A stretch of 60,471 bases of DNA. Origin: a virus. The notes under the pieces were generated by a model, which saw only the letters and a list, made by a program, of their open reading frames with translations, did not search any database and was not told the origin of the DNA. The translations under genes and the position numbers were made by a program. Shown here piece by piece: positions 1-60,471 of this stretch. Where the stretch lies: the IMG/VR virus record IMGVR_UViG_3300025651_000001; one strand, written 5' to 3'. How positions within the stretch are numbered: the first letter of the stretch is position 1; the number at the start of each line of letters is the position of its first letter.

Positions 1-33
1 CGAAAAAAGTTGCCTCCGAGACAACTTTTTCGC

Positions 34-62
34 TTGACTTATCTCCGGTCCTAGGTTATCCT
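34..62 (+). promoter_or_regulatory. Early sigma70-type promoter PE1 (TTGACT, 17 nt, TATCCT)
   Basis: -35 at 34-39 and -10 at 57-62 with a 17-nt spacer. An A6...T5 flanked palindrome (AAAAAAGTTG...CAACTTTTT) lies at 3-30, in the UP-element position. The same architecture recurs at 2744, 56946 and 59002. Confidence 0.7.
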
Positions 63-74
63 GAGACTATAGAA

Positions 75-91
75 AGAGGGAGACACCCTCT
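75..91 (+). promoter_or_regulatory. 5' UTR hairpin (AGAGGG-agaca-CCCTCT) just downstream of the predicted start site
   Basis: Perfect 6-bp stem. An equivalent GAGGGC-N3-GCCCTC stem sits at the same position after PE3 and PE4. Confidence 0.55.
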
Positions 92-112
92 GGACTGGAA
101 GGGAGAAGTAGG

Positions 113-343
113 ATGGCTCAGTATCTCAACACCCGCGACGTGAACGCCCTCTTCGCAGCGTGCGTGCTGGGCGCCGGCCCTGAGCTGGTCAACGAGGCGC
201 CCATGGTCCGCAAGCAGGGCAACGGCTGCTTCACCGGCTTCGTCCGCCGCACCTACTCCGACGGTTCGGTCACCGACGTTGTGTTCATCGAGAATGCCGC
301 AACGGTTGAGGCGGTCAGGGAAGCATATGAGGCGGCGCACTAA
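113..343 (+). CDS. Hypothetical early protein (76 aa)
   Basis: ATG lies 7 nt after a GGAAGGGAGA RBS. It is the first ORF after PE1. No recognisable motif. Confidence 0.7.
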   Translation: MAQYLNTRDVNALFAACVLGAGPELVNEAPMVRKQGNGCFTGFVRRTYSDGSVTDVVFIENAATVEAVREAYEAAH

Positions 344-351
344 GCGCCGCC
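331..351 (+). promoter_or_regulatory. Hairpin GGCGGCGC-ACTAA-GCGCCGCC with the stop codon in its loop
   Basis: 8-bp GC stem. The TAA stop of ORF 113-343 lies in the loop. A near-identical copy is at 571-589. Confidence 0.5.
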
Positions 352-390
352 AGGCCAGAAAGCTCTATCGCAACACACGGAGATACAGAC

Positions 391-582
391 ATGACTGAGG
401 ATCAGATTGAACGGCGCGTCGAAATGATCATGGATGCCCTTGACGCGCGGCTTATGTCCGGCAGCCTGTCGCAATCTGACTATGATCAGGAAGTGAAGCG
501 GCTTAGAGCCTGGGCGGAACAGCAATATCAGAAGTCGCCGCCATCGCCGTTCGGCGACGAACCGAAGGGAGCGGCGCACTAA
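391..582 (+). CDS. Hypothetical early protein (63 aa)
   Basis: GGAGA RBS upstream of the ATG. The protein ends ...GAAH followed by the same stop hairpin as the previous gene. Confidence 0.65.
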   Translation: MTEDQIERRVEMIMDALDARLMSGSLSQSDYDQEVKRLRAWAEQQYQKSPPSPFGDEPKGAAH

Positions 583-589
583 GCGCCGC
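571..589 (+). promoter_or_regulatory. Second copy of the stop-codon hairpin (GCGGCGC-ACTAA-GCGCCGC)
   Basis: 7-bp stem. The TAA stop of ORF 391-582 lies in the loop. Confidence 0.5.
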
Positions 590-611
590 CACCACCAACG
601 GAGGGACGACC

Positions 612-842
612 ATGCCCAGCAAAGTCTACCAGAGCGATGTCTACGCAGCCGACGGCTGCTGCGGAGCATACACCGAAGTCACGCGCCGCGACGGCCGCAT
701 CGTGGCGCGCACCATGCGCCTCTACACGCACGGGCCGACGGAGCGCAACCCATGGAAGCCGGCGACGGCGGAGGATATCGAGCGCGCCCGCGCCCCGATG
801 GCGTGGCTGGACGAAGTCAGCCGCACTGCGAGGGAGGATTAA
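612..842 (+). CDS. Hypothetical early protein (76 aa)
   Basis: GGAGGG RBS 6 nt upstream of the ATG. GC-rich third codon positions. Confidence 0.65.
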   Translation: MPSKVYQSDVYAADGCCGAYTEVTRRDGRIVARTMRLYTHGPTERNPWKPATAEDIERARAPMAWLDEVSRTARED

Positions 843-845
843 CCA

Positions 846-1037
846 ATGCTCAACGGAAGGGGCGGCCTGCGCCTGCAACTTCACCCCGGCTTCCGGGCCG
901 GAGATAGTGCCCTGGCCCAAGCAGCCAGATCAGTGACAACAACCAAACAACGGGGAGGATGGTGGTGGGGATGGTTGGTTGTCCAGTCAGCGCTCGTCTT
1001 CCTCGCCGGTTGGCTGGTTGGCTGCTGGCTCTGGTAG
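846..1037 (+). CDS. Possible small protein with a Trp-rich hydrophobic C-terminus (63 aa)
   Basis: GGGAGGA RBS before the ATG. Codon usage is mixed, and the 3' end overlaps the convergent terS-like gene. Confidence 0.35.
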   Translation: MLNGRGGLRLQLHPGFRAGDSALAQAARSVTTTKQRGGWWWGWLVVQSALVFLAGWLVGCWLW

Positions 1038-1640
1038 CTGATTGACTGTGTCGGGAGGAATGGTTGGTTGTTGTGACAGCTGGGCGTCAGCCCCGTGCTG
1101 CGCCATCCATTCCTCCATCGACATCGACGCCGGTACAACGAGGACACCACCTCGGACTGTGGCATCCACACTGACGTTGTCCCTGAACTTCTCAGGGATG
1201 TGGGCCCTCAGCATCAGCTCCATCAGCCGGTCACTCCGGCGCCGGATGGATCCGACGATACGTCCCTGGTAGAACACCGGCTCATCCCAACCCTCCACGG
1301 CACGCTCAAAGGCGGCCGAGTGGAGCCGGTGACGGAACCCTTCCATAGCCTCCACGCACGCCGCGTCAAAGTCGGGGAACATCTCCCGATGCTCCTTCAC
1401 CGTCCTCCAGGAAGTGCCCGCCGCAAGCTCAGCGCCACGTGCATAACCCATCTCCTCCAGCGCTGAGCAGTAAATCGCCTTCTGGTGAGCCGTGAGGAAG
1501 TTGGACGCCCCACGCGCCTTCATCTCCTCGTCCTGCGCCTGGAAGCGCTCCGGCGCGAAGTGCGGCTTGATCACCGGCCCCTCGGCCGACGATGCCAGCT
1601 CAGCGTTCTGCTCACGTGCCTTGAACTGTCCCAGTCCCAT
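987..1640 (-). CDS. terS: Terminase small subunit-like HTH protein (217 aa from ATG 1640; the ORF extends to a TTG at 1664)
   Basis: The N-terminal segment LTAHQKAIYCSALEEMGYARGAELAAGTSWRTV looks like an HTH. The segment ERAVEGWDEPVFYQGRIVGSIRRRSDRLMELMLRAHIPEKFRD matches the pattern I associate with proteobacterial phage TerS proteins. Recognised by eye only. Confidence 0.5.
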   Translation of the reverse strand: MGLGQFKAREQNAELASSAEGPVIKPHFAPERFQAQDEEMKARGASNFLTAHQKAIYCSALEEMGYARGAELAAGTSWRTVKEHREMFPDFDAACVEAMEGFRHRLHSAAFERAVEGWDEPVFYQGRIVGSIRRRSDRLMELMLRAHIPEKFRDNVSVDATVRGGVLVVPASMSMEEWMAQHGADAQLSQQPTIPPDTVNQLPEPAANQPTGEEDER

Positions 1641-1717
1641 GCCGCACCCTAATCGCGGAGGCAAAACATATCGCGTGCGATATTATCGCCTTCCCCTCCA
1701 ACAGGCAAGGATCCAGC

Positions 1718-1815
1718 CACACCAGGCGCCAGTCACCCGGTCACACCAGGCGCCAGTCACCCGGTCACACCAGGCGCCAGTCACCCGGTCACACCAGGCC
1801 ATCCGGTCACCCGGC
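1718..1815. repeat. Tandem array of 3 perfect plus 1 degenerate copies of the 24-bp unit CACACCAGGCGCCAGTCACCCGGT (iteron-like)
   Basis: Units at 1718-1741, 1742-1765 and 1766-1789, with a partial unit at 1790-1814. The array lies between AT-rich island A and the terS-like start. Confidence 0.9.
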
Positions 1816-1816
1816 C

Positions 1817-2093
1817 CCTAAGCCCAATCACACCGGGTCACGACACCATCTTAGCTATCTTAGGATAGCCACACATCCACCACTAACCCAAGACGTCCAA
1901 AAAGTCATAAAAATCAGCCTCTTATATATTATTATATATATATCTTATTATAAAAAGAAATATATAGACGGGGCTCCGTCCTCTATCCCTCTTCCCCTCG
2001 CCCGCTACGTCTAGCGATTATCGCAAATTTCCCAAGAATATACCCCCTTTACGCATAAGCCCTTGATCCGACGTGACTTTTCCACATCTTAGG
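1817..2093. repeat. AT-rich non-coding island A (AT core about 1898-1967) with TCTTAGG/CCTAAG motifs; paralog of island B
   Basis: Sharp AT-rich stretch (cttatatattattatatatatatcttattataaaaagaaatatatag) in a GC-rich genome. TCTTAG(G/C) occurs at 1849, 1858 and 2087, and the palindrome GCTATCTTAGGATAGC at 1854-1869. About 200 bp aligns by eye with 33130-33270. Confidence 0.8.
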
Positions 2094-2201
2094 TTCCGAA
2101 CCCACATAAGTAGACGCACCCAATATGCCTAACCAACGGAACCGCCTAGCTTTTTCCACGCCACAGCGCTATCCTCCCCGCGCGAGCAAGGGAGAAAACA
2201 C

Positions 2202-2714
2202 ATGTCGAATGAGATTATCCACAACTTCCCAGCCCACCGCTATCCCGACTGGGGTGCCCTGCGCGTGGGCGACACCGTCATCCTTCTAGACGGTCCGCAG
2301 CACATCGGCCACGTCCACCAGTCCATCATGCAGTGGGCCCGTCGCCACAATCCACTCGCACGGTTCCTCGTGCGCCCCGGGCCCCAGCCGGCACGCTTGG
2401 TGAGCACAGGGGCCTCCGACGGCCGCCGGCGCCTCGCCTGCGACTGGATCATCGAGCGGCGCCGCGACGCCACGCCCGCGCTTCACAAGCGGCTCAATCC
2501 ATACGGTCCCAGCCGCGCCGCGCTGCGTCGCCAGGGCCAGCGCCAGCCGCCGACATCCTGGGCCGCCCTGCGCGTGGGCGAAAGCATCGACGTAGACCTG
2601 CCGCCGGCCTTCATCGCTGAGCGCATCGAGTGGATGCGTCGGGACCGGCCGCGCTGCGACTGGCAGGTGGAGCCACTGCCCAACGGCGGCACGCGCGTGA
2701 CCCGGACGGCGTGA
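2202..2714 (+). CDS. Hypothetical protein with an internal duplication (170 aa)
   Basis: AGGGAGA RBS. Two related halves are visible (WGALRVGDTV...MQWARRHNP and WAALRVGESI...IEWMRRDRP). Confidence 0.65.
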   Translation: MSNEIIHNFPAHRYPDWGALRVGDTVILLDGPQHIGHVHQSIMQWARRHNPLARFLVRPGPQPARLVSTGASDGRRRLACDWIIERRRDATPALHKRLNPYGPSRAALRRQGQRQPPTSWAALRVGESIDVDLPPAFIAERIEWMRRDRPRCDWQVEPLPNGGTRVTRTA

Positions 2715-2743
2715 GTGGGACAAAAAATTTTTCGCCAACCCAC

Positions 2744-2772
2744 TTGACTTATCTCCGGTACTCCGCTAATAT
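2744..2772 (+). promoter_or_regulatory. Early promoter PE2 (TTGACT, 17 nt, TAATAT)
   Basis: The -35 and first part of the spacer (TTGACTTATCTCCGGT) match PE1. An AAAAAATTTTT tract lies upstream. Confidence 0.7.
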
Positions 2773-2828
2773 GCTATTCAGGGTTGAGGCGGATGACCCG
2801 CCGGCCTAATTGGAAGGGAGACACTGCC

Positions 2829-3662
2829 ATGTTCGTTTACGACATCAACAAGGTCCAGATCATCCCCGTTGCCGACGCCGCGAAGGGCAAGGCACTCGCG
2901 GACGAGGTGGGCGGTTACTTCGTCGCCGCTCAGGAGGACCTGAGCGACATGACCAACTACCAGCTGGTGCAGCTGTTCAACTCGGCGCTCAAGCACCAGC
3001 CGAAGGATGCCCCGGTGCGGGAGCCGGTGAAGAAGTTCGCTGACAAGACCAGCGCGCTGCGCCGGACCTGGGAGGTTGTCCGCGCCATCGAGCTGCGCCA
3101 GCCGGCCCCGACGAAGGAACCGATTGAGCCTCGGAAGGCATCGCGCCAGAAGGGCGGCTGCTTTTTGGCGCCAAAGGAGCGGGCCGTGGCCTGCCGCGAG
3201 GGCACCAAGCAGGCCGCCTTCATCGACACGATGTGGAACGGTGGGACGGGCCGGGGCGCGACCTTCCGTGAGCTTCTGGAGGCCACGAGCGGCGGCAAGC
3301 GGCCCTGGCGCGAGGTCACCGTGCGTGCGGCCTTCTCCTGGGACGTCAACCACGTGAAGGGCTATGGCGTGCGCACCGTGTTCATGAACGGCGAGGAGCT
3401 GTGGCGGAACGGCCACGCGGCCGATGCGGTGGAGTGCGGCTGGCCGCTCGCCCACGTCGATCCGGAGAAGGTCACCGAGGAGGACATCGCCGCTGCCCGG
3501 ACGGCGCCTGGCTATGATCCTGAGCTCACGGTGCCGACCTATCACCTGGTCATGCCCAAGGGCCTGAAGGCGCCCCTGCCCCATGACCCGCGCAAGGGCC
3601 AGGATCGCCGCGTGGCTGAGCCGCGCATCCCCCTCCCGGCCGCTGCCTGCGCGGCCAAGTGA
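2829..3662 (+). CDS. Hypothetical early protein (277 aa)
   Basis: ATG lies 8 nt after GGAAGGGAGA. The 45-nt TTG-initiated extension in the ORF track is rejected. Confidence 0.75.
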   Translation: MFVYDINKVQIIPVADAAKGKALADEVGGYFVAAQEDLSDMTNYQLVQLFNSALKHQPKDAPVREPVKKFADKTSALRRTWEVVRAIELRQPAPTKEPIEPRKASRQKGGCFLAPKERAVACREGTKQAAFIDTMWNGGTGRGATFRELLEATSGGKRPWREVTVRAAFSWDVNHVKGYGVRTVFMNGEELWRNGHAADAVECGWPLAHVDPEKVTEEDIAAARTAPGYDPELTVPTYHLVMPKGLKAPLPHDPRKGQDRRVAEPRIPLPAAACAAK

Positions 3663-3760
3663 CGGGGCCTGCGCGGCCCCCAGCCGGCCCCGGGGCCCAG
3701 CGGGCCCCCCACCGTGCCGCCCCGGGGCCGGCGCCCCACCTACCGGAAGGGAGATATGCC

Positions 3761-3979
3761 ATGTACCACGTGTACGCCCAGACGACCAGCGGCGACCCGC
3801 TGCGGCTGTTCTCGACAGCCCACCTGCCCGTCCTCAGCCAGCTGCTAGGGCTGCATCCCGAGGCCGAGCGACTCATCAAGCGCGAGGCCCGGGAGGAGCG
3901 CAACCCGTGCCATGTCTTCTTCGGCCGCGTCCACCGCGTCCTCGGCCACAGCGCCTTCATCGTCCAGTGGGAGGAGTGA
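3761..3979 (+). CDS. Hypothetical protein (72 aa)
   Basis: ATG follows a GGAAGGGAGA RBS. The upstream part of ORF 3659-3979 lacks an RBS. Confidence 0.65.
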   Translation: MYHVYAQTTSGDPLRLFSTAHLPVLSQLLGLHPEAERLIKREAREERNPCHVFFGRVHRVLGHSAFIVQWEE

Positions 3980-3980
3980 C

Positions 3981-4316
3981 ATGCTGGCCATCGTCCTGCG
4001 CACCACGGCCCTGGCCGGCGCGCTCGTCGCAGTCGCGGCGCTGCCCGCCTCCCTTGTCGGCGGCATCGCCCAGTCGCTGGAGCTCAGCCGCGCCGTGACT
4101 GCCGGCCTCGTCCTGGCCGTCTGGTCGGCCGGATTCATCGGCCTGGCCGTCCTGTGTATCGTCTGCGTGGGCCTCGCCCTGCAGGCGGAGCGCGCGACCG
4201 ACGTGCTCAGCCAGCGCGTCAGTCGCCTCACCCAGCCGCCCGTCATCCCCGCCGTCACCGGCGCTGGCGTGCAGCTGACCTTCGGCCGCCGTCAGTCCGG
4301 CGCCGGCCTCGTGTAA
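3981..4316 (+). CDS. Small membrane protein (111 aa, 2-3 hydrophobic segments)
   Basis: GGGAGGAG RBS. Long hydrophobic runs (ALAGALVAVAALPASLVGGIA; GLVLAVWSAGFIGLAVLCIVCVGLAL). Confidence 0.65.
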   Translation: MLAIVLRTTALAGALVAVAALPASLVGGIAQSLELSRAVTAGLVLAVWSAGFIGLAVLCIVCVGLALQAERATDVLSQRVSRLTQPPVIPAVTGAGVQLTFGRRQSGAGLV

Positions 4317-4329
4317 GGGAGGGAGTATC

Positions 4330-4620
4330 ATGTTCAGGACTGCCATCGTCACCGCCGGCCTCGTGCTGGCGGCAGCCGGCGCCCAGGCGGACCGTCTGCG
4401 CGTCATCCAGCCGGTCCAGAGCGGCGACCCGTTCGTGGTCATCCAGCAGACGACCGGGCCGGCCCGCATCCTCCACGTTGTCCCGCCGGACAGCTATGTC
4501 GGGCCGCGCGACGCCGGCCGCCTCGTCGTCGATGACCGGCGCCCGTGCGTGCGCGCCCGGTTCACGGTCACCAGCCAGGGAGGGCGCATCCAGGTCACCC
4601 GCCGCGCGTGCGAGGAATGA
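4330..4620 (+). CDS. Secreted or periplasmic small protein (96 aa)
   Basis: AGGGAGGGAG RBS. The N-terminus MFRTAIVTAGLVLAAAGAQA looks like a signal peptide. Confidence 0.65.
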   Translation: MFRTAIVTAGLVLAAAGAQADRLRVIQPVQSGDPFVVIQQTTGPARILHVVPPDSYVGPRDAGRLVVDDRRPCVRARFTVTSQGGRIQVTRRACEE

Positions 4621-4874
4621 CTGGCGGCCGGGCGCGCGACCGCTCGACGCCCCACCAGCGGGCCAAGATCGGCGCGGGGATCCTGGACCGCCACGTGCGG
4701 TCAGCGCTCGACACCTACTGCGACCGCTGTGCGCGGGATGGTGTCGAGCCAATCGAGTGGCTGAGCGATGTCGTCGCCCAGCACACCGACGAGGTGGCGC
4801 AGCTGTGCCAGGTCAGCCGAGACCTCCTGTGGGCCACCTGGCTGACCCTGGATGCGACAAGACGGAGATACTAA
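4617..4874 (+). CDS. Hypothetical protein (85 aa)
   Basis: ATGA start/stop overlap with the previous gene. GAGGA RBS. Confidence 0.55.
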   Translation: MTGGRARDRSTPHQRAKIGAGILDRHVRSALDTYCDRCARDGVEPIEWLSDVVAQHTDEVAQLCQVSRDLLWATWLTLDATRRRY

Positions 4875-4875
4875 G

Positions 4876-5157
4876 ATGACCCACTGGACCAATCGCGTTG
4901 AGACGATGAGTGACCCGCTGGGCGGCACCGTCCTGGGGCTGTCGGGCCGGCGCTATCCTTACCGGCTGGAGCGCGCCCGGCGCTGGAACATAGGCCTCCG
5001 GCGTCACAGCGTTGAGCTCACCGGCCGGATTATCCTCACCCTCGACGGTCGGTTGTCCTACCATGACACCTGGCAGCAGTGCCTCGATGCCGTGGACGAC
5101 TATGAGCGCCGCGAGAATATCAAGCCAATACTGGAAACTACTGTCGTCGAACAATAG
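4876..5157 (+). CDS. Hypothetical protein (93 aa); last gene of the rightward block
   Basis: ATG lies after GGAGATAC. A strong terminator follows. Confidence 0.6.
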   Translation: MTHWTNRVETMSDPLGGTVLGLSGRRYPYRLERARRWNIGLRRHSVELTGRIILTLDGRLSYHDTWQQCLDAVDDYERRENIKPILETTVVEQ

Positions 5158-5277
5158 TCTCGTGGCCTATACTGAGGAGCTCCGGCCCAGCCGATCCTGG
5201 CGGGCCTCGGGCCCGGCGTCTGGGCGAAGGTTCGCCCTCGCCGAGAATGCGCAGAGACACACCCTCCGCTGGCGAAA

Positions 5278-5320
5278 GGGCCGGGGCTGTACCGTACTAC
5301 AGCCCCGGCCCTTCTTCTGT
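5278..5320 (+). terminator. Intrinsic terminator of the rightward early block
   Basis: 13-bp GC stem GGGCCGGGGCTGT / ACAGCCCCGGCCC followed by TTCTTCTGT. Confidence 0.75.
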
Positions 5321-5387
5321 GCCCCTGCCTGCCCTCTGCTGACCGCCGCACAGGAGGACGGCTGCGGCCCGGGCATCGCGGACGGAT

Positions 5388-5425
5388 GTGCCATAAGAGA
5401 AGGGCGCCGGCTGGAGCCGGCGCCC
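5388..5425 (-). terminator. Intrinsic terminator of the leftward middle block
   Basis: 10-bp stem GGGCGCCGGC-tgga-GCCGGCGCCC. On the - strand it is followed by TTCTCTTATGG. Confidence 0.65.
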
Positions 5426-5562
5426 GAAGTCTGGGAGGGGAAACGAAAGGAAACGCCCAATGCGGTCGGGTGCGCGACAGAACGGGAGACGCACCCGAGT
5501 TGATCTTAGACTGACTTCTGTGCGAGGGCAACCACTCGCAGCAGCTGCCGCTCGCCCCATCA

Positions 5563-5943
5563 TCAGTCGTTCTCCCCGCCGACGTACACGCTCGGGGCCT
5601 CTGTCCGAAGTTTGTTCACGTGCCACCAGGCCAGCAGCGCGGCGCTGGAGGCCAGCATGCCCCGGAGATGGTCTGGGACGCTCCGGCCCATGTTCCTCTC
5701 CACGAGGGCGCACATGGAGGCGAGCGCTACGGAGATGGCGCTAAACAAGACGCGAGGATCGACGTTGTCACGCCGGCACTCGTTGGCGAAGTCGGCCAGC
5801 GTCTTGTTGAGCCTCTCGGACAGTCGAACGCTCACCCCTTCCTGGACGGCCCGCATCAGATCAGGTCGGATGGACTGGATGTCAATCATCTCCTCCACCA
5901 GGCGGTTCAGCAGCTCGTCCTGGACGGTCTTGGGCGGACTCAT
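5563..5943 (-). CDS. Hypothetical protein (126 aa)
   Basis: ATGA overlap with the upstream gene. No recognisable motif. Confidence 0.65.
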   Translation of the reverse strand: MSPPKTVQDELLNRLVEEMIDIQSIRPDLMRAVQEGVSVRLSERLNKTLADFANECRRDNVDPRVLFSAISVALASMCALVERNMGRSVPDHLRGMLASSAALLAWWHVNKLRTEAPSVYVGGEND

Positions 5944-6677
5944 TGGTTACCTCCGTCATACTCCATCTTGAGTTTGAGCCGGCACGGGTCCTCCCCGACG
6001 CGCTCGACGATGATGCGCGGCTGCTGCCCGTCTGCGAGGATCGTGTTGAGCGTCTCCACCGCCTCGATGGCCCTCTCAATTCGCGATGGATCGAACAGCC
6101 TGGCCGGCGGCAACGGCGAGGGCTGCGCAACCGCCGGCTCGATGGTCCCGGCCTCCTCCCCGTCGCCCCGGCGGGCCCGCGTGACGCGCGGCAGCTCCTC
6201 CAGGTCGTCGGTCTTCAGCGCAGCGATCAGCACGGTGAGCTCGGGTTGCGGCTGGAGGATATCCCATCTGCAGCGGGTGCGCCGGAAGGGCGGCCGGGGC
6301 GTCTGGGACCTCTCGCTGTAATGACTGAACTGGATCCGATAGACGTCACCCCTCGGCGCCAGGTGTGGCTGAGCCCCGCGCCGGCCGAGGCGCCCGGGGC
6401 GCCCCTCCAGCCGCACGAACAGATATTGGCCCGGGTCGCTCCAGCCGTCCACCCCGGTCACCTCGCACAGCTCGGCGGTCCACCGCAGCCTCTCCATCCA
6501 GTCGGGGCCGGCCACCTCTGCAATTGTCTGAGGCGCCCTGCTGCTGAGATAGACCGCGAGGCCCGTATGGCCCAGAGTGACAAAACCTCCCATCCAGCGC
6601 GACGGCTCGGGATCGGCCGGCCTGCTCTGGCTGCGCTCGAAGGCCGCGCGCAGCTTCTCCTCCATTGCTGTTCCCAT
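5940..6677 (-). CDS. Hypothetical protein (245 aa)
   Basis: GGAAGGGAGA RBS 7 nt before the ATG. Confidence 0.7.
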   Translation of the reverse strand: MGTAMEEKLRAAFERSQSRPADPEPSRWMGGFVTLGHTGLAVYLSSRAPQTIAEVAGPDWMERLRWTAELCEVTGVDGWSDPGQYLFVRLEGRPGRLGRRGAQPHLAPRGDVYRIQFSHYSERSQTPRPPFRRTRCRWDILQPQPELTVLIAALKTDDLEELPRVTRARRGDGEEAGTIEPAVAQPSPLPPARLFDPSRIERAIEAVETLNTILADGQQPRIIVERVGEDPCRLKLKMEYDGGNQ

Positions 6678-6711
6678 GGCACTCTCCCTTCCTGATCAGG
6701 GCCCGGCGGCC

Positions 6712-6822
6712 CTACGGTGTTGCAAGACGCTCCAGGAGGTAGATCGCCCCCAGGAGCGCCAGAGATGCCGCGAGGATCGCGGCCATGATGCGGACTGCGC
6801 TAAGCCGACGCGGTGCCCTCAT
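6712..6822 (-). CDS. Candidate 36-aa single-pass membrane micro-protein
   Basis: GGAGG RBS, then ATG. Product is MRAPRRLSAVRIMAAILAASLALLGAIYLLERLATP. Below the ORF-track cutoff. Confidence 0.4.
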   Translation of the reverse strand: MRAPRRLSAVRIMAAILAASLALLGAIYLLERLATP

Positions 6823-7126
6823 CGGACAGCCTCCGCTCCGCAATCCATTCTTCGCTCACCCAGAGGCCGTTCTTTTGGCCCTCCACGTGGACCACATAGC
6901 TGACCTTGCGGCGCCTGTTGGTGCGCAGCAGGTGGGGACGTTCCTGGCCCCACTGGTCGGCCACCGCGACATCGGGGCTCACGCCCGGAGGTACGACGGC
7001 CACAACACGGACCTGCCTGGGGCACTTGCCGATCAGGAGACGCATGGTGTCTCCCTTCCGGTAGACGGCTCCCTTGGGGACGCGGGTGGTGCCGCGTCCC
7101 GGCTCGCTGGTGTAGACGGTACTCAT
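6800..7126 (-). CDS. Hypothetical protein (108 aa)
   Basis: ATG lies after GAAGGGAGTGGAG. The longer ORF-track start has no RBS. Confidence 0.6.
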   Translation of the reverse strand: MSTVYTSEPGRGTTRVPKGAVYRKGDTMRLLIGKCPRQVRVVAVVPPGVSPDVAVADQWGQERPHLLRTNRRRKVSYVVHVEGQKNGLWVSEEWIAERRLSDEGTASA

Positions 7127-7214
7127 GTCTCCACTCCCTTCACTCCACGTCCTCCTGCTGGACGTAGGGAGATAATACCGTGAGCCCACCGAACCAACCG
7201 CGTGGTTTTATCTG

Positions 7215-7670
7215 TTACAGATCCAAGCCCAGCCGGCGCAAGGTTTCCTCCGGCGTCACGTCCGACACCGCCCCGTCCTTGAACATGATTTCCGACACGT
7301 TCACGTCACCCGCCTTCACCTGTGCCAGCATCTGGTCCGCCCGCTGGGCCGTGTACTGGAGGAGCTGGGCCGTCGTCTGCTCAGCCGTCCGGCCCGGCGC
7401 GTCCGCCCCCGTCCCTCCGGCCGTCTGGACGCCCAGCTGGACGTAGATGTTGGCGAACACCTCCAGAAGGCCGAGGATGTCGCGGCGCCGGTCCCTCATG
7501 CCCGCCTCGCCGGTCTCTGCCAGGTACTGGATCCAGGCCCGGTATACGGTGTCATAGGCCCGAGACTTGTACTCGTGGGCGCCGTCGGGCCCTCGGGTCA
7601 TGGCGGCCTCCGCATGACGCCGCACCAGCCTGTCGACCAGCTCAGTCATCTTATCAGTCGGGCGCGTCAT
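7215..7670 (-). CDS. Hypothetical protein (151 aa)
   Basis: Compact spacing after the upstream gene. GC3-rich. Confidence 0.65.
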   Translation of the reverse strand: MTRPTDKMTELVDRLVRRHAEAAMTRGPDGAHEYKSRAYDTVYRAWIQYLAETGEAGMRDRRRDILGLLEVFANIYVQLGVQTAGGTGADAPGRTAEQTTAQLLQYTAQRADQMLAQVKAGDVNVSEIMFKDGAVSDVTPEETLRRLGLDL

Positions 7671-7673
7671 CGC

Positions 7674-8132
7674 TCAGTCCCCCAGAAGGCCGACGAAGCG
7701 GCCTGACGAGCGGGTGGTGTCCAGCTCCTCCGGCGTGCCTAGGCGCGGCGCGGCGCCCGCCTCCCGGATGATCGGCGCCTGGAAGACGCGCACAGAGCGC
7801 GGGGAGCGCTCCTCAGCGATGACCATGACCACCTCCTGCCGGGCGGGGTGGTCGCTGGGCCGAACCGGCTCCTCCTCGGTCCGCACCCTAGTCACCCACG
7901 CCTCCAGGCAGAAGACGCACCTCACAGCGTTGTCCCGCTTGAGCGCGGCCCGCATCAGGGCTGAGATCGCCCCCTTGTGCTCCTCCCGAAAGTCGCCGAA
8001 GGCGCAGCTTACCATCGCCCCGTTCGGCCGTTCGTATGTGAGGACCGGCACATTGCCCATCTCATCGGGGCTGTAGCTGAGGTTGCCAGCGGCGATTTCA
8101 AAGGCTTCGTTGACCATCTCTTGAAGTTTCAT
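7674..8132 (-). CDS. Hypothetical protein (152 aa)
   Basis: GGAAGGGAGA RBS. First gene after the structured 390-bp intergenic region. Confidence 0.7.
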   Translation of the reverse strand: MKLQEMVNEAFEIAAGNLSYSPDEMGNVPVLTYERPNGAMVSCAFGDFREEHKGAISALMRAALKRDNAVRCVFCLEAWVTRVRTEEEPVRPSDHPARQEVVMVIAEERSPRSVRVFQAPIIREAGAAPRLGTPEELDTTRSSGRFVGLLGD

Positions 8133-8168
8133 GGCACTCTCCCTTCCTGGTTCGCGTCCCCAGGGGTG

Positions 8169-8353
8169 GGCTCAGCCGAGGGAAGGGAGGGGAACACGGC
8201 CCCTGCGCCAGATGCCCGCTGGCGCTCCCGGCTGAGCCCGCCGCTGGAGACGCGGGCTCCGGTCTGATACCGGCTGGACCGGCCGGCCCGGTAATATCAG
8301 GTTATCTCCCGTTCTCTCTGGGGTCTAGCCTGTAATCGCTGGTGCGCAGCGAT
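8169..8353 (-). promoter_or_regulatory. Structured intergenic segment with nested and serial hairpins; function unknown
   Basis: Outer inverted repeat GGCTCAGCCG (8169-8178) / CGGCTGAGCC (8229-8238) encloses the hairpin GCGCCAG-N7-CTGGCGC (8205-8225). Further hairpins lie at 8259-8273 and 8335-8353. Confidence 0.45.
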
Positions 8354-8521
8354 AGACGTTGGGCGGCTCGTCGAATATTCTGTCCCGGCGCAGCCGCAGC
8401 GCGGGTGACTGGGCGCCCACCCTCCCCTTCTCCTCGGGGTGGTCACCGTCCAGTCACCACTCCCGCCACGTGGACGGCGGGATGGCATAGAGGACCATCA
8501 GGAGGACGACGGCGGCTCCTC

Positions 8522-9091
8522 CTACAAGTTCTGGTTCCATGACAATCCCCGGAGCATGGCCTGGACCCACCGGGCCTGCGCAACCGCGTCGGCCTCTCCC
8601 TCATGGGCCACCGAGGGCGACGGGCGCAGCCGCGCGGACGGATCGTGAAGGTCAGCGAGGGTGCGCAAGCATCTCACGTTCTTGTAGCTCCACGGTATCG
8701 CCAGGCCGCAGCGCTGGTAGTACTGCTCAAGCAGAGCGATATCGAAGGTGGGTCCGTTGCCCCACACCCGGCCGCCGCGATGGTGGACGCTCGTGAGCCA
8801 GAACTCCTGCAGCCTAGACAGGGCCGTGTGTGGCGTCAACGCATTCGCCTGGCTGTCGATAAACGCGGCACGGGCCTCGTCGCTCTGTCGCATCCACCAT
8901 AGGATCGTGTTTCCCTGGACCTTGAAGCCCAGGTTGAGCGACATCGCGATGTCCACGCAGAAGCTCGTTGACTCCACCGGGCTGTCCGGGCCATCGCTCG
9001 CGTTGAAGGCACACAGACCAATCTGCGTGATTACGGAGCCGTGGTCAACGCCCAGCGTCTCAATATCGATCATCAGGTCACTGTACAACAC
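8522..9091 (-). CDS. DEDD-type 3'-5' exonuclease (189 aa)
   Basis: Motifs MIDIETLG (DxE), GNGPTFD and HEGEADA in DnaQ-like order. Confidence 0.75.
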   Translation of the reverse strand: MLYSDLMIDIETLGVDHGSVITQIGLCAFNASDGPDSPVESTSFCVDIAMSLNLGFKVQGNTILWWMRQSDEARAAFIDSQANALTPHTALSRLQEFWLTSVHHRGGRVWGNGPTFDIALLEQYYQRCGLAIPWSYKNVRCLRTLADLHDPSARLRPSPSVAHEGEADAVAQARWVQAMLRGLSWNQNL

Positions 9092-9132
9092 TGGCCGCCC
9101 TCCCCTTGCGCCGGCCCAGCAACAGGCTGTAC

Positions 9133-9747
9133 TCAGACATGGGTTCCTCCCTGCTCTCCCAACAGCCGGCGCTCGGCCTCTTCCTGCAGGATCGGCACCA
9201 GGTTCGGCGCCCGGTAGTTTGGGCCCTTCGCGATCTTGGACGCGACCTTGCCGTCGGCCAGGCGCTCCTTGGTCATGTTCGACGCGTGCACCTCCTCAAA
9301 GGCCGCGTCCTTGATCCTGTGGAGCCCCAGCGTCAGGTACGTCCCGTCAAGCACGTACTGGAGGTCAGTCAGCGCGTCGAGCGCCTTGACCAGGTCCCGG
9401 GAGGCGAACGCCTCGCTAAGCTCACTCAGTTCCTCCTGGAGGAGGCTGATGCGCTGGTGGAGCAGATTGTCATCCGCCGGGAAGCCGGGCTCCTGCGCGA
9501 TGTAGGCGTTCATGGCGCGGTGGAACTCGGCTACCATGTCGACGGTCCCGATGGTGTGGACCATCGGGTCATCGGCGCGGTCCAGGATGACCACGGTGGC
9601 GCCCGACCGGGACACCGCCGCGTAGGACGCGCCATGGGTGCGTCTCAGCAGCCAGCTGAGGTAGGCCGCAACGCGGCGCACCTTGAGCGACAGTGGCTCC
9701 TGAGCCTCCGGCTCGGGGCGCCGGCGCGGAAACAGCTTGTTGATCAA
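9133..9747 (-). CDS. MazG-like nucleoside triphosphate pyrophosphohydrolase (204 aa, TTG start)
   Basis: Helical EExxE-type segment QEELSELSEAFASRDLVKALDALTDLQYVLDGTY. GGGAGG RBS. TTGA overlap with the upstream stop. Confidence 0.55.
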   Translation of the reverse strand: MINKLFPRRRPEPEAQEPLSLKVRRVAAYLSWLLRRTHGASYAAVSRSGATVVILDRADDPMVHTIGTVDMVAEFHRAMNAYIAQEPGFPADDNLLHQRISLLQEELSELSEAFASRDLVKALDALTDLQYVLDGTYLTLGLHRIKDAAFEEVHASNMTKERLADGKVASKIAKGPNYRAPNLVPILQEEAERRLLGEQGGTHV

Positions 9748-10073
9748 TTCAGCCTCCCGCCCATCAGTTGGGAGATGAGCTTTGTCATGTCCGTCGTCTC
9801 CTCTTGCGGGGGTGGGGAGATGAGCGCGAACGTGTAGCCCAGCGACTTGTAGCGCGTGTCGAGAAGACAGTGGCTCTCATCGTCCAGACCCAAGGCGGCC
9901 CGCAGCTGCCTGAACAGGTCGTGGACCTTGGCGTCGCGCTGCAACTTCAGCATCGATGCCGTGGTCAACAGCCGGTTGATCTCGTCGTTGAAGAATTCAT
10001 TTGTCTCGTCGATCTGGTGGGCGATGGCCGCAGCCTCGCCCACCAGACGAATTGGAACGTGATCTTGATCCAT
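9744..10073 (-). CDS. Hypothetical protein (109 aa)
   Basis: GGAAGGGAGA RBS. Confidence 0.65.
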   Translation of the reverse strand: MDQDHVPIRLVGEAAAIAHQIDETNEFFNDEINRLLTTASMLKLQRDAKVHDLFRQLRAALGLDDESHCLLDTRYKSLGYTFALISPPPQEETTDMTKLISQLMGGRLN

Positions 10074-10136
10074 AGCTTTCTCCCTTCCCGCCCTATATTA
10101 TCTCCCCACGGCGCGGGCCGTTAGTGCTAATTCCTG

Positions 10137-12491
10137 TCAGAAGGGCGTATCGTCGTGGGCCTCGGGCACGTCCCACTCGCTGGTTCCCTCGTAGTTATTG
10201 TCCCAGAAGTCCCGACAGACCTCCAGGCTCGGGAGCTCATAGAAGTATTGTCGAGTGCTCGTCTGGTGCTCGCTTCCGTCGCCCATGATCTGTGTCACGC
10301 TCGTCCACCTCTGGACTGACTTGGGATAGGGGGCGGGCATCATGCGGGCGAGGAACTTGCCCAAGGCGACCCGGCTGAGAGGCTTGTACAGCCGCATCTT
10401 CTGGGCGTATTCCAGATAGTCCTCGTGCAACGCCTCCTTCAGCACCTCCCGTGGCCAGCCACCGCCCCGGACGGCGTTCAGGAGGTTACCGGTGGACAGC
10501 TTCTCGTGCCACCAGTCCTCCTCGGGGCTGAGGCTCAGCAGCTTCTGCTCACTCAGCGCGGCCGTGCGCGGGAAGGCGCGCACCTCGAAGTTGGACAGAT
10601 CGCGGCGCAGGAGCAGGTGGAGCAGAGCCTCGTAACCGCCGTTCTCCATCTGGTCGCGGATCGCGCGGAAGTAGGCGTTGTTCTGCTTTGCGCCGTCGCC
10701 CACGTCCAGGACGAAGAAACGGCGCTCGTCACCGCCGGCCGGGACGACCCACTGGCTGTTCGACGCGAGGATGATGTGGAGGAAGTTGGGCGCCGTCTCA
10801 GCGTCCACGCCCTTGCCCTCGACGATGAGGGTGTCCTCGGTGACCAGCGTCTTCAGGATGCTCTCGTGCTGCTTGTCGCCGGCATAGAACGCCTCGTCAC
10901 CGAACAGGATCACGCAGTCACGCAGGTGAGCGTTGAAGGCGCCGACGAGGTGCTTTGAGTTGCTCACCTGCAGGAAGTGGCGGCCCCACAGGTGGCCGAA
11001 GGTCCGAACGAACATCGACTTGCCGGTGCCCATCCGGCCGCGCAGCACCACGGCGACCTCGCCCGGCCGATCCGGGAACTGGACCGCGCGCGCCATCCAG
11101 TTCAGCAGGTACTCATAGTGCTCCTCGTTGCCTGAGCAGATATTGTCATGGATGTGCTTCAGGTAGAGCGAGCAATCGCCCGGCCGCGCGTCGCAGGCGA
11201 AGCCGCGCCACAGGTTGTAGGCATCCGGCGCCTCGCGGCGCGGGGCGAACACAATTGTGCGGTACTGTCGCCGCGCGGGCTGGGACAGCCACCACTTCCC
11301 AAGCGGCATCTGGATCGGCTTGCCGTCCTTGTCCTTTCCCACCTCCACCTGGATGTGCATGTAGCGGTTGCGGAAGTCCTCGAATGACTGCCGCGTGATT
11401 CGCGGCCGGTTGAGCATGGCGTCCTCAACCTCGCTGATGACCCGACACTTGCCGCCGATGTCCTCGATGACGGCGTGCTTGTCGTTCAGCTTCGCGAGCC
11501 AGGGGTTGATCGCGTCCTCACGCGCCCGGCGGATCGTGTGAGCCGCGTACTCCTCGGGCCTGGGCTTGTCGAGCACGGACGCTGAGATGCCGAAGTCTGG
11601 ATCAAGCAGCACCATCGCGATTGTGTCGTCATCGCAGCCGGCGCGGACCAGCGAGCATACCACCGCCCAAAGGGCCTCAGAGCGCGAGGGATATTTTGTG
11701 GGGTCGTCCGGGTCGTCGCCCTGGACGATGAGCATCTTGGTGCGCTGCGACACGGTATCGGGAAGGTCGTCCACCGACTTGAGGCGACCCAGGTTGCCGC
11801 TGATCTTGACGGGGCTCACACCGGAGGCCATGCTGCCGGGCATCTGGACGCGAGGCGCCGGGGTGAAGCGGCTCAGGTCATACACCCGGTCAGGGTGGTG
11901 CTCGACGACACGGGCGAGCGCGGCGCTGCGGCCCTTCCTGCGCTTGCGCTCGTCGGGCACGTTAACCGTCCCGGGGAGCCGCATGATGCGGTCGATGTTG
12001 TGGCACTTGTCGGCCTGGAGGGACACCGCGATCTGCTGGTTGTACGCCTCCAGCTCAATCCAGCGCGCCTCGTTGCCTCGGACGGTCTGGGCCTCGGCCA
12101 GCGTCCAGAAGCCCTGGAAGCCGCCGCCACTGTCCACGATCCAGGTGGGCGGCGGATCGTAACTGCGCAGCAGGCGCAGCGCCCGCTCGCGCTCCAGATC
12201 CAGGTCCTCGCCGACCCGAGGGTCCACGTCAACGTGGAGACACACCATCTCGGCAATGTCGGTCTTCTTGGCCTTGCTGGACAAGGGCTTGAGGACCTTG
12301 TTGACCGTGAAGTAGATGTTCTCAACGCCATTGCGCGCGTCGATCCACGCCCGCGCCCGATCCTCGCAGGACGGATCGAAGGTTGCGGTCACCGTGCCGC
12401 CCTGATCCGGCTTGATCGCGGTGAGCACCCACGGGCCCTGCGGGGCCCACGCGCGCAGGAACTCGATGGCCTTGTCAGTCTCTCCCCTCAC
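10137..12491 (-). CDS. Bifunctional primase-polymerase / D5-like SF3 helicase (784 aa)
   Basis: N-terminal prim-pol-like region (LHVDVDP). Walker A GRMGTGKS and Walker B-like VILFGDE in the C-terminal half. Size and layout are typical of D5/P4-type replicative primase-helicases. Confidence 0.8.
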   Translation of the reverse strand: MRGETDKAIEFLRAWAPQGPWVLTAIKPDQGGTVTATFDPSCEDRARAWIDARNGVENIYFTVNKVLKPLSSKAKKTDIAEMVCLHVDVDPRVGEDLDLERERALRLLRSYDPPPTWIVDSGGGFQGFWTLAEAQTVRGNEARWIELEAYNQQIAVSLQADKCHNIDRIMRLPGTVNVPDERKRRKGRSAALARVVEHHPDRVYDLSRFTPAPRVQMPGSMASGVSPVKISGNLGRLKSVDDLPDTVSQRTKMLIVQGDDPDDPTKYPSRSEALWAVVCSLVRAGCDDDTIAMVLLDPDFGISASVLDKPRPEEYAAHTIRRAREDAINPWLAKLNDKHAVIEDIGGKCRVISEVEDAMLNRPRITRQSFEDFRNRYMHIQVEVGKDKDGKPIQMPLGKWWLSQPARRQYRTIVFAPRREAPDAYNLWRGFACDARPGDCSLYLKHIHDNICSGNEEHYEYLLNWMARAVQFPDRPGEVAVVLRGRMGTGKSMFVRTFGHLWGRHFLQVSNSKHLVGAFNAHLRDCVILFGDEAFYAGDKQHESILKTLVTEDTLIVEGKGVDAETAPNFLHIILASNSQWVVPAGGDERRFFVLDVGDGAKQNNAYFRAIRDQMENGGYEALLHLLLRRDLSNFEVRAFPRTAALSEQKLLSLSPEEDWWHEKLSTGNLLNAVRGGGWPREVLKEALHEDYLEYAQKMRLYKPLSRVALGKFLARMMPAPYPKSVQRWTSVTQIMGDGSEHQTSTRQYFYELPSLEVCRDFWDNNYEGTSEWDVPEAHDDTPF

Positions 12492-12492
12492 C

Positions 12493-12960
12493 TCAGTCTC
12501 TCCCCATCTTGCGGAGCTGGCTCAACCGCAACTGTTGGTCGGGCGGCAGCCGGGTGGCGTCTCCGCTCAGCCAGGCAACTAGCCAGTCCTCAGCAATATT
12601 GTTCGTCCACAGCGCGGCGATCTCGCATAGCGTCGCGCGCGGCACGAAGCCGACGCGCTGCCATGCGGTGAAGCCGTCGAACAGAAGCCACTCCCGTCGG
12701 ACGCGCAGCAGGAGCCACGCGCTGTAATTCGCCCGCCACCTCCGCATCAGCCAGAGCCTCTGGTGCGGGGTGAAGTGCGGGATGCGCACGGGCGTCCCCG
12801 GCCGGCTCGGCCAGTCCGGGAGCGCCTTGAGCTCAATCCAGCCCGTCGTGATGTTCACGTCGGGCGTGCCGGCCATGGCGTCATTCTCCACCCTCACCGG
12901 GTCCATCCCCGCCCTGACCAGGATCGGTCGCAGGGTGTCCCACATTTGACTCTCGCTCAT
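12493..12960 (-). CDS. VRR-NUC / PD-(D/E)xK nuclease (155 aa)
   Basis: Motif GTPDV...GWIELK. GAGGA RBS before the ATG at 12960. Overlaps the deaminase 3' end by 80 nt. Confidence 0.6.
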   Translation of the reverse strand: MSESQMWDTLRPILVRAGMDPVRVENDAMAGTPDVNITTGWIELKALPDWPSRPGTPVRIPHFTPHQRLWLMRRWRANYSAWLLLRVRREWLLFDGFTAWQRVGFVPRATLCEIAALWTNNIAEDWLVAWLSGDATRLPPDQQLRLSQLRKMGRD

Positions 12961-13474
12961 GGCTCCAGTCCTCGTCAATCAGGTCAACCTGGATGCGCCA
13001 CCAGTTGCGCATGTACGATGCTGCCCGCAGCGCCTCGTCTCGCCAGCGCTCCTTTGACGGTGGAGGCAGCACCGCCACCACGCGCCGGATGCCCGCGAAG
13101 GCAATGTGCTTGGCGCACTCCATGCAGGGCGCCATGGACGAGTAAAGCGTGGCGCCCCGGGCCAGATGGCCGGCCCGAAGGAGCGCCGCCATCTCGGCGT
13201 GGACGACAGCCTTGTACTTTTCCTCGCGGTCGTTCCAGACGCCCAGAGGCGTGTTGGGCGGCAGGTCGTTGCACTCGGTGATCGTGACCGGCCCCCGCGA
13301 CATCTGTACGGGGAGCGCCACGCCGACACGGGTGGACGGGTCCTGCGACCGCGAGGCTGCGTCAAAGGCAAGGCGGAGGGAGGCCAGATCATCCGCCGTG
13401 ATCTTTGGCGTCCGGGGCGGCCGGCCCTTGCCCCCATATCTTGGATCCACCGCCTTCCTCGGCTTTCCAACCAT
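12881..13474 (-). CDS. dCMP (deoxycytidylate) deaminase (197 aa)
   Basis: Zinc motifs HAEMAAL and PCMECAKH. AAGGAGGA RBS. Confidence 0.85.
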   Translation of the reverse strand: MVGKPRKAVDPRYGGKGRPPRTPKITADDLASLRLAFDAASRSQDPSTRVGVALPVQMSRGPVTITECNDLPPNTPLGVWNDREEKYKAVVHAEMAALLRAGHLARGATLYSSMAPCMECAKHIAFAGIRRVVAVLPPPSKERWRDEALRAASYMRNWWRIQVDLIDEDWSHERESNVGHPATDPGQGGDGPGEGGE

Positions 13475-13501
13475 TGACCCGGTCCTCCTTTCAGCCCGCT
13501 C

Positions 13502-13720
13502 TCAAACTCTCGGCCACCGCTGGGCCACAACTTGACCACGCTCGTCGATGTCCTCAATCGCGATCTGGGCGTCGTATATCATGTTCTTGATGGCAGTCCA
13601 GACATCGACATCGTCGGGAGCCGCCCCGGCCTCGGCCCGTATCTTACGGACCTGCATCGCCACGCGGAAGCGCTCGACGCTGTCCAATAGGATGGCCAGC
13701 TGGCGATCATCCAACCTCAT
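13502..13720 (-). CDS. Hypothetical protein (72 aa)
   Basis: ATGA overlap with the upstream stop. Confidence 0.55.
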   Translation of the reverse strand: MRLDDRQLAILLDSVERFRVAMQVRKIRAEAGAAPDDVDVWTAIKNMIYDAQIAIEDIDERGQVVAQRWPRV

Positions 13721-14214
13721 TGCTCTTGTCCTCCCGCACGTCCCTCCGCCTTGGCTTTGGCCGCTGCGATGCGCGCCTGATAGATTTCGAGTTCGGCGCA
13801 GGCCCATTTCGGGTCGCCCCCATTGCGAAGCCAGGTAATGACGGCCGACAAGTCGGGCAGCGCCTCGTACATGTCTGGCGCAGCGGCGCGGAGATGGATC
13901 GACGCCATCTGGCGCTCAATCGCCTTGACAACCTGCGCCCGTTCATCGGCCGGGAAACCGACAGCAGCCTTGCATTCAGCAAGGGTGTTCTGACGAGACG
14001 AATGAGCGCATCGCCGCTCGGACCACTCAAGGGAGCCATCCGGGGCGCGGACCACAATGTCGAAGGGCCATTTATCTTCTTCGACAACGACCCAGGGTCC
14101 GAAGGCGAACGTTGGCTTACTCATGACACCCTCCATCGTATAGATCACATTGTCGAGGCGGCTGCGCATGAGCCGCGTCAGCCGCCTCGCGAGCACCTCC
14201 CACGCGTCCGTCAT
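13717..14214 (-). CDS. Hypothetical protein (165 aa)
   Basis: ATGA overlap with the DNA polymerase stop. Confidence 0.6.
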   Translation of the reverse strand: MTDAWEVLARRLTRLMRSRLDNVIYTMEGVMSKPTFAFGPWVVVEEDKWPFDIVVRAPDGSLEWSERRCAHSSRQNTLAECKAAVGFPADERAQVVKAIERQMASIHLRAAAPDMYEALPDLSAVITWLRNGGDPKWACAELEIYQARIAAAKAKAEGRAGGQEQ

Positions 14215-16181
14215 TTGGCCTCTCCCCAGCTCACGCCCACCTCCACGTCCACCTTGGACGGCAGCTCCATCCGGACACACTCGCACATGATCCGGGCCAT
14301 CCGCTCGGCCTCGGCCCGGTCAGCGACCGTCCCGTTGATCTCGTCGTGGACCTGCAGCTGCAGGTAGTGACCGGCAGCGTCCAACTCAACCATCGCCTGC
14401 TTGGTCTGGTCGGCGCTGGAGCCCTGGATGAGGCGGTTGAGCGCCTTGTGGGTCCAGTCATAGGTCCCATCGGGGAGCTGTGGGAAGCGACACCGGCGCC
14501 CAGAGTAAGTCGTGATGAAGCCGACGGCCCGGGCCCGCTTCTCGGCGGCCTTGGCCATTTCAGAGGCGAATGGCACCTTCTGGTCAAACTTGTTGATCAG
14601 GGCCTGTCCCTCGGGCCCGGCGGCCTCGAACACCCGCGCCCCCTCCCGGATCGCCTGCTGGGCAATCGGGTCCGTGGTCGGCACCACGCCGCGCCCCTTG
14701 ATGTACACGGCCAGCATCGTCGGCAGACCAAGTTTCTGGCACAGCTTTGGTCCGCCCATGCCGTAGATTTTCCCCAGGAACAGCTCCTTGGCGTCCTTGC
14801 GCTTGATGCCGGCCATGTCGGCCATCATCTGGTGGTTGTCGGTGGACGGGTCGTCCCGGTACTTGGCGGCCGCCTCCAACGCTGCCTTGAAGGCGCGCTC
14901 GCTGATCAGCCGGTGCCGCCCGGCGACGACGGCCCAGTGCACGAGCCAGCGAGGCTCCTGCTGGCTGTAGTCGTCGGAGCACCACAGCCCGCCCTCCTCC
15001 GGCAGGTAGATGGACCTCCACATCGGCCCGATCTCCTCGTCACGGGCCGGCTGCTGCTGCATGTTTGGGTTGGACGAGCTCAGGCGACCGTAGGCGGCGC
15101 CCTCGGTGTCGTCCTCGCCCTCCTTCTGGTGCCGGAGCTGGTTGAGCGTGCAGTGGATCCGCCCGTTGGTCAGGTGCTCCCGGATGGAGTTGACGAACGT
15201 GGTGCGCAGCTGGCTCATCTTCCGGGCCCGCCGCAGGTGGGCGGCGACGGGGTGATCAATTGACTCCAGGAACTCCTTGGTGATAGACGGCCCCTCCTTC
15301 GTTGTGCGCGGACACTTCACCCCTATGGCGTTGAGCGCCGGCTCAACGACGAGCGGTTTGAAGGTATCCCCGACATTGATGCGTACCCCGGTGTCCCGGG
15401 CCACCTCGGCCAGCGCGATCTCCTCCTGCTGGATCGCCCAGCGCTCTATCTGGTTCAGCCGATCCTGGTCAACCCGGATGCCGCGCCGACGCATACGCAC
15501 GAGGACGGGCAGCAACCGGCTCTCCAGGTCGAAGACGTTCCACAGGTTCTGCTCCTCAATTTCCCGCTCCTGGGCGCGCAGGATCGCGAGCGGCAACGCC
15601 ACGTCCTGCTCAGCGTAGGGTCCGACGAACCGGGCGGGCAGGCGCCAGATCCACTTCTTGACATCCTTCTCCTTCTTGCAGCCGTAGGCGAATGCCGCCT
15701 CAATCAGTCCGCGCTCATCCTTGCCCACCCCGAGGCGGCGCTGGCCGATGTTCTCCAGGCTGTAGCTGTACTGAAGCTCATCCAGAAGCGGCTCCGCGAT
15801 GGTTACATCGCGGAACCATTGAGCCTGCTTGAACTCGATGCCCTCGTTGGCGAGGCCGTCCAGATCGTACCCAAGGTTGGCTCCCACGACGGTGCCCCGG
15901 AAATTGGCTGCCTGCTCGCGCAGGTAGCCAATCACAGCATGCTCGTCCAGGTTGTCGCCCTCGGCGTGCCTGATGGGAAGGTAGAACTTTGGGCCGTCCT
16001 CGATGGCCACCGCCACGCCGGTGATGTAGGCCCCGCGTCTCCAGCCAGGTCCGAGGGTGCGCAGATGGTCGTCCCGGCTCTCGACGTCAATGGCGATCCG
16101 GCGCGCGTCGCCCCACTGGGGCAGCGAGCTGAGCGAGGGCGGGGACCAGGATGCGCAGGGCGTGAACAGCGGGAGTTGCAT
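14211..16181 (-). CDS. Family A DNA polymerase (Pol I-like with 3'-5' exo domain, 656 aa)
   Basis: Exo I IAIDVES. Pol motif A DDYSQQEPR, motif B RKDAKELFLGKIYGMG, motif C LQVHDEI. GAGGAGA RBS at the ATG at 16181. Confidence 0.9.
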   Translation of the reverse strand: MQLPLFTPCASWSPPSLSSLPQWGDARRIAIDVESRDDHLRTLGPGWRRGAYITGVAVAIEDGPKFYLPIRHAEGDNLDEHAVIGYLREQAANFRGTVVGANLGYDLDGLANEGIEFKQAQWFRDVTIAEPLLDELQYSYSLENIGQRRLGVGKDERGLIEAAFAYGCKKEKDVKKWIWRLPARFVGPYAEQDVALPLAILRAQEREIEEQNLWNVFDLESRLLPVLVRMRRRGIRVDQDRLNQIERWAIQQEEIALAEVARDTGVRINVGDTFKPLVVEPALNAIGVKCPRTTKEGPSITKEFLESIDHPVAAHLRRARKMSQLRTTFVNSIREHLTNGRIHCTLNQLRHQKEGEDDTEGAAYGRLSSSNPNMQQQPARDEEIGPMWRSIYLPEEGGLWCSDDYSQQEPRWLVHWAVVAGRHRLISERAFKAALEAAAKYRDDPSTDNHQMMADMAGIKRKDAKELFLGKIYGMGGPKLCQKLGLPTMLAVYIKGRGVVPTTDPIAQQAIREGARVFEAAGPEGQALINKFDQKVPFASEMAKAAEKRARAVGFITTYSGRRCRFPQLPDGTYDWTHKALNRLIQGSSADQTKQAMVELDAAGHYLQLQVHDEINGTVADRAEAERMARIMCECVRMELPSKVDVEVGVSWGEAK

Positions 16182-16542
16182 CGATCTCCTCGTACAGTTT
16201 GAAACTTGCCTCCGCCAGCTCATCGTCGTAGTCGAGCCGGGCGCCAAAGACCTTCAATGCGTGCTCGACGGACTTGCGGTGGCGGTTGAAGGCGCGGCCG
16301 GTCCACGTCAAGTTGAACGTGAAGTTGGCGTGGAGGTAGATCGCCTGGTGGCGAACTGCGACAAGATCGGCGTCGCGGGCGCTCCCGAGGATGGAGGCCC
16401 GGTTGATGTGGCCCTGCCGGCCGTTCAGCCCTTTCACCAACCGGTCGATGATCTCGTCCCTCAGGTCATTGCAAAGACCGCCGGCCTCAGCCAGGACCGC
16501 CGCCCGCTCGGCGTCCGACAATCTCCTGATGTGGTTAGACAT
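16087..16542 (-). CDS. DnaA domain IV-like DNA-binding protein (151 aa)
   Basis: The segment ARDADLVAVRHQAIYLHANFTFNLTWTGRAFNRHRKSVEHALKV follows the DnaA C-terminal pattern (R..AMYL...T..S...IG..F.RDHTTV.HA..K). Its last 95 nt overlap the polymerase start. Confidence 0.45.
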   Translation of the reverse strand: MSNHIRRLSDAERAAVLAEAGGLCNDLRDEIIDRLVKGLNGRQGHINRASILGSARDADLVAVRHQAIYLHANFTFNLTWTGRAFNRHRKSVEHALKVFGARLDYDDELAEASFKLYEEIDATPAVHALRILVPALAQLAAPVGRRAPDRH

Positions 16543-16906
16543 TCACAACTCCTCTGGCAACCAGCTCGGCCTCCACCAGCATGAGATAGCGGCGCAGGTC
16601 CCGGATGTCATCGATCAGCCCTTCATCGCGGGGATCGGCGGCGACGCCGGCGAACACGTCCCAGGGCGCAACGGGGTTCTCAGCGTTCGACATGTTGGCT
16701 GTGCACTGATCCATCTCGTGGGGCCGCAGAGCGTTCTCGATGCGGTCCCACTTCCGGGCCAGCATCATGAAGGCCCCGATACCGCCGCGCCGCTTCCAGC
16801 TGGATCCGTAGTGGAGTTCAGCGACCCTGAGCGCAGCAACATCAGCCGCTGCGACCCGGTCAATATGTTCAATGTGCGTCGAAGTCGAATTCAGGTGCGA
16901 AGTCAT
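16535..16906 (-). CDS. DUF1599-like protein ('nucleotide modification associated domain 1', 123 aa)
   Basis: Motif YGSSWKRRGGIGAFMMLARKWDRIEN. GGAGGAAAACG RBS. The longer 213-aa ORF is rejected. Confidence 0.55.
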   Translation of the reverse strand: MTSHLNSTSTHIEHIDRVAAADVAALRVAELHYGSSWKRRGGIGAFMMLARKWDRIENALRPHEMDQCTANMSNAENPVAPWDVFAGVAADPRDEGLIDDIRDLRRYLMLVEAELVARGVVNV

Positions 16907-17489
16907 CGTTTTCCTCCGGATTGAAGTGGTCCTTGATCCACTTGTCGGCCTCGTCCGCATCCTCGGGCATTCGAGCCCAGACCCATCGGACGCACTCGAC
17001 AAACTCTTGCATATCGTGGGGCAACGGCTTCTTGAGCCAGCCTGCCTCGATACGCAGCCTGATCTCCTCCGTCTGCTGGTTGCCCATCCGGTACTGCTCC
17101 AGACACCACAGCCAGAGCTCCAGACGGTCCAGGGCCTTGAGAACGTCCCTGTGCTCTGGGCTGAGCTGGTGCGCATCGGGGATGCCGAAGCGGGCGCAGA
17201 TGTCCTCGTCCATCGCCCTCAGAGCGGACGCCAACTCCGGATGGTCGTCGATGACCTGCCCCGGGATGTCGCCCGTGAAGCGCTCGGGTGCGTCGTGGAA
17301 CAGAGCCGCCGGGCCAAGAGTAGCCCAGAGCTGCGGCCGGAAGGCCCAGAGCAGCACGAGCACGTTGTACACGTGAATCGCGTTGTTGTACTCCCCATGG
17401 AACGGCGCCACGTGGACACGACGGACGGCGCCGCTCTCTCGGCCGATCTTGGTGATCTTCAGAACTCTCTCAAGCGTGCGCGTTTCCAC
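16869..17489 (-). CDS. HD-domain phosphohydrolase (dNMP/dNTP hydrolase-like, 206 aa, GTG start)
   Basis: Motifs H..N and LFHDAPERFTGDIP. GAAGGGGAGAGG RBS before the GTG at 17489. Confidence 0.7.
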   Translation of the reverse strand: METRTLERVLKITKIGRESGAVRRVHVAPFHGEYNNAIHVYNVLVLLWAFRPQLWATLGPAALFHDAPERFTGDIPGQVIDDHPELASALRAMDEDICARFGIPDAHQLSPEHRDVLKALDRLELWLWCLEQYRMGNQQTEEIRLRIEAGWLKKPLPHDMQEFVECVRWVWARMPEDADEADKWIKDHFNPEENDDFAPEFDFDAH

Positions 17490-18546
17490 CGTCCTCTCCC
17501 CTTCCGTAGTCAACTCCGTCGTCCTGGGCCCTGACCCAGGCCCGGTGCCGTCCCTCGATCCACCTTGAGCAGGCAATCCTCCAGTCGCTGGCCTGACACT
17601 GCTGAACGATCTCCAGAGCGCCGATGTATCGGTCCTCCCCGCGCGTGTCGCGGTAGTGCCGGTGGGCCATCACAATCGGGCACGCCACCGTCGTGAAGAA
17701 GCGGTGATGTAGTTTCGGGTGCGTCGGCTCCTGCCAGAAGATGGTCAGGTCTGCGTCCCACTTGATCTGGGCGTGGGGCATCTCGTCCATGATGGGGAAC
17801 GGCTGTGCCAGCCCAAGCTTGTACATGCAGTGACGCTCCACCTCCTGGGGCCGGTCGGGGATGCTCATCCCCGCCATGACCTCGGTGTAGGCGTGATAGT
17901 TGTTCGAGAACTGGTACATGAAGCCCACGTCGCACCCGAGGGAGCGGGCGACGTACTCCAGCAGCACCGAGAAGTGGACCGCGTTCGCACCGTGGGCGCC
18001 CCAGATCGCGTCATTGGAGCGACAGCAGATAGTCATGTTGACCCGGCCTCGGGTCACCCCGAGGTACACGTGCGTGTTGCAAGGCACGTCCCGGCCGCCC
18101 GCGTCGGCCGCGTCGATGTCGGCCCTCGGATCCCACATCCCAATGACCACCCGGCGGTCATTGGGATCCTTGCGCAGCCTCTGGATTGCCCAGGCCAGCT
18201 GGTCACGGTCGAAGTGCCGGCGCCAGCGGTGGCCGTAGGCGCCCGGCTGTGTCTTGCCGCCGTCGTCGCTGAATTGCGCCATCCGGCTGACGTATGGAGT
18301 GAGCGCCGCCAGATCGTTCCGGCCGGCGAGCATCCACAGGCTCTCAACGAAGTGGAAGAATGGGTTTTCGTTGCGTCCCGGAAGGGATAGCACCCGCTCG
18401 TCGGGCCGATGGGTCACGGTGGTCACCGGCGCCGGCGCGACGATCACCGGACCGTTGCGGCTCGACTGCTCGACGCCGTGCTGAAGCAGAGTAGACAAAC
18501 CTCCGGCGAGTGCGAAGTTGACGTTGCGGACCTCGTTAACGAACAT
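17470..18546 (-). CDS. Thymidylate synthase-fold enzyme, likely a dUMP hydroxymethylase (358 aa)
   Basis: ThyA-like motifs RNENPFFHFVESLWMLAGRND, GAYGHRWR, catalytic Cys in VPCNTHVY, and RSNDAIWG. Its position next to a 5-hmdU kinase-like gene favours a hydroxymethylase. Confidence 0.75.
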   Translation of the reverse strand: MFVNEVRNVNFALAGGLSTLLQHGVEQSSRNGPVIVAPAPVTTVTHRPDERVLSLPGRNENPFFHFVESLWMLAGRNDLAALTPYVSRMAQFSDDGGKTQPGAYGHRWRRHFDRDQLAWAIQRLRKDPNDRRVVIGMWDPRADIDAADAGGRDVPCNTHVYLGVTRGRVNMTICCRSNDAIWGAHGANAVHFSVLLEYVARSLGCDVGFMYQFSNNYHAYTEVMAGMSIPDRPQEVERHCMYKLGLAQPFPIMDEMPHAQIKWDADLTIFWQEPTHPKLHHRFFTTVACPIVMAHRHYRDTRGEDRYIGALEIVQQCQASDWRIACSRWIEGRHRAWVRAQDDGVDYGRGEDGGNAHA

Positions 18547-18549
18547 GTC

Positions 18550-18657
18550 TCACCTGCGATACTTGTAGTTGCGCCAAAGGCCGACGGCGGCGAGAGCGGC
18601 CCCGATGGCCACCCAGGCCCAAGCGTCATCCGGCGGGGTTGTCAGCCACGTCCACAT
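18550..18657 (-). CDS. Candidate 35-aa membrane micro-protein
   Basis: Product is MWTWLTTPPDDAWAWVAIGAALAAVGLWRNYKYRR. It exactly fills the gap between two enzymes. The RBS is weak. Confidence 0.35.
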   Translation of the reverse strand: MWTWLTTPPDDAWAWVAIGAALAAVGLWRNYKYRR

Positions 18658-18672
18658 CGCCCTGCAGCCTCA

Positions 18673-19692
18673 TCAGTAACCCCTCCCCGGGACATACTTG
18701 GCTCGCGGACGACCCTCGCCGTTGCGTACTCTCAGATATTTATCTACCTCGCACAGCGAGTGCTCCACGTCCCTCATCTCCAGCTTCGGTACGTGGAGGC
18801 CCAGGACATCAGAGGGCTCACCGCCGCTCGTCAGTTCCTCGTCAGTCGGGCTGTGGTACGTGGCCCGCTGAGAGTTGAGACGTTCCAGGATGTCCTGCAT
18901 GAGCGCGACAGCGTGCGATGGAGACATCCTCTGAGACGGGTCCACCCCGAGGAGCCGGTTGAGGCCGCGCAGAGCACCAGGCCCGGCGTTGGCCCAGGTC
19001 ATGATGTCCGGCGCCTGTCCGAGATAGCGCGTGTGGCGCATGTCCGTCACCACCTCATACGCCATGAAGGGCCCCCAGCCGACGTAGAAGTCATTCTGGA
19101 AGCGCTCCCACACAGACTGGAGTGTCTGGGGCGTGTCTAGGAAGCGGCGCCAGTCGTCGCGATCCTCCCAGAGCCGGCCGATGACCACCTCGGCGATGTA
19201 CCGCTGCTTGCTCCAGCTGTACCAATGCTTTCTCGGGTCACTCTCGGCGCGGATCATGTAGGCGCCGGTGTAGACCTTGTGTCCCAGGTTCTGGTAGGCG
19301 TCGAGCGCCTCCCCCAACTTCTCAGGCGCGAACGCCTCGTGGGACGGCCACGCGCCCGGGGTCTGCATCAGGTGCTGCAGTGTCGGCGGCCAGTTGATCG
19401 TCCGGGCAATCGCCAGCATCAGCCAGAGGTCAAGATGGTCGGCGAAGGGCCGCCGGATGTTCTCATCAATCCAGATCGTGACGCGGTCCAGCTCCCGGAA
19501 CACGTTGCAGAAGCGGTACTCACGCAGGATCGGGTCGTGGGTCAGGTAGTCGGCTCGATACTCGTGCAGCACTCCCTGGGTGCGACGCGGATTGGCCCAC
19601 TCCGGCACCGGGAGTGCGGCGAGATGCTGCTTGCGCAGGTAGATGGCATGGCGCTCGTTGATCCAGTAGGCCAGGGGAGCAATCCTAAGCAT
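18673..19692 (-). CDS. Alpha-glutamyl/putrescinyl thymine pyrophosphorylase (aGPT-Pplase)-like protein, paralog A (339 aa)
   Basis: Motif YRFCNVFRELDRVTIW and a C-terminal GWGPFMAYEVVTD segment, as I recall for aGPT-Pplase clade 1. One-nt start/stop overlap with the kinase gene. Confidence 0.65.
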   Translation of the reverse strand: MLRIAPLAYWINERHAIYLRKQHLAALPVPEWANPRRTQGVLHEYRADYLTHDPILREYRFCNVFRELDRVTIWIDENIRRPFADHLDLWLMLAIARTINWPPTLQHLMQTPGAWPSHEAFAPEKLGEALDAYQNLGHKVYTGAYMIRAESDPRKHWYSWSKQRYIAEVVIGRLWEDRDDWRRFLDTPQTLQSVWERFQNDFYVGWGPFMAYEVVTDMRHTRYLGQAPDIMTWANAGPGALRGLNRLLGVDPSQRMSPSHAVALMQDILERLNSQRATYHSPTDEELTSGGEPSDVLGLHVPKLEMRDVEHSLCEVDKYLRVRNGEGRPRAKYVPGRGY

Positions 19693-20315
19693 CAGTCGTT
19701 CTCCGCGATACGCGCCAACACTGCCGCCGCGTCCACCGCCACACTCTCACCGAGGACATCCAGGACGAGCTCGCCGCTGTCGAGCGCCTTCCGGCGCGTC
19801 GCCATGACGGCGCGGTGCTTATCCTCGATGGTCTTCGTTCGGGCCTTATCGCCGGTGCGCGCCCGCACACGCTCGATGCAGGTCTCCACCGGGGTGTGTA
19901 GGTAGGTCCAGAGGAAGCGGCGCCCTGTGCTCTCGCGCAGCCTCTGCGCAGTCTCCCTCCACGTCGCGTACACAGTGGAGATGAGTGAGCCCTCGAAGAC
20001 CACCGCTCGGACCTGGACGCCATTGATGCTGCGCGTCTGAGCCGCCGCCTGTACGGCGTCGATGCACAGCTGTGTGGTGGGCACTCTGTCCATGCCGCCG
20101 CAGTTGACGTCGCCGTAGCGCCCAACCAGCAGCACGCCCGTGACCGGGGAGAATGTCCCGTGGATGTATTTCCTGACCGTTCCCTTCTTGGTCTCGGCGT
20201 CGTAGCTGGTGATGATGTGGTTGTTCCAGTCGGTGTCGTGGGTCGTCGGTGTGACGAGCCTCATGGCCAGCGTGGTCTTGCCGGACCCGTTCGTGCCACG
20301 AATGTTGATGATCAT
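19692..20315 (-). CDS. P-loop kinase, 5-hydroxymethyl-dU DNA kinase-like (207 aa)
   Basis: N-terminal Walker A IRGTNGSGKTTLA. GGGAGGGAGA RBS. Flanked by the two Pplase-like genes. Confidence 0.65.
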   Translation of the reverse strand: MIINIRGTNGSGKTTLAMRLVTPTTHDTDWNNHIITSYDAETKKGTVRKYIHGTFSPVTGVLLVGRYGDVNCGGMDRVPTTQLCIDAVQAAAQTRSINGVQVRAVVFEGSLISTVYATWRETAQRLRESTGRRFLWTYLHTPVETCIERVRARTGDKARTKTIEDKHRAVMATRRKALDSGELVLDVLGESVAVDAAAVLARIAEND

Positions 20316-20386
20316 AATTCTCCCTCCCAGGACCGGAGACTAGCGTATGTGCGAGTTGGTACGGAAGTGCAGAAGGTTGTCAACCA

Positions 20387-21241
20387 CTAAGCCGCCGCGA
20401 GCATGGGAACGGGCGGCAGGTGGAGCCTCAGAACGTTGACGAGCGGCGCCGTGTTCCCCCAGACCTGCAGTCCCACGTCGATCTCGCGGATGTCCTTTCC
20501 GACATAGTAGTGGCCACCGCGCATCGACTTCCACTTACACAGGATTGTCTCAACCTCCTGTGGTCCGCACGGCCGGTCGAACGTCGGGGGCGCCTTGAAC
20601 TGGCGAAAGTAGCCCAGAAGATCGTTCCAGTGGGCATCACCCCGCCGGCCGTCCTCCGACGAGAGGATGTCCAGAGCCGCCGCTGGCTCGCGGTACATGA
20701 TGCCAAGGTCGGGTGGGAAAACGATCCTGCTGCCCAGAACGCGCTCCAGCATGTCGGCGATCTTGAAGCCGATCCACGGGCCGAACTGCGGCAGACGCTT
20801 GATCTTGGCCAACACGTCGTCAAGCGCGGCACTTCCCTCCGTGAGGTGCAAAACCAGGTCCTCGGGCCGGGGCCACATGTCCGCCAGCCAGCGCACCGCG
20901 TCGACAGCCTTCTGGCCCCGGAAGTGCCGGCGCTCGTGCGCCCTCGGCCATCGTCCGCCGGTCGGAGCGGGCAGCTCGTTGGCGGCAGCAATCTCCATCA
21001 TCCGCCAGAAGGTCCGCCCGCTGGCCGCCGCGATGTAGGCCGATGCTCCGCAATGGTAAAAGCACCAATAGGCGACGAGGAAGCGACACAGCTCATCCTG
21101 AGTGATGTACCTGGGCGGGGGCGCAGCCGCCGCGTCCACCGGCTCGCGCGTATAACGGCCCGTGGCGCCCGCTAACATAGAATACACCGGGTCCAGGTCC
21201 TCGGTCCTGATGAGCTGTGTTCCGAACGTCCTGATATCCAT
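20387..21241 (-). CDS. aGPT-Pplase-like protein, paralog B (284 aa)
   Basis: Motifs DLDPVYSML, AYWCFYHCGAS, RWPRAHERRHFRG and FGPWIGFKIADM. GGAAGGGAGA RBS at the ATG at 21241. Confidence 0.6.
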   Translation of the reverse strand: MDIRTFGTQLIRTEDLDPVYSMLAGATGRYTREPVDAAAAPPPRYITQDELCRFLVAYWCFYHCGASAYIAAASGRTFWRMMEIAAANELPAPTGGRWPRAHERRHFRGQKAVDAVRWLADMWPRPEDLVLHLTEGSAALDDVLAKIKRLPQFGPWIGFKIADMLERVLGSRIVFPPDLGIMYREPAAALDILSSEDGRRGDAHWNDLLGYFRQFKAPPTFDRPCGPQEVETILCKWKSMRGGHYYVGKDIREIDVGLQVWGNTAPLVNVLRLHLPPVPMLAAA

Positions 21242-21255
21242 TGGTCTCTCCCTTC

Positions 21256-21417
21256 CTACATTGAGCCCGGCGGGACGTAGAGGCACTGGAGCTGGCTCCC
21301 GAAGTCACACCGATGATCGTGGGACTTCGCTTCCGTCACGGCGCCGATGAGCACCACCAGGATGATTGTTAGACAGGCCGCGATGAACATGTACAGGTCG
21401 CGCTTATGTTGACTCAT
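21256..21417 (-). CDS. 53-aa single-pass membrane micro-protein
   Basis: GGGAG RBS. Product is MSQHKRDLYMFIAACLTIILVVLIGAVTEAKSHDHRCDFGSQLQCLYVPPGSM. Not in the ORF track. Confidence 0.5.
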   Translation of the reverse strand: MSQHKRDLYMFIAACLTIILVVLIGAVTEAKSHDHRCDFGSQLQCLYVPPGSM

Positions 21418-21421
21418 GTCG

Positions 21422-21655
21422 TCACTCCCGTCCGTACTTGAGGAACATCGTCCCGAAGAGCAACCCCACGAGGAAAAGGCTCACCCGGGCAAGAGCCTCG
21501 GCCGCCTCGGGCTGCAGGCCCATCGACGCCAGCGCCCACTGGAGCAGACTGCCCACACCCAGCGCGGCCGTCATGAGCAGCATCAGCACGGTCGCAGCCA
21601 GGATGATCACGATGGTGCGACCGATGACGATGCAGACGATGTCCCAGAGGGTCAT
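21422..21655 (-). CDS. 77-aa membrane protein (2-3 TM segments)
   Basis: ATGA overlap with the radical-SAM stop. Almost entirely hydrophobic. Confidence 0.65.
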   Translation of the reverse strand: MTLWDIVCIVIGRTIVIILAATVLMLLMTAALGVGSLLQWALASMGLQPEAAEALARVSLFLVGLLFGTMFLKYGRE

Positions 21656-23019
21656 CTCACCGCCTCCCGCAGGTCCGGCAGCCGGAGCGCCTTTGCCTGT
21701 CCGAACAGCTCGGAGCCGCAGCGCGGCTTCCCGCCGTTGTTATCGGCGCAGGCGAGACACCCCGTCGGCGGGCACTCCTCAACCTCGCGGAAAGGCTGAT
21801 CTAGCTCCCGGCGGGTGAACATCGGGACCCGGTGGCCATGGCACTGGTCGGCGGTCAGGAAGTCGCCCCCAATGCTCACCCATCGGCCGTCGCGCTTGGC
21901 GTACTCATAGCACGTCGCGTAGGTCATGCCCAGCTCGGTGGCCCAGGATTGGTAGAGACGATGGGCCTCCAGCCGGTACTCCTCTACGATGGTCTTCTGG
22001 GCGCCCCCGCTGTTCTCCTGGAACAGGGCCTCGAACATGGCCGCACGGTTGTCGCCGAAACGCTTCTTCATGCGCTCGACCATCGTTCCGGCCCAGGAAT
22101 GGCCGGCTTCCACGAACTTGACGATCACGTGGTTGTTGCCGACGGCGGCCAGCCGCTCGAACAGCCGCCGGATGTCGTCGTGGGTGGTGATGCCCGCCAC
22201 AACCGGGTTGACCTGAATGGACGTGTAGATACCCTGGCGCCTCAGCTCGGCGATCTCGTCCAGATGCTCCTGCAGGGGGATAGCGCCGGGCGACAGCTTC
22301 TGCCAGTCCTCGTCGTCGCCTGTGTTGAGCGACTTCTGGGCATAGCTGTACTTGTTCTTCTTCAACAGGTCGATGGCCCAGCCGGGATAGTGGAGCCTGC
22401 TCAAGAAGAAGATCGGCAGACCGTTCTCGACGAAGGCCGTGGCTCCGGCCTGCGTGTTGTGATAAATGTCCTCCAGCGGCAGGAATGGATCAGTGAAGCT
22501 GGAGAAGTAGCCGGCGGCGCTCGTGCGCATGCCGGACAGCTGCTTTCGGACGTGGTCGCCGTAGTTGACCGGCACGCTGATGAGGCCGCTGCCCCGGTAG
22601 CCCCGGAAGCCGCTATTGACGTAGCAGAAGGCGCAGCCCACGGTGCAATAGCCGCCGTAGGGCTCAGTCAGGATCGCGTCTGTGAAGCACGGGCGCGGAC
22701 GGGAGCCCTGCTTGTCGTTGTGCTTGGGCTGATACCAGCCCTGCAGGTCCTTGCCCTTCTCCAGCCGGATGTGCGGAAGCGTGGGCTTGCCGTCGAAGCC
22801 CACGTATACCTTCCGTTCAATCATCATGTCCTCTGGCGCGTTCCTCACCATGCCGACGCGGGCGATGCGGAACTTGGCGACGCGGCCGGTGAGCGGGTCG
22901 TACTCCTCCTGCGCCGGGCCGACGAACTCACGCTGCTCGGGGTCGGGCCGCATGAAGTACTGGTAAGCCTTCTGCGCGTCCTCGCCGTCGTCGCGGTTGA
23001 GCCAAGCTGCGTGATCCAT
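21652..23019 (-). CDS. Radical SAM enzyme (455 aa)
   Basis: CxxxCxxC cluster motif CTVGCAFC. AGGAGGA RBS at the ATG at 23019. Confidence 0.8.
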   Translation of the reverse strand: MDHAAWLNRDDGEDAQKAYQYFMRPDPEQREFVGPAQEEYDPLTGRVAKFRIARVGMVRNAPEDMMIERKVYVGFDGKPTLPHIRLEKGKDLQGWYQPKHNDKQGSRPRPCFTDAILTEPYGGYCTVGCAFCYVNSGFRGYRGSGLISVPVNYGDHVRKQLSGMRTSAAGYFSSFTDPFLPLEDIYHNTQAGATAFVENGLPIFFLSRLHYPGWAIDLLKKNKYSYAQKSLNTGDDEDWQKLSPGAIPLQEHLDEIAELRRQGIYTSIQVNPVVAGITTHDDIRRLFERLAAVGNNHVIVKFVEAGHSWAGTMVERMKKRFGDNRAAMFEALFQENSGGAQKTIVEEYRLEAHRLYQSWATELGMTYATCYEYAKRDGRWVSIGGDFLTADQCHGHRVPMFTRRELDQPFREVEECPPTGCLACADNNGGKPRCGSELFGQAKALRLPDLREAVR

Positions 23020-23020
23020 G

Positions 23021-23230
23021 TCAGTTGTCCTCCTGGAAGATAGCCGCACGCACCGCCGCGTCCTTTGCCTCCAGCAGCTTGCGCAGGGCGGTTGAGCGCT
23101 CGGGGTTGCGCGGTAGGGTGTCAACGATGCGGGCCGCCAAACGCGCGAAGGGTCGGCTCACGTCCTGGAGCGGGGACGGCAGGTGATCGAACTCAAAGAA
23201 CTGAAGGATGGGCTCGCGGGAATCAGTCAT
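23021..23230 (-). CDS. Hypothetical protein (69 aa)
   Basis: ATGACTGA coupling with the upstream ORF. A conserved-looking LRKLLEAKDAAVRA segment. Confidence 0.65.
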   Translation of the reverse strand: MTDSREPILQFFEFDHLPSPLQDVSRPFARLAARIVDTLPRNPERSTALRKLLEAKDAAVRAAIFQEDN

Positions 23231-23399
23231 GTCGGGTCCTCTTGATCAGTCTCATGAGCTGCAGTTGAGCCCGACGCACGTCGGCGGCGGACCTGCTTGG
23301 CAGCCGCACGCACAACCCTGTTGGTTGGTGGCGCAGCTCGTGGCCGTCTATGACGTAGGCGGGGACTTGACCCCTCTGGTCTCGAACAAGCTCAGGCAT
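23223..23399 (-). CDS. Hypothetical protein (58 aa)
   Basis: Overlaps both neighbouring genes by 8 nt. No recognisable motif. Confidence 0.45.
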   Translation of the reverse strand: MPELVRDQRGQVPAYVIDGHELRHQPTGLCVRLPSRSAADVRRAQLQLMRLIKRTRHD

Positions 23400-23694
23400 C
23401 AACGGGCTCCTCGTCAGACGTGGCGACGCGGAGGAGCGCCTCCCTCTCCTCGGCCCCCGGCCAGCGGCCAAGCCGCTCGTCAAAGTCGGCCAGGAGGAGA
23501 AGCATCCTCATGACAACCACAAGGTCCTCGTGTTCAAATATTGCGACCTTGTCGCCGGGCTCGTGTCTGTCGTCGCGCTCCCACACCATCCCCTCCCACC
23601 GGCGCGGCGAGCAGAATTCAAAGCGCGTCAGGCGCCAGCTGCGGCCGGTGGCATCGAGGGCGGCAACCAGATCGTTGGGGAAGACGTTGCTCAT
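23392..23694 (-). CDS. Hypothetical protein (100 aa)
   Basis: ATGA overlap with the upstream gene. Confidence 0.6.
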   Translation of the reverse strand: MSNVFPNDLVAALDATGRSWRLTRFEFCSPRRWEGMVWERDDRHEPGDKVAIFEHEDLVVVMRMLLLLADFDERLGRWPGAEEREALLRVATSDEEPVDA

Positions 23695-24395
23695 GACTGC
23701 CTCCCATAGACGGTCACTCCGGTCTCCTGACCGTCATAGTGCAACAGCCAGGGCCGCAGGCACTCGCCATGCGTCAGCGCCTCCAGGCGGTAGTAGGACG
23801 CCGCGTGGTGTCGCGCGACGGCCACCATCTTGTACTTGGTCCGCTGTTGCCACCACTCGTCAAGCTTGTTGATGTAGTCGATGAAGCCGGGCCGCTCCAG
23901 ACCGTAGCTCCGCCAGTTGAGGTGCAGCTTGGAGCAGGCGCTGTCCGTGACCTGGATCCAGCTGGGACGCAGCTCCAGCACCTCGCCGATGAGCTCCAGG
24001 CGCCAGTCGTCCTCCCGTCCCTTCTCCAGGTCGAGGAGGGTGAGCCGGTTGAAGTCGAGGGACACGCCGACCTTCCGCGGCGGCTGTATCGTGGGCGCCA
24101 GCTTCTGGAGCACGCTGAGCGCGTCGTCATTGTCGCAGTACCGGAGCGGGTTTTGCGTCTGCAACTTCGCGTTCCACTCCTGGGCGCAGGCGGTGTCCAG
24201 GTCCGATGAGTAGATGCTGGCCCCAGGCCAGAAGTCCCTCATGATCTGCGCCGTCATGCCGATGCCGCCGAATGACTCAACGATCACGTCGGGCGCCTCC
24301 GCCCCCGCGAGGACGTGTCGCATGCAGGCGGCCTCCCTCGCGCGCTCTTTGGCGGGCCGGCTGTGGTACGGGGTCTTATCGGTCATCCTTGCCAT
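23691..24395 (-). CDS. Rossmann-fold SAM-dependent methyltransferase-like protein (234 aa)
   Basis: Motif I-like VIVESFGGIGM, an acidic post-I residue (SSDLD), and a possible degenerate motif IV (SLDFN). Confidence 0.4.
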   Translation of the reverse strand: MARMTDKTPYHSRPAKERAREAACMRHVLAGAEAPDVIVESFGGIGMTAQIMRDFWPGASIYSSDLDTACAQEWNAKLQTQNPLRYCDNDDALSVLQKLAPTIQPPRKVGVSLDFNRLTLLDLEKGREDDWRLELIGEVLELRPSWIQVTDSACSKLHLNWRSYGLERPGFIDYINKLDEWWQQRTKYKMVAVARHHAASYYRLEALTHGECLRPWLLHYDGQETGVTVYGRQS

Positions 24396-24398
24396 GGC

Positions 24399-25289
24399 TC
24401 ACCCCACGTTCCAGAGGAGGGCGCGGCCCTCGTGCTGGGTGGCGAACTCCGTGCGCTGCTCGCGCTGCCGGAGCCACCACCTGACGGTCTTGAGATCATA
24501 GTACTCATTGCACGGCCAGGGCACATCCGGGCCGGGTCGAGCCCGGTCCTTGTAGGCGTAGCCCTCGTTGACGATGTCTAGCCTGATGCCGAAGTTCTCG
24601 GCCAGCGCGGCCGGACTCAAGCCGACGTGTTGGGTGATGTAGCGCAACACCTCGATCTCGGATCGGCTGTAGCCGAGGTGGATGATCACGTCACCCTTCC
24701 AGGCCAGCATGTCCCGATGCAGGCTGAGCAGCCCGCTCACCACGCCAGCGGCGATGGTGGCGCTCGAAGCGGGCACCAGGATCGCTGTCGATAGCATGAC
24801 AGCCCTGACGGTATCGTTGTCCTGCAGCTCGGCCGCCGTCTCGCTCACGGTCTCGGGCAGCTTAAGCGCGTTCGGCATCATGTAGACATCGGGGCCGAAC
24901 TCCCGCACCAGCTCCTTCTTGGCTTGGTGGTAGAGGATCGCGCTGCGGCCGGCCGGGAGGGGGCGCAGATGCGCCCCTAGAGACATCGAGTGAGTCTGCT
25001 GCGGCCGCAGCTCGTTGCCGTCAGCCTTGTAGCGTGGATAGTAGTTGACGCACGTCTTCCCCAGGACGCGACATGCGTGGGCGACTGCCCAACCGCCCTG
25101 GGAATGGTAGGTGTCCAGCACGCCAATGACACGCTCGGGTCGCGCGACGATGTGGGCGAACACCCCTCGCGTCTTGGAGAACGGCGGCCCCGGCGGCGGG
25201 CAGCTCAGGTCCTCGCGCTTGACGAGGAGCCCGAACTGCTCGCGGTAGTCCTCAACGGGGGTGGTGACGCAGATAGATTGGCGGCTCAT
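24399..25289 (-). CDS. Fold-type II PLP-dependent enzyme (ACC deaminase / Trp-synthase beta-like, 296 aa)
   Basis: N-terminal VKREDLS...FSKTRG (PLP lysine context), then a glycine-rich nucleotide-loop-like region. Confidence 0.6.
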   Translation of the reverse strand: MSRQSICVTTPVEDYREQFGLLVKREDLSCPPPGPPFSKTRGVFAHIVARPERVIGVLDTYHSQGGWAVAHACRVLGKTCVNYYPRYKADGNELRPQQTHSMSLGAHLRPLPAGRSAILYHQAKKELVREFGPDVYMMPNALKLPETVSETAAELQDNDTVRAVMLSTAILVPASSATIAAGVVSGLLSLHRDMLAWKGDVIIHLGYSRSEIEVLRYITQHVGLSPAALAENFGIRLDIVNEGYAYKDRARPGPDVPWPCNEYYDLKTVRWWLRQREQRTEFATQHEGRALLWNVG

Positions 25290-34104: not shown

Positions 34105-34348
34105 TGTTGACCTCCTCCTCGCGCGCCTTCGCGCGAGCCTCAGCCTCAGTCGCGCGCCTCTCCGCCTCCCTCAGAGCAGCCTCGATGCGCTCCCGCACAG
34201 CGTCTGCTGCCTTCTGCGACCGGGCCTGTACCTCGCCCTGGCAGCGCACATACCCCCTGTTCTCGGCCCATTTCTGCGCATATAGCACAGCGGCGGCGAT
34301 GCCGAGGCCGATCCAGACCTGTCGCGGGATGAGGGCGAACCAGCTCAT
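34007..34348 (-). CDS. i-spanin (113 aa)
   Basis: N-terminal TM (WFALIPRQVWIGLGIAAAVLYA), then an Ala/Glu/Arg-rich coiled coil. ATGA overlap with the endolysin stop. Confidence 0.7.
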   Translation of the reverse strand: MSWFALIPRQVWIGLGIAAAVLYAQKWAENRGYVRCQGEVQARSQKAADAVRERIEAALREAERRATEAEARAKAREEEVNNVIRDAATVKVGTCVPPAVVERLQRIQNNVGR

Positions 34349-35499
34349 GACCACTCGCCCTCGCGGTAGCTGCGCACCTCCTCGCGCCGTGCGTGCCAGT
34401 TCTTGTAGATCACGTAGCCCAACGCCAGGGCGAGCAGGATCATGGAGTGATCGGCCACGAACCGCAGCACGTGCTCCACCGTCTCAACGGCCGTCGTCAG
34501 GGTCTGAGAGTGCTCGGCCAGATCGCGCAGCTGGTCCGTCAGGCTGCTCCGGTCGGCGACTTCGGTGCCGGACACAGCCACAGCGACCGTCCCAGCCGTC
34601 TTGATGACATCCTTTGCGTCGGCGGCGGCCGGGGAACGCTCCTCGATCTCCTTCACCGGCACATCAGAGCGGTCGGGGCGCGGGCGCTCGGCGCTCTCCT
34701 CCAGCGCCGCCATGTCCGCCTCCGTCACTTCAACCGTCAGGGGGCGTCCGTTGTCGGCCTTCCAGGCGAGCACCGCCGCTCGCGTCGAGGGCCCAAAGGA
34801 CCCGTCGATGCGGCCGGGCGTGTAGCCCCGCTCCGCCAGCAGCTCCTGCAGGAGCCGGACGCGGGCGCCGCGCGACCCGACCTGGAGGACGGTGCCCGAG
34901 GAGGCGCGCGACCACTTGTCGTAGGCGGCCTGCAGCTTCGCGTCGTAACGGTTCTTTTTATAGCCGGCGCCGTTCCAGCGCCGCGCGAAGCGGGCCCAGT
35001 CCCGCTGGCGCAGGGCCTCGATGAGGCCCCAGGTGGCCGCCAGCCTCATCATCGCGCGCAGCTGGGCGCGTTCGCCGGTCTTGAAGTCCTCGACCATGTC
35101 CGCCGCCGAGCTGTAGCCGGCCGCCTGGGCGTTGAACCCCATGATCTGGCCCAACCCCCAAGAGCAGGAGTTGAGCGCCGCCCTCTCGTTGACGGCCATC
35201 GCCGCCTCCAGGCGCGCATATTGCTCGTCCATGGAGCGTGGATAGGGCTTAGTGCCCTGCTTCTGGTAGACCACCACGCCGCGCCGGGCCGCCTCTGTGC
35301 GGGCCTTTTCCGTCTTGAGCTCGCGCCACATGATGTGGGGCTCGTACAATATCTTGACGCGACGGCGGGAGTCAAAGCCGCTCCCGTTGGTCTCTACCTC
35401 GACGACCGCCCGGACGTGGGCGACTTCCAGGCCGTACTCAGACGCAATCGCCCGATAGTCCTGCTCGCTCAGACGGTTGCCAGTGCCCTTCCAGTCCAT
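34345..35499 (-). CDS. Endolysin: N-acetylmuramidase-like domain plus PG-binding domain plus a C-terminal hydrophobic segment (384 aa)
   Basis: The N-terminus resembles the DUF3380-type muramidase family. PG_binding_1-like GSRGARVRLLQELLAERGYTPGRIDGSFGPSTRAAVLAWKADNG. The C-terminus has SMILLALALGYVIY. Confidence 0.7.
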   Translation of the reverse strand: MDWKGTGNRLSEQDYRAIASEYGLEVAHVRAVVEVETNGSGFDSRRRVKILYEPHIMWRELKTEKARTEAARRGVVVYQKQGTKPYPRSMDEQYARLEAAMAVNERAALNSCSWGLGQIMGFNAQAAGYSSAADMVEDFKTGERAQLRAMMRLAATWGLIEALRQRDWARFARRWNGAGYKKNRYDAKLQAAYDKWSRASSGTVLQVGSRGARVRLLQELLAERGYTPGRIDGSFGPSTRAAVLAWKADNGRPLTVEVTEADMAALEESAERPRPDRSDVPVKEIEERSPAAADAKDVIKTAGTVAVAVSGTEVADRSSLTDQLRDLAEHSQTLTTAVETVEHVLRFVADHSMILLALALGYVIYKNWHARREEVRSYREGEWS

Positions 35500-35555
35500 T
35501 GTCCCGCTCCACTGGTAGATGCGGGACGATAGCTGAAGTCAGACCAAGAGACAAA

Positions 35556-36569
35556 TCAGGCAGTGATCTCCCAGCCCGCCTCCATGGCGTTGATACCGGC
35601 CGGGGTCCACGACGCGCCGGTGTTAGGGTCAACCGGGAAGAATGCGCTTTGTCCTGAATAGGTAGCCGCGTTCGGGACACTGAGATCAGTGCCGTTGCTG
35701 ACCTCTGTCGAGCCAGACCGCACCCGCGCCTGGATCTTGCGGGAGACTGAGGCCTCAGAGCGGGCCTTGATGTATACCTGGGCGCCGATGATCGCGCTGG
35801 GCGTGCCGGAAAGGTCCGCGAGCTGGAACAGGTCGATGCTCCCCGCGTTCTGGCTCTCTACGCGGGTGGCGTCGTCGTCGCCGCCCTGCGGATCACTCAC
35901 ACACTCCCAATTCGACGCGGCTCCAACCGGCGTACCATCGTTCTGGTTGCCGTTGCCGATGGGCCTCAGAGTGTGGATGCGGAAGTCGCCCAGGGGTGCG
36001 CTGTTGGGTGCGGCGCCCGTGTGGGACCAAACGGCGATGTCGTCGAACCGGCCAGCCATCCATCTGGCGATCTCCATACCAACATAGTCCTGAGTGCCGG
36101 TATTGCCGGTGAAGTTGACCACCAGAGCCTCGTCCACCCAGATCTTGAGTGTGCCCATCGAGGCGTGGCGGTAAGCCTCAATCTCAATGCGGCACCACTG
36201 GTTCACCGGCATGTTGAAGGTCGCGAACTCAGTGCTGCCGTTGCGCACCGAGACCAGACCGGGAGACCCTGAGCTAGTGTAGAACCTGACCGGGGAACTT
36301 CCCGACACGGGCGTCAGTTGAAACCAGTAGTCGGTGCCGACACTGATGAGGTAGACAGCGAAGCTCACGCTCACCCGGTTCAGGGCGGCCCAGGTGGCCA
36401 TCAGAGTGGACGACTGGCCGCTCGTTCGGTTGAAGCAGCCGCCGCCGTAGCGTCCGAGGTTCGTACTGTAGTTGCCGGTCATGTTGCCGGTGGTGGTCCA
36501 GACGCGACTGCTGGCCATGTCCGTCCCGTCGTTGTAACAGTCGAAGCCGTCGGCGAGGATAATAGCCAT
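35556..36569 (-). CDS. Tail fibre / receptor-binding-like protein (337 aa)
   Basis: ATG lies 5 nt after the upstream stop. Beta-rich Gly/Ser/Thr/Asn composition. Last structural gene before lysis. The 559-aa ORF extension is rejected. Confidence 0.55.
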   Translation of the reverse strand: MAIILADGFDCYNDGTDMASSRVWTTTGNMTGNYSTNLGRYGGGCFNRTSGQSSTLMATWAALNRVSVSFAVYLISVGTDYWFQLTPVSGSSPVRFYTSSGSPGLVSVRNGSTEFATFNMPVNQWCRIEIEAYRHASMGTLKIWVDEALVVNFTGNTGTQDYVGMEIARWMAGRFDDIAVWSHTGAAPNSAPLGDFRIHTLRPIGNGNQNDGTPVGAASNWECVSDPQGGDDDATRVESQNAGSIDLFQLADLSGTPSAIIGAQVYIKARSEASVSRKIQARVRSGSTEVSNGTDLSVPNAATYSGQSAFFPVDPNTGASWTPAGINAMEAGWEITA

Positions 36570-36574
36570 TGAGT

Positions 36575-37156
36575 TCACCCAGAAATGATGAGGGGGCGCC
36601 GACGCGACGCCCCCTGGCCGCCCGAGGCGACCGAGGCCAGCACCTCGACGGCCACCATGGTGACGCGCACGGGCAGCTTCTCCTGCAGGAGGACTTCCCC
36701 GGCGATCATCGTTGTGAATACGCGCGGTATAACCCCGACCTGATACAGTCGCGTCTCGTCGGCCGACCACGGCCGGACGTTCTCGAAATTGGCTACATCG
36801 TTCCAGACCAGCCCGTCGTCTGAGCTCTGGAGAGTGAAGTTGCCCGGCGGCGAGACTGGCGATAAGGATCCGTAGGGCCTCAGAGCCAATTCTACAATGT
36901 CTACTGGTGCCGCGAACTGGTACATCAGCCAGTGAGGCCCGGCGCTGCTGTCTGACTCCCAACGCGTGTCGACGTTGCCGTCGAATGCGTTTTCCGCCCC
37001 TGTCGAGCCGGTCAGCTGGCTGGACGCACTCGCGGTGCCCCCGGTGGCGACGTTGGGGCCGCCGATGGTGGAGCGCATCTCGCAGATCGCTACGCTGGTG
37101 CGCGAAAAACCAGGGAAGTTCGCGGGGAAAAACAGTCGCCAGTAGAGATGAGCCAT
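36575..37156 (-). CDS. Discoidin (F5/8 type C)-like carbohydrate-binding tail protein (193 aa)
   Basis: Motif AENAFDGNVDTRWESDSSAGPHWLMYQF is typical of discoidin domains. Confidence 0.6.
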   Translation of the reverse strand: MAHLYWRLFFPANFPGFSRTSVAICEMRSTIGGPNVATGGTASASSQLTGSTGAENAFDGNVDTRWESDSSAGPHWLMYQFAAPVDIVELALRPYGSLSPVSPPGNFTLQSSDDGLVWNDVANFENVRPWSADETRLYQVGVIPRVFTTMIAGEVLLQEKLPVRVTMVAVEVLASVASGGQGASRRRPLIISG

Positions 37157-37887
37157 CAGCGCGTCCCCGCCAGCGTGATCGAGACATCGGCAAGGGTGGC
37201 GTCTTGGGGTGTGGGGGCCCGTATCGTGAGCACATCGCCCGGCGCGAATGTCTGATCTGAGGCGAACGTGAAGGTGCCGGTGGCGCTCGCGTTGAAGTCG
37301 ATCGATCCCACGGCGGCCCCGTTCTTGCTCAGACTGAACGACACGTTGCCCGTCGAGCCCACCCCCGCGCTGGCGTGGGAGCCGGCCAGCCCGCTCGGAA
37401 GAGTCACCGTCCTCACGAACACGTATCTCACCACAAGTTCATTGTCTTCTGGCTTGCCGCTGATCGACGTGCCTACGTCGTATGGGACGGGGACGGGTCC
37501 CGATCCACCGGAATTGACCTCGTACACGTCCATGCCGTCGGCGGTCCCGTCCGTGATCACAAGGACGGCGACGCCCGGGGCCAGATCGTAGGTGGTGGCG
37601 CCGCGAACAAGCTGGACATTCTCGGTGTTGGCGCTGTCCGCAGTAATGATCGCGAAGCGCTTGGACTGGAACAGCGTCACGGTGCGCCCGGCGACCGTCG
37701 CGTCCGTGATCCGGAAGCGGACATTTCGGGTCCACTGCTGCTGCGTGAGCGCCACGTTGCCGCTCGCCACGCTCACCGACAAGGTCTCCGTGATTGCAGC
37801 GTCGAGGATGCCGTCACTGTCGTTGACAGTGACCTCCTTGGCGTTCTGGTTCTGGGTCAGAGTGGGTCGATTAAGGTTGTTCGACAT
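37156..37887 (-). CDS. DUF2793-like tail fibre protein (243 aa)
   Basis: The N-terminal LTQNQNAKEVTVNDSDGILDAAI resembles the DUF2793 signature (Q.QKE.T.NEAL..LD). Confidence 0.55.
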   Translation of the reverse strand: MSNNLNRPTLTQNQNAKEVTVNDSDGILDAAITETLSVSVASGNVALTQQQWTRNVRFRITDATVAGRTVTLFQSKRFAIITADSANTENVQLVRGATTYDLAPGVAVLVITDGTADGMDVYEVNSGGSGPVPVPYDVGTSISGKPEDNELVVRYVFVRTVTLPSGLAGSHASAGVGSTGNVSFSLSKNGAAVGSIDFNASATGTFTFASDQTFAPGDVLTIRAPTPQDATLADVSITLAGTR

Positions 37888-40800
37888 AAAGGGTCACCCT
37901 GTTTCCCATTCCTCGACCAAAGTAGGTGCCAACCTGGTACACCGCGAAGGTGAGCTGGGTCGGCGGGGAGACGAAGCCGTCTGCCACCTGGTCCGCCGCC
38001 GTGTAAGTGTACTCTGGACTGGTCAGGCCGTCAACAGTCCTCACCGGCACGACATCGCCCGGCGCCGCGAAGATGTCGATTGAGTACAGCTCCTCAATCT
38101 CGGACAGAGGCGTGTCGCCGTCGCCGTCGTGCATCTCGCTGAACTCGCGGTCGCGCCGCTGCCAGGTGATGTCGAGGTCCCCGCCATCGTTGACCACGCG
38201 AGGGTTCGCCACAGCATAGGGCTGCTGGGCCACCGCGTTGATGAAGTGAGATGTGATCTGGGCATCGGACAACCGGACGCCGAGCCCCTGCGCCCGGTAC
38301 TGGACGAGCTGGCCCAGCTGGCCCGCGTCGAACTGTTGGCCCGTCAGCGGCAGGTCCGTGAGCTCGTTGATCAGGAATACGTAGTCGCCGGCCTGGTGGT
38401 TGCCCACGTTCGGATCGGTGCCGTCACGTCCACGGATGAGGCCCGAGAGGGCAATCACCCCGTTGCCCTCGTCCGTGACTTCCATGAAGCCCACGCACTC
38501 CCAGCGGCCCCGGTTGCCGACCAGCACGCGGTTGGTACCGTTGAGCATATCCAGGTATGTCGTGTTCTGGAAGTCGGACGCCTCGCCGTGGAGGAGCCGG
38601 AACCTGATCACGTTGTCGTAGTCAGTCTCAAAGATCGATCCAAGCGGCGCGCCGAGCGGCGCGAGGCAGGTCCCGAAGATCGGCAGCTGGTCGCGGTAGT
38701 CGATGGCTGTGTAGGTGTAGTTGTCCATCGACCGCTTGAGCGTGGCGTTTTTCCAGCCCGGCTGGCCGAAGTGGACGACCGCCACACCAAAGGAGGGCTG
38801 TCCGTCCTCGTGCGGCGTCGGAAAGTACTGCAGCCGTGGCACGTCGACAACGACGGCGATGCTGAAGCTGGAGCCGGGCACCACGTTCGGCGGCATCTTC
38901 GGCGGCGCCACAACGAGCGACGTGCCGTCCCGCGTCAGGAAGTTCTCGGCAACAACGGTGAGGCTCAGATCGCCGTTGAACGTCACGTCAGTGATCTTCA
39001 CCACGTAGGCGCCGGAGCCCACGTCCAGAGAGATGACGTCCGATGGCTCCAGCAGCATGTGGCGCCAAGGCAGGCGGAACTGATGCCGATCCTTCGCGTG
39101 CCACATGCGGTAGAGCGCCCGCAGGGCCCGGTTGAGCGCCTCACTGGCCGTCATTACGATGGGCACTGAGACGTTCTGGACAATCGTCGTCTGCGCCGTG
39201 ACAACGGGGAACTGAGTGCGCCGCGCATTCTGCGTCGCGTACTCAAAGTCAATGTCCTGGTCCAGGTAGCCGAGCTCAAGCGTGTTGGGAAGGCGCCCGG
39301 CTGGCGTGATGTGCGTCTCGACGTTGGCCAGCGGGTTCTCGCCGTCCTCCAGCGGGGCCAGATCGTCGAGCGTGAGGTTGGCGACCACGGACACGTTCTC
39401 GTTGGTGCCTGCCCGGGTGATCTTGATGCGTCCCTCGCTCTCCACCACGTCGAAGCCGAAGACCTGTGACAGGTCCGTCATCAGCTGCTTGAACGAGGTG
39501 CGCTGGGTGAGCAGCGCGCCGGTGATCTTGTCATCGATGCCGCTGATCGTGATCTGGTTGTTTTTGTAACCGGCCTCCAGGGCAGCCCAGCGGATGAAAT
39601 CGGACAGGTTGACCTGCTGGTCGCTCGCGCGGTCAACGTAGACGCGGCCGGGCGCGTTCGTGTCCCCGGAGTAGGCCAGGGGAGTGCGCACAAACGAGTT
39701 CGTCGCCGGCTCATAGTGTCGGTACGAGACGTTGATAGGCTGGGCCTCACCGCTCGGGTTGTCCAGTGGTCTGGCGCTGATGGAGTCAATGATCTGGTAG
39801 CCGCCGGAGATCATATCGACCACGACAGCGTCGCCGCCCAGCGACGGATGGCATTCATACATGAACACCTGGAAGTTGGTGTCTGCGGAGTTGTCCCCAG
39901 GCATGAAGGGGTCTGTCTGGTTGCCCAGAAGGGAGCCGGCCGGCGGCGGCACCTCAGCAGTCCAGAGAATGTCGTCCTGGATACTGGCGTCGAAGCCGGC
40001 GTCCTTGCGTTCGATCTTCACCACCTTCGTCATGTTGGAGGCCGGCCGCAGCGTGCTGGGCGTGCCCACCAGTTCGTACAGGACGCAGAAGTTGAGGTCA
40101 ATCGGGTCCTTGACCGCGTAGAGCGGCCGGGCCCCGGGCTCCAGCGTGGTGCTCACGCCCATAGTCGGCGGGCTGTAGCCGGTTATCTTGCCGATAGAGA
40201 CGCCCGGCGCCACCTCAAAGGGACCACCCATGATGTAGTACCAAGCCCACTTATACATGACGATGAGGCGTCGGATCGTGCCATCCAGACAGACCAGGTG
40301 GAACATCGTGGTGTACGGGTTCATCGGCACATCAACTTTCTCGGTGCCAATGATGCCGACGACGCGCACGCCGAGAGGAACTTCCAGCCAGTCTGGTAGA
40401 CCCACCACGCTGAACTCGCCTGGGCCAGCGGGGCGCATATTGTACAGACCTGCCCCCTTGTTGCCATTGTAGTTGTTGCGGTTGATCGCGAACAGACTGA
40501 TCCGGTTGAAGATCTTGCCCGCGCACAGCATCAGGTCATACGAACGAACCTGGGCGTTGTCGTAGATGACTTCACCACCGCCGGCCGCCGCCAGATAGCC
40601 GATCCTCAAGTCAGGCATGTGGCTGAAGCCGATCTGGCCCGGCATAGCGATGGGCGGCGTCTGGGCGATGACGCGGCCCTCGTTCGGATCGATGCAATAC
40701 ACGGGCTGCTGGCTGTGGCCGGTCGAGGGCGGCGTCCAGATGCGCCCCTGGTAGTCGATGGCGCAGCCCTGGTCGAACGCGAAGAAGATGTCCTGACCGG

Positions 40801-41587
40801 TGGAAGGCACCGACTGATCATGGACGCCCATCCATCCATAAGCGCGCGGGTTTTGCTGATGGATTATAGTCTTCTGAAACAGCTCCTTGCCCGTGGTCAG
40901 GTCCCAGCAGCGCAGAATGTTCGGATCGTCGCCGATGGTGAAGATGGAGTGCGTCGCATACAGCAGGTTGCGCGACCCGTCCCAGAGGTGCCAGGGCTCG
41001 GCCTCCGTGGTCAGCGTCGAGAGGTTGTCGAACAACTTGTAGTAGTCTACCTGTTCGCCGACATCCGTGATCTCGGCCCTAATCTCAGGGATCGCGCCAT
41101 TGCCGTAGTCCGACAGGGGAAAGTTGTTGAATACCACGTAGATGAGGCCCCGGAAGGCAGGCGCGTTGCCCTCGCCCTCGGCCTTCTCGATGGTGCGGTC
41201 AGGCAGCTGGGTCTCGGCCCCATTGTACACACGGAAGCTCACCCCGCGCAGGTACGTGGGGCTGCTGATCGACGTGCGGTCGAGGACGAGGGAGCCGTTG
41301 ACCCAAAGCTTCAGAACCTGGGCGCGGAAGCCGGCTGTGGGGCGGCCGAAGGCGACGGCGAGGTCTACCACGGCCACGGTCTTGTCGGCGCGCGGCATGA
41401 ACCGCACGGCGCTCGTCCAGATCGGCACGCCGGTGACGCGCCGCCGGCCGTAGCCCGCCACGATGGGCTTGCCGTATGGGGACGCAGCGGCGCCCCTGAT
41501 CTCGAACGGATCGGCCGTGCCGCCGCGCGCCTTGCGCTGCTGGTTCGCGGCATTGATGTAGGTGTTGGCCGTAATTGGGAAGTACAC
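37871..41587 (-). CDS. Central tail fibre / host-specificity (gpJ-like) protein (1238 aa)
   Basis: Called from size and position, directly after the hub genes. GTG start with a GAGG RBS. Confidence 0.7.
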   Translation of the reverse strand: MYFPITANTYINAANQQRKARGGTADPFEIRGAAASPYGKPIVAGYGRRRVTGVPIWTSAVRFMPRADKTVAVVDLAVAFGRPTAGFRAQVLKLWVNGSLVLDRTSISSPTYLRGVSFRVYNGAETQLPDRTIEKAEGEGNAPAFRGLIYVVFNNFPLSDYGNGAIPEIRAEITDVGEQVDYYKLFDNLSTLTTEAEPWHLWDGSRNLLYATHSIFTIGDDPNILRCWDLTTGKELFQKTIIHQQNPRAYGWMGVHDQSVPSTGQDIFFAFDQGCAIDYQGRIWTPPSTGHSQQPVYCIDPNEGRVIAQTPPIAMPGQIGFSHMPDLRIGYLAAAGGGEVIYDNAQVRSYDLMLCAGKIFNRISLFAINRNNYNGNKGAGLYNMRPAGPGEFSVVGLPDWLEVPLGVRVVGIIGTEKVDVPMNPYTTMFHLVCLDGTIRRLIVMYKWAWYYIMGGPFEVAPGVSIGKITGYSPPTMGVSTTLEPGARPLYAVKDPIDLNFCVLYELVGTPSTLRPASNMTKVVKIERKDAGFDASIQDDILWTAEVPPPAGSLLGNQTDPFMPGDNSADTNFQVFMYECHPSLGGDAVVVDMISGGYQIIDSISARPLDNPSGEAQPINVSYRHYEPATNSFVRTPLAYSGDTNAPGRVYVDRASDQQVNLSDFIRWAALEAGYKNNQITISGIDDKITGALLTQRTSFKQLMTDLSQVFGFDVVESEGRIKITRAGTNENVSVVANLTLDDLAPLEDGENPLANVETHITPAGRLPNTLELGYLDQDIDFEYATQNARRTQFPVVTAQTTIVQNVSVPIVMTASEALNRALRALYRMWHAKDRHQFRLPWRHMLLEPSDVISLDVGSGAYVVKITDVTFNGDLSLTVVAENFLTRDGTSLVVAPPKMPPNVVPGSSFSIAVVVDVPRLQYFPTPHEDGQPSFGVAVVHFGQPGWKNATLKRSMDNYTYTAIDYRDQLPIFGTCLAPLGAPLGSIFETDYDNVIRFRLLHGEASDFQNTTYLDMLNGTNRVLVGNRGRWECVGFMEVTDEGNGVIALSGLIRGRDGTDPNVGNHQAGDYVFLINELTDLPLTGQQFDAGQLGQLVQYRAQGLGVRLSDAQITSHFINAVAQQPYAVANPRVVNDGGDLDITWQRRDREFSEMHDGDGDTPLSEIEELYSIDIFAAPGDVVPVRTVDGLTSPEYTYTAADQVADGFVSPPTQLTFAVYQVGTYFGRGMGNRVTLYVEQP

Positions 41588-41595
41588 AGCACACC

Positions 41596-42522
41596 TCAGC
41601 CGGAGTAATACATCGAGCCCCCGGACCCCGCGCCAGGTGGCGTGGTGGTCTCGGGGAGGGTGGGGGTGGCGGCGCCGCCGCCGGCCGCTGACGTGTCCGG
41701 GATGAACGGCTCACCCCGGAAGTTGAGCCAGTTGTTGTAGCGGTTCTTGCAGGTGTCGGGCTGCTTGTCACACCCGGGGTAGAGCCGGGCCGTGTCACCA
41801 ACCTGGATGGCTGAGCTGGTGGGCAGGAACAGGGTCACCGACTTGTCGGCCTGACTGGAGGTCCTGATCTCCAGGGGTTGGCCCACGTTGGCGCCGCTCG
41901 TCCAGACGCACACCCCAAGCTGCCAATAATTGTCCTCCTCCGTGAGCTCGTCGGCCGTGAACGTGAGGCCCGCATCAGGCACTCCGGTCACGATCACGTT
42001 CAGCGCCAGCGCCTCAATATCGACTTTGCAGCGACTGTCCCCGAGGTCCGCCCTGCAGGCAGGGCTGTAGGTCTCAATGAAGATCTGGGAGTCATCGCTG
42101 AAGAGGCCGTCGAGCTCAAACCGGCAGTAACCCTTGTCCGTGATCTGGATGTCGAAGATGCGACCGTTGAACTCGGTGACCATACCGTTGGCTGGGGTGC
42201 GCCAGTCGGCGGTGTAGATAGTCACCAAAGAGTCATCAAACTGGCCGGTGCGCAGCTGTTCCTCGGTCAGCCCCTCCTGGGCGAGGTCCGCGAGCAGGAT
42301 CTCAAGAGTGACCGTCGACAAGCCAGCGGAGAGACTATTCATGATCGCTGAGCGCGTGAAGCCGCGCGTGGCAACGTAGGTATTGCCCCCGATGACTACA
42401 TCCTCATCGTGATCAGTGAATCTGTACACGTAGCCGTCCCGCCGGCTGAGCTCAACCAGGCCGCAGAGATAAGTGACCTCCTGGTCGATTGCCGCCTTGA
42501 AGCCGGGAGAGGCGTTCTTCAT
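41596..42522 (-). CDS. Tail hub protein (DUF2163 / BR0599-like, 308 aa)
   Basis: Follows the distal tail protein, in GTA-like tail module order. Called from synteny plus remembered family features. Confidence 0.5.
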   Translation of the reverse strand: MKNASPGFKAAIDQEVTYLCGLVELSRRDGYVYRFTDHDEDVVIGGNTYVATRGFTRSAIMNSLSAGLSTVTLEILLADLAQEGLTEEQLRTGQFDDSLVTIYTADWRTPANGMVTEFNGRIFDIQITDKGYCRFELDGLFSDDSQIFIETYSPACRADLGDSRCKVDIEALALNVIVTGVPDAGLTFTADELTEEDNYWQLGVCVWTSGANVGQPLEIRTSSQADKSVTLFLPTSSAIQVGDTARLYPGCDKQPDTCKNRYNNWLNFRGEPFIPDTSAAGGGAATPTLPETTTPPGAGSGGSMYYSG

Positions 42523-43121
42523 TCGCGCACCTCCACCACGGCGATCTCCGGGATGGAGCCGACCTGCTCCCAGATCACCTCGATGGGAAGCGTGTCCACA
42601 TCGAAGCGAACTGGAACGTCAAACTCAAAGTCAGCAGTCACATCCTGCCCGGCCGGCGGGATCGCGGACGGCTGAAAGCGCACAATTCCAAGCGGCAGGA
42701 GAGTGTAGTCAGCCGGCGGCACTACCACGCCATTGACGTACACCTGGAGCGTATTGGCTACGGGCCGCGTGATGCGCCGGTCGTAGGTCACCAGGCTCGT
42801 GTAGCGCTTGCGCAGAGCAAAGTCCGTCTGGGCGCCGTCCCCCGTCCCGAGCAGCTGTCCAACGGCCTGGAAGTCTGACCAATCCTTGAAGCGGAAACCT
42901 CGCGCGCGACCTTGTCGCGCGTAGAAGAATTCAAGAACGTCGTTGTAGTCTTCCTTGGTCTCCACCCCGTAGGAGATGTCCCAGCGACCGCGCGTGCGGG
43001 CCCAGTCAACGTTGCGCTGCTCAAAGCCCGAGGACAACTGGATGACAGTCGTCTTAAAGCCGGGTCCTCCTCGGGCCCCCTGCTCGATATCCTCGGGCAG
43101 TCGCACATCGTCAAACATCAC
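42519..43121 (-). CDS. Distal tail protein (DUF2460-like, 200 aa)
   Basis: Immediately downstream of the tape measure gene with a GTGA overlap. Confidence 0.55.
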   Translation of the reverse strand: MMFDDVRLPEDIEQGARGGPGFKTTVIQLSSGFEQRNVDWARTRGRWDISYGVETKEDYNDVLEFFYARQGRARGFRFKDWSDFQAVGQLLGTGDGAQTDFALRKRYTSLVTYDRRITRPVANTLQVYVNGVVVPPADYTLLPLGIVRFQPSAIPPAGQDVTADFEFDVPVRFDVDTLPIEVIWEQVGSIPEIAVVEVRE

Positions 43122-45316
43122 ACACCCATACGGTATTGGACGGCCATCAGACGGCTCTGGAGCTCAGTGGCCAGCTGCGACTGCGAGCGCCGGAAGCTCT
43201 CGGCGTCCTTGGTTACCACCGTCATCTGGATCTGGATATTGGTGTCACCCCGGCCGCCGCCCTCCCGCTCGCGCTCGCGCTGCTGGCGCGGCGTCTCGAT
43301 GGTCACACGCTCGTTGGGCGAGGCCATGAACTGCACCAGCTGGCTGTCGGTGCCGCCGACGCCGCCCACCATGAAGGAGCCACCATTGGCGAAGCCGGGC
43401 AGATGACCCTTCTTCTGGGCGTTCTTGATGACCTGGGCAACCCCCTGCGCGTAACTGCGGCTGGAGTCAGACACCGCGTTGATGATGCTGTTGTCGCCCC
43501 CGAGGAAGCGACCCAGCACCTGCCGGTAGGCCGTCGCCGCCCACAGGAGCTCGTTCGACCAGCTCAAGCCCAGCTTGCCCAGCTCGTCGTTGAGGTAGCT
43601 GATCAGAACCTGCCGGTAGCCCTCCGGGTTCTGCCGACGCCAGCCCATGTAGTTGTTCCAGCTGGTGCCCGGCTCGTAGGGGTCGAAGTCAACTCTGATG
43701 GGACCGGTTATCTGCCCGAGGCCGATGGAGGAGCCGCCCCCGCCTCCCCGGCCGCCTCCGGAGCCCGAGGAGCCGCCCCCGCCGCCTCCGCCGCCTCCTC
43801 CCCCTCCCACAGACGAGGCCGAGGAGGCAGCCGCCGCTGCCCGCTGCGCAGCGGCGGTGATCTGATTCATCGCTGCGACGACCTGCGACGCCGCCGCCGT
43901 CGCCGACGACGCGAAGCTGGACATGGCCGACTGGAGCTGGTTGAGGGCGCTCATAGCGGTCTGGACGCCGCGCTGTACCTCGCGCCCGATATTATCGCCC
44001 ACGCCCCTGAAGTCATTCTTCATGGTGCTGGACGCATCCTGGCTCTTGACCTTCAGATTGTTCAGAGCCTGCTGGGCAGTCCTGGCGCCAGGCGCGATCT
44101 TCTCGACGTTCTTGACCAGATCAGTCGCGGCCTGAGACGCCGAGCGGAAGTTGGTCGTCGAGCCCCCGGCTGCCTTGCTCAGACCCGAGACTGCGCTCTC
44201 AGAGGCGGACGCGGCGCTGGGGAGGAGGCCCAGCACGTCGAGCAGCCACTCGACGGCGCCGGCCAGCGTCTGGGCAGCCAGCGCGGCGGCGTCCATGACC
44301 GGGCCCCAGCCGTCGAACAGCGTGATGAGCGTCGCCACGGCGCCGATGACCGCCGCCGCCCCGAGGAACAGAGGATTGGCGAGCATCACGGCGGTGAGGC
44401 CGGCGATGGACACGGTGAGCTGACCAATGGTCACGATCATCTGGACGAAGCCGGCCACGATCTGGTACGCCTGCACTGCGAGGAAGGCGGCGCCCAGCGC
44501 AACAACGGCCGGGACGAGGATGTTCACGTTGTTGGCGAGGAACAGGATCGTCTGGCTGAGCAACTGGGCCGCGCCCGTCGCCTGGTTCGCCTCGCCGATG
44601 AACGCGATGGTGTTGTTGCGCAGCACCGTGAACGACTGGCCGATGGTCATCGGCATGGTGCTAAAGACGCGATCCATCTCCGCGCCAAGGTTGTTGATAA
44701 CCTTGAGCACGCGGTCCATGGACAGCAGGCCATCGGCGCCCATCTGAACCAGCTCCTTGCCGGCCGCGCCGAACTCAACCTGGAGCGCCTTGGCCAGGAC
44801 TGCGTTGTTTTCCAGGACAGACCGGAGCTCATCGCCGTTGAGGCGCCCAGCGCCCAGCGCCTGCGAGAACTGCATCATGCTGTTCTTCGCCTCAACGGTG
44901 GTCGCGCCCGAAACCACGAGGGTCTTGTTGAGGATATCAACCACGCGGATCAAGTCGTCATGAGTCAGCCCAAGCCGGTCGGCCTGGAGGGCGAGGCGGG
45001 TGTACATCTTGCCCGTCGCCTCCAGATCAGAGCGCGAGCGGTTGGCCACGTCCAGGAGGTCCCGGAAGACGTTGGCGGCGTTCTCGCCGGGCAGCAGCGT
45101 GGCCTTGATGCGGTTCTCCAGGTTCTGGAAGGCATCCGACATCGTGATGAGCTGCCGGGCCCCCAGCGTAGAGGCGATCAGCCCGAGGGCGCGCGTCAGG
45201 GCATCAATCTGCTGGCGCGAGCGGTCGGCCGCCACGCCGATGTTGGAGAGGTCACGCTGGACCTGCAGCGCGCCGTCCTGCCTGACAGAGATGATGATGC
45301 TCTCATTGATCGCCAT
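43118..45316 (-). CDS. Tape measure protein (732 aa)
   Basis: Long helical protein after the G/GT chaperones. Hydrophobic central segments and an internal poly-Gly/Ser run. Confidence 0.85.
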   Translation of the reverse strand: MAINESIIISVRQDGALQVQRDLSNIGVAADRSRQQIDALTRALGLIASTLGARQLITMSDAFQNLENRIKATLLPGENAANVFRDLLDVANRSRSDLEATGKMYTRLALQADRLGLTHDDLIRVVDILNKTLVVSGATTVEAKNSMMQFSQALGAGRLNGDELRSVLENNAVLAKALQVEFGAAGKELVQMGADGLLSMDRVLKVINNLGAEMDRVFSTMPMTIGQSFTVLRNNTIAFIGEANQATGAAQLLSQTILFLANNVNILVPAVVALGAAFLAVQAYQIVAGFVQMIVTIGQLTVSIAGLTAVMLANPLFLGAAAVIGAVATLITLFDGWGPVMDAAALAAQTLAGAVEWLLDVLGLLPSAASASESAVSGLSKAAGGSTTNFRSASQAATDLVKNVEKIAPGARTAQQALNNLKVKSQDASSTMKNDFRGVGDNIGREVQRGVQTAMSALNQLQSAMSSFASSATAAASQVVAAMNQITAAAQRAAAAASSASSVGGGGGGGGGGGGSSGSGGGRGGGGGSSIGLGQITGPIRVDFDPYEPGTSWNNYMGWRRQNPEGYRQVLISYLNDELGKLGLSWSNELLWAATAYRQVLGRFLGGDNSIINAVSDSSRSYAQGVAQVIKNAQKKGHLPGFANGGSFMVGGVGGTDSQLVQFMASPNERVTIETPRQQREREREGGGRGDTNIQIQMTVVTKDAESFRRSQSQLATELQSRLMAVQYRMGV

Positions 45317-45744
45317 CAGAACACCTTCGCCGCGCGGACCCGCGTGACGCCTGCGACCAGAGCCTGCTGGACAAAGCCGCTCGGCGCCTGAGACGACTTG
45401 CCATACTCCAGTTCGATAATATACGGCGCATTGTTGACGATGTAAACCACGTCAGTCAGACGGGCGCTCATGATGGTCGGTAGACCGGCGCGGATGGTCG
45501 TCTCTGCGTTGAGGCTCTTTGTGGACCCCTTGACGCCGGGAATGTAGGGCTCACGGTAGGCCGACGACGGGGAGCCCAGCGTCACCGTCCAGTTGGAGAT
45601 GGCGCGGCTCGTGTCCGCAGGGGTGCCGTGAGCAACGCTCTCCAGGACACCGCGCGACGCCTCCTGGATCGCCTTCTCAACACCTCGCGTGACGCGCTGT
45701 GAGAGGTTCTGGAAGCGCGCTGTGTAGTTAGTCGATCTGGCCAC
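45316..45744 (-). CDS. HK97 gp10-like tail-completion family protein (142 aa, GTG start)
   Basis: Motifs GTPADTSRAISNW and NNAPYIIELEYG. GGGGAGG RBS. Unusual position between GT and the tape measure. Confidence 0.55.
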   Translation of the reverse strand: MARSTNYTARFQNLSQRVTRGVEKAIQEASRGVLESVAHGTPADTSRAISNWTVTLGSPSSAYREPYIPGVKGSTKSLNAETTIRAGLPTIMSARLTDVVYIVNNAPYIIELEYGKSSQAPSGFVQQALVAGVTRVRAAKVF

Positions 45745-46530
45745 GGAGGCGCCTCCCCATCCTGTTCCGACGGCCCGGTCGCTCGCGGGTCTTTGACGCC
45801 TGCTGGCGCTTCCGGTTGAACCAGCCCAGGTAGGTCTTGTCCAGCTCGCCGACCAGGAAGATCGCCATGTCCGTGCCCTCCTCGTCGATGCCGTTCCACT
45901 GACACCAACGGATGACATCAAACATAGAGATAGCCTCAGCGCCCTCAGAGGTAAAGCGGCGCTGGCGGTGGAGGTCGTTGAAGAGTATCATCCAGAGCGC
46001 CAGCCCGGTTCCGAGAACCGGGGGATTGGCGAACTTCGGCGGGATCGGAGCACCGCTGCGGCGGCACTCCTCCAGCACCTGACGCTCAACCGGAGCCTGC
46101 TCCAGCTCGTAGAGCAGGCACTCAGTCAGTTTTTTGCGGCGGCCTCCAGATTGGCCTGGAGGAACAGCGCGGCACGCTGGGCCTGGGCCTGGATGTCCAG
46201 GAACAGGTCGGGGAGGTCCAGAAGCAGCTGCACCACGTTGTCGAACGTGTAGGGAAGCGGCTCCCCGTCGCGGCCAATGACGTCTTCCCAGCCGAGGATG
46301 ACCGTCTCAGCGAACACCTCGGCCATCACGCGCTCGATGACCTTCGGATCGATGGTGCCGTTGTCCAGCGCCCGGCGGTAGGGACGTGTCTTGCGCTCCA
46401 GCACGGTCGCGAAGCGGCGGTTGGCGCCTCCGGCCCGGGCAATCTTGATGCGGCCGGCGTCGCCATAGTCGAGCCAGATGCCGTTGACCTCCAGGTCCTC
46501 AGAGGTGCCGAACTGCTTGTAGAAGCTCAT
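45728..46530 (-). CDS. Tail assembly chaperone G-T fusion made by a -1 frameshift at 46129-46135
   Basis: The -1 frame is open from the slippery site through ORF 45728-46078, checked codon by codon. Confidence 0.7.
46126..46530 (-). CDS. Tail assembly chaperone G (134 aa)
   Basis: Lies between the tail tube and tape measure genes. Ends with the slippery heptamer just before the stop. Confidence 0.75.
   Translation of the reverse strand: MSFYKQFGTSEDLEVNGIWLDYGDAGRIKIARAGGANRRFATVLERKTRPYRRALDNGTIDPKVIERVMAEVFAETVILGWEDVIGRDGEPLPYTFDNVVQLLLDLPDLFLDIQAQAQRAALFLQANLEAAAKN
46129..46135 (-). other. Programmed -1 ribosomal frameshift slippery heptamer A_AAA_AAC
   Basis: The - strand reads GCA AAA AAC TGA. 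The heptamer sits immediately 5' of the G stop codon. Confidence 0.75.
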
Positions 46531-46584
46531 GGTTCTCTCCTCGTTTGGCAGGGGGCGGGGGGCCGCTCACCCCGCCCTCTCTCG

Positions 46585-48111
46585 TCAGGTGTCGGCGCGG
46601 TTGGGCAGGTAGTCGTAGAAGACCCAGAGCATGGTGTGATCCATGTTCGGATCGTACTTGGCGCCAGTCGCCGCCTGCAGCTCCAGCGGCAGCGTGACAG
46701 CCTCGTCCTGCTCCACGTTGGCGAGGCCGTCGCCCAGGGACAGCAGCGGGAAGTCGATGCTGATGCCAGCGTTCGCCTTGACCAGATGCAAATCAAAGGT
46801 CACGTCGGCGTTGTCCTGGACAGCCTGGATCGCCTCAACATTGGTGAAGTAGGCCGTGAGCTCACCGCTCACCTCGAAGGTGCCAGCTGTGACATCGAAC
46901 GCGCCCAGCACCGACACAGCCTTGTTGTAGCTGAGGTTGTTATTGATGCTGATCGAGCCCTCCTGGATGTACGCGAACAGGTTGGAGGGCGTCGAGGTCG
47001 TCGGATCGATCACGCTGAGGTTGATCCGCGCCACGTCATTCGCCGCGTTGAAGGCGTCCGCCTCGGCGATCTGCGGCCGGGTGCCGGCCTTGAGGCCCTG
47101 GGCGGCCGTGCGCGTCTCATGCTGGCCGGCGAGAAACGACATTTCAGTGGTCAGGATTTCACCCGTCTGCATGTTCAGCGTGAACTCGCTGGCGATACAG
47201 TTGGTGATGTACTCAGCCTGGAGGTCGCCGGGGTTGGCGTCGTCGGGAGCCCCGAGGGTCCGCTCAAACTGGTAGGTCCGGCGCTTGATCAGGGAGCCCG
47301 TCTCGTTCTTGAGCACGCGGCCGAAGAAGATCTTGATGGTCTTCGATCCGCCGGCCTCGTCAGCCATGGTCCCCTGGGACTTGTCGAAGACAATCTCATT
47401 CTGGCTCACGGACTTGACGCGAACGAAGCCGTTGTTGCCGGGAGTGTTAAACGACTCAACGGCGAGGTCGCCGCCGATGTAGATCCATTCGCCAGGAATG
47501 AGACCGAAGTCCCGGCAATCCTTCACCGTGGTCGTCAGGCGCGGGAGGACGCCGCCGCCCGGGGCGCTGATCTCCGCGTCGCCGGCGTCGAACTGGAAGC
47601 CCACGCGCACCACGGTGCCGTTCTGGCCGCTGCTGGCCACCAGGGTCTCGGTGACCGGGATGGTGGTGGCCGAGCCGCCGCTGTCGACGTGCTTGAGACC
47701 GTTGTTGGTGGGCTCGTCGAAGCCCTTGGCAAACAGCAGATCGCCAGCCACGTAGCCGTCGCCTCCGCTGGCCACGGTGTAGGCCGAGGTGGTGGTGTCG
47801 GTGGACGGCAGCTCGTTCTTGCGCCGCATGTCGGCGAACATGAAGCCCTGGAGCAAATCCTGCAGGTTCTCCTGCGTCAGGTCCTGCTCAAAGCCGGCGG
47901 TCGCCTCCAGGTCCACCACCACGCCCTTCTTGCGCTGGCGGGAGGGATTGATGGGGTTACGGGCGACCGTGGTCACCTCGCCGCCGAAGTCGTCATAGCT
48001 GTTTGGCTCCAGAGGGGTCCAAACGGGCGTCGGAGGCAGCACGCCGGGGCTAGCTTCCTCCGCGTAGCGAAGGCCGGTGAAGTTGGAGTCAATCTTCTTG
48101 ACCTGAGCCAT
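46585..48111 (-). CDS. Major tail (tube) protein, large form (508 aa)
   Basis: Directly upstream of the chaperone genes. No sheath gene is present. Confidence 0.55.
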   Translation of the reverse strand: MAQVKKIDSNFTGLRYAEEASPGVLPPTPVWTPLEPNSYDDFGGEVTTVARNPINPSRQRKKGVVVDLEATAGFEQDLTQENLQDLLQGFMFADMRRKNELPSTDTTTSAYTVASGGDGYVAGDLLFAKGFDEPTNNGLKHVDSGGSATTIPVTETLVASSGQNGTVVRVGFQFDAGDAEISAPGGGVLPRLTTTVKDCRDFGLIPGEWIYIGGDLAVESFNTPGNNGFVRVKSVSQNEIVFDKSQGTMADEAGGSKTIKIFFGRVLKNETGSLIKRRTYQFERTLGAPDDANPGDLQAEYITNCIASEFTLNMQTGEILTTEMSFLAGQHETRTAAQGLKAGTRPQIAEADAFNAANDVARINLSVIDPTTSTPSNLFAYIQEGSISINNNLSYNKAVSVLGAFDVTAGTFEVSGELTAYFTNVEAIQAVQDNADVTFDLHLVKANAGISIDFPLLSLGDGLANVEQDEAVTLPLELQAATGAKYDPNMDHTMLWVFYDYLPNRADT

Positions 48112-48123
48112 AACGGCCTCCTG

Positions 48124-48603
48124 TCACGCGATCTCTGTGCGCTCAAAATCGGCCATGACGTTGATCTGGTAGAACAGACCGTCTCGACCAATCTCAGTGT
48201 AGCGCACGTTCCTGAACCATACATCCCTTATAGCTCGTCCCTGGAAAGCAGACAAGGCGACCTGCGCGAGACGCTGGGCCACAAGGCTGTTCCGGCCGGC
48301 GCTCATCGGGGTGAGGGTCTGGACGATAACCACGCCGTAGTGGTTGAAGCGTCGGCCGCCGGGCTCGCTGAGCGAGCGCTGCTGGCCGTTGACGTGGCGG
48401 ATGATGAAGCGGGCAAACGCCTTGTTCGGGGTCGGCGGCGCGGGCGGTGGTCCCGGCGGCCCAGCCGCCCCGTTGTACAGGTCCATCTGGGCGCTCTCCC
48501 AGATGACCTCAGGGACATAGCCGACGATGGACGGCGTGTCGGCCTTCCATCTGTCGAAGAAGATCTTGGAGATGAGGTCCGTGGCCTCGACAATGTCGCT
48601 CAT
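48124..48603 (-). CDS. Tail terminator / head-tail joining protein (159 aa)
   Basis: Called from position only. Confidence 0.4.
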   Translation of the reverse strand: MSDIVEATDLISKIFFDRWKADTPSIVGYVPEVIWESAQMDLYNGAAGPPGPPPAPPTPNKAFARFIIRHVNGQQRSLSEPGGRRFNHYGVVIVQTLTPMSAGRNSLVAQRLAQVALSAFQGRAIRDVWFRNVRYTEIGRDGLFYQINVMADFERTEIA

Positions 48604-49028
48604 CGCTGCGCCGTCCTCCGCAGGATGTCGCGCAGGATCACGGTGTTCGGCAGCTGCGTCTTCTCGCGCAGCTGGAGCTCATACATGATGCGCTGCTCGT
48701 TGGGCATGAGCACCGGCGCGTTCTGGATCGCCCAGAAATGATCGCCGTCCATGATGATATCGTCCACCTGGGGCTCAATAGGCAGCCCATCGGCGGCGAG
48801 GTAGCCCTGCAGGTCAGTGCGCAGGATCTGGGTCCCGTCCACTCTCGTCGCCGGAAAGCTCAGAAACACGACGTAGACTGGCCACGCCTGCGCCGTCGCG
48901 TCGCCCGGGCGCCACGGCATGTCGGGGTCCGGCGGCGGCCCGTTCTCGACACGCACGAGCTGCACCAGCCGTCCGTTCTTCTGTATGAGCCGGGCGGCGA
49001 GGGCAATCGCGCTGTCGAAGCGTCCCAT
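48600..49028 (-). CDS. Head closure / head-tail joining protein (142 aa)
   Basis: Called from position. ATGA overlaps on both sides. Confidence 0.4.
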   Translation of the reverse strand: MGRFDSAIALAARLIQKNGRLVQLVRVENGPPPDPDMPWRPGDATAQAWPVYVVFLSFPATRVDGTQILRTDLQGYLAADGLPIEPQVDDIIMDGDHFWAIQNAPVLMPNEQRIMYELQLREKTQLPNTVILRDILRRTAQR

Positions 49029-49555
49029 CAGGTCCTCACGCTGTTGCGAACGTTGGAGCTACGGGCGAGACCCGAGGCGAGGACCAGACGGTCAGCCAGG
49101 GGATAGATGGGCATCGTGTAGGCGTTCGTGGCCGAGTAGGATGTTTCCTCCTCGATGGGCCCCACCTTCTCACGCTTGGACGTGACGAGCCTCTGGCTGG
49201 CATCGCTGGGCGGCGCGGGCATCAGATCGGAGGTCATGGCCAGCAGGGCGTACTCAGCCGTGGCCCGCTTGATGACGTAGGGGATACCCTGGACTAGCTG
49301 CTGGCTCGCATCGATGGCGTCGAGGCGCGGCCACTCAGTCGTCTGGATGCGGTAGCTGTTCTGGCGCTCGCCGACGTAGATGAAGCGCGCGTCCACGTAG
49401 TCGGTCGCCTTGACAATCGCCTGCTGCTTCTGGGCCTCGGTGAACCCTGAAGTGTCCACGCCCCGGTCGGCGTGGTAGTTGTCGAAGAAGCTGACATCGA
49501 TGTAGGCGTTGGCCCCGGGGGCCGTCCCGCTGTCATTCTGGACAACAAAGGCCAT
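49028..49555 (-). CDS. Head-tail connector (gp6-like adaptor) protein (175 aa)
   Basis: Called from its position after the capsid module and its general size. Confidence 0.4.
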   Translation of the reverse strand: MAFVVQNDSGTAPGANAYIDVSFFDNYHADRGVDTSGFTEAQKQQAIVKATDYVDARFIYVGERQNSYRIQTTEWPRLDAIDASQQLVQGIPYVIKRATAEYALLAMTSDLMPAPPSDASQRLVTSKREKVGPIEEETSYSATNAYTMPIYPLADRLVLASGLARSSNVRNSVRT

Positions 49556-49601
49556 CAGAACCTCCCGAGGGGAAGAAGGCCCCCAGTTGGGGGCCTCCGG
49601 G

Positions 49602-50012
49602 TCACTTCTTCACTTGTTCCTGGGGGCCTTTCGATCCGCCCCCGGACTTGGTCGCGCTCCCTGCCCCAGCCTTGGGGACGCCACCTGCGCCCCCGTCATT
49701 TGGGGCTGGTGACCCTGCGGGCGCCGGGTCCCCGTTACCACCATCCGGCCGGGCCCCACCAGATGCCCCTTGAGCCAGAACGCCATCGCTGGTTTCCTTC
49801 TTCTGGTAGCTCACGCCCCCAGCCTGCATCTCCTTCTCGGTGAGCTCCCTCATCGTGGCCTGGTAGCTCACCTCAAAGTAGCGGCCGAGGTTGCGAGCCT
49901 GCTGTTCGGAGCCGGCGAAGACCAGCTTGCCGTCCACGAAGTCTCGGTTGTTCAGACGCCCGGTGAAGTCCTTGTGGGGCCCACCAAGCTGGATCAGGTA
50001 CATACCGCCCAT
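49602..50012 (-). CDS. Hypothetical structural protein with a Gly/Ala/Pro-rich tail (136 aa)
   Basis: Lies in the head module. Low-complexity C-terminus. Confidence 0.55.
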   Translation of the reverse strand: MGGMYLIQLGGPHKDFTGRLNNRDFVDGKLVFAGSEQQARNLGRYFEVSYQATMRELTEKEMQAGGVSYQKKETSDGVLAQGASGGARPDGGNGDPAPAGSPAPNDGGAGGVPKAGAGSATKSGGGSKGPQEQVKK

Positions 50013-50033
50013 TGCTTCTCCTCCTCACCCAAG

Positions 50034-50585
50034 TCAGCGAGTGCGCAGGGCCGCTACCACGTTGGAAAGCGTCGCGCCAGACGCCGGGAGGACCACCGTC
50101 AACGGGTCTCCGGCGTCGCCGCCGTCGGTGATGGTACCGATGAAGCCGTCAATGGGGGTCTGGCCCCAGGCCGGGGTGAGCTCGACGAGCACGAGATGAT
50201 CGCCCAGGTTGTCGTCAGTACCAGCAATGGTGAGCGTGCTGGTGCCGGCGTCGTAGGACGCATTGGCGATGGGGCCGGTGTTATTGAGAGCCGCGACCGC
50301 AGCCGCCGCCAGAAGGTCGATGGTGTCGCCCTCCTCGCCAACCACTGTCACGTCCACGTCCGTGCCGTAGACCTTGATGCGCAGAGCCCAGCCGGCATAG
50401 TCGGCCGTGGCCTTGATCTCGGTGACCGTCGCGGCGTCCCACATGGCGGCGCTATCGCCGTCAAAGAGGGCCTTGGCGGCCGACCGGGCCCCGGTGGCAT
50501 CGGCGGCGAAGACCACCAGGACGTTGGATCCGCCCTTGAGAGACTGGCCGCCCTCAAAGGGCGCCTGGACCAGATAAGCAGGCAT
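50034..50585 (-). CDS. Possible head decoration protein (183 aa)
   Basis: Immediately downstream of the major capsid gene. Confidence 0.4.
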   Translation of the reverse strand: MPAYLVQAPFEGGQSLKGGSNVLVVFAADATGARSAAKALFDGDSAAMWDAATVTEIKATADYAGWALRIKVYGTDVDVTVVGEEGDTIDLLAAAAVAALNNTGPIANASYDAGTSTLTIAGTDDNLGDHLVLVELTPAWGQTPIDGFIGTITDGGDAGDPLTVVLPASGATLSNVVAALRTR

Positions 50586-50635
50586 CGTCTTATCTCCCGC
50601 TAGAGGTGGGAGAGGGGGCCAGCGGCCCCCTCCAC

Positions 50636-51553
50636 TCAGTTGCGGATGCCATCCGCCGCCGCGATGCCCAGCTCAGAGAACAGGGCCAGGGCGCAGTACC
50701 ACTTCACACGGGTGATGTTGTTGTCCTTGGTCTCGGACTCACCGATGGGCACCACGTTGATGCCGGCCATGCGCTCGGCGGTGAGGCCGGCGATGCCGTA
50801 GCTGCGGGAGCCGTCATCGAACGTGCCCGCCCAGATGGTCGTGGTGTTGGACGAGGTGCCCTTGGACTGGTTCACCGGGATGTAGTCATTGCGGAAGATC
50901 GGAACGCCCCGGTACATCGGGACCTGACGACCGCTCGGCAGCGTCATCGTCTCGTTGATGCCCGCCCCGCCCAGAGAGCGCAGCAGCGAGAAATAGCTGC
51001 GGATGGTGCGCGAGGGCATCATGAAGTAGTCCACCTGGCCGTCCTTGTCGATGACAAGGTCGATCAGGTTGTCCAGGATCTCAAAGGAGAGGTCGGAGCC
51101 GTTCGGGCCCGTGTCAACCTTCTGGCTGTTCGGGGTCAGGACCAGGAGGCCAGCGAACTCGTCGTTGGTGCCAGTACCGTTGATGAGCATGTCCTGGTAC
51201 TTGCGCGCAACGCTCTTGGCCTTGGACGCGACCTGGATGGCTCGCTGGTCATTGACGTTCGAGCGGGTGGCCTGGATGAGGCCGTTGACCTCGGCGTCGC
51301 CGATGATCGTGGTGAGCGAGACGGTCACCTGATCGAAGGTCGCCGGGTTCTTGGCAGTGATGGTGTCGTCGACACCCGCCACCTGGACATCGCCCAGCAC
51401 CAGCTCGCGGTTGTAGGCGAGCGCGTTACCCTCGATGCCGTCGAACGGCAGCAGCTCGAAGATCGGGTTGACGCTGACGATGCTCTCGATGACGCCCGCG
51501 ACAAGCTCGTCCTGGCTGAGCTTGGCCGACTCAGAAAGGGTCACAGAAGCCAT
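50636..51553 (-). CDS. Major capsid protein, HK97-fold type (305 aa)
   Basis: Follows the scaffold gene. N-terminal KLSQDELVAGVIE...NPIFELLPF pattern and overall size. GGAGCG RBS. Confidence 0.75.
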   Translation of the reverse strand: MASVTLSESAKLSQDELVAGVIESIVSVNPIFELLPFDGIEGNALAYNRELVLGDVQVAGVDDTITAKNPATFDQVTVSLTTIIGDAEVNGLIQATRSNVNDQRAIQVASKAKSVARKYQDMLINGTGTNDEFAGLLVLTPNSQKVDTGPNGSDLSFEILDNLIDLVIDKDGQVDYFMMPSRTIRSYFSLLRSLGGAGINETMTLPSGRQVPMYRGVPIFRNDYIPVNQSKGTSSNTTTIWAGTFDDGSRSYGIAGLTAERMAGINVVPIGESETKDNNITRVKWYCALALFSELGIAAADGIRN

Positions 51554-51703
51554 TTAAGTCGCTCCATGAGATAGCAGTTGTATCTACCACCCCTGGGCAG
51601 ATCACCTGCGCTCCATGGGCCGACCGGATCACCCTGCAGCCCCTCGGGGTTGTATATGCATAACCGATTGGGTCGGCGCCGTCAAGCGCCGACCCAATAA
51701 CGT

Positions 51704-52465
51704 TCAGCGGCCCAGACGGTCGAGACCGCGAGCGATCTTGCTCACGGCAGAGCCCGGGGGCTGCGGCTGCGGGATTGTGCCATTGGCGCGCTGGGCGCCC
51801 GGGGCCGCACCGCCTCCGCTGGGCGCGTCGCTCTCGAACAGGCGGCCGTACACCTCGTTGCTCTTGAGCTCCTTGACGAGGTCGTGCGGCGTGAGCGGCT
51901 GGCCCGTGGTCGGGCTCACCCGCACATCGCCGTCCCGGTCGACAACCACAACCTGGTAGCCGTCATCCTTCTTGACCGCGCGCAGCGAGCCCACCACGAA
52001 GGGCTTGACCAGATCGGGGATGCCCTTCTCGGCAACGATGGCCTGGACGGCCTGGGCCTCGACAATGTAACGGTCCACGGCCCGCAGGGCCTCGTCGCGC
52101 TCGCGCTGGGCGGCCTCCAGTTCCTTCTGGAAGGCGGCCTTGGCCTCGCTGCGAACCTTGTCGATCTCCACCTTCTGGCCCTTGAGGGACTCATATTCCG
52201 CGAGGCGGGCCGCCACCGTTTCGGCGATGGCCTGCGGAGTGTCGCCAAATTCCTTGAGCGGGCTCAGATCAAGCGACGCCTTGACGTCCTTGACCTCCTT
52301 CCGCAGCGCCGCGTTGGCGGTATTGAGGCCGTCGATGGCCTTCGTGACACTCGCAAGCTCGGGATTGAGCTTGTAGCGATCACCGTCCTGCACATAGAGC
52401 GGCCGGAAGTCTTCCGGGACGATGGAGAGGTCGTCAACCTCGGGATTTGCCGCAAGTTTCCACAT
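51704..52465 (-). CDS. Scaffolding protein (253 aa)
   Basis: Lies between the portal and capsid genes. Long Ala/Glu/Lys coiled-coil region. Confidence 0.6.
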   Translation of the reverse strand: MWKLAANPEVDDLSIVPEDFRPLYVQDGDRYKLNPELASVTKAIDGLNTANAALRKEVKDVKASLDLSPLKEFGDTPQAIAETVAARLAEYESLKGQKVEIDKVRSEAKAAFQKELEAAQRERDEALRAVDRYIVEAQAVQAIVAEKGIPDLVKPFVVGSLRAVKKDDGYQVVVVDRDGDVRVSPTTGQPLTPHDLVKELKSNEVYGRLFESDAPSGGGAAPGAQRANGTIPQPQPPGSAVSKIARGLDRLGR

Positions 52466-52512
52466 GGAATCACTCCAAAGTTGTGGGGATCACCCCCGTC
52501 TGTGCCGCCGCG

Positions 52513-54057
52513 TCACGCCGACGGCTGCTGCTCCGGCGGTCGCCCGCCGTTGCCTGCGCCCCCTGCGGGCGCCTGCCCTGTTACCTTCCGTGGCTCCGGG
52601 AGGGTTTCGCGCTCGCGGCGCATCTGCTCGATGTCCGCGTCGGCGTCGTAGTCGCTGGAGAGGAGCCCGCGCCGCTGCATCTCCTTGATCCACTGCTGCC
52701 GGGAGATGTCGCCCCGGTTGCGGGCGTTGGCAAGCTCAGCCAGATCGGCGCTCTCAAAGCCCTGCGGCCCGAAGTCCTCGTTGATCCACACGCTGCCGCC
52801 AGCGTCGTCGCCAAGCCCGAGCCAACGAGCGGTGTACTGCAGGGCCGTCTCCATGGCGTCGCGGAAGGAGATGGTCATGACCTGCAGGGGAGACAGCATC
52901 GAGCGCCGCGCGTTGACGGCCGGAGTGGCGACGTAGGTGGCGACACCCGGGCGCAGATACTCGGCACCATACATCGCCATCTGCTCAAGCAGCGTCTGGA
53001 GGTCCTTGGCGCCCTCGCCGATGGCGGCGCCGGTGGACTCAACATAGTAGAAGCGGCCCTGCGGGTCGCTGGCCCAGAGGACCTTGTTGGGACCCACCTG
53101 GATGTCGGTGCCGCCGCCCGTTCCCTCGCTGTCGGCGCCAGAGACAGCCAGCATCGGGAAGCGCGACACACTCAGGATGTTGCGCTGATCGGTGTAGCTC
53201 TGCCAGTGACACACGTTCATGAACGCGAGGTCAAGCAGCGGCGGCTTCGCCAGCATAAAGGACTGGCGGTCGGTGTAGAAGGTGACCAGCGGCACCTCCT
53301 TCAGCGTCGTCTCGCCCTCCTCGGCCAGCACCCACTTGTCATCGCCCGGCCGCGCGTTCTCGTCGGGCACCCACACCTGCCAGCGGCCGGGCTCGCGGAC
53401 CTGGATGCGGCGCACGATCCGCTCACCGAAGCCCACCCGCTCCACCAGCGTCTCATAGAAGCGCAGGTGGGTGATGACCTCGCGCCCGTTGATCACCTCA
53501 GCGTAGGCCGCAATCACGTCCTCCGGCTGGATGAGAAGCCAGTAGGGACGCAGCCTCTGAGCCCGGTCGTCAGCAAGGGTGCGCGGACGGTTGCCGACGC
53601 GCGGGAACTCCACCAGGACGTGGGCAAAACCCTTGGCCAGACCCTCCCGAAACCACTTCCGGGCGAACACGTCGATGTGCGTTCCGCACAGATCGATGTC
53701 CTCGGCCAGCGTCCTGATCTCCTCGGGCACGTCCGGCTCCAGCCGGATCGGCTGGGCGAACGGGAAGCCCACGAGCGTATCCAGGGTCATCTCAAGCGCG
53801 TTGACGAGGACACCCTGGTTGCGGCGCCTCTCCCAGTTGTCATGCGTCTCGGCGGCATGCTTGGGCAGGTAGATCTCACCCGCCGCGCGCATCGTCTCGG
53901 TGCCGCCAAGCACCGCATTGATGAGGTCCCAGCGAGGCGCCATCACAGCATACTGCATGAAGCGGTGGCTGGGCTGAACCTCATCCGTCTGGCCCGAGGG
54001 CGCGCGCGGGGTCACGCCCGCCGGCTGGGAAGTGTACGAGGTCTCAAGCTTCGCCAT
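52513..54057 (-). CDS. Portal protein (514 aa)
   Basis: ATGA overlap with the terL stop. Size is typical for a portal. Confidence 0.75.
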   Translation of the reverse strand: MAKLETSYTSQPAGVTPRAPSGQTDEVQPSHRFMQYAVMAPRWDLINAVLGGTETMRAAGEIYLPKHAAETHDNWERRRNQGVLVNALEMTLDTLVGFPFAQPIRLEPDVPEEIRTLAEDIDLCGTHIDVFARKWFREGLAKGFAHVLVEFPRVGNRPRTLADDRAQRLRPYWLLIQPEDVIAAYAEVINGREVITHLRFYETLVERVGFGERIVRRIQVREPGRWQVWVPDENARPGDDKWVLAEEGETTLKEVPLVTFYTDRQSFMLAKPPLLDLAFMNVCHWQSYTDQRNILSVSRFPMLAVSGADSEGTGGGTDIQVGPNKVLWASDPQGRFYYVESTGAAIGEGAKDLQTLLEQMAMYGAEYLRPGVATYVATPAVNARRSMLSPLQVMTISFRDAMETALQYTARWLGLGDDAGGSVWINEDFGPQGFESADLAELANARNRGDISRQQWIKEMQRRGLLSSDYDADADIEQMRRERETLPEPRKVTGQAPAGGAGNGGRPPEQQPSA

Positions 54058-55574
54058 CAGAAACCCCTCTGGCCAGCACTGCGCCGCATCCGGCGCACCC
54101 TGTATCTCAGCTCGTCCCCGATGTGGTCCTCAGCGTCCGTGTGGACGTCATCGGGGTTCTTGTCGTCCCGGGGCAGCACGGGCACTGTCTCGATGAACTG
54201 AAGACAGTCCTCCGTGACCCAGAGGCCCGGCCGATCCGGGGCCCCGACCTTGACAGCCTGCAGGCGCTCACGGATCATCTGCCAGCCCTGGCTCCGGCTG
54301 CCCGGCTCCTTCGCCGCGCGCTCCCACCGGACGCCCTGGCTGCGCATCGCCTCAGCGATGTTTGGTGAGCCAGGACGCGGGTCAAAGATAGACGTGTCCG
54401 CCGGCCCCGGCAAGACGCGCCCAACTATTCCCATACGGCGCTCACGCAGGATGATGCCCTGAGCAATGTCCGTCGGGGGCATGTTCAGGCCCTCGTTGCG
54501 CTTGCCGGTGAAGCCGTACCACTCCGCGAAGCGCACCAGGTCGCCGCGCACATGCCCAATCACACGGCCGTCCGGCAGCGTCATGGGCTCGCCATTGCTC
54601 TCGGCATACCATCCCACACTGAACGGGCGGCTCTGGCCGTAGTCGAAGGCCCGATCAATGCGCCAGCCCGACGGGATATTCCGGGGATCGATCCGTGGGA
54701 TGACGTGCACCTGCCCATCCCACAGATCGTCGAACATGCCGCCCGACGTGATGTCCCAGCTGCCCTCCAGCCAGGCGCGCAGCTCGTTTGGGTTGCGCGC
54801 CGACATGCGTAGGCGGTTGATGTAGTCCGGGTCCGCGTCGAGCAGTATACGGTTTTCCATCAGGTGGCCGTGGATGGCGACGCGCGGCGGCTCGGGCGAG
54901 CCATCCGGCCCAACGGCATCGACGATGACGCGCGAGCGCCCGTGGGGCAGCCGGAAGCGCGCCTTGACCCAATTGTGACCGACGCCGTATGGGTTGGTGG
55001 TGGCCCGATACTTCCTCGGGATGCCGGGCACCGTCGAGCGGCAGCACGACATCATCATCCGGTAGCCCTCGTCAGTCGGCCAGGTCGTCAGCTCCTCCCA
55101 CCCAATGAATGGATAGGCGTGGCCGTGATAGTTCCAGTAGTCGCTGGGCCGGTCGAACTGCCGGAACAGCAGCTGCTCACCGTCCGGGAACGTCCACGTG
55201 GACTTGGCCTGGTTGTACTGAGCCGCATCGCCCCAAATCAGGCGAAACCACTTCTGGGACTTGGCGATAAGGTCCCCCAGCTGTGGATAGGACTGGCGGA
55301 AGATGACGCCGCGCCACTCCGGCCCAAAGCCCTGGCCGACGTGCTGGGCGAAGTCCATGAGCAGCGCGTCCGTCTTGCCCGGGCCGCGCGTGCCCTCGTA
55401 CAGCACCTCAAAGACAGGGCAGCTCAGGAACGCCGTCTGCGAGCCGGGCTGCGGCACCCACACGGGTGTCCCTGCAGGCTTTGGAGGCTCAATCCAACCC
55501 GGCGGCACGTTCTCGTGGTGTCGCGGCGAGCCGCCCATCATGATCTCACTTCTCGGACGCTGTCGGACTGTCAT
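54057..55574 (-). CDS. terL: Terminase large subunit (505 aa)
   Basis: Walker A YEGTRGPGKTD. The C-terminal half has Asp-rich nuclease-type motifs. First large gene of the late block. Confidence 0.85.
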   Translation of the reverse strand: MTVRQRPRSEIMMGGSPRHHENVPPGWIEPPKPAGTPVWVPQPGSQTAFLSCPVFEVLYEGTRGPGKTDALLMDFAQHVGQGFGPEWRGVIFRQSYPQLGDLIAKSQKWFRLIWGDAAQYNQAKSTWTFPDGEQLLFRQFDRPSDYWNYHGHAYPFIGWEELTTWPTDEGYRMMMSCCRSTVPGIPRKYRATTNPYGVGHNWVKARFRLPHGRSRVIVDAVGPDGSPEPPRVAIHGHLMENRILLDADPDYINRLRMSARNPNELRAWLEGSWDITSGGMFDDLWDGQVHVIPRIDPRNIPSGWRIDRAFDYGQSRPFSVGWYAESNGEPMTLPDGRVIGHVRGDLVRFAEWYGFTGKRNEGLNMPPTDIAQGIILRERRMGIVGRVLPGPADTSIFDPRPGSPNIAEAMRSQGVRWERAAKEPGSRSQGWQMIRERLQAVKVGAPDRPGLWVTEDCLQFIETVPVLPRDDKNPDDVHTDAEDHIGDELRYRVRRMRRSAGQRGF

Positions 55575-55657
55575 GTCCGCTCAACTCCAGATCCCACTCC
55601 CCCAGGTCAGTCACGCGGGAACATAGCGCCTGTTGGGTGAGCAGTCTAGTCGCCCGC

Positions 55658-55927
55658 TCAGTTCATCCTCAACGCCGCCTCGGCCAGCTCCTCGCTGGTG
55701 CGCCGGTCGTCAGGATAGATGCGAAGGCACAGCGGACAATGCTCCGGCTCGCCCTTGCAGGCCAGCTCCTCATTGTCGTCGGGCGTCGTACGCAGCAGGA
55801 TGTCCACAGAGCCCAGGTCGTCGCCCACCCAGCCCGCCGGATTGCGGCAGACGAACACAACTCCGTCCTCCTCGATCTCCTCGCGCGCAACCGAGATTGC
55901 AGTCACCAGGTCATCATAGTGCATCAT
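55658..55927 (-). CDS. Hypothetical acidic protein (89 aa); first ORF of the late block
   Basis: GGAGCACGAG RBS, ATGATG start. Does not look like a TerS. Confidence 0.6.
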   Translation of the reverse strand: MMHYDDLVTAISVAREEIEEDGVVFVCRNPAGWVGDDLGSVDILLRTTPDDNEELACKGEPEHCPLCLRIYPDDRRTSEELAEAALRMN

Positions 55928-55956
55928 CTCGTGCTCCAGCGGCTGATTCTGCCTGG

Positions 55957-55996
55957 GGAGAGAACAGAGAGGCCCAAGAACTTCCGTCCTTGGGCC
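55957..55996 (-). terminator. Leader terminator/attenuator hairpin upstream of the late genes
   Basis: On the - strand: GGCCCAAGGAC-GGAA-GTTCTTGGGCC (11-bp stem, GNRA loop) followed by TCTCTGTTCTCTCC. Confidence 0.5.
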
Positions 55997-56003
55997 CCCT
56001 GGG

Positions 56004-56045
56004 TCACTTCGTCCGCGTCTTGTCCCGCCCCAGCTTGGTCGCCAT
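56004..56045 (-). CDS. 13-codon leader ORF (MATKLGRDKTRTK)
   Basis: GGAGG RBS 6 nt before the ATG. The stop lies 8 nt before the leader hairpin. Confidence 0.3.
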   Translation of the reverse strand: MATKLGRDKTRTK

Positions 56046-56074
56046 GGCAGCCTCCGGCAGTGTTAGCGGCTGGA

Positions 56075-56104
56075 ATCATAGCTCAACCCAACTCCGGGAG
56101 TCAA
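56075..56104 (-). promoter_or_regulatory. Leftward promoter PL2 (TTGACT, 18 nt, TATGAT)
   Basis: Read on the reverse complement: -35 at 56099-56104 and -10 at 56075-56080. Confidence 0.55.
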
Positions 56105-56363
56105 TCCTGTGTGTGGTGTGCGGGCCGGATTGAAGGCCCGGGGTGTGAGAAAGGTGTGGGGCGTGTCCCGGTCGTGTGTTTTTGTGTGTTTTTGTGTGGT
56201 GGGTACTGTGTCCCGGATGTGCGATCCTGGCCGTTGGAGGAGGGGAGATGAGTCCTGGGGTTGAAACTGTTGGCGCGCTTGCGGTGGAGGTGCACGCACC
56301 ACGGGGGTTGTTTGATTGTCACAGGGGGGCCAGGTGGGGTGGTTGGTTGTCTTCAACCATCTT
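56105..56363 (-). other. CA-rich (GT-rich on +) untranslated leader transcribed from PL1
   Basis: The - strand reads ...CCACACAAAAACACACAAAAACACACGACC.... Only low-complexity ORFs without an RBS are present. Confidence 0.45.
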
Positions 56364-56369
56364 ACAAGT

Positions 56370-56398
56370 ATTATAGTAGAGGAAGGGAGATAAGTCAA
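56370..56398 (-). promoter_or_regulatory. Leftward promoter PL1: perfect consensus TTGACT(-35)... TTGACT, 17 nt, TATAAT
   Basis: Reverse complement reads GAAAAAATTTGTCCGAG...TTGACTTATCTCCCTTCCTCTACTATAAT. It shares the TTGACTTATCTCC core and upstream A-tract with the early promoters. Confidence 0.75.
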
Positions 56399-56486
56399 GA
56401 GGGAATATCGCCACTCGGACAAATTTTTTCTACAGACAGACACCACACACATGTTGTTTGGTTGGTTGGTACAGAGTGGTTGGTTG

Positions 56487-56582
56487 GAGGGAAGGAAGAG
56501 AAGGAAGGAAGAGAAGGGAGGGAGAAGGGAGGGAGAAGGGAGGGAGAAGGGAGGGAGAAGGGAGGGAGAAGGGAGGGAGAAG
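56487..56582 (+). repeat. Purine-only tandem array: 6 perfect copies of the 11-bp unit GGGAGGGAGAA (56516-56581) preceded by degenerate GGAAG repeats
   Basis: Period 11 was verified from the block-by-block shift. There are 12 consecutive G3 tracts on the + strand. Confidence 0.95.
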
Positions 56583-56634
56583 GTACGTCGCCCTAGATGG
56601 TTGGTTGGTCAGTACAGGATGGTTGGTTGTAGGC

Positions 56635-56876
56635 AGAGGGCCGAGGGCCGAGGGCCGAGGGCCGGGCGAGGGCAGAGGGCCGGGCAGAGGGCCGGGCAGA
56701 GGGCCGCCGAGGGCCGGCGCTGGGCAGAGGGCCGCCGAGGGCCGAGGGCCGAGGGCCGAGGGCCGGGCGAGGGCCGAGGGCCGGCGAGGGCCGAGGGCCG
56801 GCGAGGGCCGAGGGCCGGGCGAGGGCCGAGGGCCGGCGAGGGCCGAGGGCCGGCGAGGGCCGCCCAGGGCCAGGCC
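56635..56876 (+). repeat. About 25 copies of the heptamer (G/C)AGGGCC, with a 17/18-bp higher-order unit GAGGGCCGAGGGCCGG(G)C repeated 6 times at 56769-56871
   Basis: Copies were counted directly. All are in one orientation. G-runs are on the + strand. Confidence 0.95.
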
Positions 56877-56945
56877 GAAACTCAAGCGGCGCTTGGCGTT
56901 GAGCCACGCAGACGAAAAAAGTTGTCTCGGAGGCAATTTTTCCAC

Positions 56946-56974
56946 TTGACTTATCTCCGGTCCTAGGCTATCCT
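56946..56974 (+). promoter_or_regulatory. Early promoter PE3 (TTGACT, 17 nt, TATCCT); divergent from PL1
   Basis: Same core as PE1. Upstream GAAAAAAGTTGTCTCGGAGGCAATTTTT. Confidence 0.7.
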
Positions 56975-57024
56975 GGAACCATCGATAGAGGGCGACGCCC
57001 TCGGAACAGGAAGGGAGAACACAG

Positions 57025-57240
57025 ATGACCCGCCAGGACCGCAAGGCCATGCACAACGAGCTGATCGAGCACGGCGTGCCGTACTGCCTCACCTATCGCT
57101 GGAGCGATGGCTATGTGCAGCGAGCCTATCAGCCGGCCGATGACGCGCAAGAGCTGGCCGACTGGTTGCGCGAGAACAGCCGGCTCGCCCGCCTGCTGTA
57201 CGTCCGCGACCTGCGCACCGGCCGCTTCTGCCGCGTCTGA
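57025..57240 (+). CDS. Hypothetical early protein (71 aa)
   Basis: GGAAGGGAGA RBS. First gene after PE3. Confidence 0.7.
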   Translation: MTRQDRKAMHNELIEHGVPYCLTYRWSDGYVQRAYQPADDAQELADWLRENSRLARLLYVRDLRTGRFCRV

Positions 57241-57331
57241 CCGGGCACTCCGGATTGACGCTCTACATTGAGGGCGCCGGTCGCCCTCAAGCTAGAGCGC
57301 CCGCCGGGCGCCGAAGGAAGGGAGAACACAG
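57241..57331 (+). repeat. Intercistronic element R1 (double hairpin plus RBS)
   Basis: TTGAGGGCG-ccggt-CGCCCTCAA (57268-57290) and GCGCCC-gcc-GGGCGC (57297-57311), then GAAGGAAGGGAGA. Confidence 0.85.
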
Positions 57332-57718
57332 ATGACCAGGATCCTCGCCAACTATCCTGCGATCACGATCATCGAGGACAAGGATCGGGAGTTCACCGAC
57401 GGCGACGACATCGCCGTTCCCTACAAGTCAGCCCACCACGGCACCCTCTACAGCTTCTACAAGCTGGGCTCTGTTGAGGAGTATGCCCGCAGGTACAGCC
57501 AGTACAGCAGGGACGTAGAGGCCGCCGTCGCCCACGCAAAGCAGAACGGTCATGCCCTCTACTACGCGAACCCACTCGCCACATCGATCACCGCATGGAG
57601 GAGGGAGAAGAAAACCGTACCGGCATTCTCGCACGGCGACGTGATCAGGGCGTTCGGCAAGAAGTTCAGGATCGTACCGGCGCCGAACCAGAACATCCGG
57701 CTCCAGGAAGTTGAGTGA
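57332..57718 (+). CDS. Hypothetical early protein (128 aa)
   Basis: ATG follows the R1 RBS. Confidence 0.7.
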   Translation: MTRILANYPAITIIEDKDREFTDGDDIAVPYKSAHHGTLYSFYKLGSVEEYARRYSQYSRDVEAAVAHAKQNGHALYYANPLATSITAWRREKKTVPAFSHGDVIRAFGKKFRIVPAPNQNIRLQEVE

Positions 57719-57801
57719 GCCTGAAGACGTTCTACATTGAGGGCGCTGGTCGCCCTCAAGCTAGAGCGCCCGCCGGGCGCCGAAGGAAGGGAGACACGAC
57801 C
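57719..57801 (+). repeat. Intercistronic element R2
   Basis: Same about 65-nt core as R1 (CTACATTGAGGGCGCTGGTCGCCCTCAAGCTAGAGCGCCCGCCGGGCGCCGAAGGAAGGGAGA). Confidence 0.85.
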
Positions 57802-58089
57802 ATGGCCAAGTATCAGGTTGAGTACACGGACACGTTCGCCGGCGAAGCCAACTATTCGTGGGTGAGGCGAGCCACCATCTCCATGCCGGAGCTCACGCAC
57901 TACGGCTGGGATGGTTCGACAGGATACCTCAAGGCCAATCGCACGTATCAGCGCGAGCTCATGCGCCGGGCGAAGGCAGCCGTAGGCCTGACTGGTTTGC
58001 GGGGCCGGACATACGACCATGGGGCCACATACGAATTTCGCCCGTACAGGTCCGCCACGGTCATGTTCGTGACGTGGATCGATGACTGA
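57802..58089 (+). CDS. Hypothetical early protein (95 aa)
   Basis: ATG follows the R2 RBS. The GTG-initiated extension reads through the repeat and is rejected. Confidence 0.7.
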   Translation: MAKYQVEYTDTFAGEANYSWVRRATISMPELTHYGWDGSTGYLKANRTYQRELMRRAKAAVGLTGLRGRTYDHGATYEFRPYRSATVMFVTWIDD

Positions 58090-58176
58090 CAGCCAGGATT
58101 GACGCTCTACACTGAGGGCGCTGGTCGCCCTCAGACTAGAGCGCCCGCCGGGCGCCAGAGGAAGGGAGACACGACC
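58090..58176 (+). repeat. Intercistronic element R3
   Basis: Same core, with a compensatory T:A to C:G change at the base of hairpin 1 (CTGAGGGCG...CGCCCTCAG). Confidence 0.85.
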
Positions 58177-58263
58177 ATGCGCCTCACCACTGCCCTGGGC
58201 GAGCTCATCGCACTCGCCACCTTCATCGCCACCCTCGTGGGCTGGCTGTCCATCCTCGCATGA
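58177..58263 (+). CDS. 28-aa hydrophobic micro-protein (MRLTTALGELIALATFIATLVGWLSILA)
   Basis: Uses the R3 GGAAGGGAGA RBS with the same spacing as its neighbours. Below the ORF-track cutoff. Confidence 0.55.
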   Translation: MRLTTALGELIALATFIATLVGWLSILA

Positions 58264-58277
58264 CCGGAGACACGACC

Positions 58278-58898
58278 ATGACCGACACCGCCACGCTGCA
58301 CCTGCGCACCCTTGCCGCCGTCGCCCTTTTCGCCGAGGGTCCCCGCGCCCAGACGCACCGCCCGCAACTGCGCGGCGTGAACATCACGACAGAGCACCGC
58401 CACACGACATACGTCGCAACGGATGGCGCCGCGCTCCTGGCCGTCCGGCGCCCGGCCGCCAACACGCTGCTCGGCTCCTGGATCATCCCCGCCGACAAGG
58501 TCGCGGTGCTCAAGGCGCCGGCGCGCGGCGCCGATGAGGCAGAGCTCAGCGTCATGGCGGACGGCTGGCTACAAATCGTGGCGCCTGAAGCGCGCGTGCC
58601 GTTCCAACCGATTGACATGCCGTTCCCCGGCTGGCGCGCCGCAGTGCCGCACACGCCATCCAACGAACCTGCCGCATACGATCCCGACTATCTCGCTCGC
58701 ATGCGCAAGGCGGCCAAGCTGGGCAACTTGGGAGAAGTCCAGATGACGCAGAACGGGGAGCTCTATCCAGCCATCTTCACCTTCGCTGTGGCCGGTGAGG
58801 ACGCCCTGGGACTGGTCATGCCCCTGCGGCGAACCGCCACCGCCACTCCCTACAGGGAGGCGCCTGTCATTCCTGGCTGGGCCTTCGCCAATGCCTGA
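58278..58898 (+). CDS. Truncated sliding-clamp (DnaN)-like protein (206 aa)
   Basis: YVATDGAALLAV resembles the DnaN ATDGHRLA motif. PFPGWRAAVP, about 80 aa later, resembles FPDYRRVLP with similar spacing. About half the length of a beta clamp. Confidence 0.4.
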   Translation: MTDTATLHLRTLAAVALFAEGPRAQTHRPQLRGVNITTEHRHTTYVATDGAALLAVRRPAANTLLGSWIIPADKVAVLKAPARGADEAELSVMADGWLQIVAPEARVPFQPIDMPFPGWRAAVPHTPSNEPAAYDPDYLARMRKAAKLGNLGEVQMTQNGELYPAIFTFAVAGEDALGLVMPLRRTATATPYREAPVIPGWAFANA

Positions 58899-58923
58899 CG
58901 CGCCGGCGAGTGACCCTGAGGAC

Positions 58924-58949
58924 GCCGCAGAGGCCCCTCCCTCTGCGGC
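58924..58949 (+). terminator. GC hairpin GCCGCAGAGG-N6-CCTCTGCGGC (terminator or RNA-stability element)
   Basis: 10-bp stem after gene 58278-58898. No U-tract. Followed by the conserved CACCTGAGGGCC. Confidence 0.35.
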
Positions 58950-59001
58950 CACCTGAGGGCCGCCACAGACGAAAAAAGTTGCCTCGGAGACAATTTTCCA
59001 C

Positions 59002-59030
59002 TTGACTTATCTCCGGTCCTAGGTTATCCT
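59002..59030 (+). promoter_or_regulatory. Early promoter PE4 (TTGACT, 17 nt, TATCCT)
   Basis: Core identical to PE1. Confidence 0.7.
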
Positions 59031-59080
59031 GAGACTATCGAAAGAGGGCGATGCCCTCGGAGCAGGAAGGGAGACGTAGG

Positions 59081-59359
59081 ATGGCTACTGTTTCTACAGC
59101 CAAAGCCGCACAGCGATATTTCGAGATGTACGTGATCATCCAGACCCAATACTTCTGTGGGCACAAGTACCAGACGCTCTGGGAGGATGACATTTCCGGC
59201 CGGACTGCCCGCTTTGCCACGGCGAGGGAGGCGCAGGACTACATCAAGGGACTGAGACGCAACATCTACTACTACGCGGCCGGCGAGTATCGGCGACCCA
59301 CCTATCGCGTCTGCCGCATCGACCGTCTGCCGCAGAACCTTGCCGAGACTTTGCACTAA
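59081..59359 (+). CDS. Hypothetical early protein (92 aa)
   Basis: GGAAGGGAGA RBS. Confidence 0.7.
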   Translation: MATVSTAKAAQRYFEMYVIIQTQYFCGHKYQTLWEDDISGRTARFATAREAQDYIKGLRRNIYYYAAGEYRRPTYRVCRIDRLPQNLAETLH

Positions 59360-59395
59360 GCGCCGCTCTGAGCACCGAGGAAGGGAGAACACACC

Positions 59396-59683
59396 GTGGC
59401 CACCATCCGATTTAAAGCCAAGCCGTTCACCGTCTATAACGTCGATGATACGGTGGCGTATGTCGCTATTCCAGTCCCCAAGCTGGAGCGCAGGCATTGT
59501 GACATGGCCGCCTTTCGGAATCACCCGAAGTATGGGCCCTATGCCAACAGCGACCTGTTCGGCGGCATGCTCAACCACATCCGCAAGGAGCGCCTTGGCG
59601 AGACCATCCGACTGGACCGTGTGCCTGAGGGCGTCTCGGTGGACACGTCAGGGTTCCTGGCTGTTGTTACGCTGGACGTATGA
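59396..59683 (+). CDS. Hypothetical early protein (95 aa, GTG start)
   Basis: GGAAGGGAGA RBS 7 nt before the GTG. Confidence 0.65.
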   Translation: MATIRFKAKPFTVYNVDDTVAYVAIPVPKLERRHCDMAAFRNHPKYGPYANSDLFGGMLNHIRKERLGETIRLDRVPEGVSVDTSGFLAVVTLDV

Positions 59684-59705
59684 GCCGCGCGTGACAGCTG
59701 AGGAC

Positions 59706-59728
59706 GCCGCAGAGGCCCCCTCTGCGGC
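59706..59728 (+). terminator. Second copy of the GCCGCAGAGG / CCTCTGCGGC hairpin
   Basis: 10-bp stem with a 3-nt loop. Same flanks as the copy at 58924. Confidence 0.35.
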
Positions 59729-59772
59729 CACCTGAGGGCCCCGAACAGAGCCCCAACCTGGAGGGACGAACC

Positions 59773-60315
59773 ATGACCCACACAATCACGGCCGAGCAGC
59801 TGGTCAAACGGGAGGTTCACGCATGTGTGTCCGAACTGGTGAGCACGCTGGCCAATGCCGCGCACAGATTGAGTGACGACCACACGGAGCTCGCCGGCCT
59901 GTGCGAGCAAGCCTTCCAGCTGTCCACACCTGTACTGGATTACGAGGAAGCCGCGCGTGACGCGGGTTGGAAGCAGAGCCGTCTAGAGTATCGTTACGGC
60001 GAGCTCGTAACCACCGGCCCTCGTTGGTGGTATCGGGGACGCAAACCCGTCCTTGGCGACGTAGACATGAGCATCCCGCAGGCCAGAACCGCCCAAGAGG
60101 CTTGCGAGATGGACAACATAGAGCCCTATGAACGCGAGGTGTGCGAGCATTGGGCCGTGTCCAGCTGGCTGGCCGACAAGCTCATCGAGAAGGGCGAGAA
60201 GGTGGACAAGGGTTTTCTGGGGCTCTGCGTATGGGCGCGGACTACCACTGGAGGACCAATAGCCTATGACTGGGTTATTGAACAGATAGCGGCTGACCTG
60301 AATAGGGCCGCGTGA
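59773..60315 (+). CDS. Hypothetical early protein (180 aa)
   Basis: GGAGGGACGAACC RBS. No motif recognised with confidence. Confidence 0.7.
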   Translation: MTHTITAEQLVKREVHACVSELVSTLANAAHRLSDDHTELAGLCEQAFQLSTPVLDYEEAARDAGWKQSRLEYRYGELVTTGPRWWYRGRKPVLGDVDMSIPQARTAQEACEMDNIEPYEREVCEHWAVSSWLADKLIEKGEKVDKGFLGLCVWARTTTGGPIAYDWVIEQIAADLNRAA

Positions 60316-60344
60316 CCCGGCGACCACCTGACGGCCGCCACAGG

Positions 60345-60471
60345 CGAAAAAAGTTGCCTCCGAGACAACTTTTTCGCTTGACTTATCTCCGGTCCTAGGT
60401 TATCCTGAGACTATAGAAAGAGGGAGACACCCTCTGGACTGGAAGGGAGAAGTAGGATGGCTCAGTATCTC
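60345..60471. repeat. Copy of 1-127 (includes PE1 at 60378-60406 and the first 5 codons of ORF 113)
   Basis: Identical sequence. Confidence 0.95.

Follow-up and report, generated by a model that had tools for sequence, protein, structure and literature searches.

Why does a GC-rich phage genome carry two similar AT-rich, non-coding islands, one upstream of terS and the other upstream of its replication genes, and what could they do? The window, meaning the whole stretch of 60,471 nucleotides that was analyzed, has a 127-bp terminal overlap in the assembly and is thus a circular phage genome of 60,344 bp, in line with the 60.3-kb circle of an earlier note on this DNA. In 300-bp bins across the whole window, GC content dropped to 0.447 at 1801-2100 and to 0.473 at 33001-33300, compared to about 0.65 elsewhere and 0.563 in the next lowest bin, so that the abrupt AT-rich islands described in that note are the two sole deep dips. 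We refer to them as island A (1817-2093) and island B (33098-33353), neither of which is assigned to a strand. All coordinates and features given in the earlier note checked out, and its account of island anatomy and gene context was borne out, while the middle-promoter class, the promoter role, and the meaning attached to the antipodal spacing had to be corrected. Its option of an origin with an unwinding element and protein boxes, alone or combined with a promoter, stands as the reading we lean to.

The islands had been proposed to be paralogues in direct orientation, and this held. BLAST of island A against island B produced a 151-bp HSP with 65.6% identity (E=9e-9) in direct orientation. 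The local alignment score of 29 compared to 10.3±1.4 for dinucleotide shuffles (z=13, 0/1000) and 12.5±2.2 for shuffles that kept the AT-core/flank composition profile (z=7.6, 0/1000), while the reverse-complement orientation reached just 15. Every shared block named previously was present in both islands: TTATATATTAT at 1922-1932 (A) and 33168-33178 (B); a minus-strand block, TGACTTTTT..CGTCTTGGGTT at 1907-1885 (A) and TGACGTTTTT..CGTCTCGGGTT at 33147-33125 (B); the element CTAGCGATTATCG at 2011-2023 (A) with its paralogue CTAGCGAATTTATCG at 33244-33258 (B); and ATCCTAAGAT..CTAAG. Both islands also lie upstream of leftward units, in agreement with the earlier description. Island A precedes a lone terS gene (small terminase; 987-1652, minus strand; phrog_4044, E=3.4e-38), which an early-gene cassette separates from terL in the window; the island has stayed with terS. 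Island B is located between the lysis cassette and an SNF2-family helicase gene (31467-33029, minus strand; PF00176, E=6e-19; phrog_62, E=4.5e-108), which opens the block of replication and nucleotide-metabolism genes.

Island A is bounded by inverted copies of a short box, CCTAAG (1817-1822) and CTTAGG (2088-2093), the second being part of a distal plus-strand TCTTAGG(TT) box (2087-2093). A plus-strand box pair, TCTTAGC (1849-1855) and TCTTAGG (1858-1864), spaced 9 bp apart, is followed by the conserved minus-strand block TGACTTTTTGGACGTCTTGGGTT (1885-1907), which contains the box variant GTCTTGGGTT, recurs in island B, and resembles the TTGACTTTTT element of YuA. The island has at least five box-like sites. 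Its AT-rich core (1920-1967), a (TA)n-like low-complexity sequence where GC over 150 bp falls to 0.35, is a candidate DNA-unwinding element. Within the core is a sigma70-like site, TTTATA-17-TAATAT (1926-1954, minus strand), directed toward terS with its -10 in the shared block TTATATATTAT; it ranks about 6 genome-wide by PWM, a score inflated by AT-richness. A terminator-like hairpin, GGACGGAGCCCCGTCT with a T-rich run (1966-1981, minus strand), marks the distal edge of the core, and the near-palindromic element CTAGCGATTATCG, comparable to CCCGATAAATCG of YuA, lies beyond it. Between the island and the terS promoter is a tandem repeat of 24 bp x 3.5 (family D6; 1713-1799).

The gene-proximal boxes of island B, CTTAGG (33099-33104) and TCTTAGG (33108-33114), lie 10 bp apart on the plus strand and are followed by the conserved minus-strand block TGACGTTTTTCCCGTCTCGGGTT (33125-33147), with its box variant GTCTCGGGTT. 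The AT-rich core (33166-33214) is again a candidate DNA-unwinding element and holds a sigma70-like site, TATACA-17-TATAAT (33173-33201, minus strand; PWM rank about 9), directed toward the helicase gene at the position homologous to that of the island A site. Past the CTAGCGAATTTATCG element are three distal minus-strand boxes, GTCTTAGGTT, ATCTTAGGTC, and GTCTTAGGAT (33327-33353), an array that starts where the final ORF of the lysis cassette has its stop codon.

A whole-window count of six TCTTAGG copies is unremarkable (2.1 expected), but all six fall inside the islands, where about 0.04 copies would be expected by estimate in the ~530 bp concerned; eight of the nine CTTAGG hexamers are located there as well. 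Box positions 33327/33337/33347 on the minus strand and 33099/33109 on the plus strand are spaced by exactly 10 bp, matching the claim that island B carries phased TCTTAGG/CCTAAGA repeats, with three copies on one flank and two inverted copies on the other. Short boxes, three or more of them and helically phased, are also a feature of iteron-type origins. The third-densest CTTAG cluster, at 340-640, consists of two copies of an unrelated terminator-like hairpin and was set aside.

Megablast of both island regions against deposited phages returned no match. The phage of the window is a distant relative of the Mesyanzhinovviridae, and comparison with homologous phages, in line with a proposal of the earlier note, recovered an island pair with CTTAG-type boxes in YuA, PaMx11, Ab18, Epa5, and Mallos. 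In an unbiased self-BLAST of each relative, the pair was the top or sole dispersed repeat, in direct orientation in YuA (218 bp) and inverted in PaMx11 (386 bp), Ab18 (369 bp), Epa5 (216 bp), and Mallos (282 bp). The window pair is direct, as in YuA, and the weakest of all. In PaMx11, Ab18, and Mallos the repeat links the two spots where GC is lowest genome-wide, and in YuA the terS-proximal island is the lowest. The regions upstream of YuA gp02 (helicase) and gp50 (terS) and their counterparts in the other four phages are homologues of the window islands, with CTTRGGTT-type boxes in both orientations, a CGAYAAATCG-like element, an AT simple-repeat core, and a TGACKTTTTT element in common, although nucleotide similarity between genera is limited to the boxes. 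CTTRGGTT itself is conserved and all but confined to the islands in the window (3/3), PaMx11 (5/5), Ab18 (5/5), and YuA (6/8). In Mallos, a core of 28% GC is bordered by four boxes of the GCTTAGAT type, spaced 9 bp apart. We found no description of the YuA-type regions as a conserved pair in the literature; the YuA annotation records them as promoter-trap fragments and transcription start sites (TSSs) only.

A metagenome scan with the helicase yielded fragments of 98-100% identity and distant relatives, with no mid-distance set for fine footprinting. The nearest mid-distance relative, contig L003, encodes a helicase that is 46% identical and carries boxes of the form TTCTTACG; a scan for its box pair to locate a second island matched just the known one. 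JWX (Steinhofvirus), a deeper outgroup, has AT-rich spots without CTTAG boxes, so the trait ends with the Mesyanzhinovviridae-like lineage.

In every relative, as in the window, one island is found upstream of terS. For the five genomes traced by landmarks (the window, YuA, PaMx11, Ab18, and Epa5), it is directly upstream and its polarity is conserved, despite the detachment of terS from terL in the window, which sets it apart from its relatives. The second island is usually upstream of the SNF2 helicase gene, with Mallos differing in having it upstream of the capsid gene. The island centers of the window are 31.27 kb apart, or 52% of the circle, as the near-antipodal placement noted earlier implies, but that spacing merely follows from the sizes of the modules: it is 47-55% in five genomes and 28% in Mallos. 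Relative to its neighboring genes, the second island is flipped in PaMx11, Ab18, and Epa5, and the Mallos pair is inverted as well, which contradicts a unidirectional gene promoter. The inversion in Bradleyvirinae may have been a single evolutionary event. In PaMx11 and Ab18, the two genomes read for this feature, the helicase promoters (TTGCCY-N17-CACAAT) lie outside the repeat. Since the second island is inverted while the neighboring promoters have not moved, the cassette would act independently of orientation.

The two Ab18 paralogues are 80.6% identical, compared to 75.6-77.4% for their PaMx11 orthologues and 89-91% for the flanking genes, a pattern that points to concerted evolution. The AT-core sequence is not conserved between paralogues or genera, with (GAA)6 and (TATC)6 in the two YuA copies, (TC)7 in PaMx11, and (TA)n in the window; just its AT-rich, simple-repeat nature is kept, which is the behavior expected of an unwinding element. 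Among strains about 98% identical to the window, the ~350 bp at 33020-33365 had 4 variable columns compared to 2.9% variable positions over a 4-kb alignment, and island B is no more variable than coding DNA among these close strains. Collectively, the islands are two copies of a duplicated cis-acting cassette conserved across the YuA/PaMx11/Ab18/Epa5/Mallos siphophage group, with phased CTTAG(G)-type boxes in both orientations flanking an AT core and TGACKTTTTT and CGATAAATCG-like elements as further shared parts. In a genome of 65% GC, this low-complexity core is the DNA that melts most readily. It is very probably an orientation-independent cassette, predicted to bind protein. The pair can be regarded as a real and conserved control element, which from its sequence may serve as an origin, a transcription switch, or both.

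The simplest transcriptional role, as promoters of terS and the helicase gene, did not hold up, because the likely promoters sit outside the islands. A sigma70-like TTGCCT-17-TAATAT site (1680-1708, minus strand; PWM rank about 15) precedes terS, and its TTGCCY -35 is of the type found in the Ab18 and PaMx11 helicase promoters and in YuA P001 and P014. A weak TTGCCT-17/18-(G)TAGGTT site (33053-33082, minus strand) read by eye upstream of the helicase gene was not among the top ten of the PWM scan. Both match the YuA arrangement, where the mapped TSSs of the helicase and terS genes (814, 33417) are 150-200 bp downstream of the AT cores. These proximal promoters imply that the islands are orientation-independent cis elements rather than simply promoters of terS and the helicase gene. 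The idea of a middle-promoter class also had to be dropped, as the box (TCTTAGG, CTTRGGTT) is confined to the two islands, and elsewhere in the replication block the gaps between genes contain ordinary weak sigma70-like promoters without it, such as CGCGCTATACTCG upstream of 25879. The YuA phage promoter class, CTTTACTTCTTCGG-N8-CACTATACT, has 9 copies, and the island box shows no such recurrence upstream of many genes. Neither a sigma54 promoter nor a YuA-type phage promoter was seen on reading the island sequences.

A purely transcriptional role of another kind is possible, if doubtful. Here, the islands would be clusters of operators or upstream elements around a core sigma70 promoter heading a transcription unit, and a phage or host regulator bound on both flanks would loop or occlude the AT-core promoter to coordinate the replication unit with terS. 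The experimental data in the phage family, which come from YuA and concern transcription rather than replication, are consistent with this. According to its GenBank annotation, from which we took the promoter-trap data, YuA has host-RNA-polymerase promoter activity by promoter trap in both islands, and its only two sigma70-type trap fragments (489-568 and 33014-33160) are at homologous island positions. The annotated -35, TTAGGT, falls inside a box. The trap promoters are situated some 80 bp upstream of the AT cores, from one of which an antisense RNA starts at a mapped TSS (612). In the window, both cores have gene-directed sigma70-like sites at homologous positions, and three of the five early promoters have their spacer and -10 covered by a box-like sequence (GTCCTAGGTTATCC compared to island GTCTTAGGTTATCT), as the mapped YuA promoter P001 has its spacer. 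In nearly every genome, moreover, the islands are upstream of genes or operons.

Other observations fit poorly with transcriptional control as the sole role. Its fixed polarity is at odds with the inverted second islands, the YuA helicase and terS TSSs are displaced from the cores, and the YuA TSS map shows none at the trap sites. Island A would control one gene only. Promoter scores are inflated in AT-rich DNA, and nested symmetric repeats of 250-390 bp exceed what a promoter needs. We found no small regulator conserved across the box-bearing genomes, although a host factor could still serve. The putative YuA repressor gp25 (HTH_31) was considered as a box binder and rejected, having no counterpart in the window. 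Lambda OL and OR provide a precedent for two paralogous control regions with repeated operators, in which one regulator acts on two regions heading two transcription units. Lambda operators overlap their promoters with fixed polarity, however, whereas the island boxes flank a core promoter-like site in a cassette that can be flipped and for which no conserved regulator was found.

The antisense TSS of YuA raises a further alternative, namely that the islands are paralogous non-coding RNA genes with a promoter in the AT core and a terminator at the inverted boxes. As autonomous small transcription units, they could flip relative to their neighbors. The YuA transcript in question, a 201-nt non-coding antisense RNA running from 612 to 411, extends from the AT core to a hairpin of two inverted boxes, and the stretch that the two YuA paralogues have in common (435-651 and 32975-33189) covers it and its promoter. 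Both strands of both window islands also folded better than shuffles (z = -2.7 to -3.7), but the excess was equal on the two strands, as inverted repeats at the DNA level would give. Rfam and tRNA searches of the islands found nothing, and RNAalifold covariation terms for the two strands of four Abidjanvirus copies were -0.06 and -3 kcal/mol, with most pairs invariant, so a structured RNA is not supported. With no TSS equivalent to 612 called in the YuA terS island and conservation between genera at the boxes only, RNA genes seem very unlikely.

YuA transcript 3' ends of both strands map to a box hairpin (395-471) at the island edge. Together with the terminator-like hairpin of island A and the location of both islands at module junctions, this would suit insulators, that is, bidirectional terminators between modules of a circular template, having no other function, and a decaying duplicated or mobile segment might also be envisaged at such sites. 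We consider these extremely unlikely. A terminator scan found nothing in island B, where conservation among close strains equals or exceeds that of coding DNA, and the pair persists across hosts and subfamilies with signs of concerted evolution and a conserved box. A MITE or transposon was rejected: the inverted ends match over 6 bp only, there are no target-site duplications, and each genome has two copies at positions conserved across genera.

The constant company of terS suggests instead that the islands could be pac sites, with TerS binding the phased boxes on either side of a bendable core, TerL cutting nearby, and the second island acting as a second or auxiliary pac. Besides its position and polarity in the five traced genomes, island A remained with terS despite the early-gene cassette that now lies before terL. 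P1 pac consists of hexamer arrays flanking a cleavage region, and SPP1 has pacL and pacR; the island layout, with boxes, then about 200 bp, then inverted boxes, resembles P1 pac, and short phased box arrays flanking a bendable center beside the terminase genes are common to the P1 and SPP1 sites. The family is reported to have circularly permuted genomes and headful packaging (PMC11946847), from which a pac site near terS is expected. Against this, the P1 and SPP1 pac sites are single-copy, while the window has two copies, and a terminase-adjacent location is true of island A and not of island B, which is 31 kb from terS; in many relatives the copy far from the packaging genes is inverted. The window TerS had no tblastn match in YuA and aligned in part with others, yet the box core is the same, and we found no published termini for the family. 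We therefore regard pac sites as quite unlikely.

Tentatively, we read the islands as two origin-type sites of protein–DNA assembly, also active in transcription, that would combine phased boxes with an AT-rich unwinding core; an operator region with a transcriptional role alone comes close in likelihood. A conserved DNA-binding protein would occupy the boxes on both flanks, bend the DNA, and destabilize the AT core, and host RNA polymerase would also initiate transcripts in or beside the core, making a transcription-assisted assembly site. As expected of unwinding elements, GC reaches its two lowest values in the genome at the cores (1920-1967 and 33166-33214). The cumulative GC skew extremes of the window (1090 and 35512) are near the islands, although those of YuA (15268/39513), PaMx11, and Ab18 are not. 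All genes of these three relatives are on one strand, where replication skew would be cleanest. Phage genomes often lack replication skew, and GC and AT skew were discarded as origin indicators because they were inconsistent across relatives. The invariant position of one island upstream of terS is not something the origin model predicts.

The DNA-handling proteins common to the island-bearing genomes are a primase-SF3 helicase, the SNF2 helicase, and TerS. Among phage-encoded proteins, the primase-SF3 helicase (10137-12491, minus strand; DUF5906, E=6e-20, with a weak RepB_primase match) would be the best candidate to bind the boxes, and it is 39-56% identical in all island-bearing relatives. 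P4, whose alpha protein is of this type, needs two separated cis regions, ori and crr, which have their short iterons in common, and crr is functional whichever way it faces. The ori-crr distance is 4.5 kb, compared to 31 kb between the window islands. In P4 alpha and pRN1 ORF904, a winged-helix domain at the C-terminus allows the primase-SF3 helicase fusion to serve as the initiator as well, and the origins used by this primase-SF3 helicase-winged helix architecture consist of iterons plus an AT-rich region (PMC2777425). The window protein belongs to the same class, but its primase part looks AEP/RepB-like rather than DnaG-like. Two AlphaFold models gave confident folds, in which the C-terminal domain, modelled at pLDDT 84, had a strand-helix-helix-beta-hairpin-helix topology. 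A profile search matched just the helicase core, and a Foldseek search for a winged helix in the C-terminus gave no significant match (best E 0.15-0.6; TM 0.34-0.40 to Cdc6 chains).

As a kind of element, the islands are nothing categorically new, and the origin-type reading has several precedents. The primary origin of T7 combines promoters 1.1A/B with an AT-rich region, and T4 ori(uvsY) and ori(34) pair a middle promoter with an unwinding element. These systems and the islands share a promoter, putative in the window, beside an AT-rich unwinding region, several sites per genome, and a PolA with a primase-helicase. They differ in that T7 and T4 origins need no iteron arrays, while phased boxes are the most conserved feature of the islands, and in that no phage RNA polymerase is encoded here. 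SPP1, a pac-type siphophage, is closer in layout. Its oriL and oriR are two distant, similar regions that contain direct repeats as well as an unwinding element rich in AT, both bound by gp38, its AT-rich islands are the strongest compositional feature of the genome, and oriR lies between genes, in a segment with transcription signals on either side (PMC6316719). SPP1 differs in using a dedicated origin-binding gp38 with a DnaB-type helicase, in having oriL inside gene 38, and in its unrelated boxes; binding and initiation were shown there experimentally, while the window islands are known from sequence. By analogy, the initiator would be bound at both islands and one of them would fire, and the non-firing island may arrest forks or promote a switch to concatemer synthesis near the packaging genes.

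A stronger version of this model, which we consider unlikely, is that the two-site system couples replication to packaging through binding of the primase-SF3 helicase to CTTAGG iterons at both islands. The replication-module island would fire theta replication, and the terS island would be a programmed site of fork arrest or re-initiation at which synthesis switches to concatemers. This switch would take place just where terminase starts, which would account for the constant position of one copy beside terS, and concerted evolution would maintain the similarity of the two copies.

Whichever function applies, two AT-rich gaps that were annotated piecemeal in YuA as promoter fragments are one duplicated, box-bearing cassette, conserved across the family and in the uncultured relative represented by the window. 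The regulatory map of the window is corrected accordingly, to five strong sigma70 early promoters, weak TTGCCT-type gene-proximal promoters, and the islands as a separate class. Four concrete, cheap targets follow for further work: the CTTAGG boxes, the AT core, the C-terminal domain of the primase-helicase, and TerS. Yuavirus and Abidjanvirus phages are under characterization for therapy of Pseudomonas aeruginosa infections, and island DNA is to be preserved when these genomes are rebooted or minimized. Should replication prove to be coupled to packaging, the Mesyanzhinovviridae would gain their first defined origin/switch system, one that relies on an SF3-helicase initiator and parallels SPP1 oriL/oriR on the Gram-negative side.

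The assembly is circular, with the terminal 127 bases identical at both ends and a unit length of 60,344 bp. The GC content of the whole window is ~0.65, and in 300-bp bins deep dips were limited to 1801-2100 (0.447) and 33001-33300 (0.473), the third-lowest bin being 0.563. These dips fall in two AT-rich non-coding stretches, island A (1817-2093) and island B (33098-33353), which share a 151-bp direct BLAST match at 65.6% identity (E=9e-9). Because AT-rich low-complexity DNA may align spuriously, we used shuffle controls. The local alignment score of 29 was compared with 10.3±1.4 for dinucleotide shuffles (z=13) and 12.5±2.2 for composition-profile shuffles in which flank, core and flank were kept (z=7.6), and 0 of 1000 in either set reached it; the reverse-complement orientation scored only 15. 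The direct alignment proposed in the earlier note therefore holds, and all of the shared blocks that it listed were found in both islands.

Both islands carry a short repeat, which we call the box. All six TCTTAGG copies in the window lie within the islands, as do eight of the nine copies of the CTTAGG hexamer. The whole-window count of TCTTAGG is ordinary (6 vs 2.1 expected), and by our own estimate ~0.04 copies would be expected in the ~530 bp of the islands, base composition allowed for. The three-copy array at 10-bp spacing described for island B proved exact at 33327/33337/33347, and the same spacing separates 33099/33109. Among near-identical strains, island B (about 335 bp) had 4 variable columns, vs 2.9% across a 4-kb alignment.

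Nucleotide searches of deposited phages returned no match to the window, and viral and metagenome collections held only 98-100% identical fragments or else much more distant sequences. At the protein level, the SNF2 helicase is 46-51% identical to those of the Pseudomonas phages PaMx11, Ab18, Epa5 and YuA/M6/PAE1 (Mesyanzhinovviridae), while TerL, portal, capsid, PolA and primase share 45-73% identity with relatives. An identical self-BLAST of each relative's whole genome, scored for dispersed repeats of at least 80 bp, recovered an island pair as the top repeat in every one, and as the sole one in Ab18. The pairs are direct in YuA (218 bp, 63%) and inverted in PaMx11 (386 bp, 75.6%), Ab18 (369 bp, 81.6%), Epa5 (216 bp, 78%) and Mallos (282 bp, 62%), so that the comparison with homologous phages called for previously bears out a family-wide pair. 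The two lowest-GC spots of the genome are the islands in PaMx11, Ab18 and Mallos; in YuA the lowest is the island next to the small-terminase gene, terS. As in the window, YuA, PaMx11, Ab18 and Epa5 have one island upstream of terS and another between the lysis genes and the SNF2 helicase. The islands had been described as nearly antipodal, which is correct for the window (spacing 52% of the circle) and close to the values for YuA (55%), PaMx11 (47%), Ab18 (55%) and Epa5 (53%) but fails as a rule: in Mallos the partner of the terS-upstream island lies upstream of the major capsid gene, at 28% of the circle, which indicates that the geometry reflects module sizes.

The box recurs with the pair. 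The CTT(A/G)GGTT octamer lies within islands in 3 of 3 copies in the window, 5 of 5 in each of PaMx11 and Ab18, and 6 of 8 in YuA, where one of the two non-island copies falls within a spacer belonging to a mapped sigma70 promoter. In Mallos, four GCTTAGAT-type boxes spaced 9 bp apart directly abut a 28%-GC core, and a more distant IMG/VR relative has TTCTTACG boxes around an AT-rich palindrome; in JWX, a deeper outgroup, the box was not found. Family islands also share a CGA(T/C)AAATCG-like near-palindrome, a TGAC(T/G)TTTTT element and an AT-rich core. The core sequence itself is unconserved: the two YuA islands have (GAA)6 and (TATC)6, PaMx11 has (TC)7, and the window is (TA)n-like.

We defined island polarity by the order core, TGACTTT, forward boxes, gene. 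The terS-proximal island has identical polarity in the five traced genomes (window, YuA, PaMx11, Ab18 and Epa5). The second island follows it in the window and YuA and is flipped in PaMx11, Ab18 and Epa5; the Mallos pair is likewise inverted. The inversion in Bradleyvirinae may have been one ancestral event. In Ab18 and PaMx11, a helicase TTGCCY-N17-CACAAT site, of the same type as the gene-proximal sites of the window and the mapped promoters of YuA, is kept between the flipped repeat and the start codon. Since the flipped island leaves the helicase its own promoter outside the repeat, the island proper works in either orientation relative to its neighbours. PaMx11 and Ab18 orthologous islands are 75.6% and 77.4% identical vs 89-91% for flanking genes, so the islands evolve faster than coding DNA. 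The paralogous islands of Ab18 are 80.6% identical, above their identity to the PaMx11 orthologues; the two copies are being kept alike, as would be expected if the same factor(s) must read both. Collectively, these findings firmly establish the islands as a cassette that is conserved, duplicated and independent of orientation, in which protein-binding boxes surround an easily melted core.

Island A is flanked on one side by terS (987-1652, - strand; phrog_4044, E=3e-38) and on the other by a + strand gene (2202-2714) of unknown function. Island B lies between the SNF2-family helicase gene (31467-33029) and the last small ORF of the lysis cassette, whose endolysin is at 34345-35499 (PF11860, E=5.5e-55). 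The helicase is the first gene of a 27-kb leftward replication and nucleotide-metabolism block that includes a Dda-like helicase, ribonucleotide reductase, ThyX-like synthase, PolA, dCMP deaminase, primase-helicase, MazG and an exonuclease.

Repeat analysis identified a separate five-copy family of near-consensus sigma70 promoters, at 34-62(+), 2744-2772(+), 56946-56974(+), 59002-59030(+) and 56398-56370(-), each a hairpin followed by CTTGACTTATCTCC... (TTGACT-N17-TATCCT, TAATAT or TATAAT). Members ranked 1, 3 and 10 genome-wide in a sigma70 weight-matrix scan, and the hairpin GAAAAAAGTTGCCTCCGAGACAACTTTTT precedes each (in a weaker version before the 2744 copy). This family is likely the host-RNAP early promoter set; box-like GTCCTAGGTTATCC spans the spacer and -10 in three of the five. 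The 56398(-) copy is directed at the terL/structural block. Other true intergenic gaps of the leftward block hold weaker sigma70-like sites without the box, such as CGCGCTATACTCG upstream of 25879. Near the start codons and outside the islands are a TTGCCT-17-TAATAT site for terS (1708-1680, rank 15) and a weak TTGCCT-17/18-(G)TAGGTT site for the helicase (33082-33053). The islands are firmly distinct from both the early and the gene-proximal promoters. Within the cores, sigma70-like sites face terS (1954-1926, TTTATA-17-TAATAT, rank 6) and the helicase (33201-33173, TATACA-17-TATAAT, rank 9) at homologous alignment positions, with a -10 region in the shared block TTATATATTAT; weaker sites face the other way. 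As motif matches whose scores are inflated by AT-richness, the gene-directed sites are suggestive only.

Transcription data from YuA bear on whether the islands are purely transcriptional operator or upstream regions. The YuA GenBank record lists two sigma70-type promoter-trap fragments (489-568 and 33014-33160) at homologous positions in the two islands, with a proposed -35 (TTAGGT) inside the box. ONT-cappable-seq (Putzeys et al., bioRxiv 10.1101/2023.10.13.562163 / PMC10914365, Supplementary Tables S3-S5) called no TSS at these sites. It placed TSSs at 814(+), just before the helicase, and 33417(+), before terS (PMC10914365), 150-200 bp downstream of the AT cores; mapped promoters include TTGGCT-17-TATACT (TSS 33417) and TTGCCA-17-TAAAAT (TSS 40). 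A further TSS, 612(-), fires outward from the core of the helicase island; its transcripts, antisense and non-coding, end at 411 (201 nt) or 60 (PMC10914365). In YuA, 3' ends on both strands map to 395-471 (PMC10914365), where two inverted boxes make a long hairpin. Inverted boxes GCGCTTGGG...CCCAAGCGC enclose a second palindrome there, and the ends at 395+, 471+ and 411- coincide with the box hairpin; box pairs may also serve, at the edge of the island, to terminate transcription in both directions. These data indicate that the islands are transcriptionally active in both directions, yet the main gene transcripts start elsewhere. A purely transcriptional role alone has direct experimental support, from the YuA promoter trap and TSS, and it would also account for the box-like sequences over the spacer and -10 of the window early promoters and YuA P001. 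However, it fits poorly with the inversion and with the positions of real gene TSSs, and no conserved regulator was found. We consider such a role a little less likely than the origin-type reading favored below.

A non-coding RNA gene was also considered. Both strands of islands A and B fold better than shuffles (z = -2.7 to -3.7), but an equal excess on both strands is what DNA-level inverted boxes produce. Rfam and tRNA scans gave no matches, and covariation was ~zero on either strand in an alignment of four Abidjanvirus island copies, making an RNA gene very unlikely. The same alignment revealed nested inverted repeats, GCAAACCCGCGC/GCGCGGGTTTGC and CGACTCGAGwTACTTGAG/GAGTAACTAGAGTCG, symmetric about the AT core with boxes at both ends. 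Cumulative GC-skew extremes fall near the islands in the window (1,090 and 35,512) and away from them in YuA, PaMx11 and Ab18, so skew was uninformative.

As for candidate box binders, the relatives have no homologue of any small early protein encoded in the window, and nothing in the window corresponds to the YuA HTH protein gp25. Three DNA-handling proteins are common to all island-bearing genomes: the primase-helicase at 39-56% identity, the SNF2 helicase at 29-51% and TerS, which is 32-50% identical where it was detected (window TerS was unmatched in YuA). A pac function would explain the invariant terS-proximal copy but leaves the second island unexplained, and we regard it as improbable. 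In the primase-helicase, an AEP-like primase is joined to a helicase of the SF3/D5 type (DUF5906, E=6e-20); within this class, P4 alpha and pRN1 ORF904 carry a C-terminal winged-helix origin-binding domain (PMC2777425). The C-terminal ~110 residues of the window protein were modelled confidently (pLDDT 84) with a strand-helix-helix-beta-hairpin-helix topology. Foldseek found no significant match to this model (best E 0.15-0.6); the top TM scores, 0.34-0.40, were to Cdc6 chains of ORC-Cdc6 complexes, with non-significant E, and a profile search matched only the helicase core.

Phased boxes in both orientations beside a sequence-unconstrained AT-rich core define origin-type assembly sites, and we tentatively favor this reading, with transcription at or through the site. 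The cassette tolerates inversion, its copies show concerted evolution, all conserved candidates for binding the box are proteins of replication or packaging, and SPP1 offers a documented two-site precedent. The two SPP1 sites have a similar organisation and the same binder, and oriR has been proposed as a site where forks stall and the theta-to-sigma switch is triggered (PMC6316719). Origin-type and transcriptional roles are not mutually exclusive; the least credible account makes the islands no more than an insulator or a relic. The two candidate kinds of element, origin regions of the iteron/AT-rich type and paralogous operator regions, are both well known. In a literature search, no paper was found that treats the islands as a conserved pair; the YuA record annotates promoter fragments only.

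Several other features of the window were recorded. In the window, terS stands alone as a leftward gene and converges on the small + strand genes at 113-842. A ~5.5-kb cassette (57025-60344 and 1-842) of opposite-strand early genes with their own promoters splits it from terL (54057-55574), unlike in YuA, PaMx11 and Ab18, where the two terminase genes are neighbours. Between the terS promoter and island A, 1713-1799 consists of ~3.5 repeats of a 24-bp unit, CACCAGGCGCCAGTCACCCGGTCA; PaMx11 has (CAGCAC)x10 in the equivalent gap. Hairpin GGCGGCGCACTAAGCGCCGCC occurs at 331-351 and 571-591, where small early genes of the + strand have their 3' ends, with a stop codon in its loop, and these copies explain a spurious third CTAAG cluster. 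Within the early + strand cassette, a 79-nt intergenic repeat is present in three copies (57257-57335, 57726-57804 and 58101-58179; 86-100% identical). In each copy two GC-rich hairpins precede a ribosome-binding site and a start codon, and the repeat could be an attenuator or terminator-leader module. Between the divergent promoters 56398(-) and 56946(+), 56445-56870 holds G-rich tandem repeats (TGGTTGGTTGG and GGCCGGGCGAGGGCCGAGGGCCGGCGAG, with periods of 17-18 bp and 101 bp); its GC skew lies between +0.44 and +0.55, and it has G-quadruplex potential; similar GGGCGAAGGGCGAGG repeats lie upstream of the terS islands in PaMx11 and Ab18. A 1238-aa tail protein (37871-41587) has Phage-tail_3 and Rcc01698_C (GTA host-specificity-like) domains. 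For this protein, as for all of the distal-tail/lysis segment (33348-41587), the Pseudomonas relatives have no homologue, which suggests a host group different from theirs.

Genes of the M6/YuA type for thymidine hypermodification occupy 17470-25289 of the window: at 17470-18546 a homologue of thymidylate synthase that resembles dU-hydroxymethylases, at 19692-20315 a kinase-like PHROG ('terS/thymidylate kinase'), at 21652-23124 a radical-SAM 'photolyase' 75% identical to YuA gp12, and at 24399-25289 a PLP 'threonine dehydratase'. The phage DNA is probably hypermodified at thymine, and such modification, if true, would be densest in the AT-rich islands. For a phage family used in therapy, the islands provide a specific candidate, accessible to experiment, for the replication origin or switch.

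Follow-up and report, generated by a model that had tools for sequence, protein, structure and literature searches.

The window analysed here (the whole stretch of 60,471 nt) is a circular assembly in which the first 127 nt are the same as the last 127 nt, and its source is an uncultured siphophage related to the Mesyanzhinovviridae and similar to phages YuA and PaMx11. Its TerL protein has 65% amino acid identity to that of Pseudomonas phage PaMx11, and its portal is ∼48% identical to those of Bordetella, Stenotrophomonas, and Pseudomonas phages. No late regulator is recognised in the phages of the YuA/M6/PaMx11 family, which are without an RNA polymerase of their own, and because YuA nonetheless has a promoter that is active in its host, how the late genes are restrained in this family is a specialised question. 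The ∼450 bp region described here, which contains two putative promoters, a C-rich leader, a micro-ORF, and a stem-loop (Table 1), is a compact object in which to address it.

Table 1. Features of the predicted late control region and of genes discussed in the text.
Feature	Coordinates	Strand	Basis and details
PL1, predicted sigma70-type promoter	56370-56398	-	TTGACT-17-TATAAT, 11/12 match; -35 TTGACT 56398-56393, 17-nt spacer, -10 TATAAT 56375-56370
C-rich, G-poor, unstructured leader, predicted untranslated	56105-56363	-	Composition, MFE
P2, second promoter-like site	56075-56104	-	TTGACT-18-TATGAT, 10/12 match; TTGACT 56104-56099, 18-nt spacer, TATGAT 56080-56075
SD and micro-ORF	56004-56055	-	Sequence; GGAGG 56055-56051, 5 nt ahead of ATG 56045; TGA 56006-56004
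Stem-loop and pyrimidine tail, CUGUUCUCUCC	55957-55999	-	Candidate leaky intrinsic terminator or RNA polymerase pause site
RBS of first late gene, GGAG	55937-55934	-	Sequence
First late gene, 89-aa ORF	55927-55658	-	Four Cys, GC3 0.82
TerL	55574-54057	-
Endolysin	35499-34345	-
TerS	1664-987	-	phrog_4044, E 3.6e-38

Downstream of the leader the minus-strand gene order is the 89-aa ORF, TerL, portal, scaffold, major head and onwards to the endolysin, after which helicase and ribonucleotide reductase (RNR) genes extend to 26082. An initial reading of this DNA from its sequence only had placed PL1 at the head of the terminase-to-lysis block, and these downstream genes bear that out. The product of the first late gene belongs to no known family, with no match in Pfam or PHROG searches, and the only homologues found are near-identical ones. 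The terS gene lies elsewhere, displaced by 5.8 kb, and on the upstream side PL1 is bordered by ∼550 bp of tandem repeats and then by a divergent early operon.

Searches for both near and distant DNA relatives of the region among 50,697 phage records gave no match, and the nearest phage record (G001) does not span this region. DNA and protein look-ups in IMG/VR, JGI, ENA, and the Logan assemblies did yield 16 related stretches, some of which are the same contig present in multiple collections; 14 of these cover the micro-ORF, and they represent at least seven haplotypes from at least ten samples. They differ naturally in leader length, in the length of the micro-ORF (13 or 27 codons), and in the strength of the U-tract that follows the stem-loop, and thus constitute a ready-made mutant series that should make testing easy. 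In the ENA assemblies ERZ761611 and ERZ761612 the phage reaches very high abundance, at coverages of ∼4800x and ∼1800x, respectively.

Predicted tandem promoters and a C-rich leader

The genome has a single site, PL1, that agrees with the sigma70 consensus at 11 or more of 12 positions, where a mean of 0.01 is expected from 200 dinucleotide shuffles. It had been described as a perfect promoter, and both its location and its spacing are as claimed, although one of the twelve positions departs from consensus. The further proposal that it belongs to the same family as the early promoters is not confirmed, as they have in common only TTGACTTATCTCC and half of an upstream palindrome, and the early promoters have a weak TATCCT −10 element. 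Transcription from PL1 is predicted to start with the A at approximately 56363. P2 lies downstream and interrupts what had been envisaged as a single leader of ∼370 nt. Four sites in the genome match at 10 or more of 12 positions and have a good −35 hexamer, versus 0.96 expected, and PL1 and P2, which are among the genome's four best sigma70 matches, stand one behind the other in a span of 330 nt immediately ahead of the late operon. The promoter rules used here, like those for Rho below, derive from E. coli and Pseudomonas and may not be those of the host. Neither a promoter between the stem-loop and the late genes nor a sigma54 promoter of the YuA kind was found when these were looked for; with no promoter beyond the stem-loop, the late operon must be fed through it. 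Both predicted promoters are strongly conserved: the PL1 hexamers and spacer are identical in every haplotype that covers them, with one substitution in the 35 nt upstream and two or three variable sites in the first ∼75 transcribed nucleotides, and the only haplotype in which P2 varies is L004, with a 1-nt insertion in the spacer.

The leader that separates the predicted PL1 start from P2 consists of 29% A, 43% C, 17% G, and 11% T, so that its earlier description as CA-rich is an accurate one. It includes 2.5 copies of a repeat, (CACACAAAAA), at 56198-56174 whose copy number varies among haplotypes. Its minimum free energy of −58.8 kcal/mol compares with an average of −106.9 (sd 13.5) over the genome's 259-nt minus-strand windows and is thus 3.6 standard deviations weaker, such that the leader is the least structured window of this size on the minus strand that is expected to be transcribed; the only weaker windows overlap the presumably untranscribed repeats upstream. 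Relative to shuffles of its own sequence the fold is not significantly different (z = −1.08). Segments of the minus strand with at least 38% C and no more than 13% G are confined to the leader and these upstream repeats, and the leader is the sole one predicted to be transcribed. No SD-led ORF is present over ∼320 nt from the predicted PL1 start.

The composition is of the kind associated with Rho loading. RhoTermPredict looks for a 78-nt window with a C/G ratio above 1, C residues at intervals of 11–13 nt, and a GC-rich pause hairpin no more than 150 nt downstream (PMC6407284); the leader has all three and is assigned to the top class by this sequence-level prediction. The best window, at 56204-56127, contains 36 C and 8 G residues (C/G 4.5) with a chain of seven regularly spaced C residues, and the stem-loop begins 128 nt downstream of it.

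The middle of the leader varies considerably among haplotypes, with ∼15% substitutions, indels of 23, 8, and 12 nt, and changes in the copy number of a CACACAA(A/C)A repeat, giving leaders of 259, 302, or 336 nt. Because the indels are not multiples of three and the length changes, no long ORF in the leader can be real. Two such candidates, a 129-aa ORF at 56452-56063 and a 51-aa ORF at 56079-55924 that is ATGA-coupled to the 89-aa gene, were rejected, their frames being broken in other haplotypes by indels of 23, 8, 12, and 11 nt and by a TAA codon.

A leader of this type could alternatively act as an RNA in its own right. The sequence-only reading had offered an Hfq/Crc sponge as one possibility, but the leader contains no copy of the AANAANAA motif, which is present eight times on the whole minus strand, and its composition appears better suited to a Rho-loading site. 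A stable terminated RNA that sponges a host RNA-binding protein would more plausibly target CsrA/RsmA through GGA motifs: CAGGA occurs three times in this leader, six times in haplotype 2, and four times in L088, compared with a background of 0.46 per 260 nt, and the RNA around these motifs is predicted to be unstructured. The extra copies, however, derive in part from a slippage-type repeat (GGACACAG) and hence are not independent, and the copy number in CsrB and RsmZ exceeds that seen here. Scanned against Rfam at E≤1, positions 55000-58000 returned only a spurious snoRNA match, and without a 5′ hairpin an unstructured RNA would probably not be stable; a small 5′ hairpin at +6 to +19 (GGUUG-AAGA-CAACC) was considered and rejected, since a U-to-C change breaks its stem in most haplotypes. 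Overall, a sponge role seems very improbable.

The C-rich, G-poor skew also continues upstream of PL1, from 56434 to 56647, in DNA that is presumably not transcribed, and it may therefore be a property of the DNA. Between 56130 and 56900 there are GGTTGGTTG boxes, a polypurine tract of 98 nt, and an array of heptamers prone to form G-quadruplexes, and this region might function in packaging, replication, or the binding of a regulator, with the skew and the activity of PL1 serving or reflecting that role; an operator box at +15 to +23, transcriptional activation, and coupling through supercoiling to the divergent early promoter are possible means. There are seven GGTTGGTTG boxes where 0.27 are expected, all in one orientation and located only at the 3′ end of terS and around PL1 (including the one at +15 to +23), and the interval 56486-56869 holds 11 of the 12 plus-strand G4 motifs as well as the sole run of at least 25 purines. 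The skew spans transcribed and untranscribed DNA alike, and YuA and PaMx11 also have simple repeats, of other kinds, upstream of terS. However, a DNA-level role would leave the conserved SD, micro-ORF, stop codon position, and stem-loop, all features expected to act in RNA, without an explanation, and repeats do not account for the skew over the leader's first 100 nt, which are conserved. We regard this alternative as having quite a low probability.

The stem-loop and the question of a Q-like antiterminator

The stem-loop at 55999-55968 has 14 pairs (11 Watson-Crick and three G-U; eight are G-C) closed by a GGAA tetraloop and followed by the tail CUGUUCUCUC, with a predicted energy of −25 to −29 kcal/mol; the hairpin with a GNRA loop and pyrimidine tail reported earlier, as 11 bp, is confirmed. 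Among all uninterrupted stems of at least 10 bp in the genome it is one of the five most stable, the other four of which (at 5314/5276, 26062, 51698, and 5425) are all intergenic. Two of these support the earlier suggestion that a common tail style marks the terminators of this genome: the hairpins at 26062-26027, which follows the RNR gene, and at 5425-5402, which follows the last minus-strand gene, both have (U)CUCUU tails. The leader stem-loop is located 40 nt ahead of the RBS of the first late gene.

Although the stem-loop passes a simple terminator scan, only four of the first eight nucleotides of its tail, CUGUUCUC, are U, so that the U-tract is weak in this allele. By a d'Aubenton-Carafa-type heuristic score, this allele has a value of −5 to −17, whereas haplotype L002 scores +21.5; the values for the hairpins at 26062 and 5425 are +9 and +27, respectively. 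In L002, L086, and L087 the tail is UUUUGGUU, with a canonical UUUU tract, and a compensatory double substitution has replaced the G-C of the second stem pair by A-U; this is the sole departure in the stem among the haplotypes, and the covariation consists of that one change only. With its poor U-tract and negative score the stem-loop may not terminate at all in this allele, but judged from its sequence and its variants it is probably a terminator of varying efficiency that is leaky in this genome.

A strong sigma70 promoter, an untranslated leader, and a hairpin terminator directly upstream of the first late gene are the elements of the lambda PR′–6S RNA–tR′ system, in which late expression is controlled by Q (PMC6606751, PMC9388147, bioRxiv 10.1101/651190), and the present locus, with its terminator-like hairpin, had been likened to it. 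By analogy this comparison holds for the layout, the key parts of which are conserved among the haplotypes, but extends only to the layout. Processive antitermination of the lambda Q type, or of an AlpA, N, or p7 type, would have PL1 firing constitutively, its transcripts stopping at the hairpin, and an early protein rendering RNA polymerase terminator-resistant at late times. Such a protein could be among the ∼15 early ORFs without known function, and a −10-like TAAGAT followed by GG at 56364-56357 (−1 to +7 of PL1) could, by its likeness to lambda, be a sigma-dependent pause element, although such hexamers are common by chance. Searches of the 20 early ORFs nevertheless revealed no Q, AlpA, N, or other transcription-factor family (Pfam, E≤0.1; PHROGs), and five of them compared with PDB sequences at sequence level gave no relevant match, in agreement with the earlier statement that no Q-like gene is recognisable. 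PL1 is preceded by no gene on its own strand, and without a Q protein no Q-binding element is definable. A nut-like boxA/boxB (CCUUUCUCA and a small hairpin at ∼56150-56125) was rejected as it is not kept in haplotype 2. The leader is moreover twice as long as that of lambda and is Rho-loading-like, its terminator-like hairpin has a weak U-tract and is predicted to be a poor terminator in this allele, and a second predicted promoter and a predicted translated micro-ORF, both absent from lambda-type modules, lie between the promoter and the hairpin. Membership in a Q system is not supported by the sequence, and a mechanism of this type is rather unlikely. Separately, one of the five early ORFs searched against PDB sequences matches the anti-CRISPR protein AcrIC8.

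A conserved micro-ORF abutting the stem-loop

The leader had been thought to contain no credible ORF, but this is incorrect. An SD-led micro-ORF begins downstream of P2 and encodes a predicted product of 13 amino acids (MATKLGRDKTRTK), or of 27 amino acids (MATKLTLSTAKKGGNMTRIKQDKTRTK) in an allele found elsewhere. It is intact in all 14 related sequences that cover it, the changes within it being a 42-nt indel that keeps the frame and a single synonymous substitution, and each of the 12 codons following the ATG has G or C at its third position. The stop codon is separated from the stem by 4 nt (CCCA) in 14 of 14 sequences, and across the haplotypes the SD, ATG, stop codon, spacer, and stem-loop are nearly invariant. 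The 13- and 27-codon alleles are each combined with different leader types, indicating recombination. The only additional helix in the predicted fold (CUGGGG with CCCCAG) is lost in the 27-codon allele, and neither a run of regulatory codons nor an alternative antiterminator helix was found in the micro-ORF or leader. Toleration of a 14-codon indel, while frame, stop codon, and 4-nt gap are retained, fits a role for the act of translation and not for the peptide.

The same elements could be read as a self-contained, moron-like mini-gene, in which P2, the micro-ORF, and the hairpin express a basic peptide of 13–27 amino acids, with the hairpin as its terminator or 3′ stabiliser and the PL1 leader as an ordinary 5′UTR with unregulated read-through. 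Promoter, SD, ORF, and hairpin are packed within ∼110 nt, the ORF has a high GC3 and is maintained in every haplotype, and small transcriptionally independent units exist in phages (PMC10914365). That abundant haplotypes tolerate the deletion of 14 codons from the 27-aa peptide argues against a sequence-specific peptide function, though, and the lack of a promoter between the hairpin and the late genes also counts against it. We consider this possibility to be rather unlikely as well.

A proposed attenuated late-operon leader and its relation to known systems

The explanation that we favour, tentatively and at somewhat short of an even chance, is that this is an attenuated late-operon leader subject to Rho-dependent and leaky intrinsic termination, possibly relieved by translation of the micro-ORF. 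Two tandem host-sigma70 promoters would feed the late operon encoding packaging, head, tail, and lysis functions. RNA from PL1 would open with ∼320 nt of untranslated, C-rich, G-poor, unstructured sequence of the Rho-loading kind, and RNA from P2 would start at about 56068, ∼20 nt before a micro-ORF that is predicted to be strongly initiated. Transcripts from both would then reach the conserved GC-rich stem-loop, which would most likely serve both as a leaky intrinsic terminator and as a pause site at which Rho can act. Many would presumably stop early, yielding short RNAs of ∼100 and ∼400 nt, with late-gene output being set by the fraction that reads through. As the stop codon is invariantly 4 nt from the stem, a ribosome terminating there would be expected to cover the stem base, and it would also stand between Rho and RNA polymerase. 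Given this invariant gap, and given that a 14-codon indel is tolerated, relief coupled to the ribosome is the mechanism that appeals most, and on these sequence features we favour translation-coupled read-through over a Q-type protein as the means of relief.

A stronger version of this attenuated-leader explanation is that the late operon is actually switched, with no Q-type protein, by a composite attenuator in which Rho loads on the PL1 leader and acts at the stem-loop, ribosomes on the micro-ORF mask the terminator and block Rho, and gating is provided by how much the cell can translate or by an alteration of Rho or translation that the phage brings about; this we consider unlikely. If true, such a composite of Rho and ribosome would be a Q-independent route to late control, and if not, the region would be an ordinary leaky-terminator leader.

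Several components of an attenuated leader have precedents. In YuA (NC_010116) a sigma70 promoter active in a promoter trap is annotated ∼420 nt upstream of terS, and it has been confirmed by ONT-cappable-seq as P014 (Putzeys et al. 2024, PMC10914365). That study also reported 42 terminators inside phage 5′UTRs, where in most cases one start gives rise to both a short and a long transcript; Pseudomonas phages commonly produce short RNAs by terminating early in 5′UTRs (PMC10914365). Neither a long leader behind a host-type promoter and ahead of the packaging genes nor early termination in a 5′UTR is therefore without precedent. The locus described here resembles YuA, a member of the same phage family, in the former, and these Pseudomonas phages in having a putative terminator inside the 5′UTR, so that short and long transcripts from the same start would be expected. 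It differs from YuA in that terS is distant from the leader and the control region is divergent from the early operon, and in that the YuA leader is without a comparable hairpin, C-rich tract, or micro-ORF; none of these was found in the PaMx11 leader either. Among 51–55 distant IMG/VR relatives there is no common promoter-plus-hairpin layout upstream of TerL and no sense-strand excess of C-rich windows, the median C/G being 1.97 for the sense strand, 2.33 for the antisense strand, and 2.03 for coding sequence. By these sequence comparisons the arrangement is lineage-specific.

Rho-dependent attenuation is known from bacterial mRNA leaders, such as those of the Salmonella mgtA/corA type (PMC5314796). 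Similarities to these include the C-rich, G-poor tract, which exceeds 78 nt, has C residues at regular spacing, and is predicted to be unstructured and free of ribosomes; a putative pause hairpin no more than 150 nt further on; and a short ORF in the leader at a place where it could interfere. Here, however, the setting is a phage late operon, a hairpin resembling an intrinsic terminator is joined to a tract resembling a Rho-loading site, and the role of Rho is a predicted one.

The sequence also has the leader-peptide attenuator trait of an SD-led ORF, predicted to be translated, that abuts a hairpin. Ribosome-coupled attenuators of the E. coli pyrBI and ampC type have a short leader ORF near the terminator hairpin, and the micro-ORF resembles these in being so close to the hairpin that a ribosome should prevent its folding. 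It differs from them in lacking, as far as found, regulatory codons and an alternative antiterminator helix, and in that translation would stop 4 nt before the stem and not pass through it.

Sequences surrounding the late promoter

The word GGTTGGTTG occurs seven times in the window against 0.27 copies expected by chance, with every copy in the same orientation and all of them confined to the 3' end of terS, the terminase small subunit gene, and the surroundings of PL1, the predicted sigma70-type promoter pointing into the late operon. One box lies at +15 to +23 of the predicted PL1 transcript. GGTTGGTTG may be the site recognised by a protein that binds DNA, for instance TerS or a regulator.

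The purine-rich stretch next to PL1 includes a pure purine run of 98 nt, (GAGAAGGGAGG)n, the only one of at least 25 nt in the whole genome. Eleven of the 12 canonical plus-strand G-quadruplex motifs also fall here, with 45 GGG tracts in 421 nt, and the stretch is retained in relatives, albeit with indels. It might form non-B DNA or serve as a protein-binding array.

Both of the substitutions found among haplotypes in the short ORF near the predicted PL1 start are synonymous (GTT to GTC and GAC to GAT), although this is too thin a basis for proposing it as a gene.

Features of the late promoter region, terminase and head genes, and early region
Feature	Coordinates	Strand	Remarks
Purine-rich, G-quadruplex-prone stretch	56486-56869	+	In the interval separating PL1 from the divergent early promoter (56946), directly adjoining PL1 on its upstream side
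GGTTGGTTG boxes	973-981, 1062-1070, 56341-56349, 56460-56486, 56599-56629	single orientation	Seven copies in total
13-codon ORF, MVEDNQPPHLAPL	56319-56360	-	Begins 3 nt past predicted PL1 start; lacks SD
terS (phrog_4044)	987-1664	-	
Hairpin	51667-51698	-	-26 kcal/mol, no U-tract; between scaffold and major-head genes
Early promoters	34, 2744, 56946, 59002, 60378	+	Common TTGACTTATCTCCGG..., weak TATCCT -10 element, palindrome GAAAAAAGTTGCCTCCGAGACAACTTTTTC upstream
Early gene, 102-aa product	59051-59359	+	Directly after promoter PE4

Terminase, head and early genes

Approximately 5.8 kb of opposite-strand early genes separates terS from terL, the large subunit gene, whereas the two adjoin in the related Pseudomonas phages YuA and PaMx11. 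The strong hairpin preceding the major-head gene coincides in position with an annotated terminator in YuA, and with an ncRNA candidate described in the major-head 5'UTR (PMC10914365).

The same GAAAAAAGTTG word precedes one YuA 'phage-cofactor-dependent' promoter, so family-wide conservation of this early promoter class is possible, and its members may require a phage factor. The 102-residue early protein matches the solved anti-CRISPR AcrIC8 (PDB 8G9S) over residues 26-88 (E = 8e-6).

Abundance and allele mosaicism

Near-identical contigs of the phage, 55-60 kb long, are present in ENA assemblies ERZ761611 (L089) and ERZ761612 (L094) at assembler coverages of ~4800x and ~1800x respectively, and the phage therefore dominated both samples. 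Alleles of the leader, the C-rich untranslated RNA downstream of PL1, and of the micro-ORF (13 or 27 codons) are mosaic between samples, a sequence pattern that indicates recombination within the phage population.

Follow-up and report, generated by a model that had tools for sequence, protein, structure and literature searches.

A strain-variable, one-stranded G-rich repeat spacer between divergent promoters upstream of terL in an uncultured tailed phage

Results

The Locus and Its Flanks

In the window, by which we mean the whole 60,471-nt stretch that was analyzed and that closes on itself via a 127-bp assembly overlap, a spacer of 547 bp (56399–56945) separates two divergent promoters and lies 0.9–1.3 kb upstream of terL, where the initial annotation had placed it. 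To its left stands PL1 (56370–56398, − strand; TTGACT-17-TATAAT, 11/12), a leftward sigma-70-type promoter that would drive an 89-aa gene, terL, and the structural operon; to its right stands PE3 (56946–56974, + strand; TTGACT-17-TATCCT, 9/12), the first rightward early promoter. Both are as first described, and PL1 shares the motif CTTGACTTATCTCC with four rightward promoters. One more promoter-like site (56347–56374, + strand; TTGTCT-16-TATTAT, 9/12) has a −10 that overlaps the −10 of PL1 and is conserved in all strain variants; judged from its sequence, it could drive a G-rich transcript rightward across the arrays described below.

The promoters sit in the arms of an inverted repeat. Its left arm (56373–56430, −) is an inverted promoter cassette, made of an A/T-tract palindrome with −35 and −10 elements, that is 76% complementary to 56914–56971; its right arm (56914–56974, +) is the promoter cassette carrying PE3, and these inverted copies of a 58-nt cassette bracket the whole spacer. 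Cassettes of 58–110 bp (A/T palindrome, early promoter, leader hairpin, and ribosome-binding site, or RBS) form five repeats among the small early genes, and the content of those genes around the cassettes differs among strains. Mobile promoter/stem-loop cassettes of the PeSL type are found in T4-type phages, and the five flanking cassettes resemble them in being repeated among strain-variable early genes; the likeness extends to the flanks only, not to the arrays, and we know of no PeSL that has expanded into a G-rich minisatellite. Inside the spacer, 56586–56606 (+) copies part of the PE3 5′ leader in inverted orientation and is complementary to 56977–56997 (21 nt, 81%). Beyond PL1, its untranslated leader (56064–56363, −) agrees with the arrays in strand polarity, carries indels between strains, and would give a rut-like leftward RNA of 40% C and 19% G.

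Composition and Coding Status

The spacer holds 257 G, 120 A, 113 C, and 57 T, and its strand asymmetry is as extreme as had been claimed: 46 runs of three or more G stand against two runs of three or more C. Measured against all other 547-nt segments of the genome, the richest of which has 18 such runs, the G-run count gives z = 14. Every repeat and box that had been listed is present where stated, and TRF reports periods of 7, 35, 52, and 101 in the segment.

There is no gene in 56399–56945, as the initial annotation had held. No frame is kept among strain variants, and there is neither codon bias nor start context; the GC content at the three codon positions is 0.68, 0.67, and 0.72, compared with about 0.65, 0.45, and 0.85 in genuine genes, and the open frames that cross the spacer reflect base composition only. 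A protein-coding gene was considered and rejected, because length differences of 21, 43, and 151 bp, which come from the 11-nt and the 7- to 12-nt units, break the frame. Rfam covariance models run against 55500–57400 gave no matches at E ≤ 1, and neither a tRNA nor a known RNA was found in the segment.

Two Arrays and Their Boxes

Array A (56516–56581, +) consists of six perfect, contiguous copies of GGGAGGGAGAA, giving 12 G3 tracts. Ahead of it lies a degenerate purine lead-in (56486–56515, +; two copies of GGAAGGAAGAGAA), 16 nt shorter in the variant-2 strains, and because this lead-in is directly 5′ of the 11-mers, the two make a continuous pure-purine tract of 98 bp (56486–56583), with a 24-nt perfect mirror repeat at 56494–56517; the next longest such tract in the genome is 18 bp. 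Where might the 11-bp unit have come from? It matches the canonical ribosome-binding sequence of the phage with one mismatch, a match very unlikely to arise by chance. Besides the arrays and the PL1 promoter, GGAAGGGAGAN with at most one mismatch occurs at 18 sites in the genome, 17 of which sit 2–6 nt 5′ of a start codon, and the exact array A unit is the RBS of the gene at 19692–20315. This RBS type is confined to early and middle genes (97–25896 and 57009–60441), with none among the structural genes. By this comparison, array A consists of tandem repeats of the canonical Shine–Dalgarno sequence that the phage itself uses; outside this phage, the array turned up only in the genomes of three unrelated bacteria, an uninformative result.

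Array B (56632–56871, +) contains 25 AGGGCC cores between 56637 and 56871 (24 as GAGGGCC and one as CAGGGCC), joined by variable linkers, so that core-to-core spacings are 7, 10, 11, 12, or 18 nt; the 17/18-bp higher-order units that had been recognized are produced by 7+10 and 7+11 spacing pairs. GAGGGCCGCC is also found in the 5′ flank of the remaining promoter cassettes, and array B is built from repeats of the GAGGGCC(GCC) motif that flanks them. Its G-rich strand may form GGCC-GAG-GGCC mini-hairpins or G-quadruplexes (G4s).

The four GGTTGGTTG boxes first reported (56460, 56478, 56599, and 56621) are joined by further copies at 56341, 973, and 1062, which had been missed; all seven are on the + strand, where the number expected by chance is near 0. 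A 36-nt double box precedes each of the two arrays: unit 1, TGNTTGGTTGGTNNGTACAGRRTGGTTGGTTGNAGG (56455–56490, +), lies directly 5′ of array A and is invariant in all strain variants, and unit 2 (56598–56633, +), which it matches at 83%, lies directly 5′ of array B. A fifth TGGTTGGTTG box (56333–56351, +) falls within a 20-nt direct repeat whose partner (964–983) lies where the early block ends on its other side, and a second cluster of TGGTTGGTTG-type boxes (940–1070, +; five matches with at most one mismatch) overlaps the 3′ end of terS at that other boundary of the block.

Variation Among Strains

The initial annotation had allowed that the arrays might be assembly artifacts that collapse in long reads. 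They are not, since the spacer is identical in three assemblies (JGI 3300025519, which is the window; ENA ERZ761611 NODE_127, at a coverage of 4782×; and JGI 3300003907) and the same array architecture is repeated in more than 10 independent assemblies of this phage, at least six further ones having variant spacers. Contig ends were also considered as physical ends and rejected, every one of them falling in repeats. Comparison among genomes reveals that repeat number varies between strains: complete spacers carry 4, 6, or 7 copies of the 11-mer and, by strain, 8, 17, 23, or 25 AGGGCC cores, with spacer lengths of 393, 501, 523, 541, and 544 bp, and the boxes (4–5) and linkers stay constant. 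Such copy-number polymorphism between otherwise near-identical genomes makes the spacer arrays hypervariable minisatellites. Like bacterial and phage VNTRs, they have perfect short units and assembly breaks inside the arrays; unlike them, they combine total strand asymmetry with two arrays that each follow the same 36-nt double box and with units that copy regulatory motifs. Because the strains are only ~5% divergent, the retention of the arrays among them is weak evidence either way.

Predicted Structures and Strand Polarity

The high G4 and triplex potential first suspected is borne out by prediction, whether from putative quadruplex sequences (PQS), from a G4-aware fold, or from the purine mirror repeat. 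With the canonical motif taken as at least four G3 tracts on one strand with loops of 1–7 nt, three of the four plus-strand PQS in the genome lie in the spacer (56516–56577, 56638–56713, and 56722–56869), and G4Hunter scores are ≥1.5 across 56508–56585. The G strand of array A is predicted to fold into three G4s at −58 kcal/mol, and its complement has a minimum free energy (MFE) of 0. The 98-bp tract contains at 56494–56517 a homopurine–homopyrimidine mirror repeat of the H-DNA kind, and the 11-mer array itself is without mirror symmetry. Leftward RNA from array A is predicted to be 60% C and 0% G, with an MFE of 0. A rut site calls for 80 nt or more of RNA that is rich in C, poor in G, and free of structure; it bears mention that the genome's largest zone with a leftward-RNA C/G ratio of at least 2 is 56084–56717, which runs on into the PL1 leader.

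Relatives and Other Phages

The family (Mesyanzhinovviridae-like; TerL 65% identical to that of Abidjanvirus) is reported to be circularly permuted with headful packaging, and reads of Ab18 map as a circle with end peaks absent. A search of 5.8 billion proteins returned no relatives with TerL identity between 98% and 68%, and blastn of 55600–57400 against 50,697 phage records returned no matches. The arrays are absent from the closest relatives (TerL 67–68%) and isolates (65%), from 77 further TerL loci, and from TerS loci; by these comparisons they are peculiar to this phage lineage, which counts against an ancient essential signal. Upstream of terS, relatives carry tandem repeats or G-rich tracts that are particular to their lineages, and contigs often end there. 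The PaMx11 database record starts within a G-rich region, which may or may not mark a physical end. Nothing of this kind is described in the papers on Ab18, Lydia, Vojvodinavirus, and ZC01, and a literature search for the repeat strings turned up no paper containing them.

Long (GAGGGCC)n arrays do occur in five unrelated phage lineages, and phages carrying this heptamer array span 45–68% GC; in all five lineages, the flanking genes have the C-rich strand as their coding strand. Among phages with the array, it lies 50–330 nt upstream of TerL in L124, just upstream of a terS-like gene and TerL in L126/L129, and away from terminase genes in L122, L123, and L131. No protein common to these neighborhoods was found. 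In a control search, two scrambled heptamers also yielded six contigs each, with shorter arrays and several of them within long ORFs; by contrast, the (GAGGGCC)n arrays have greater length and consistently fall between genes. GC-rich heptamer arrays with other sequences are also present in phage contigs.

Discussion

Between PL1 and PE3 lies a real, noncoding stretch of G-rich repeats, strain-dependent in length and built from copies of the phage's RBS and promoter flank. How did it get there, and what, if anything, does it do? The comparisons above show the anatomy, the variability, the origin of the units, the predicted structures, and the strand polarity; that slippage was the mechanism of growth, and that the spacer insulates or acts as a barrier, is what we infer. 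The initial annotation had offered three roles, namely a packaging site, an origin or partition-like loading array, and an insulator between the two promoters. The last of these is plausible and is the one that we favor, although not in the form first given: we would make it polar. Our tentative leaning, then, is toward a slippage-grown, structure-prone spacer that forms a polar barrier between the two strong, divergently oriented promoters.

Under the polar-barrier reading, arrays A and B, which are amplified pieces of the phage's regulatory cassette, would have grown by replication slippage that would still be altering their length, with slippage helped by structures of the G-rich strand (three tandem G4s in array A and mini-hairpins or quadruplexes in array B). 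The role of the spacer would be structural rather than informational: it would hold two strong divergent host-type promoters 0.4–0.55 kb apart, and a flip to G4 or H-DNA could absorb the negative supercoils that those promoters generate. RNA polymerase traveling leftward, toward terL, would read a G-rich template into unstructured pyrimidine/C-rich RNA suited to Rho loading, and such a polar barrier to leftward read-in would, we propose, leave the late packaging operon driven from PL1 alone. Several observations speak for this reading: the noncoding and variable character of the spacer, the match of array A to the RBS and of array B to the cassette flank, the cassette fragment inside the spacer (the inverted piece of the PE3 leader) and the 58-nt inverted copies at its flanks, the predicted structures, the C-rich leftward zone that reaches into the PL1 leader, the uniform polarity in the five other lineages, and the absence of arrays from the nearest relatives; it is a point against it that no known leftward promoter feeds the arrays, and the barrier may have little to block, since the early genes on the right lie on the other strand. 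That the boxes and arrays are kept in every strain, and that the heptamer array recurs in unrelated phages, in two cases directly upstream of terminase genes, hints at a more specific role.

It is also conceivable, if somewhat unlikely, that the spacer has no function: a rearrangement would have set the early block and the late operon back-to-back, and the spacer would be its tolerated by-product, pieces of the cassette having expanded by slippage because their units form hairpins or G4s. Units that come from the phage's RBS and cassette flank, identical 11-mers in variable copy number like those of a young minisatellite, nearest relatives without arrays, and heptamer arrays of other GC-rich sequences in phage contigs are all what one would expect of such a by-product. 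We hesitate because both arrays and all boxes are found in every variant, though the adjacent leader bears several indels; because (GAGGGCC)n arrays outdo the scrambled controls in length and in keeping to intergenic positions; and because their polarity relative to flanking genes is uniform in five of five other lineages.

Packaging was the first role to be proposed. Phages have short-repeat packaging regions of several kinds (P1 pac, with hexamers; SPP1 pacL/pacR boxes; lambda cosB R sites; and T7 SRL/SRR heptamers), which stand beside or inside terS or beside terminal repeats, in fixed copy number. Our spacer resembles these in having 6- to 16-bp repeat arrays near terminase genes, with the heptamer period of T7 SRL/SRR, and differs in that terS is 4.4 kb off, a terminal repeat is absent, and copy number is variable. 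A cos site, which would show itself as unique ends with cohesive overhangs, is not supported: the window has its closure overlap and contig ends that all fall in repeats, the family is reported to be circularly permuted, with no end peaks in Ab18, and headful packaging makes cos unlikely. A pac site, expected within or beside terS, is weakened by the position of that gene (990–1640; phrog_4044, E = 3e-38), which is separate from terL, lies 4385 bp from PE3 round the circle, and is preceded by a region with repeats of its own; the spacer and the terS 3′ end have nothing but the TGGTTGGTTG boxes in common.

What survives of the packaging idea, and we regard it as unlikely, is a looser signal, in which the arrays, with or without the help of the TGGTTGGTTG boxes, would mark the loading point of terminase for the initial headful cut. 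The HSV-1 “a” sequence offers a precedent of a sort with its DR2 tandem repeats. The signal could be read via TerS or through a non-B structure such as a G4; the latter has been proposed for herpesvirus pac1, a G-rich packaging signal that forms G4s (PMC13595911). Likenesses to “a”/pac1 include one-stranded G-rich tandem repeats, G4 potential, variable copy number, and nearness to the action of a same-realm terminase; the differences are that pac1 and pac2 are at mapped genome ends, in contrast to a circularly permuted family, and that here no T-rich core lies between the G-runs. The arrays do head the packaging operon, those of L124 and L126/L129 likewise precede terminase genes, with the same polarity relative to them in phages that are unrelated, the boxes cluster also at the terS 3′ end, and relatives have repeats, G-rich tracts, and contig breaks upstream of terS. 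Against this must be set not only the distant terS with its own repeat region and the lack of end peaks but also that one heptamer is unlikely to be read by unrelated TerS proteins, that the arrays of L122, L123, and L131 are not near terminase genes, that copy number varies freely, and that the closest relatives have no arrays.

A replication element strikes us as quite improbable. It would treat the TGGTTGGTTG boxes as iterons for a P4-alpha-like primase-helicase, with box clusters ~5 kb apart like P4 ori/crr, and would have the arrays aid either unwinding, G4 on one strand leaving the unstructured pyrimidine strand as a helicase landing pad, or priming, by an R-loop from the antisense face of PL1. 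The spacer does contain direct repeats (the six 11-mers plus boxes) that might serve as iterons, the 11-bp phasing of array A is that of a helical turn, the boxes form clusters at two loci and no others, there are genes for a DUF5906 primase-helicase (10137–12491) and a family A polymerase in the genome, and the plus-strand promoter-like site is aimed at the arrays, whose non-template strand would then be the G-rich one. In lactococcal phages of the c2 type, the origin lies between divergent early and late promoters, and R-loop or G4 zones tied to transcription are found in immunoglobulin switch regions, mitochondrial CSBII, and the Neisseria pilE G4 with its sRNA promoter. As in those zones, one-strand G-run clusters here lie 3′ of a possible promoter (56347–56374, +), beside a highly mosaic gene block; unlike in them, transcription across the arrays and a role in recombination or priming are only hypothetical. 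An origin in the spacer is weakened by what lies at 1.7–2.2 kb, where the only two matches to the DnaA-box consensus TTWTNCACA in the genome (2078 and 2215) stand beside its only long AT-rich stretch (45 bp, 1920–1965) and a perfect 24-bp × 3.4 array of iterons (1718–1799), and which is the better origin candidate. The spacer has no TTWTNCACA match and no AT-rich unwinding element, its array length is free to vary, and relatives do without arrays. Almost all genes of the genome are on one strand, and a GC-skew origin call is therefore uninformative.

As for a partition array, the 11-bp and 7-bp helix-phased direct repeats beside promoters do recall R1 parC (11-bp × 10, flanking a promoter), the pSM19035 omega heptads, and the P4 ori/crr octamers with their two clusters, but units here are G-rich and RBS-like, AT-rich unwinding is missing, no ParA, ParB, ParM, ParR, or RHH-type gene lies alongside, and Pfam and PHROGs scans of 10 neighboring proteins disclosed no partition NTPase or centromere-binding gene, so that the proposal is not supported. 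Least probable is an RNA-level decoy, in which 6–12 Shine–Dalgarno copies in a rightward RNA would act as a sponge for ribosomes or an RBS-binding factor, or six anti-RBS copies in a leftward RNA would pair with early and middle mRNAs and so stop them from being translated: the one-mismatch match to an RBS type used only by early and middle genes, and never by structural ones, is hardly chance, and the plus-strand promoter-like site exists, but there is no Rfam match and no leftward promoter known to the right of the arrays, and descent from an RBS explains the similarity equally well.

One broader conjecture is worth stating, long shot though it is. (GAGGGCC)n and similar one-stranded G-rich arrays may be a structure-based signal (a G4 or a mini-hairpin) heading the packaging or late operon, recognized not by a TerS with sequence specificity but by the machinery of packaging or replication, and arisen independently in unrelated tailed phages in parallel with herpesvirus pac1; here it would be combined with an RBS-derived G4 array and a duplex-opening bidirectional promoter.

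What would each of these readings mean? If the arrays are a spacer grown by slippage, they provide a marker by which strains of this abundant uncultured phage can be typed, account for the assembly breaks at this point, and offer a clear case of minisatellites that grew out of an RBS and a promoter flank. If the polar barrier or a G4-based packaging or replication signal were true, the finding would carry more weight: a tailed phage would be using non-B DNA in a way that has apparently not been described before, and a G4-based signal would link the packaging signals of phages and herpesviruses. The recurrence of the heptamer array in phages of 45–68% GC is the part that most deserves a systematic survey.

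Anatomy of the Spacer

Between the divergent promoters PL1 (leftward, 56370-56398) and PE3 (rightward, 56946-56974), both as described in the initial annotation, lies a spacer of G-rich tandem repeats (56399-56945). Its 11-mers, heptamer cores and boxes, first noticed from sequence alone, were all recovered on the + strand: six perfect GGGAGGGAGAA units at 56516-56581 (array A), 25 AGGGCC cores at 56637-56871 (array B) and sequence matches to the GGTTGGTTG box at 56460, 56478, 56599 and 56621. A 36-nt double box, TGNTTGGTTGGTNNGTACAGRRTGGTTGGTTGNAGG, stands ahead of each array, 56586-56606 repeats part of the PE3 leader in inverted orientation, and the whole run is framed by the 58-nt arms of an inverted repeat (56373-56430 and 56914-56971), both of them promoter-cassette copies. 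The strand asymmetry, which had been called extreme, is so: 46 runs of three or more Gs against 2 of three or more Cs, with no other 547-nt window of the genome holding more than 18 such G runs (spacer z = 14), and a pure-purine tract of 98 bp (56486-56583), the genome's second longest being 18 bp. The G-rich polarity runs on past PL1 through its 300-nt untranslated leader.

Are the arrays real? The phage is present in more than 12 JGI and ENA assemblies, and the arrays are real: the spacer is identical in three of these, including one contig at 4782x coverage; many contigs terminate within the arrays, as short-read assemblers would be expected to give. Comparison with variant strains, ~95% identical to the window in the spacer flanks, found copy number to vary in both arrays (4, 6 or 7 11-mers; 8, 17, 23 or 25 cores), for spacer lengths of 393, 501, 523, 541 or 544 bp, while boxes and linkers stay constant. 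These length steps of 11 and 7-12 nt, together with a spacer GC1/2/3 of 0.68/0.67/0.72, exclude a protein-coding gene, as the first reading had supposed, and searches of the spacer for Rfam families and tRNAs gave zero matches.

The suggestion of high G-quadruplex (G4) potential holds as a prediction. Three of the genome's four canonical plus-strand G4 motif regions fall inside the spacer, and a G4-aware energy model predicts that the G strand of array A would fold into three tandem three-layer quadruplexes (-58 kcal/mol), with no Watson-Crick alternative and an entirely unstructured complement. The lead-in to array A carries a 24-nt perfect mirror repeat. For array B, modeling allows either quadruplexes or hairpins; as read from the sequence, GGCC-GAG-GGCC there would make a 4-bp stem with a GNA-type triloop.

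Origin of the Repeat Units

GGAAGGGAGAN is the canonical extended Shine-Dalgarno sequence of this phage. Not counting the arrays and the PL1 promoter, it occurs with at most one mismatch at 18 genomic sites, 17 of them 2-6 nt 5' of a start codon; the genes that these 17 serve are all early or middle, with no structural gene among them. Gene 19692-20315 uses the exact array unit, GGGAGGGAGAA, as its ribosome-binding site (RBS); array A, its unit matching the canonical and an in-use RBS, thus consists of tandem copies of a working RBS lacking a start codon. The array B unit, GAGGGCC(GCC), is also seen in the 5' flank of other promoter cassettes. Because the array units match RBS and cassette-flank motifs, the spacer looks like duplicated, later expanded cassette fragments.

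The cassette itself—an A/T-tract palindrome, a CTTGACTTATCTCC -35 region, a leader hairpin and a canonical RBS—occurs five times at 84-91% identity (1-127, the same as 60345-60471; 2740-2759; 56373-56430, inverted; 56909-57018; and 58966-59074) and recalls the mobile promoter/stem-loop cassettes found in T4-type phages. Three early intergenic sites (57255-57289, 57731-57758 and 58099-58133) carry another repeated element, (TTGACGC)TCTACATTGAGGGCGCNGGTCGCCCTCA, with a canonical RBS after it; this may represent a further class of promoter or hairpin.

The PL1 leader has features of its own. A small open reading frame with a good RBS (56004-56045, -) encodes MATKLGRDKTRTK (13 aa), which an in-frame 42-nt insertion in variant strains extends to 27 aa, suggesting a real small basic peptide. 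The C-rich leader before the 89-aa gene also holds a GC-rich hairpin of 14 bp and another promoter-like site (55968-55999 and 56075-56104, both -), the latter TTGACT-18-TATGAT with 10 of 12 consensus matches; the two may mark attenuation or antitermination control over the late operon. The PL1 -10 region doubles as an opposite-strand -10, with TTGTCT at the proper -35 distance, a geometry like that of symmetric bidirectional promoters, with starts ~18 bp apart, and so the arrays might be transcribed rightward into G-rich RNA.

Genome Layout

The circularly closed metagenomic contig (JGI 3300025519 Ga0207789_1000133; 60,471 bases) represents a genome unit of 60,344 bp, since its first 127 bases recur at its end. 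Its TerL (54057-55574, -) is 65% identical to that of Pseudomonas phages PaMx11 and Ab18 (Abidjanvirus, Mesyanzhinovviridae) and 62% to that of Bordetella Vojvodinaviruses. GC3-based frame analysis gives a long leftward block of head, tail and replication genes (55927 down to 5563, -), a rightward block of small genes that starts at 57025 and crosses the closure to 842 (+), terS on its own (990-1640, -; phrog_4044, E 3e-38) and a second rightward block (2202-5157, +), the spacer falling between the leftward and first rightward blocks.

Every relative examined has terS immediately next to terL; here the two are split by 4.4-5 kb of opposite-strand early genes. Copies of a 20-nt direct repeat, GGTGGGG(A)TGGTTGGTTGTC, flank that early block (964-983 and 56333-56351), and TGGTTGGTTG boxes form just two clusters in the genome, one at each boundary of the block. 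Its first gene (57025-57240) encodes 71 aa or, by strain, an unrelated 75 aa, a conserved RBS sequence bounding the swap; array B lies ~2.0, 3.3 or 4.4 kb from terS among strains (including L101, L110 and L111), which makes the block highly mosaic. Its 96-aa protein (57799-58086, +; phrog_22729) is 70% identical to terminal-repeat-encoded proteins of giant Caulobacter phages and is also found in Stenotrophomonas and Pseudomonas siphoviruses. Elsewhere lie genes for a weak DnaA_C-like protein, a family A polymerase and a DUF5906 primase-helicase, and a thymidylate-synthase-like gene (17470-18546, -). Thymidine is hypermodified in relatives such as M6 and YuA, so the DNA of this phage may be modified too.

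Recurrence in Other Phages

An exact search for (GAGGGCC)3 over 2.9 million viral contigs returned 11 contigs from about six phage lineages (GC 42-68%), which at the level tested have no proteins in common with one another or with this phage, except for one weak match (E 2e-6). In five of these lineages the arrays are long, with 10 to ~24 copies, and intergenic, and throughout the IMG/VR contigs (L122-L132) they are intergenic without exception. L124 has its array 50-330 nt upstream of TerL (phrog_38), where three distinct heptamer arrays stand in series; L126 and L129 have theirs just ahead of a terS-like gene and TerL (phrog_2), L126 having (GGCCGGT)n intermixed with (GGCCGAG)n; and those of L122, L123 and L131 are set between other genes that run co-directionally. 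In five of five lineages, the flanking genes have the C-rich strand as their coding strand, a polarity that the studied phage shares with respect to terL. As controls, two scrambled heptamers of identical composition found six contigs each, with shorter arrays, several within long ORFs, so that (GAGGGCC)n stands out from them, if not uniquely and in a small sample.

What Might the Spacer Do?

The reading to which we tentatively lean is that the spacer is slippage-grown and structure-prone and that any action it has is in cis, without sequence-specific recognition. Repeats would expand by slippage into a structure-prone spacer that keeps two strong divergent promoters apart and could take up negative supercoils from both. 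Leftward transcription of the G-rich template would yield a C-rich, unstructured RNA suited to Rho, making the spacer polar; this composition extends into the genuine PL1 leader.

The heptamer's recurrence, small sample though it is, would fit a polar function, an association with the start of late or packaging operons, or a mutational tendency to expand in a unit prone to hairpins and G4. A spacer with no function is a somewhat doubtful proposition. A pac-linked signal, which the arrays lying ahead of packaging genes in other lineages might recall, we consider unlikely. The initial annotation had proposed a pac or cos site; relatives have been described as circularly permuted headful packagers, and read mapping for Ab18 gives a circle with no peaks at ends, which makes cos unlikely. 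In relatives, terS lies just upstream of terL behind a 650-930-bp non-coding region; here 4.4 kb separate terS from the spacer, and terS has an upstream region of its own (1665-2200), which weakens the case for pac. That region, laid out like the pre-terS regions of Ab18, PaMx11 and CN1, is the better candidate for a terS-proximal pac. In the Abidjanviruses PaMx11 and Ab18, the interval from the last early gene to the pre-terS region includes an irregular ~250-nt G-rich stretch whose GGGC/GAAGGGC motifs are on the coding strand. The PaMx11 record has its linearisation point inside this stretch, and PaMx11 also carries (CAGCAC)10 there.

A replication element is improbable. The possible rightward G-rich transcript keeps R-loop and origin ideas faintly alive; an origin-like set of features falls instead at 1665-2230, between the divergent terS and orf2202. 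There, 1718-1799 is a perfect 24-bp x3.4 array and 1920-1965 a 45-bp AT-rich stretch; the strand that carries terS has a short G-rich tract at 1979-2005, and the DnaA-box consensus is matched at 2078 and 2215 and nowhere else in the genome. This makes 1665-2200 the better origin candidate as well. A partition role, also proposed initially, fares poorly, as no partition-type gene was found near the spacer. That the possible rightward transcript acts as an RNA decoy for ribosome binding is very improbable indeed.

Repeat arrays in phage regulatory or packaging-proximal spacers are familiar; our literature search found no paper with these repeat strings, and papers on relatives describe nothing similar. 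What is new lies in the particulars: the total strand asymmetry, the RBS-derived array with its predicted G4 fold, the recurrent heptamer and the double-box module. No TerL lineage between 98% and 68% identity appeared in IMG/VR, a metagenome collection or 5.8 billion proteins, and in the relatives at 67-68%, genes are co-directional, terS and terL adjacent and arrays of this kind absent. The arrays are therefore lineage-specific, and so less likely to be an ancient essential signal, and their presence here fits an origin at the rearrangement that would have inserted the rightward early block between terS and terL.
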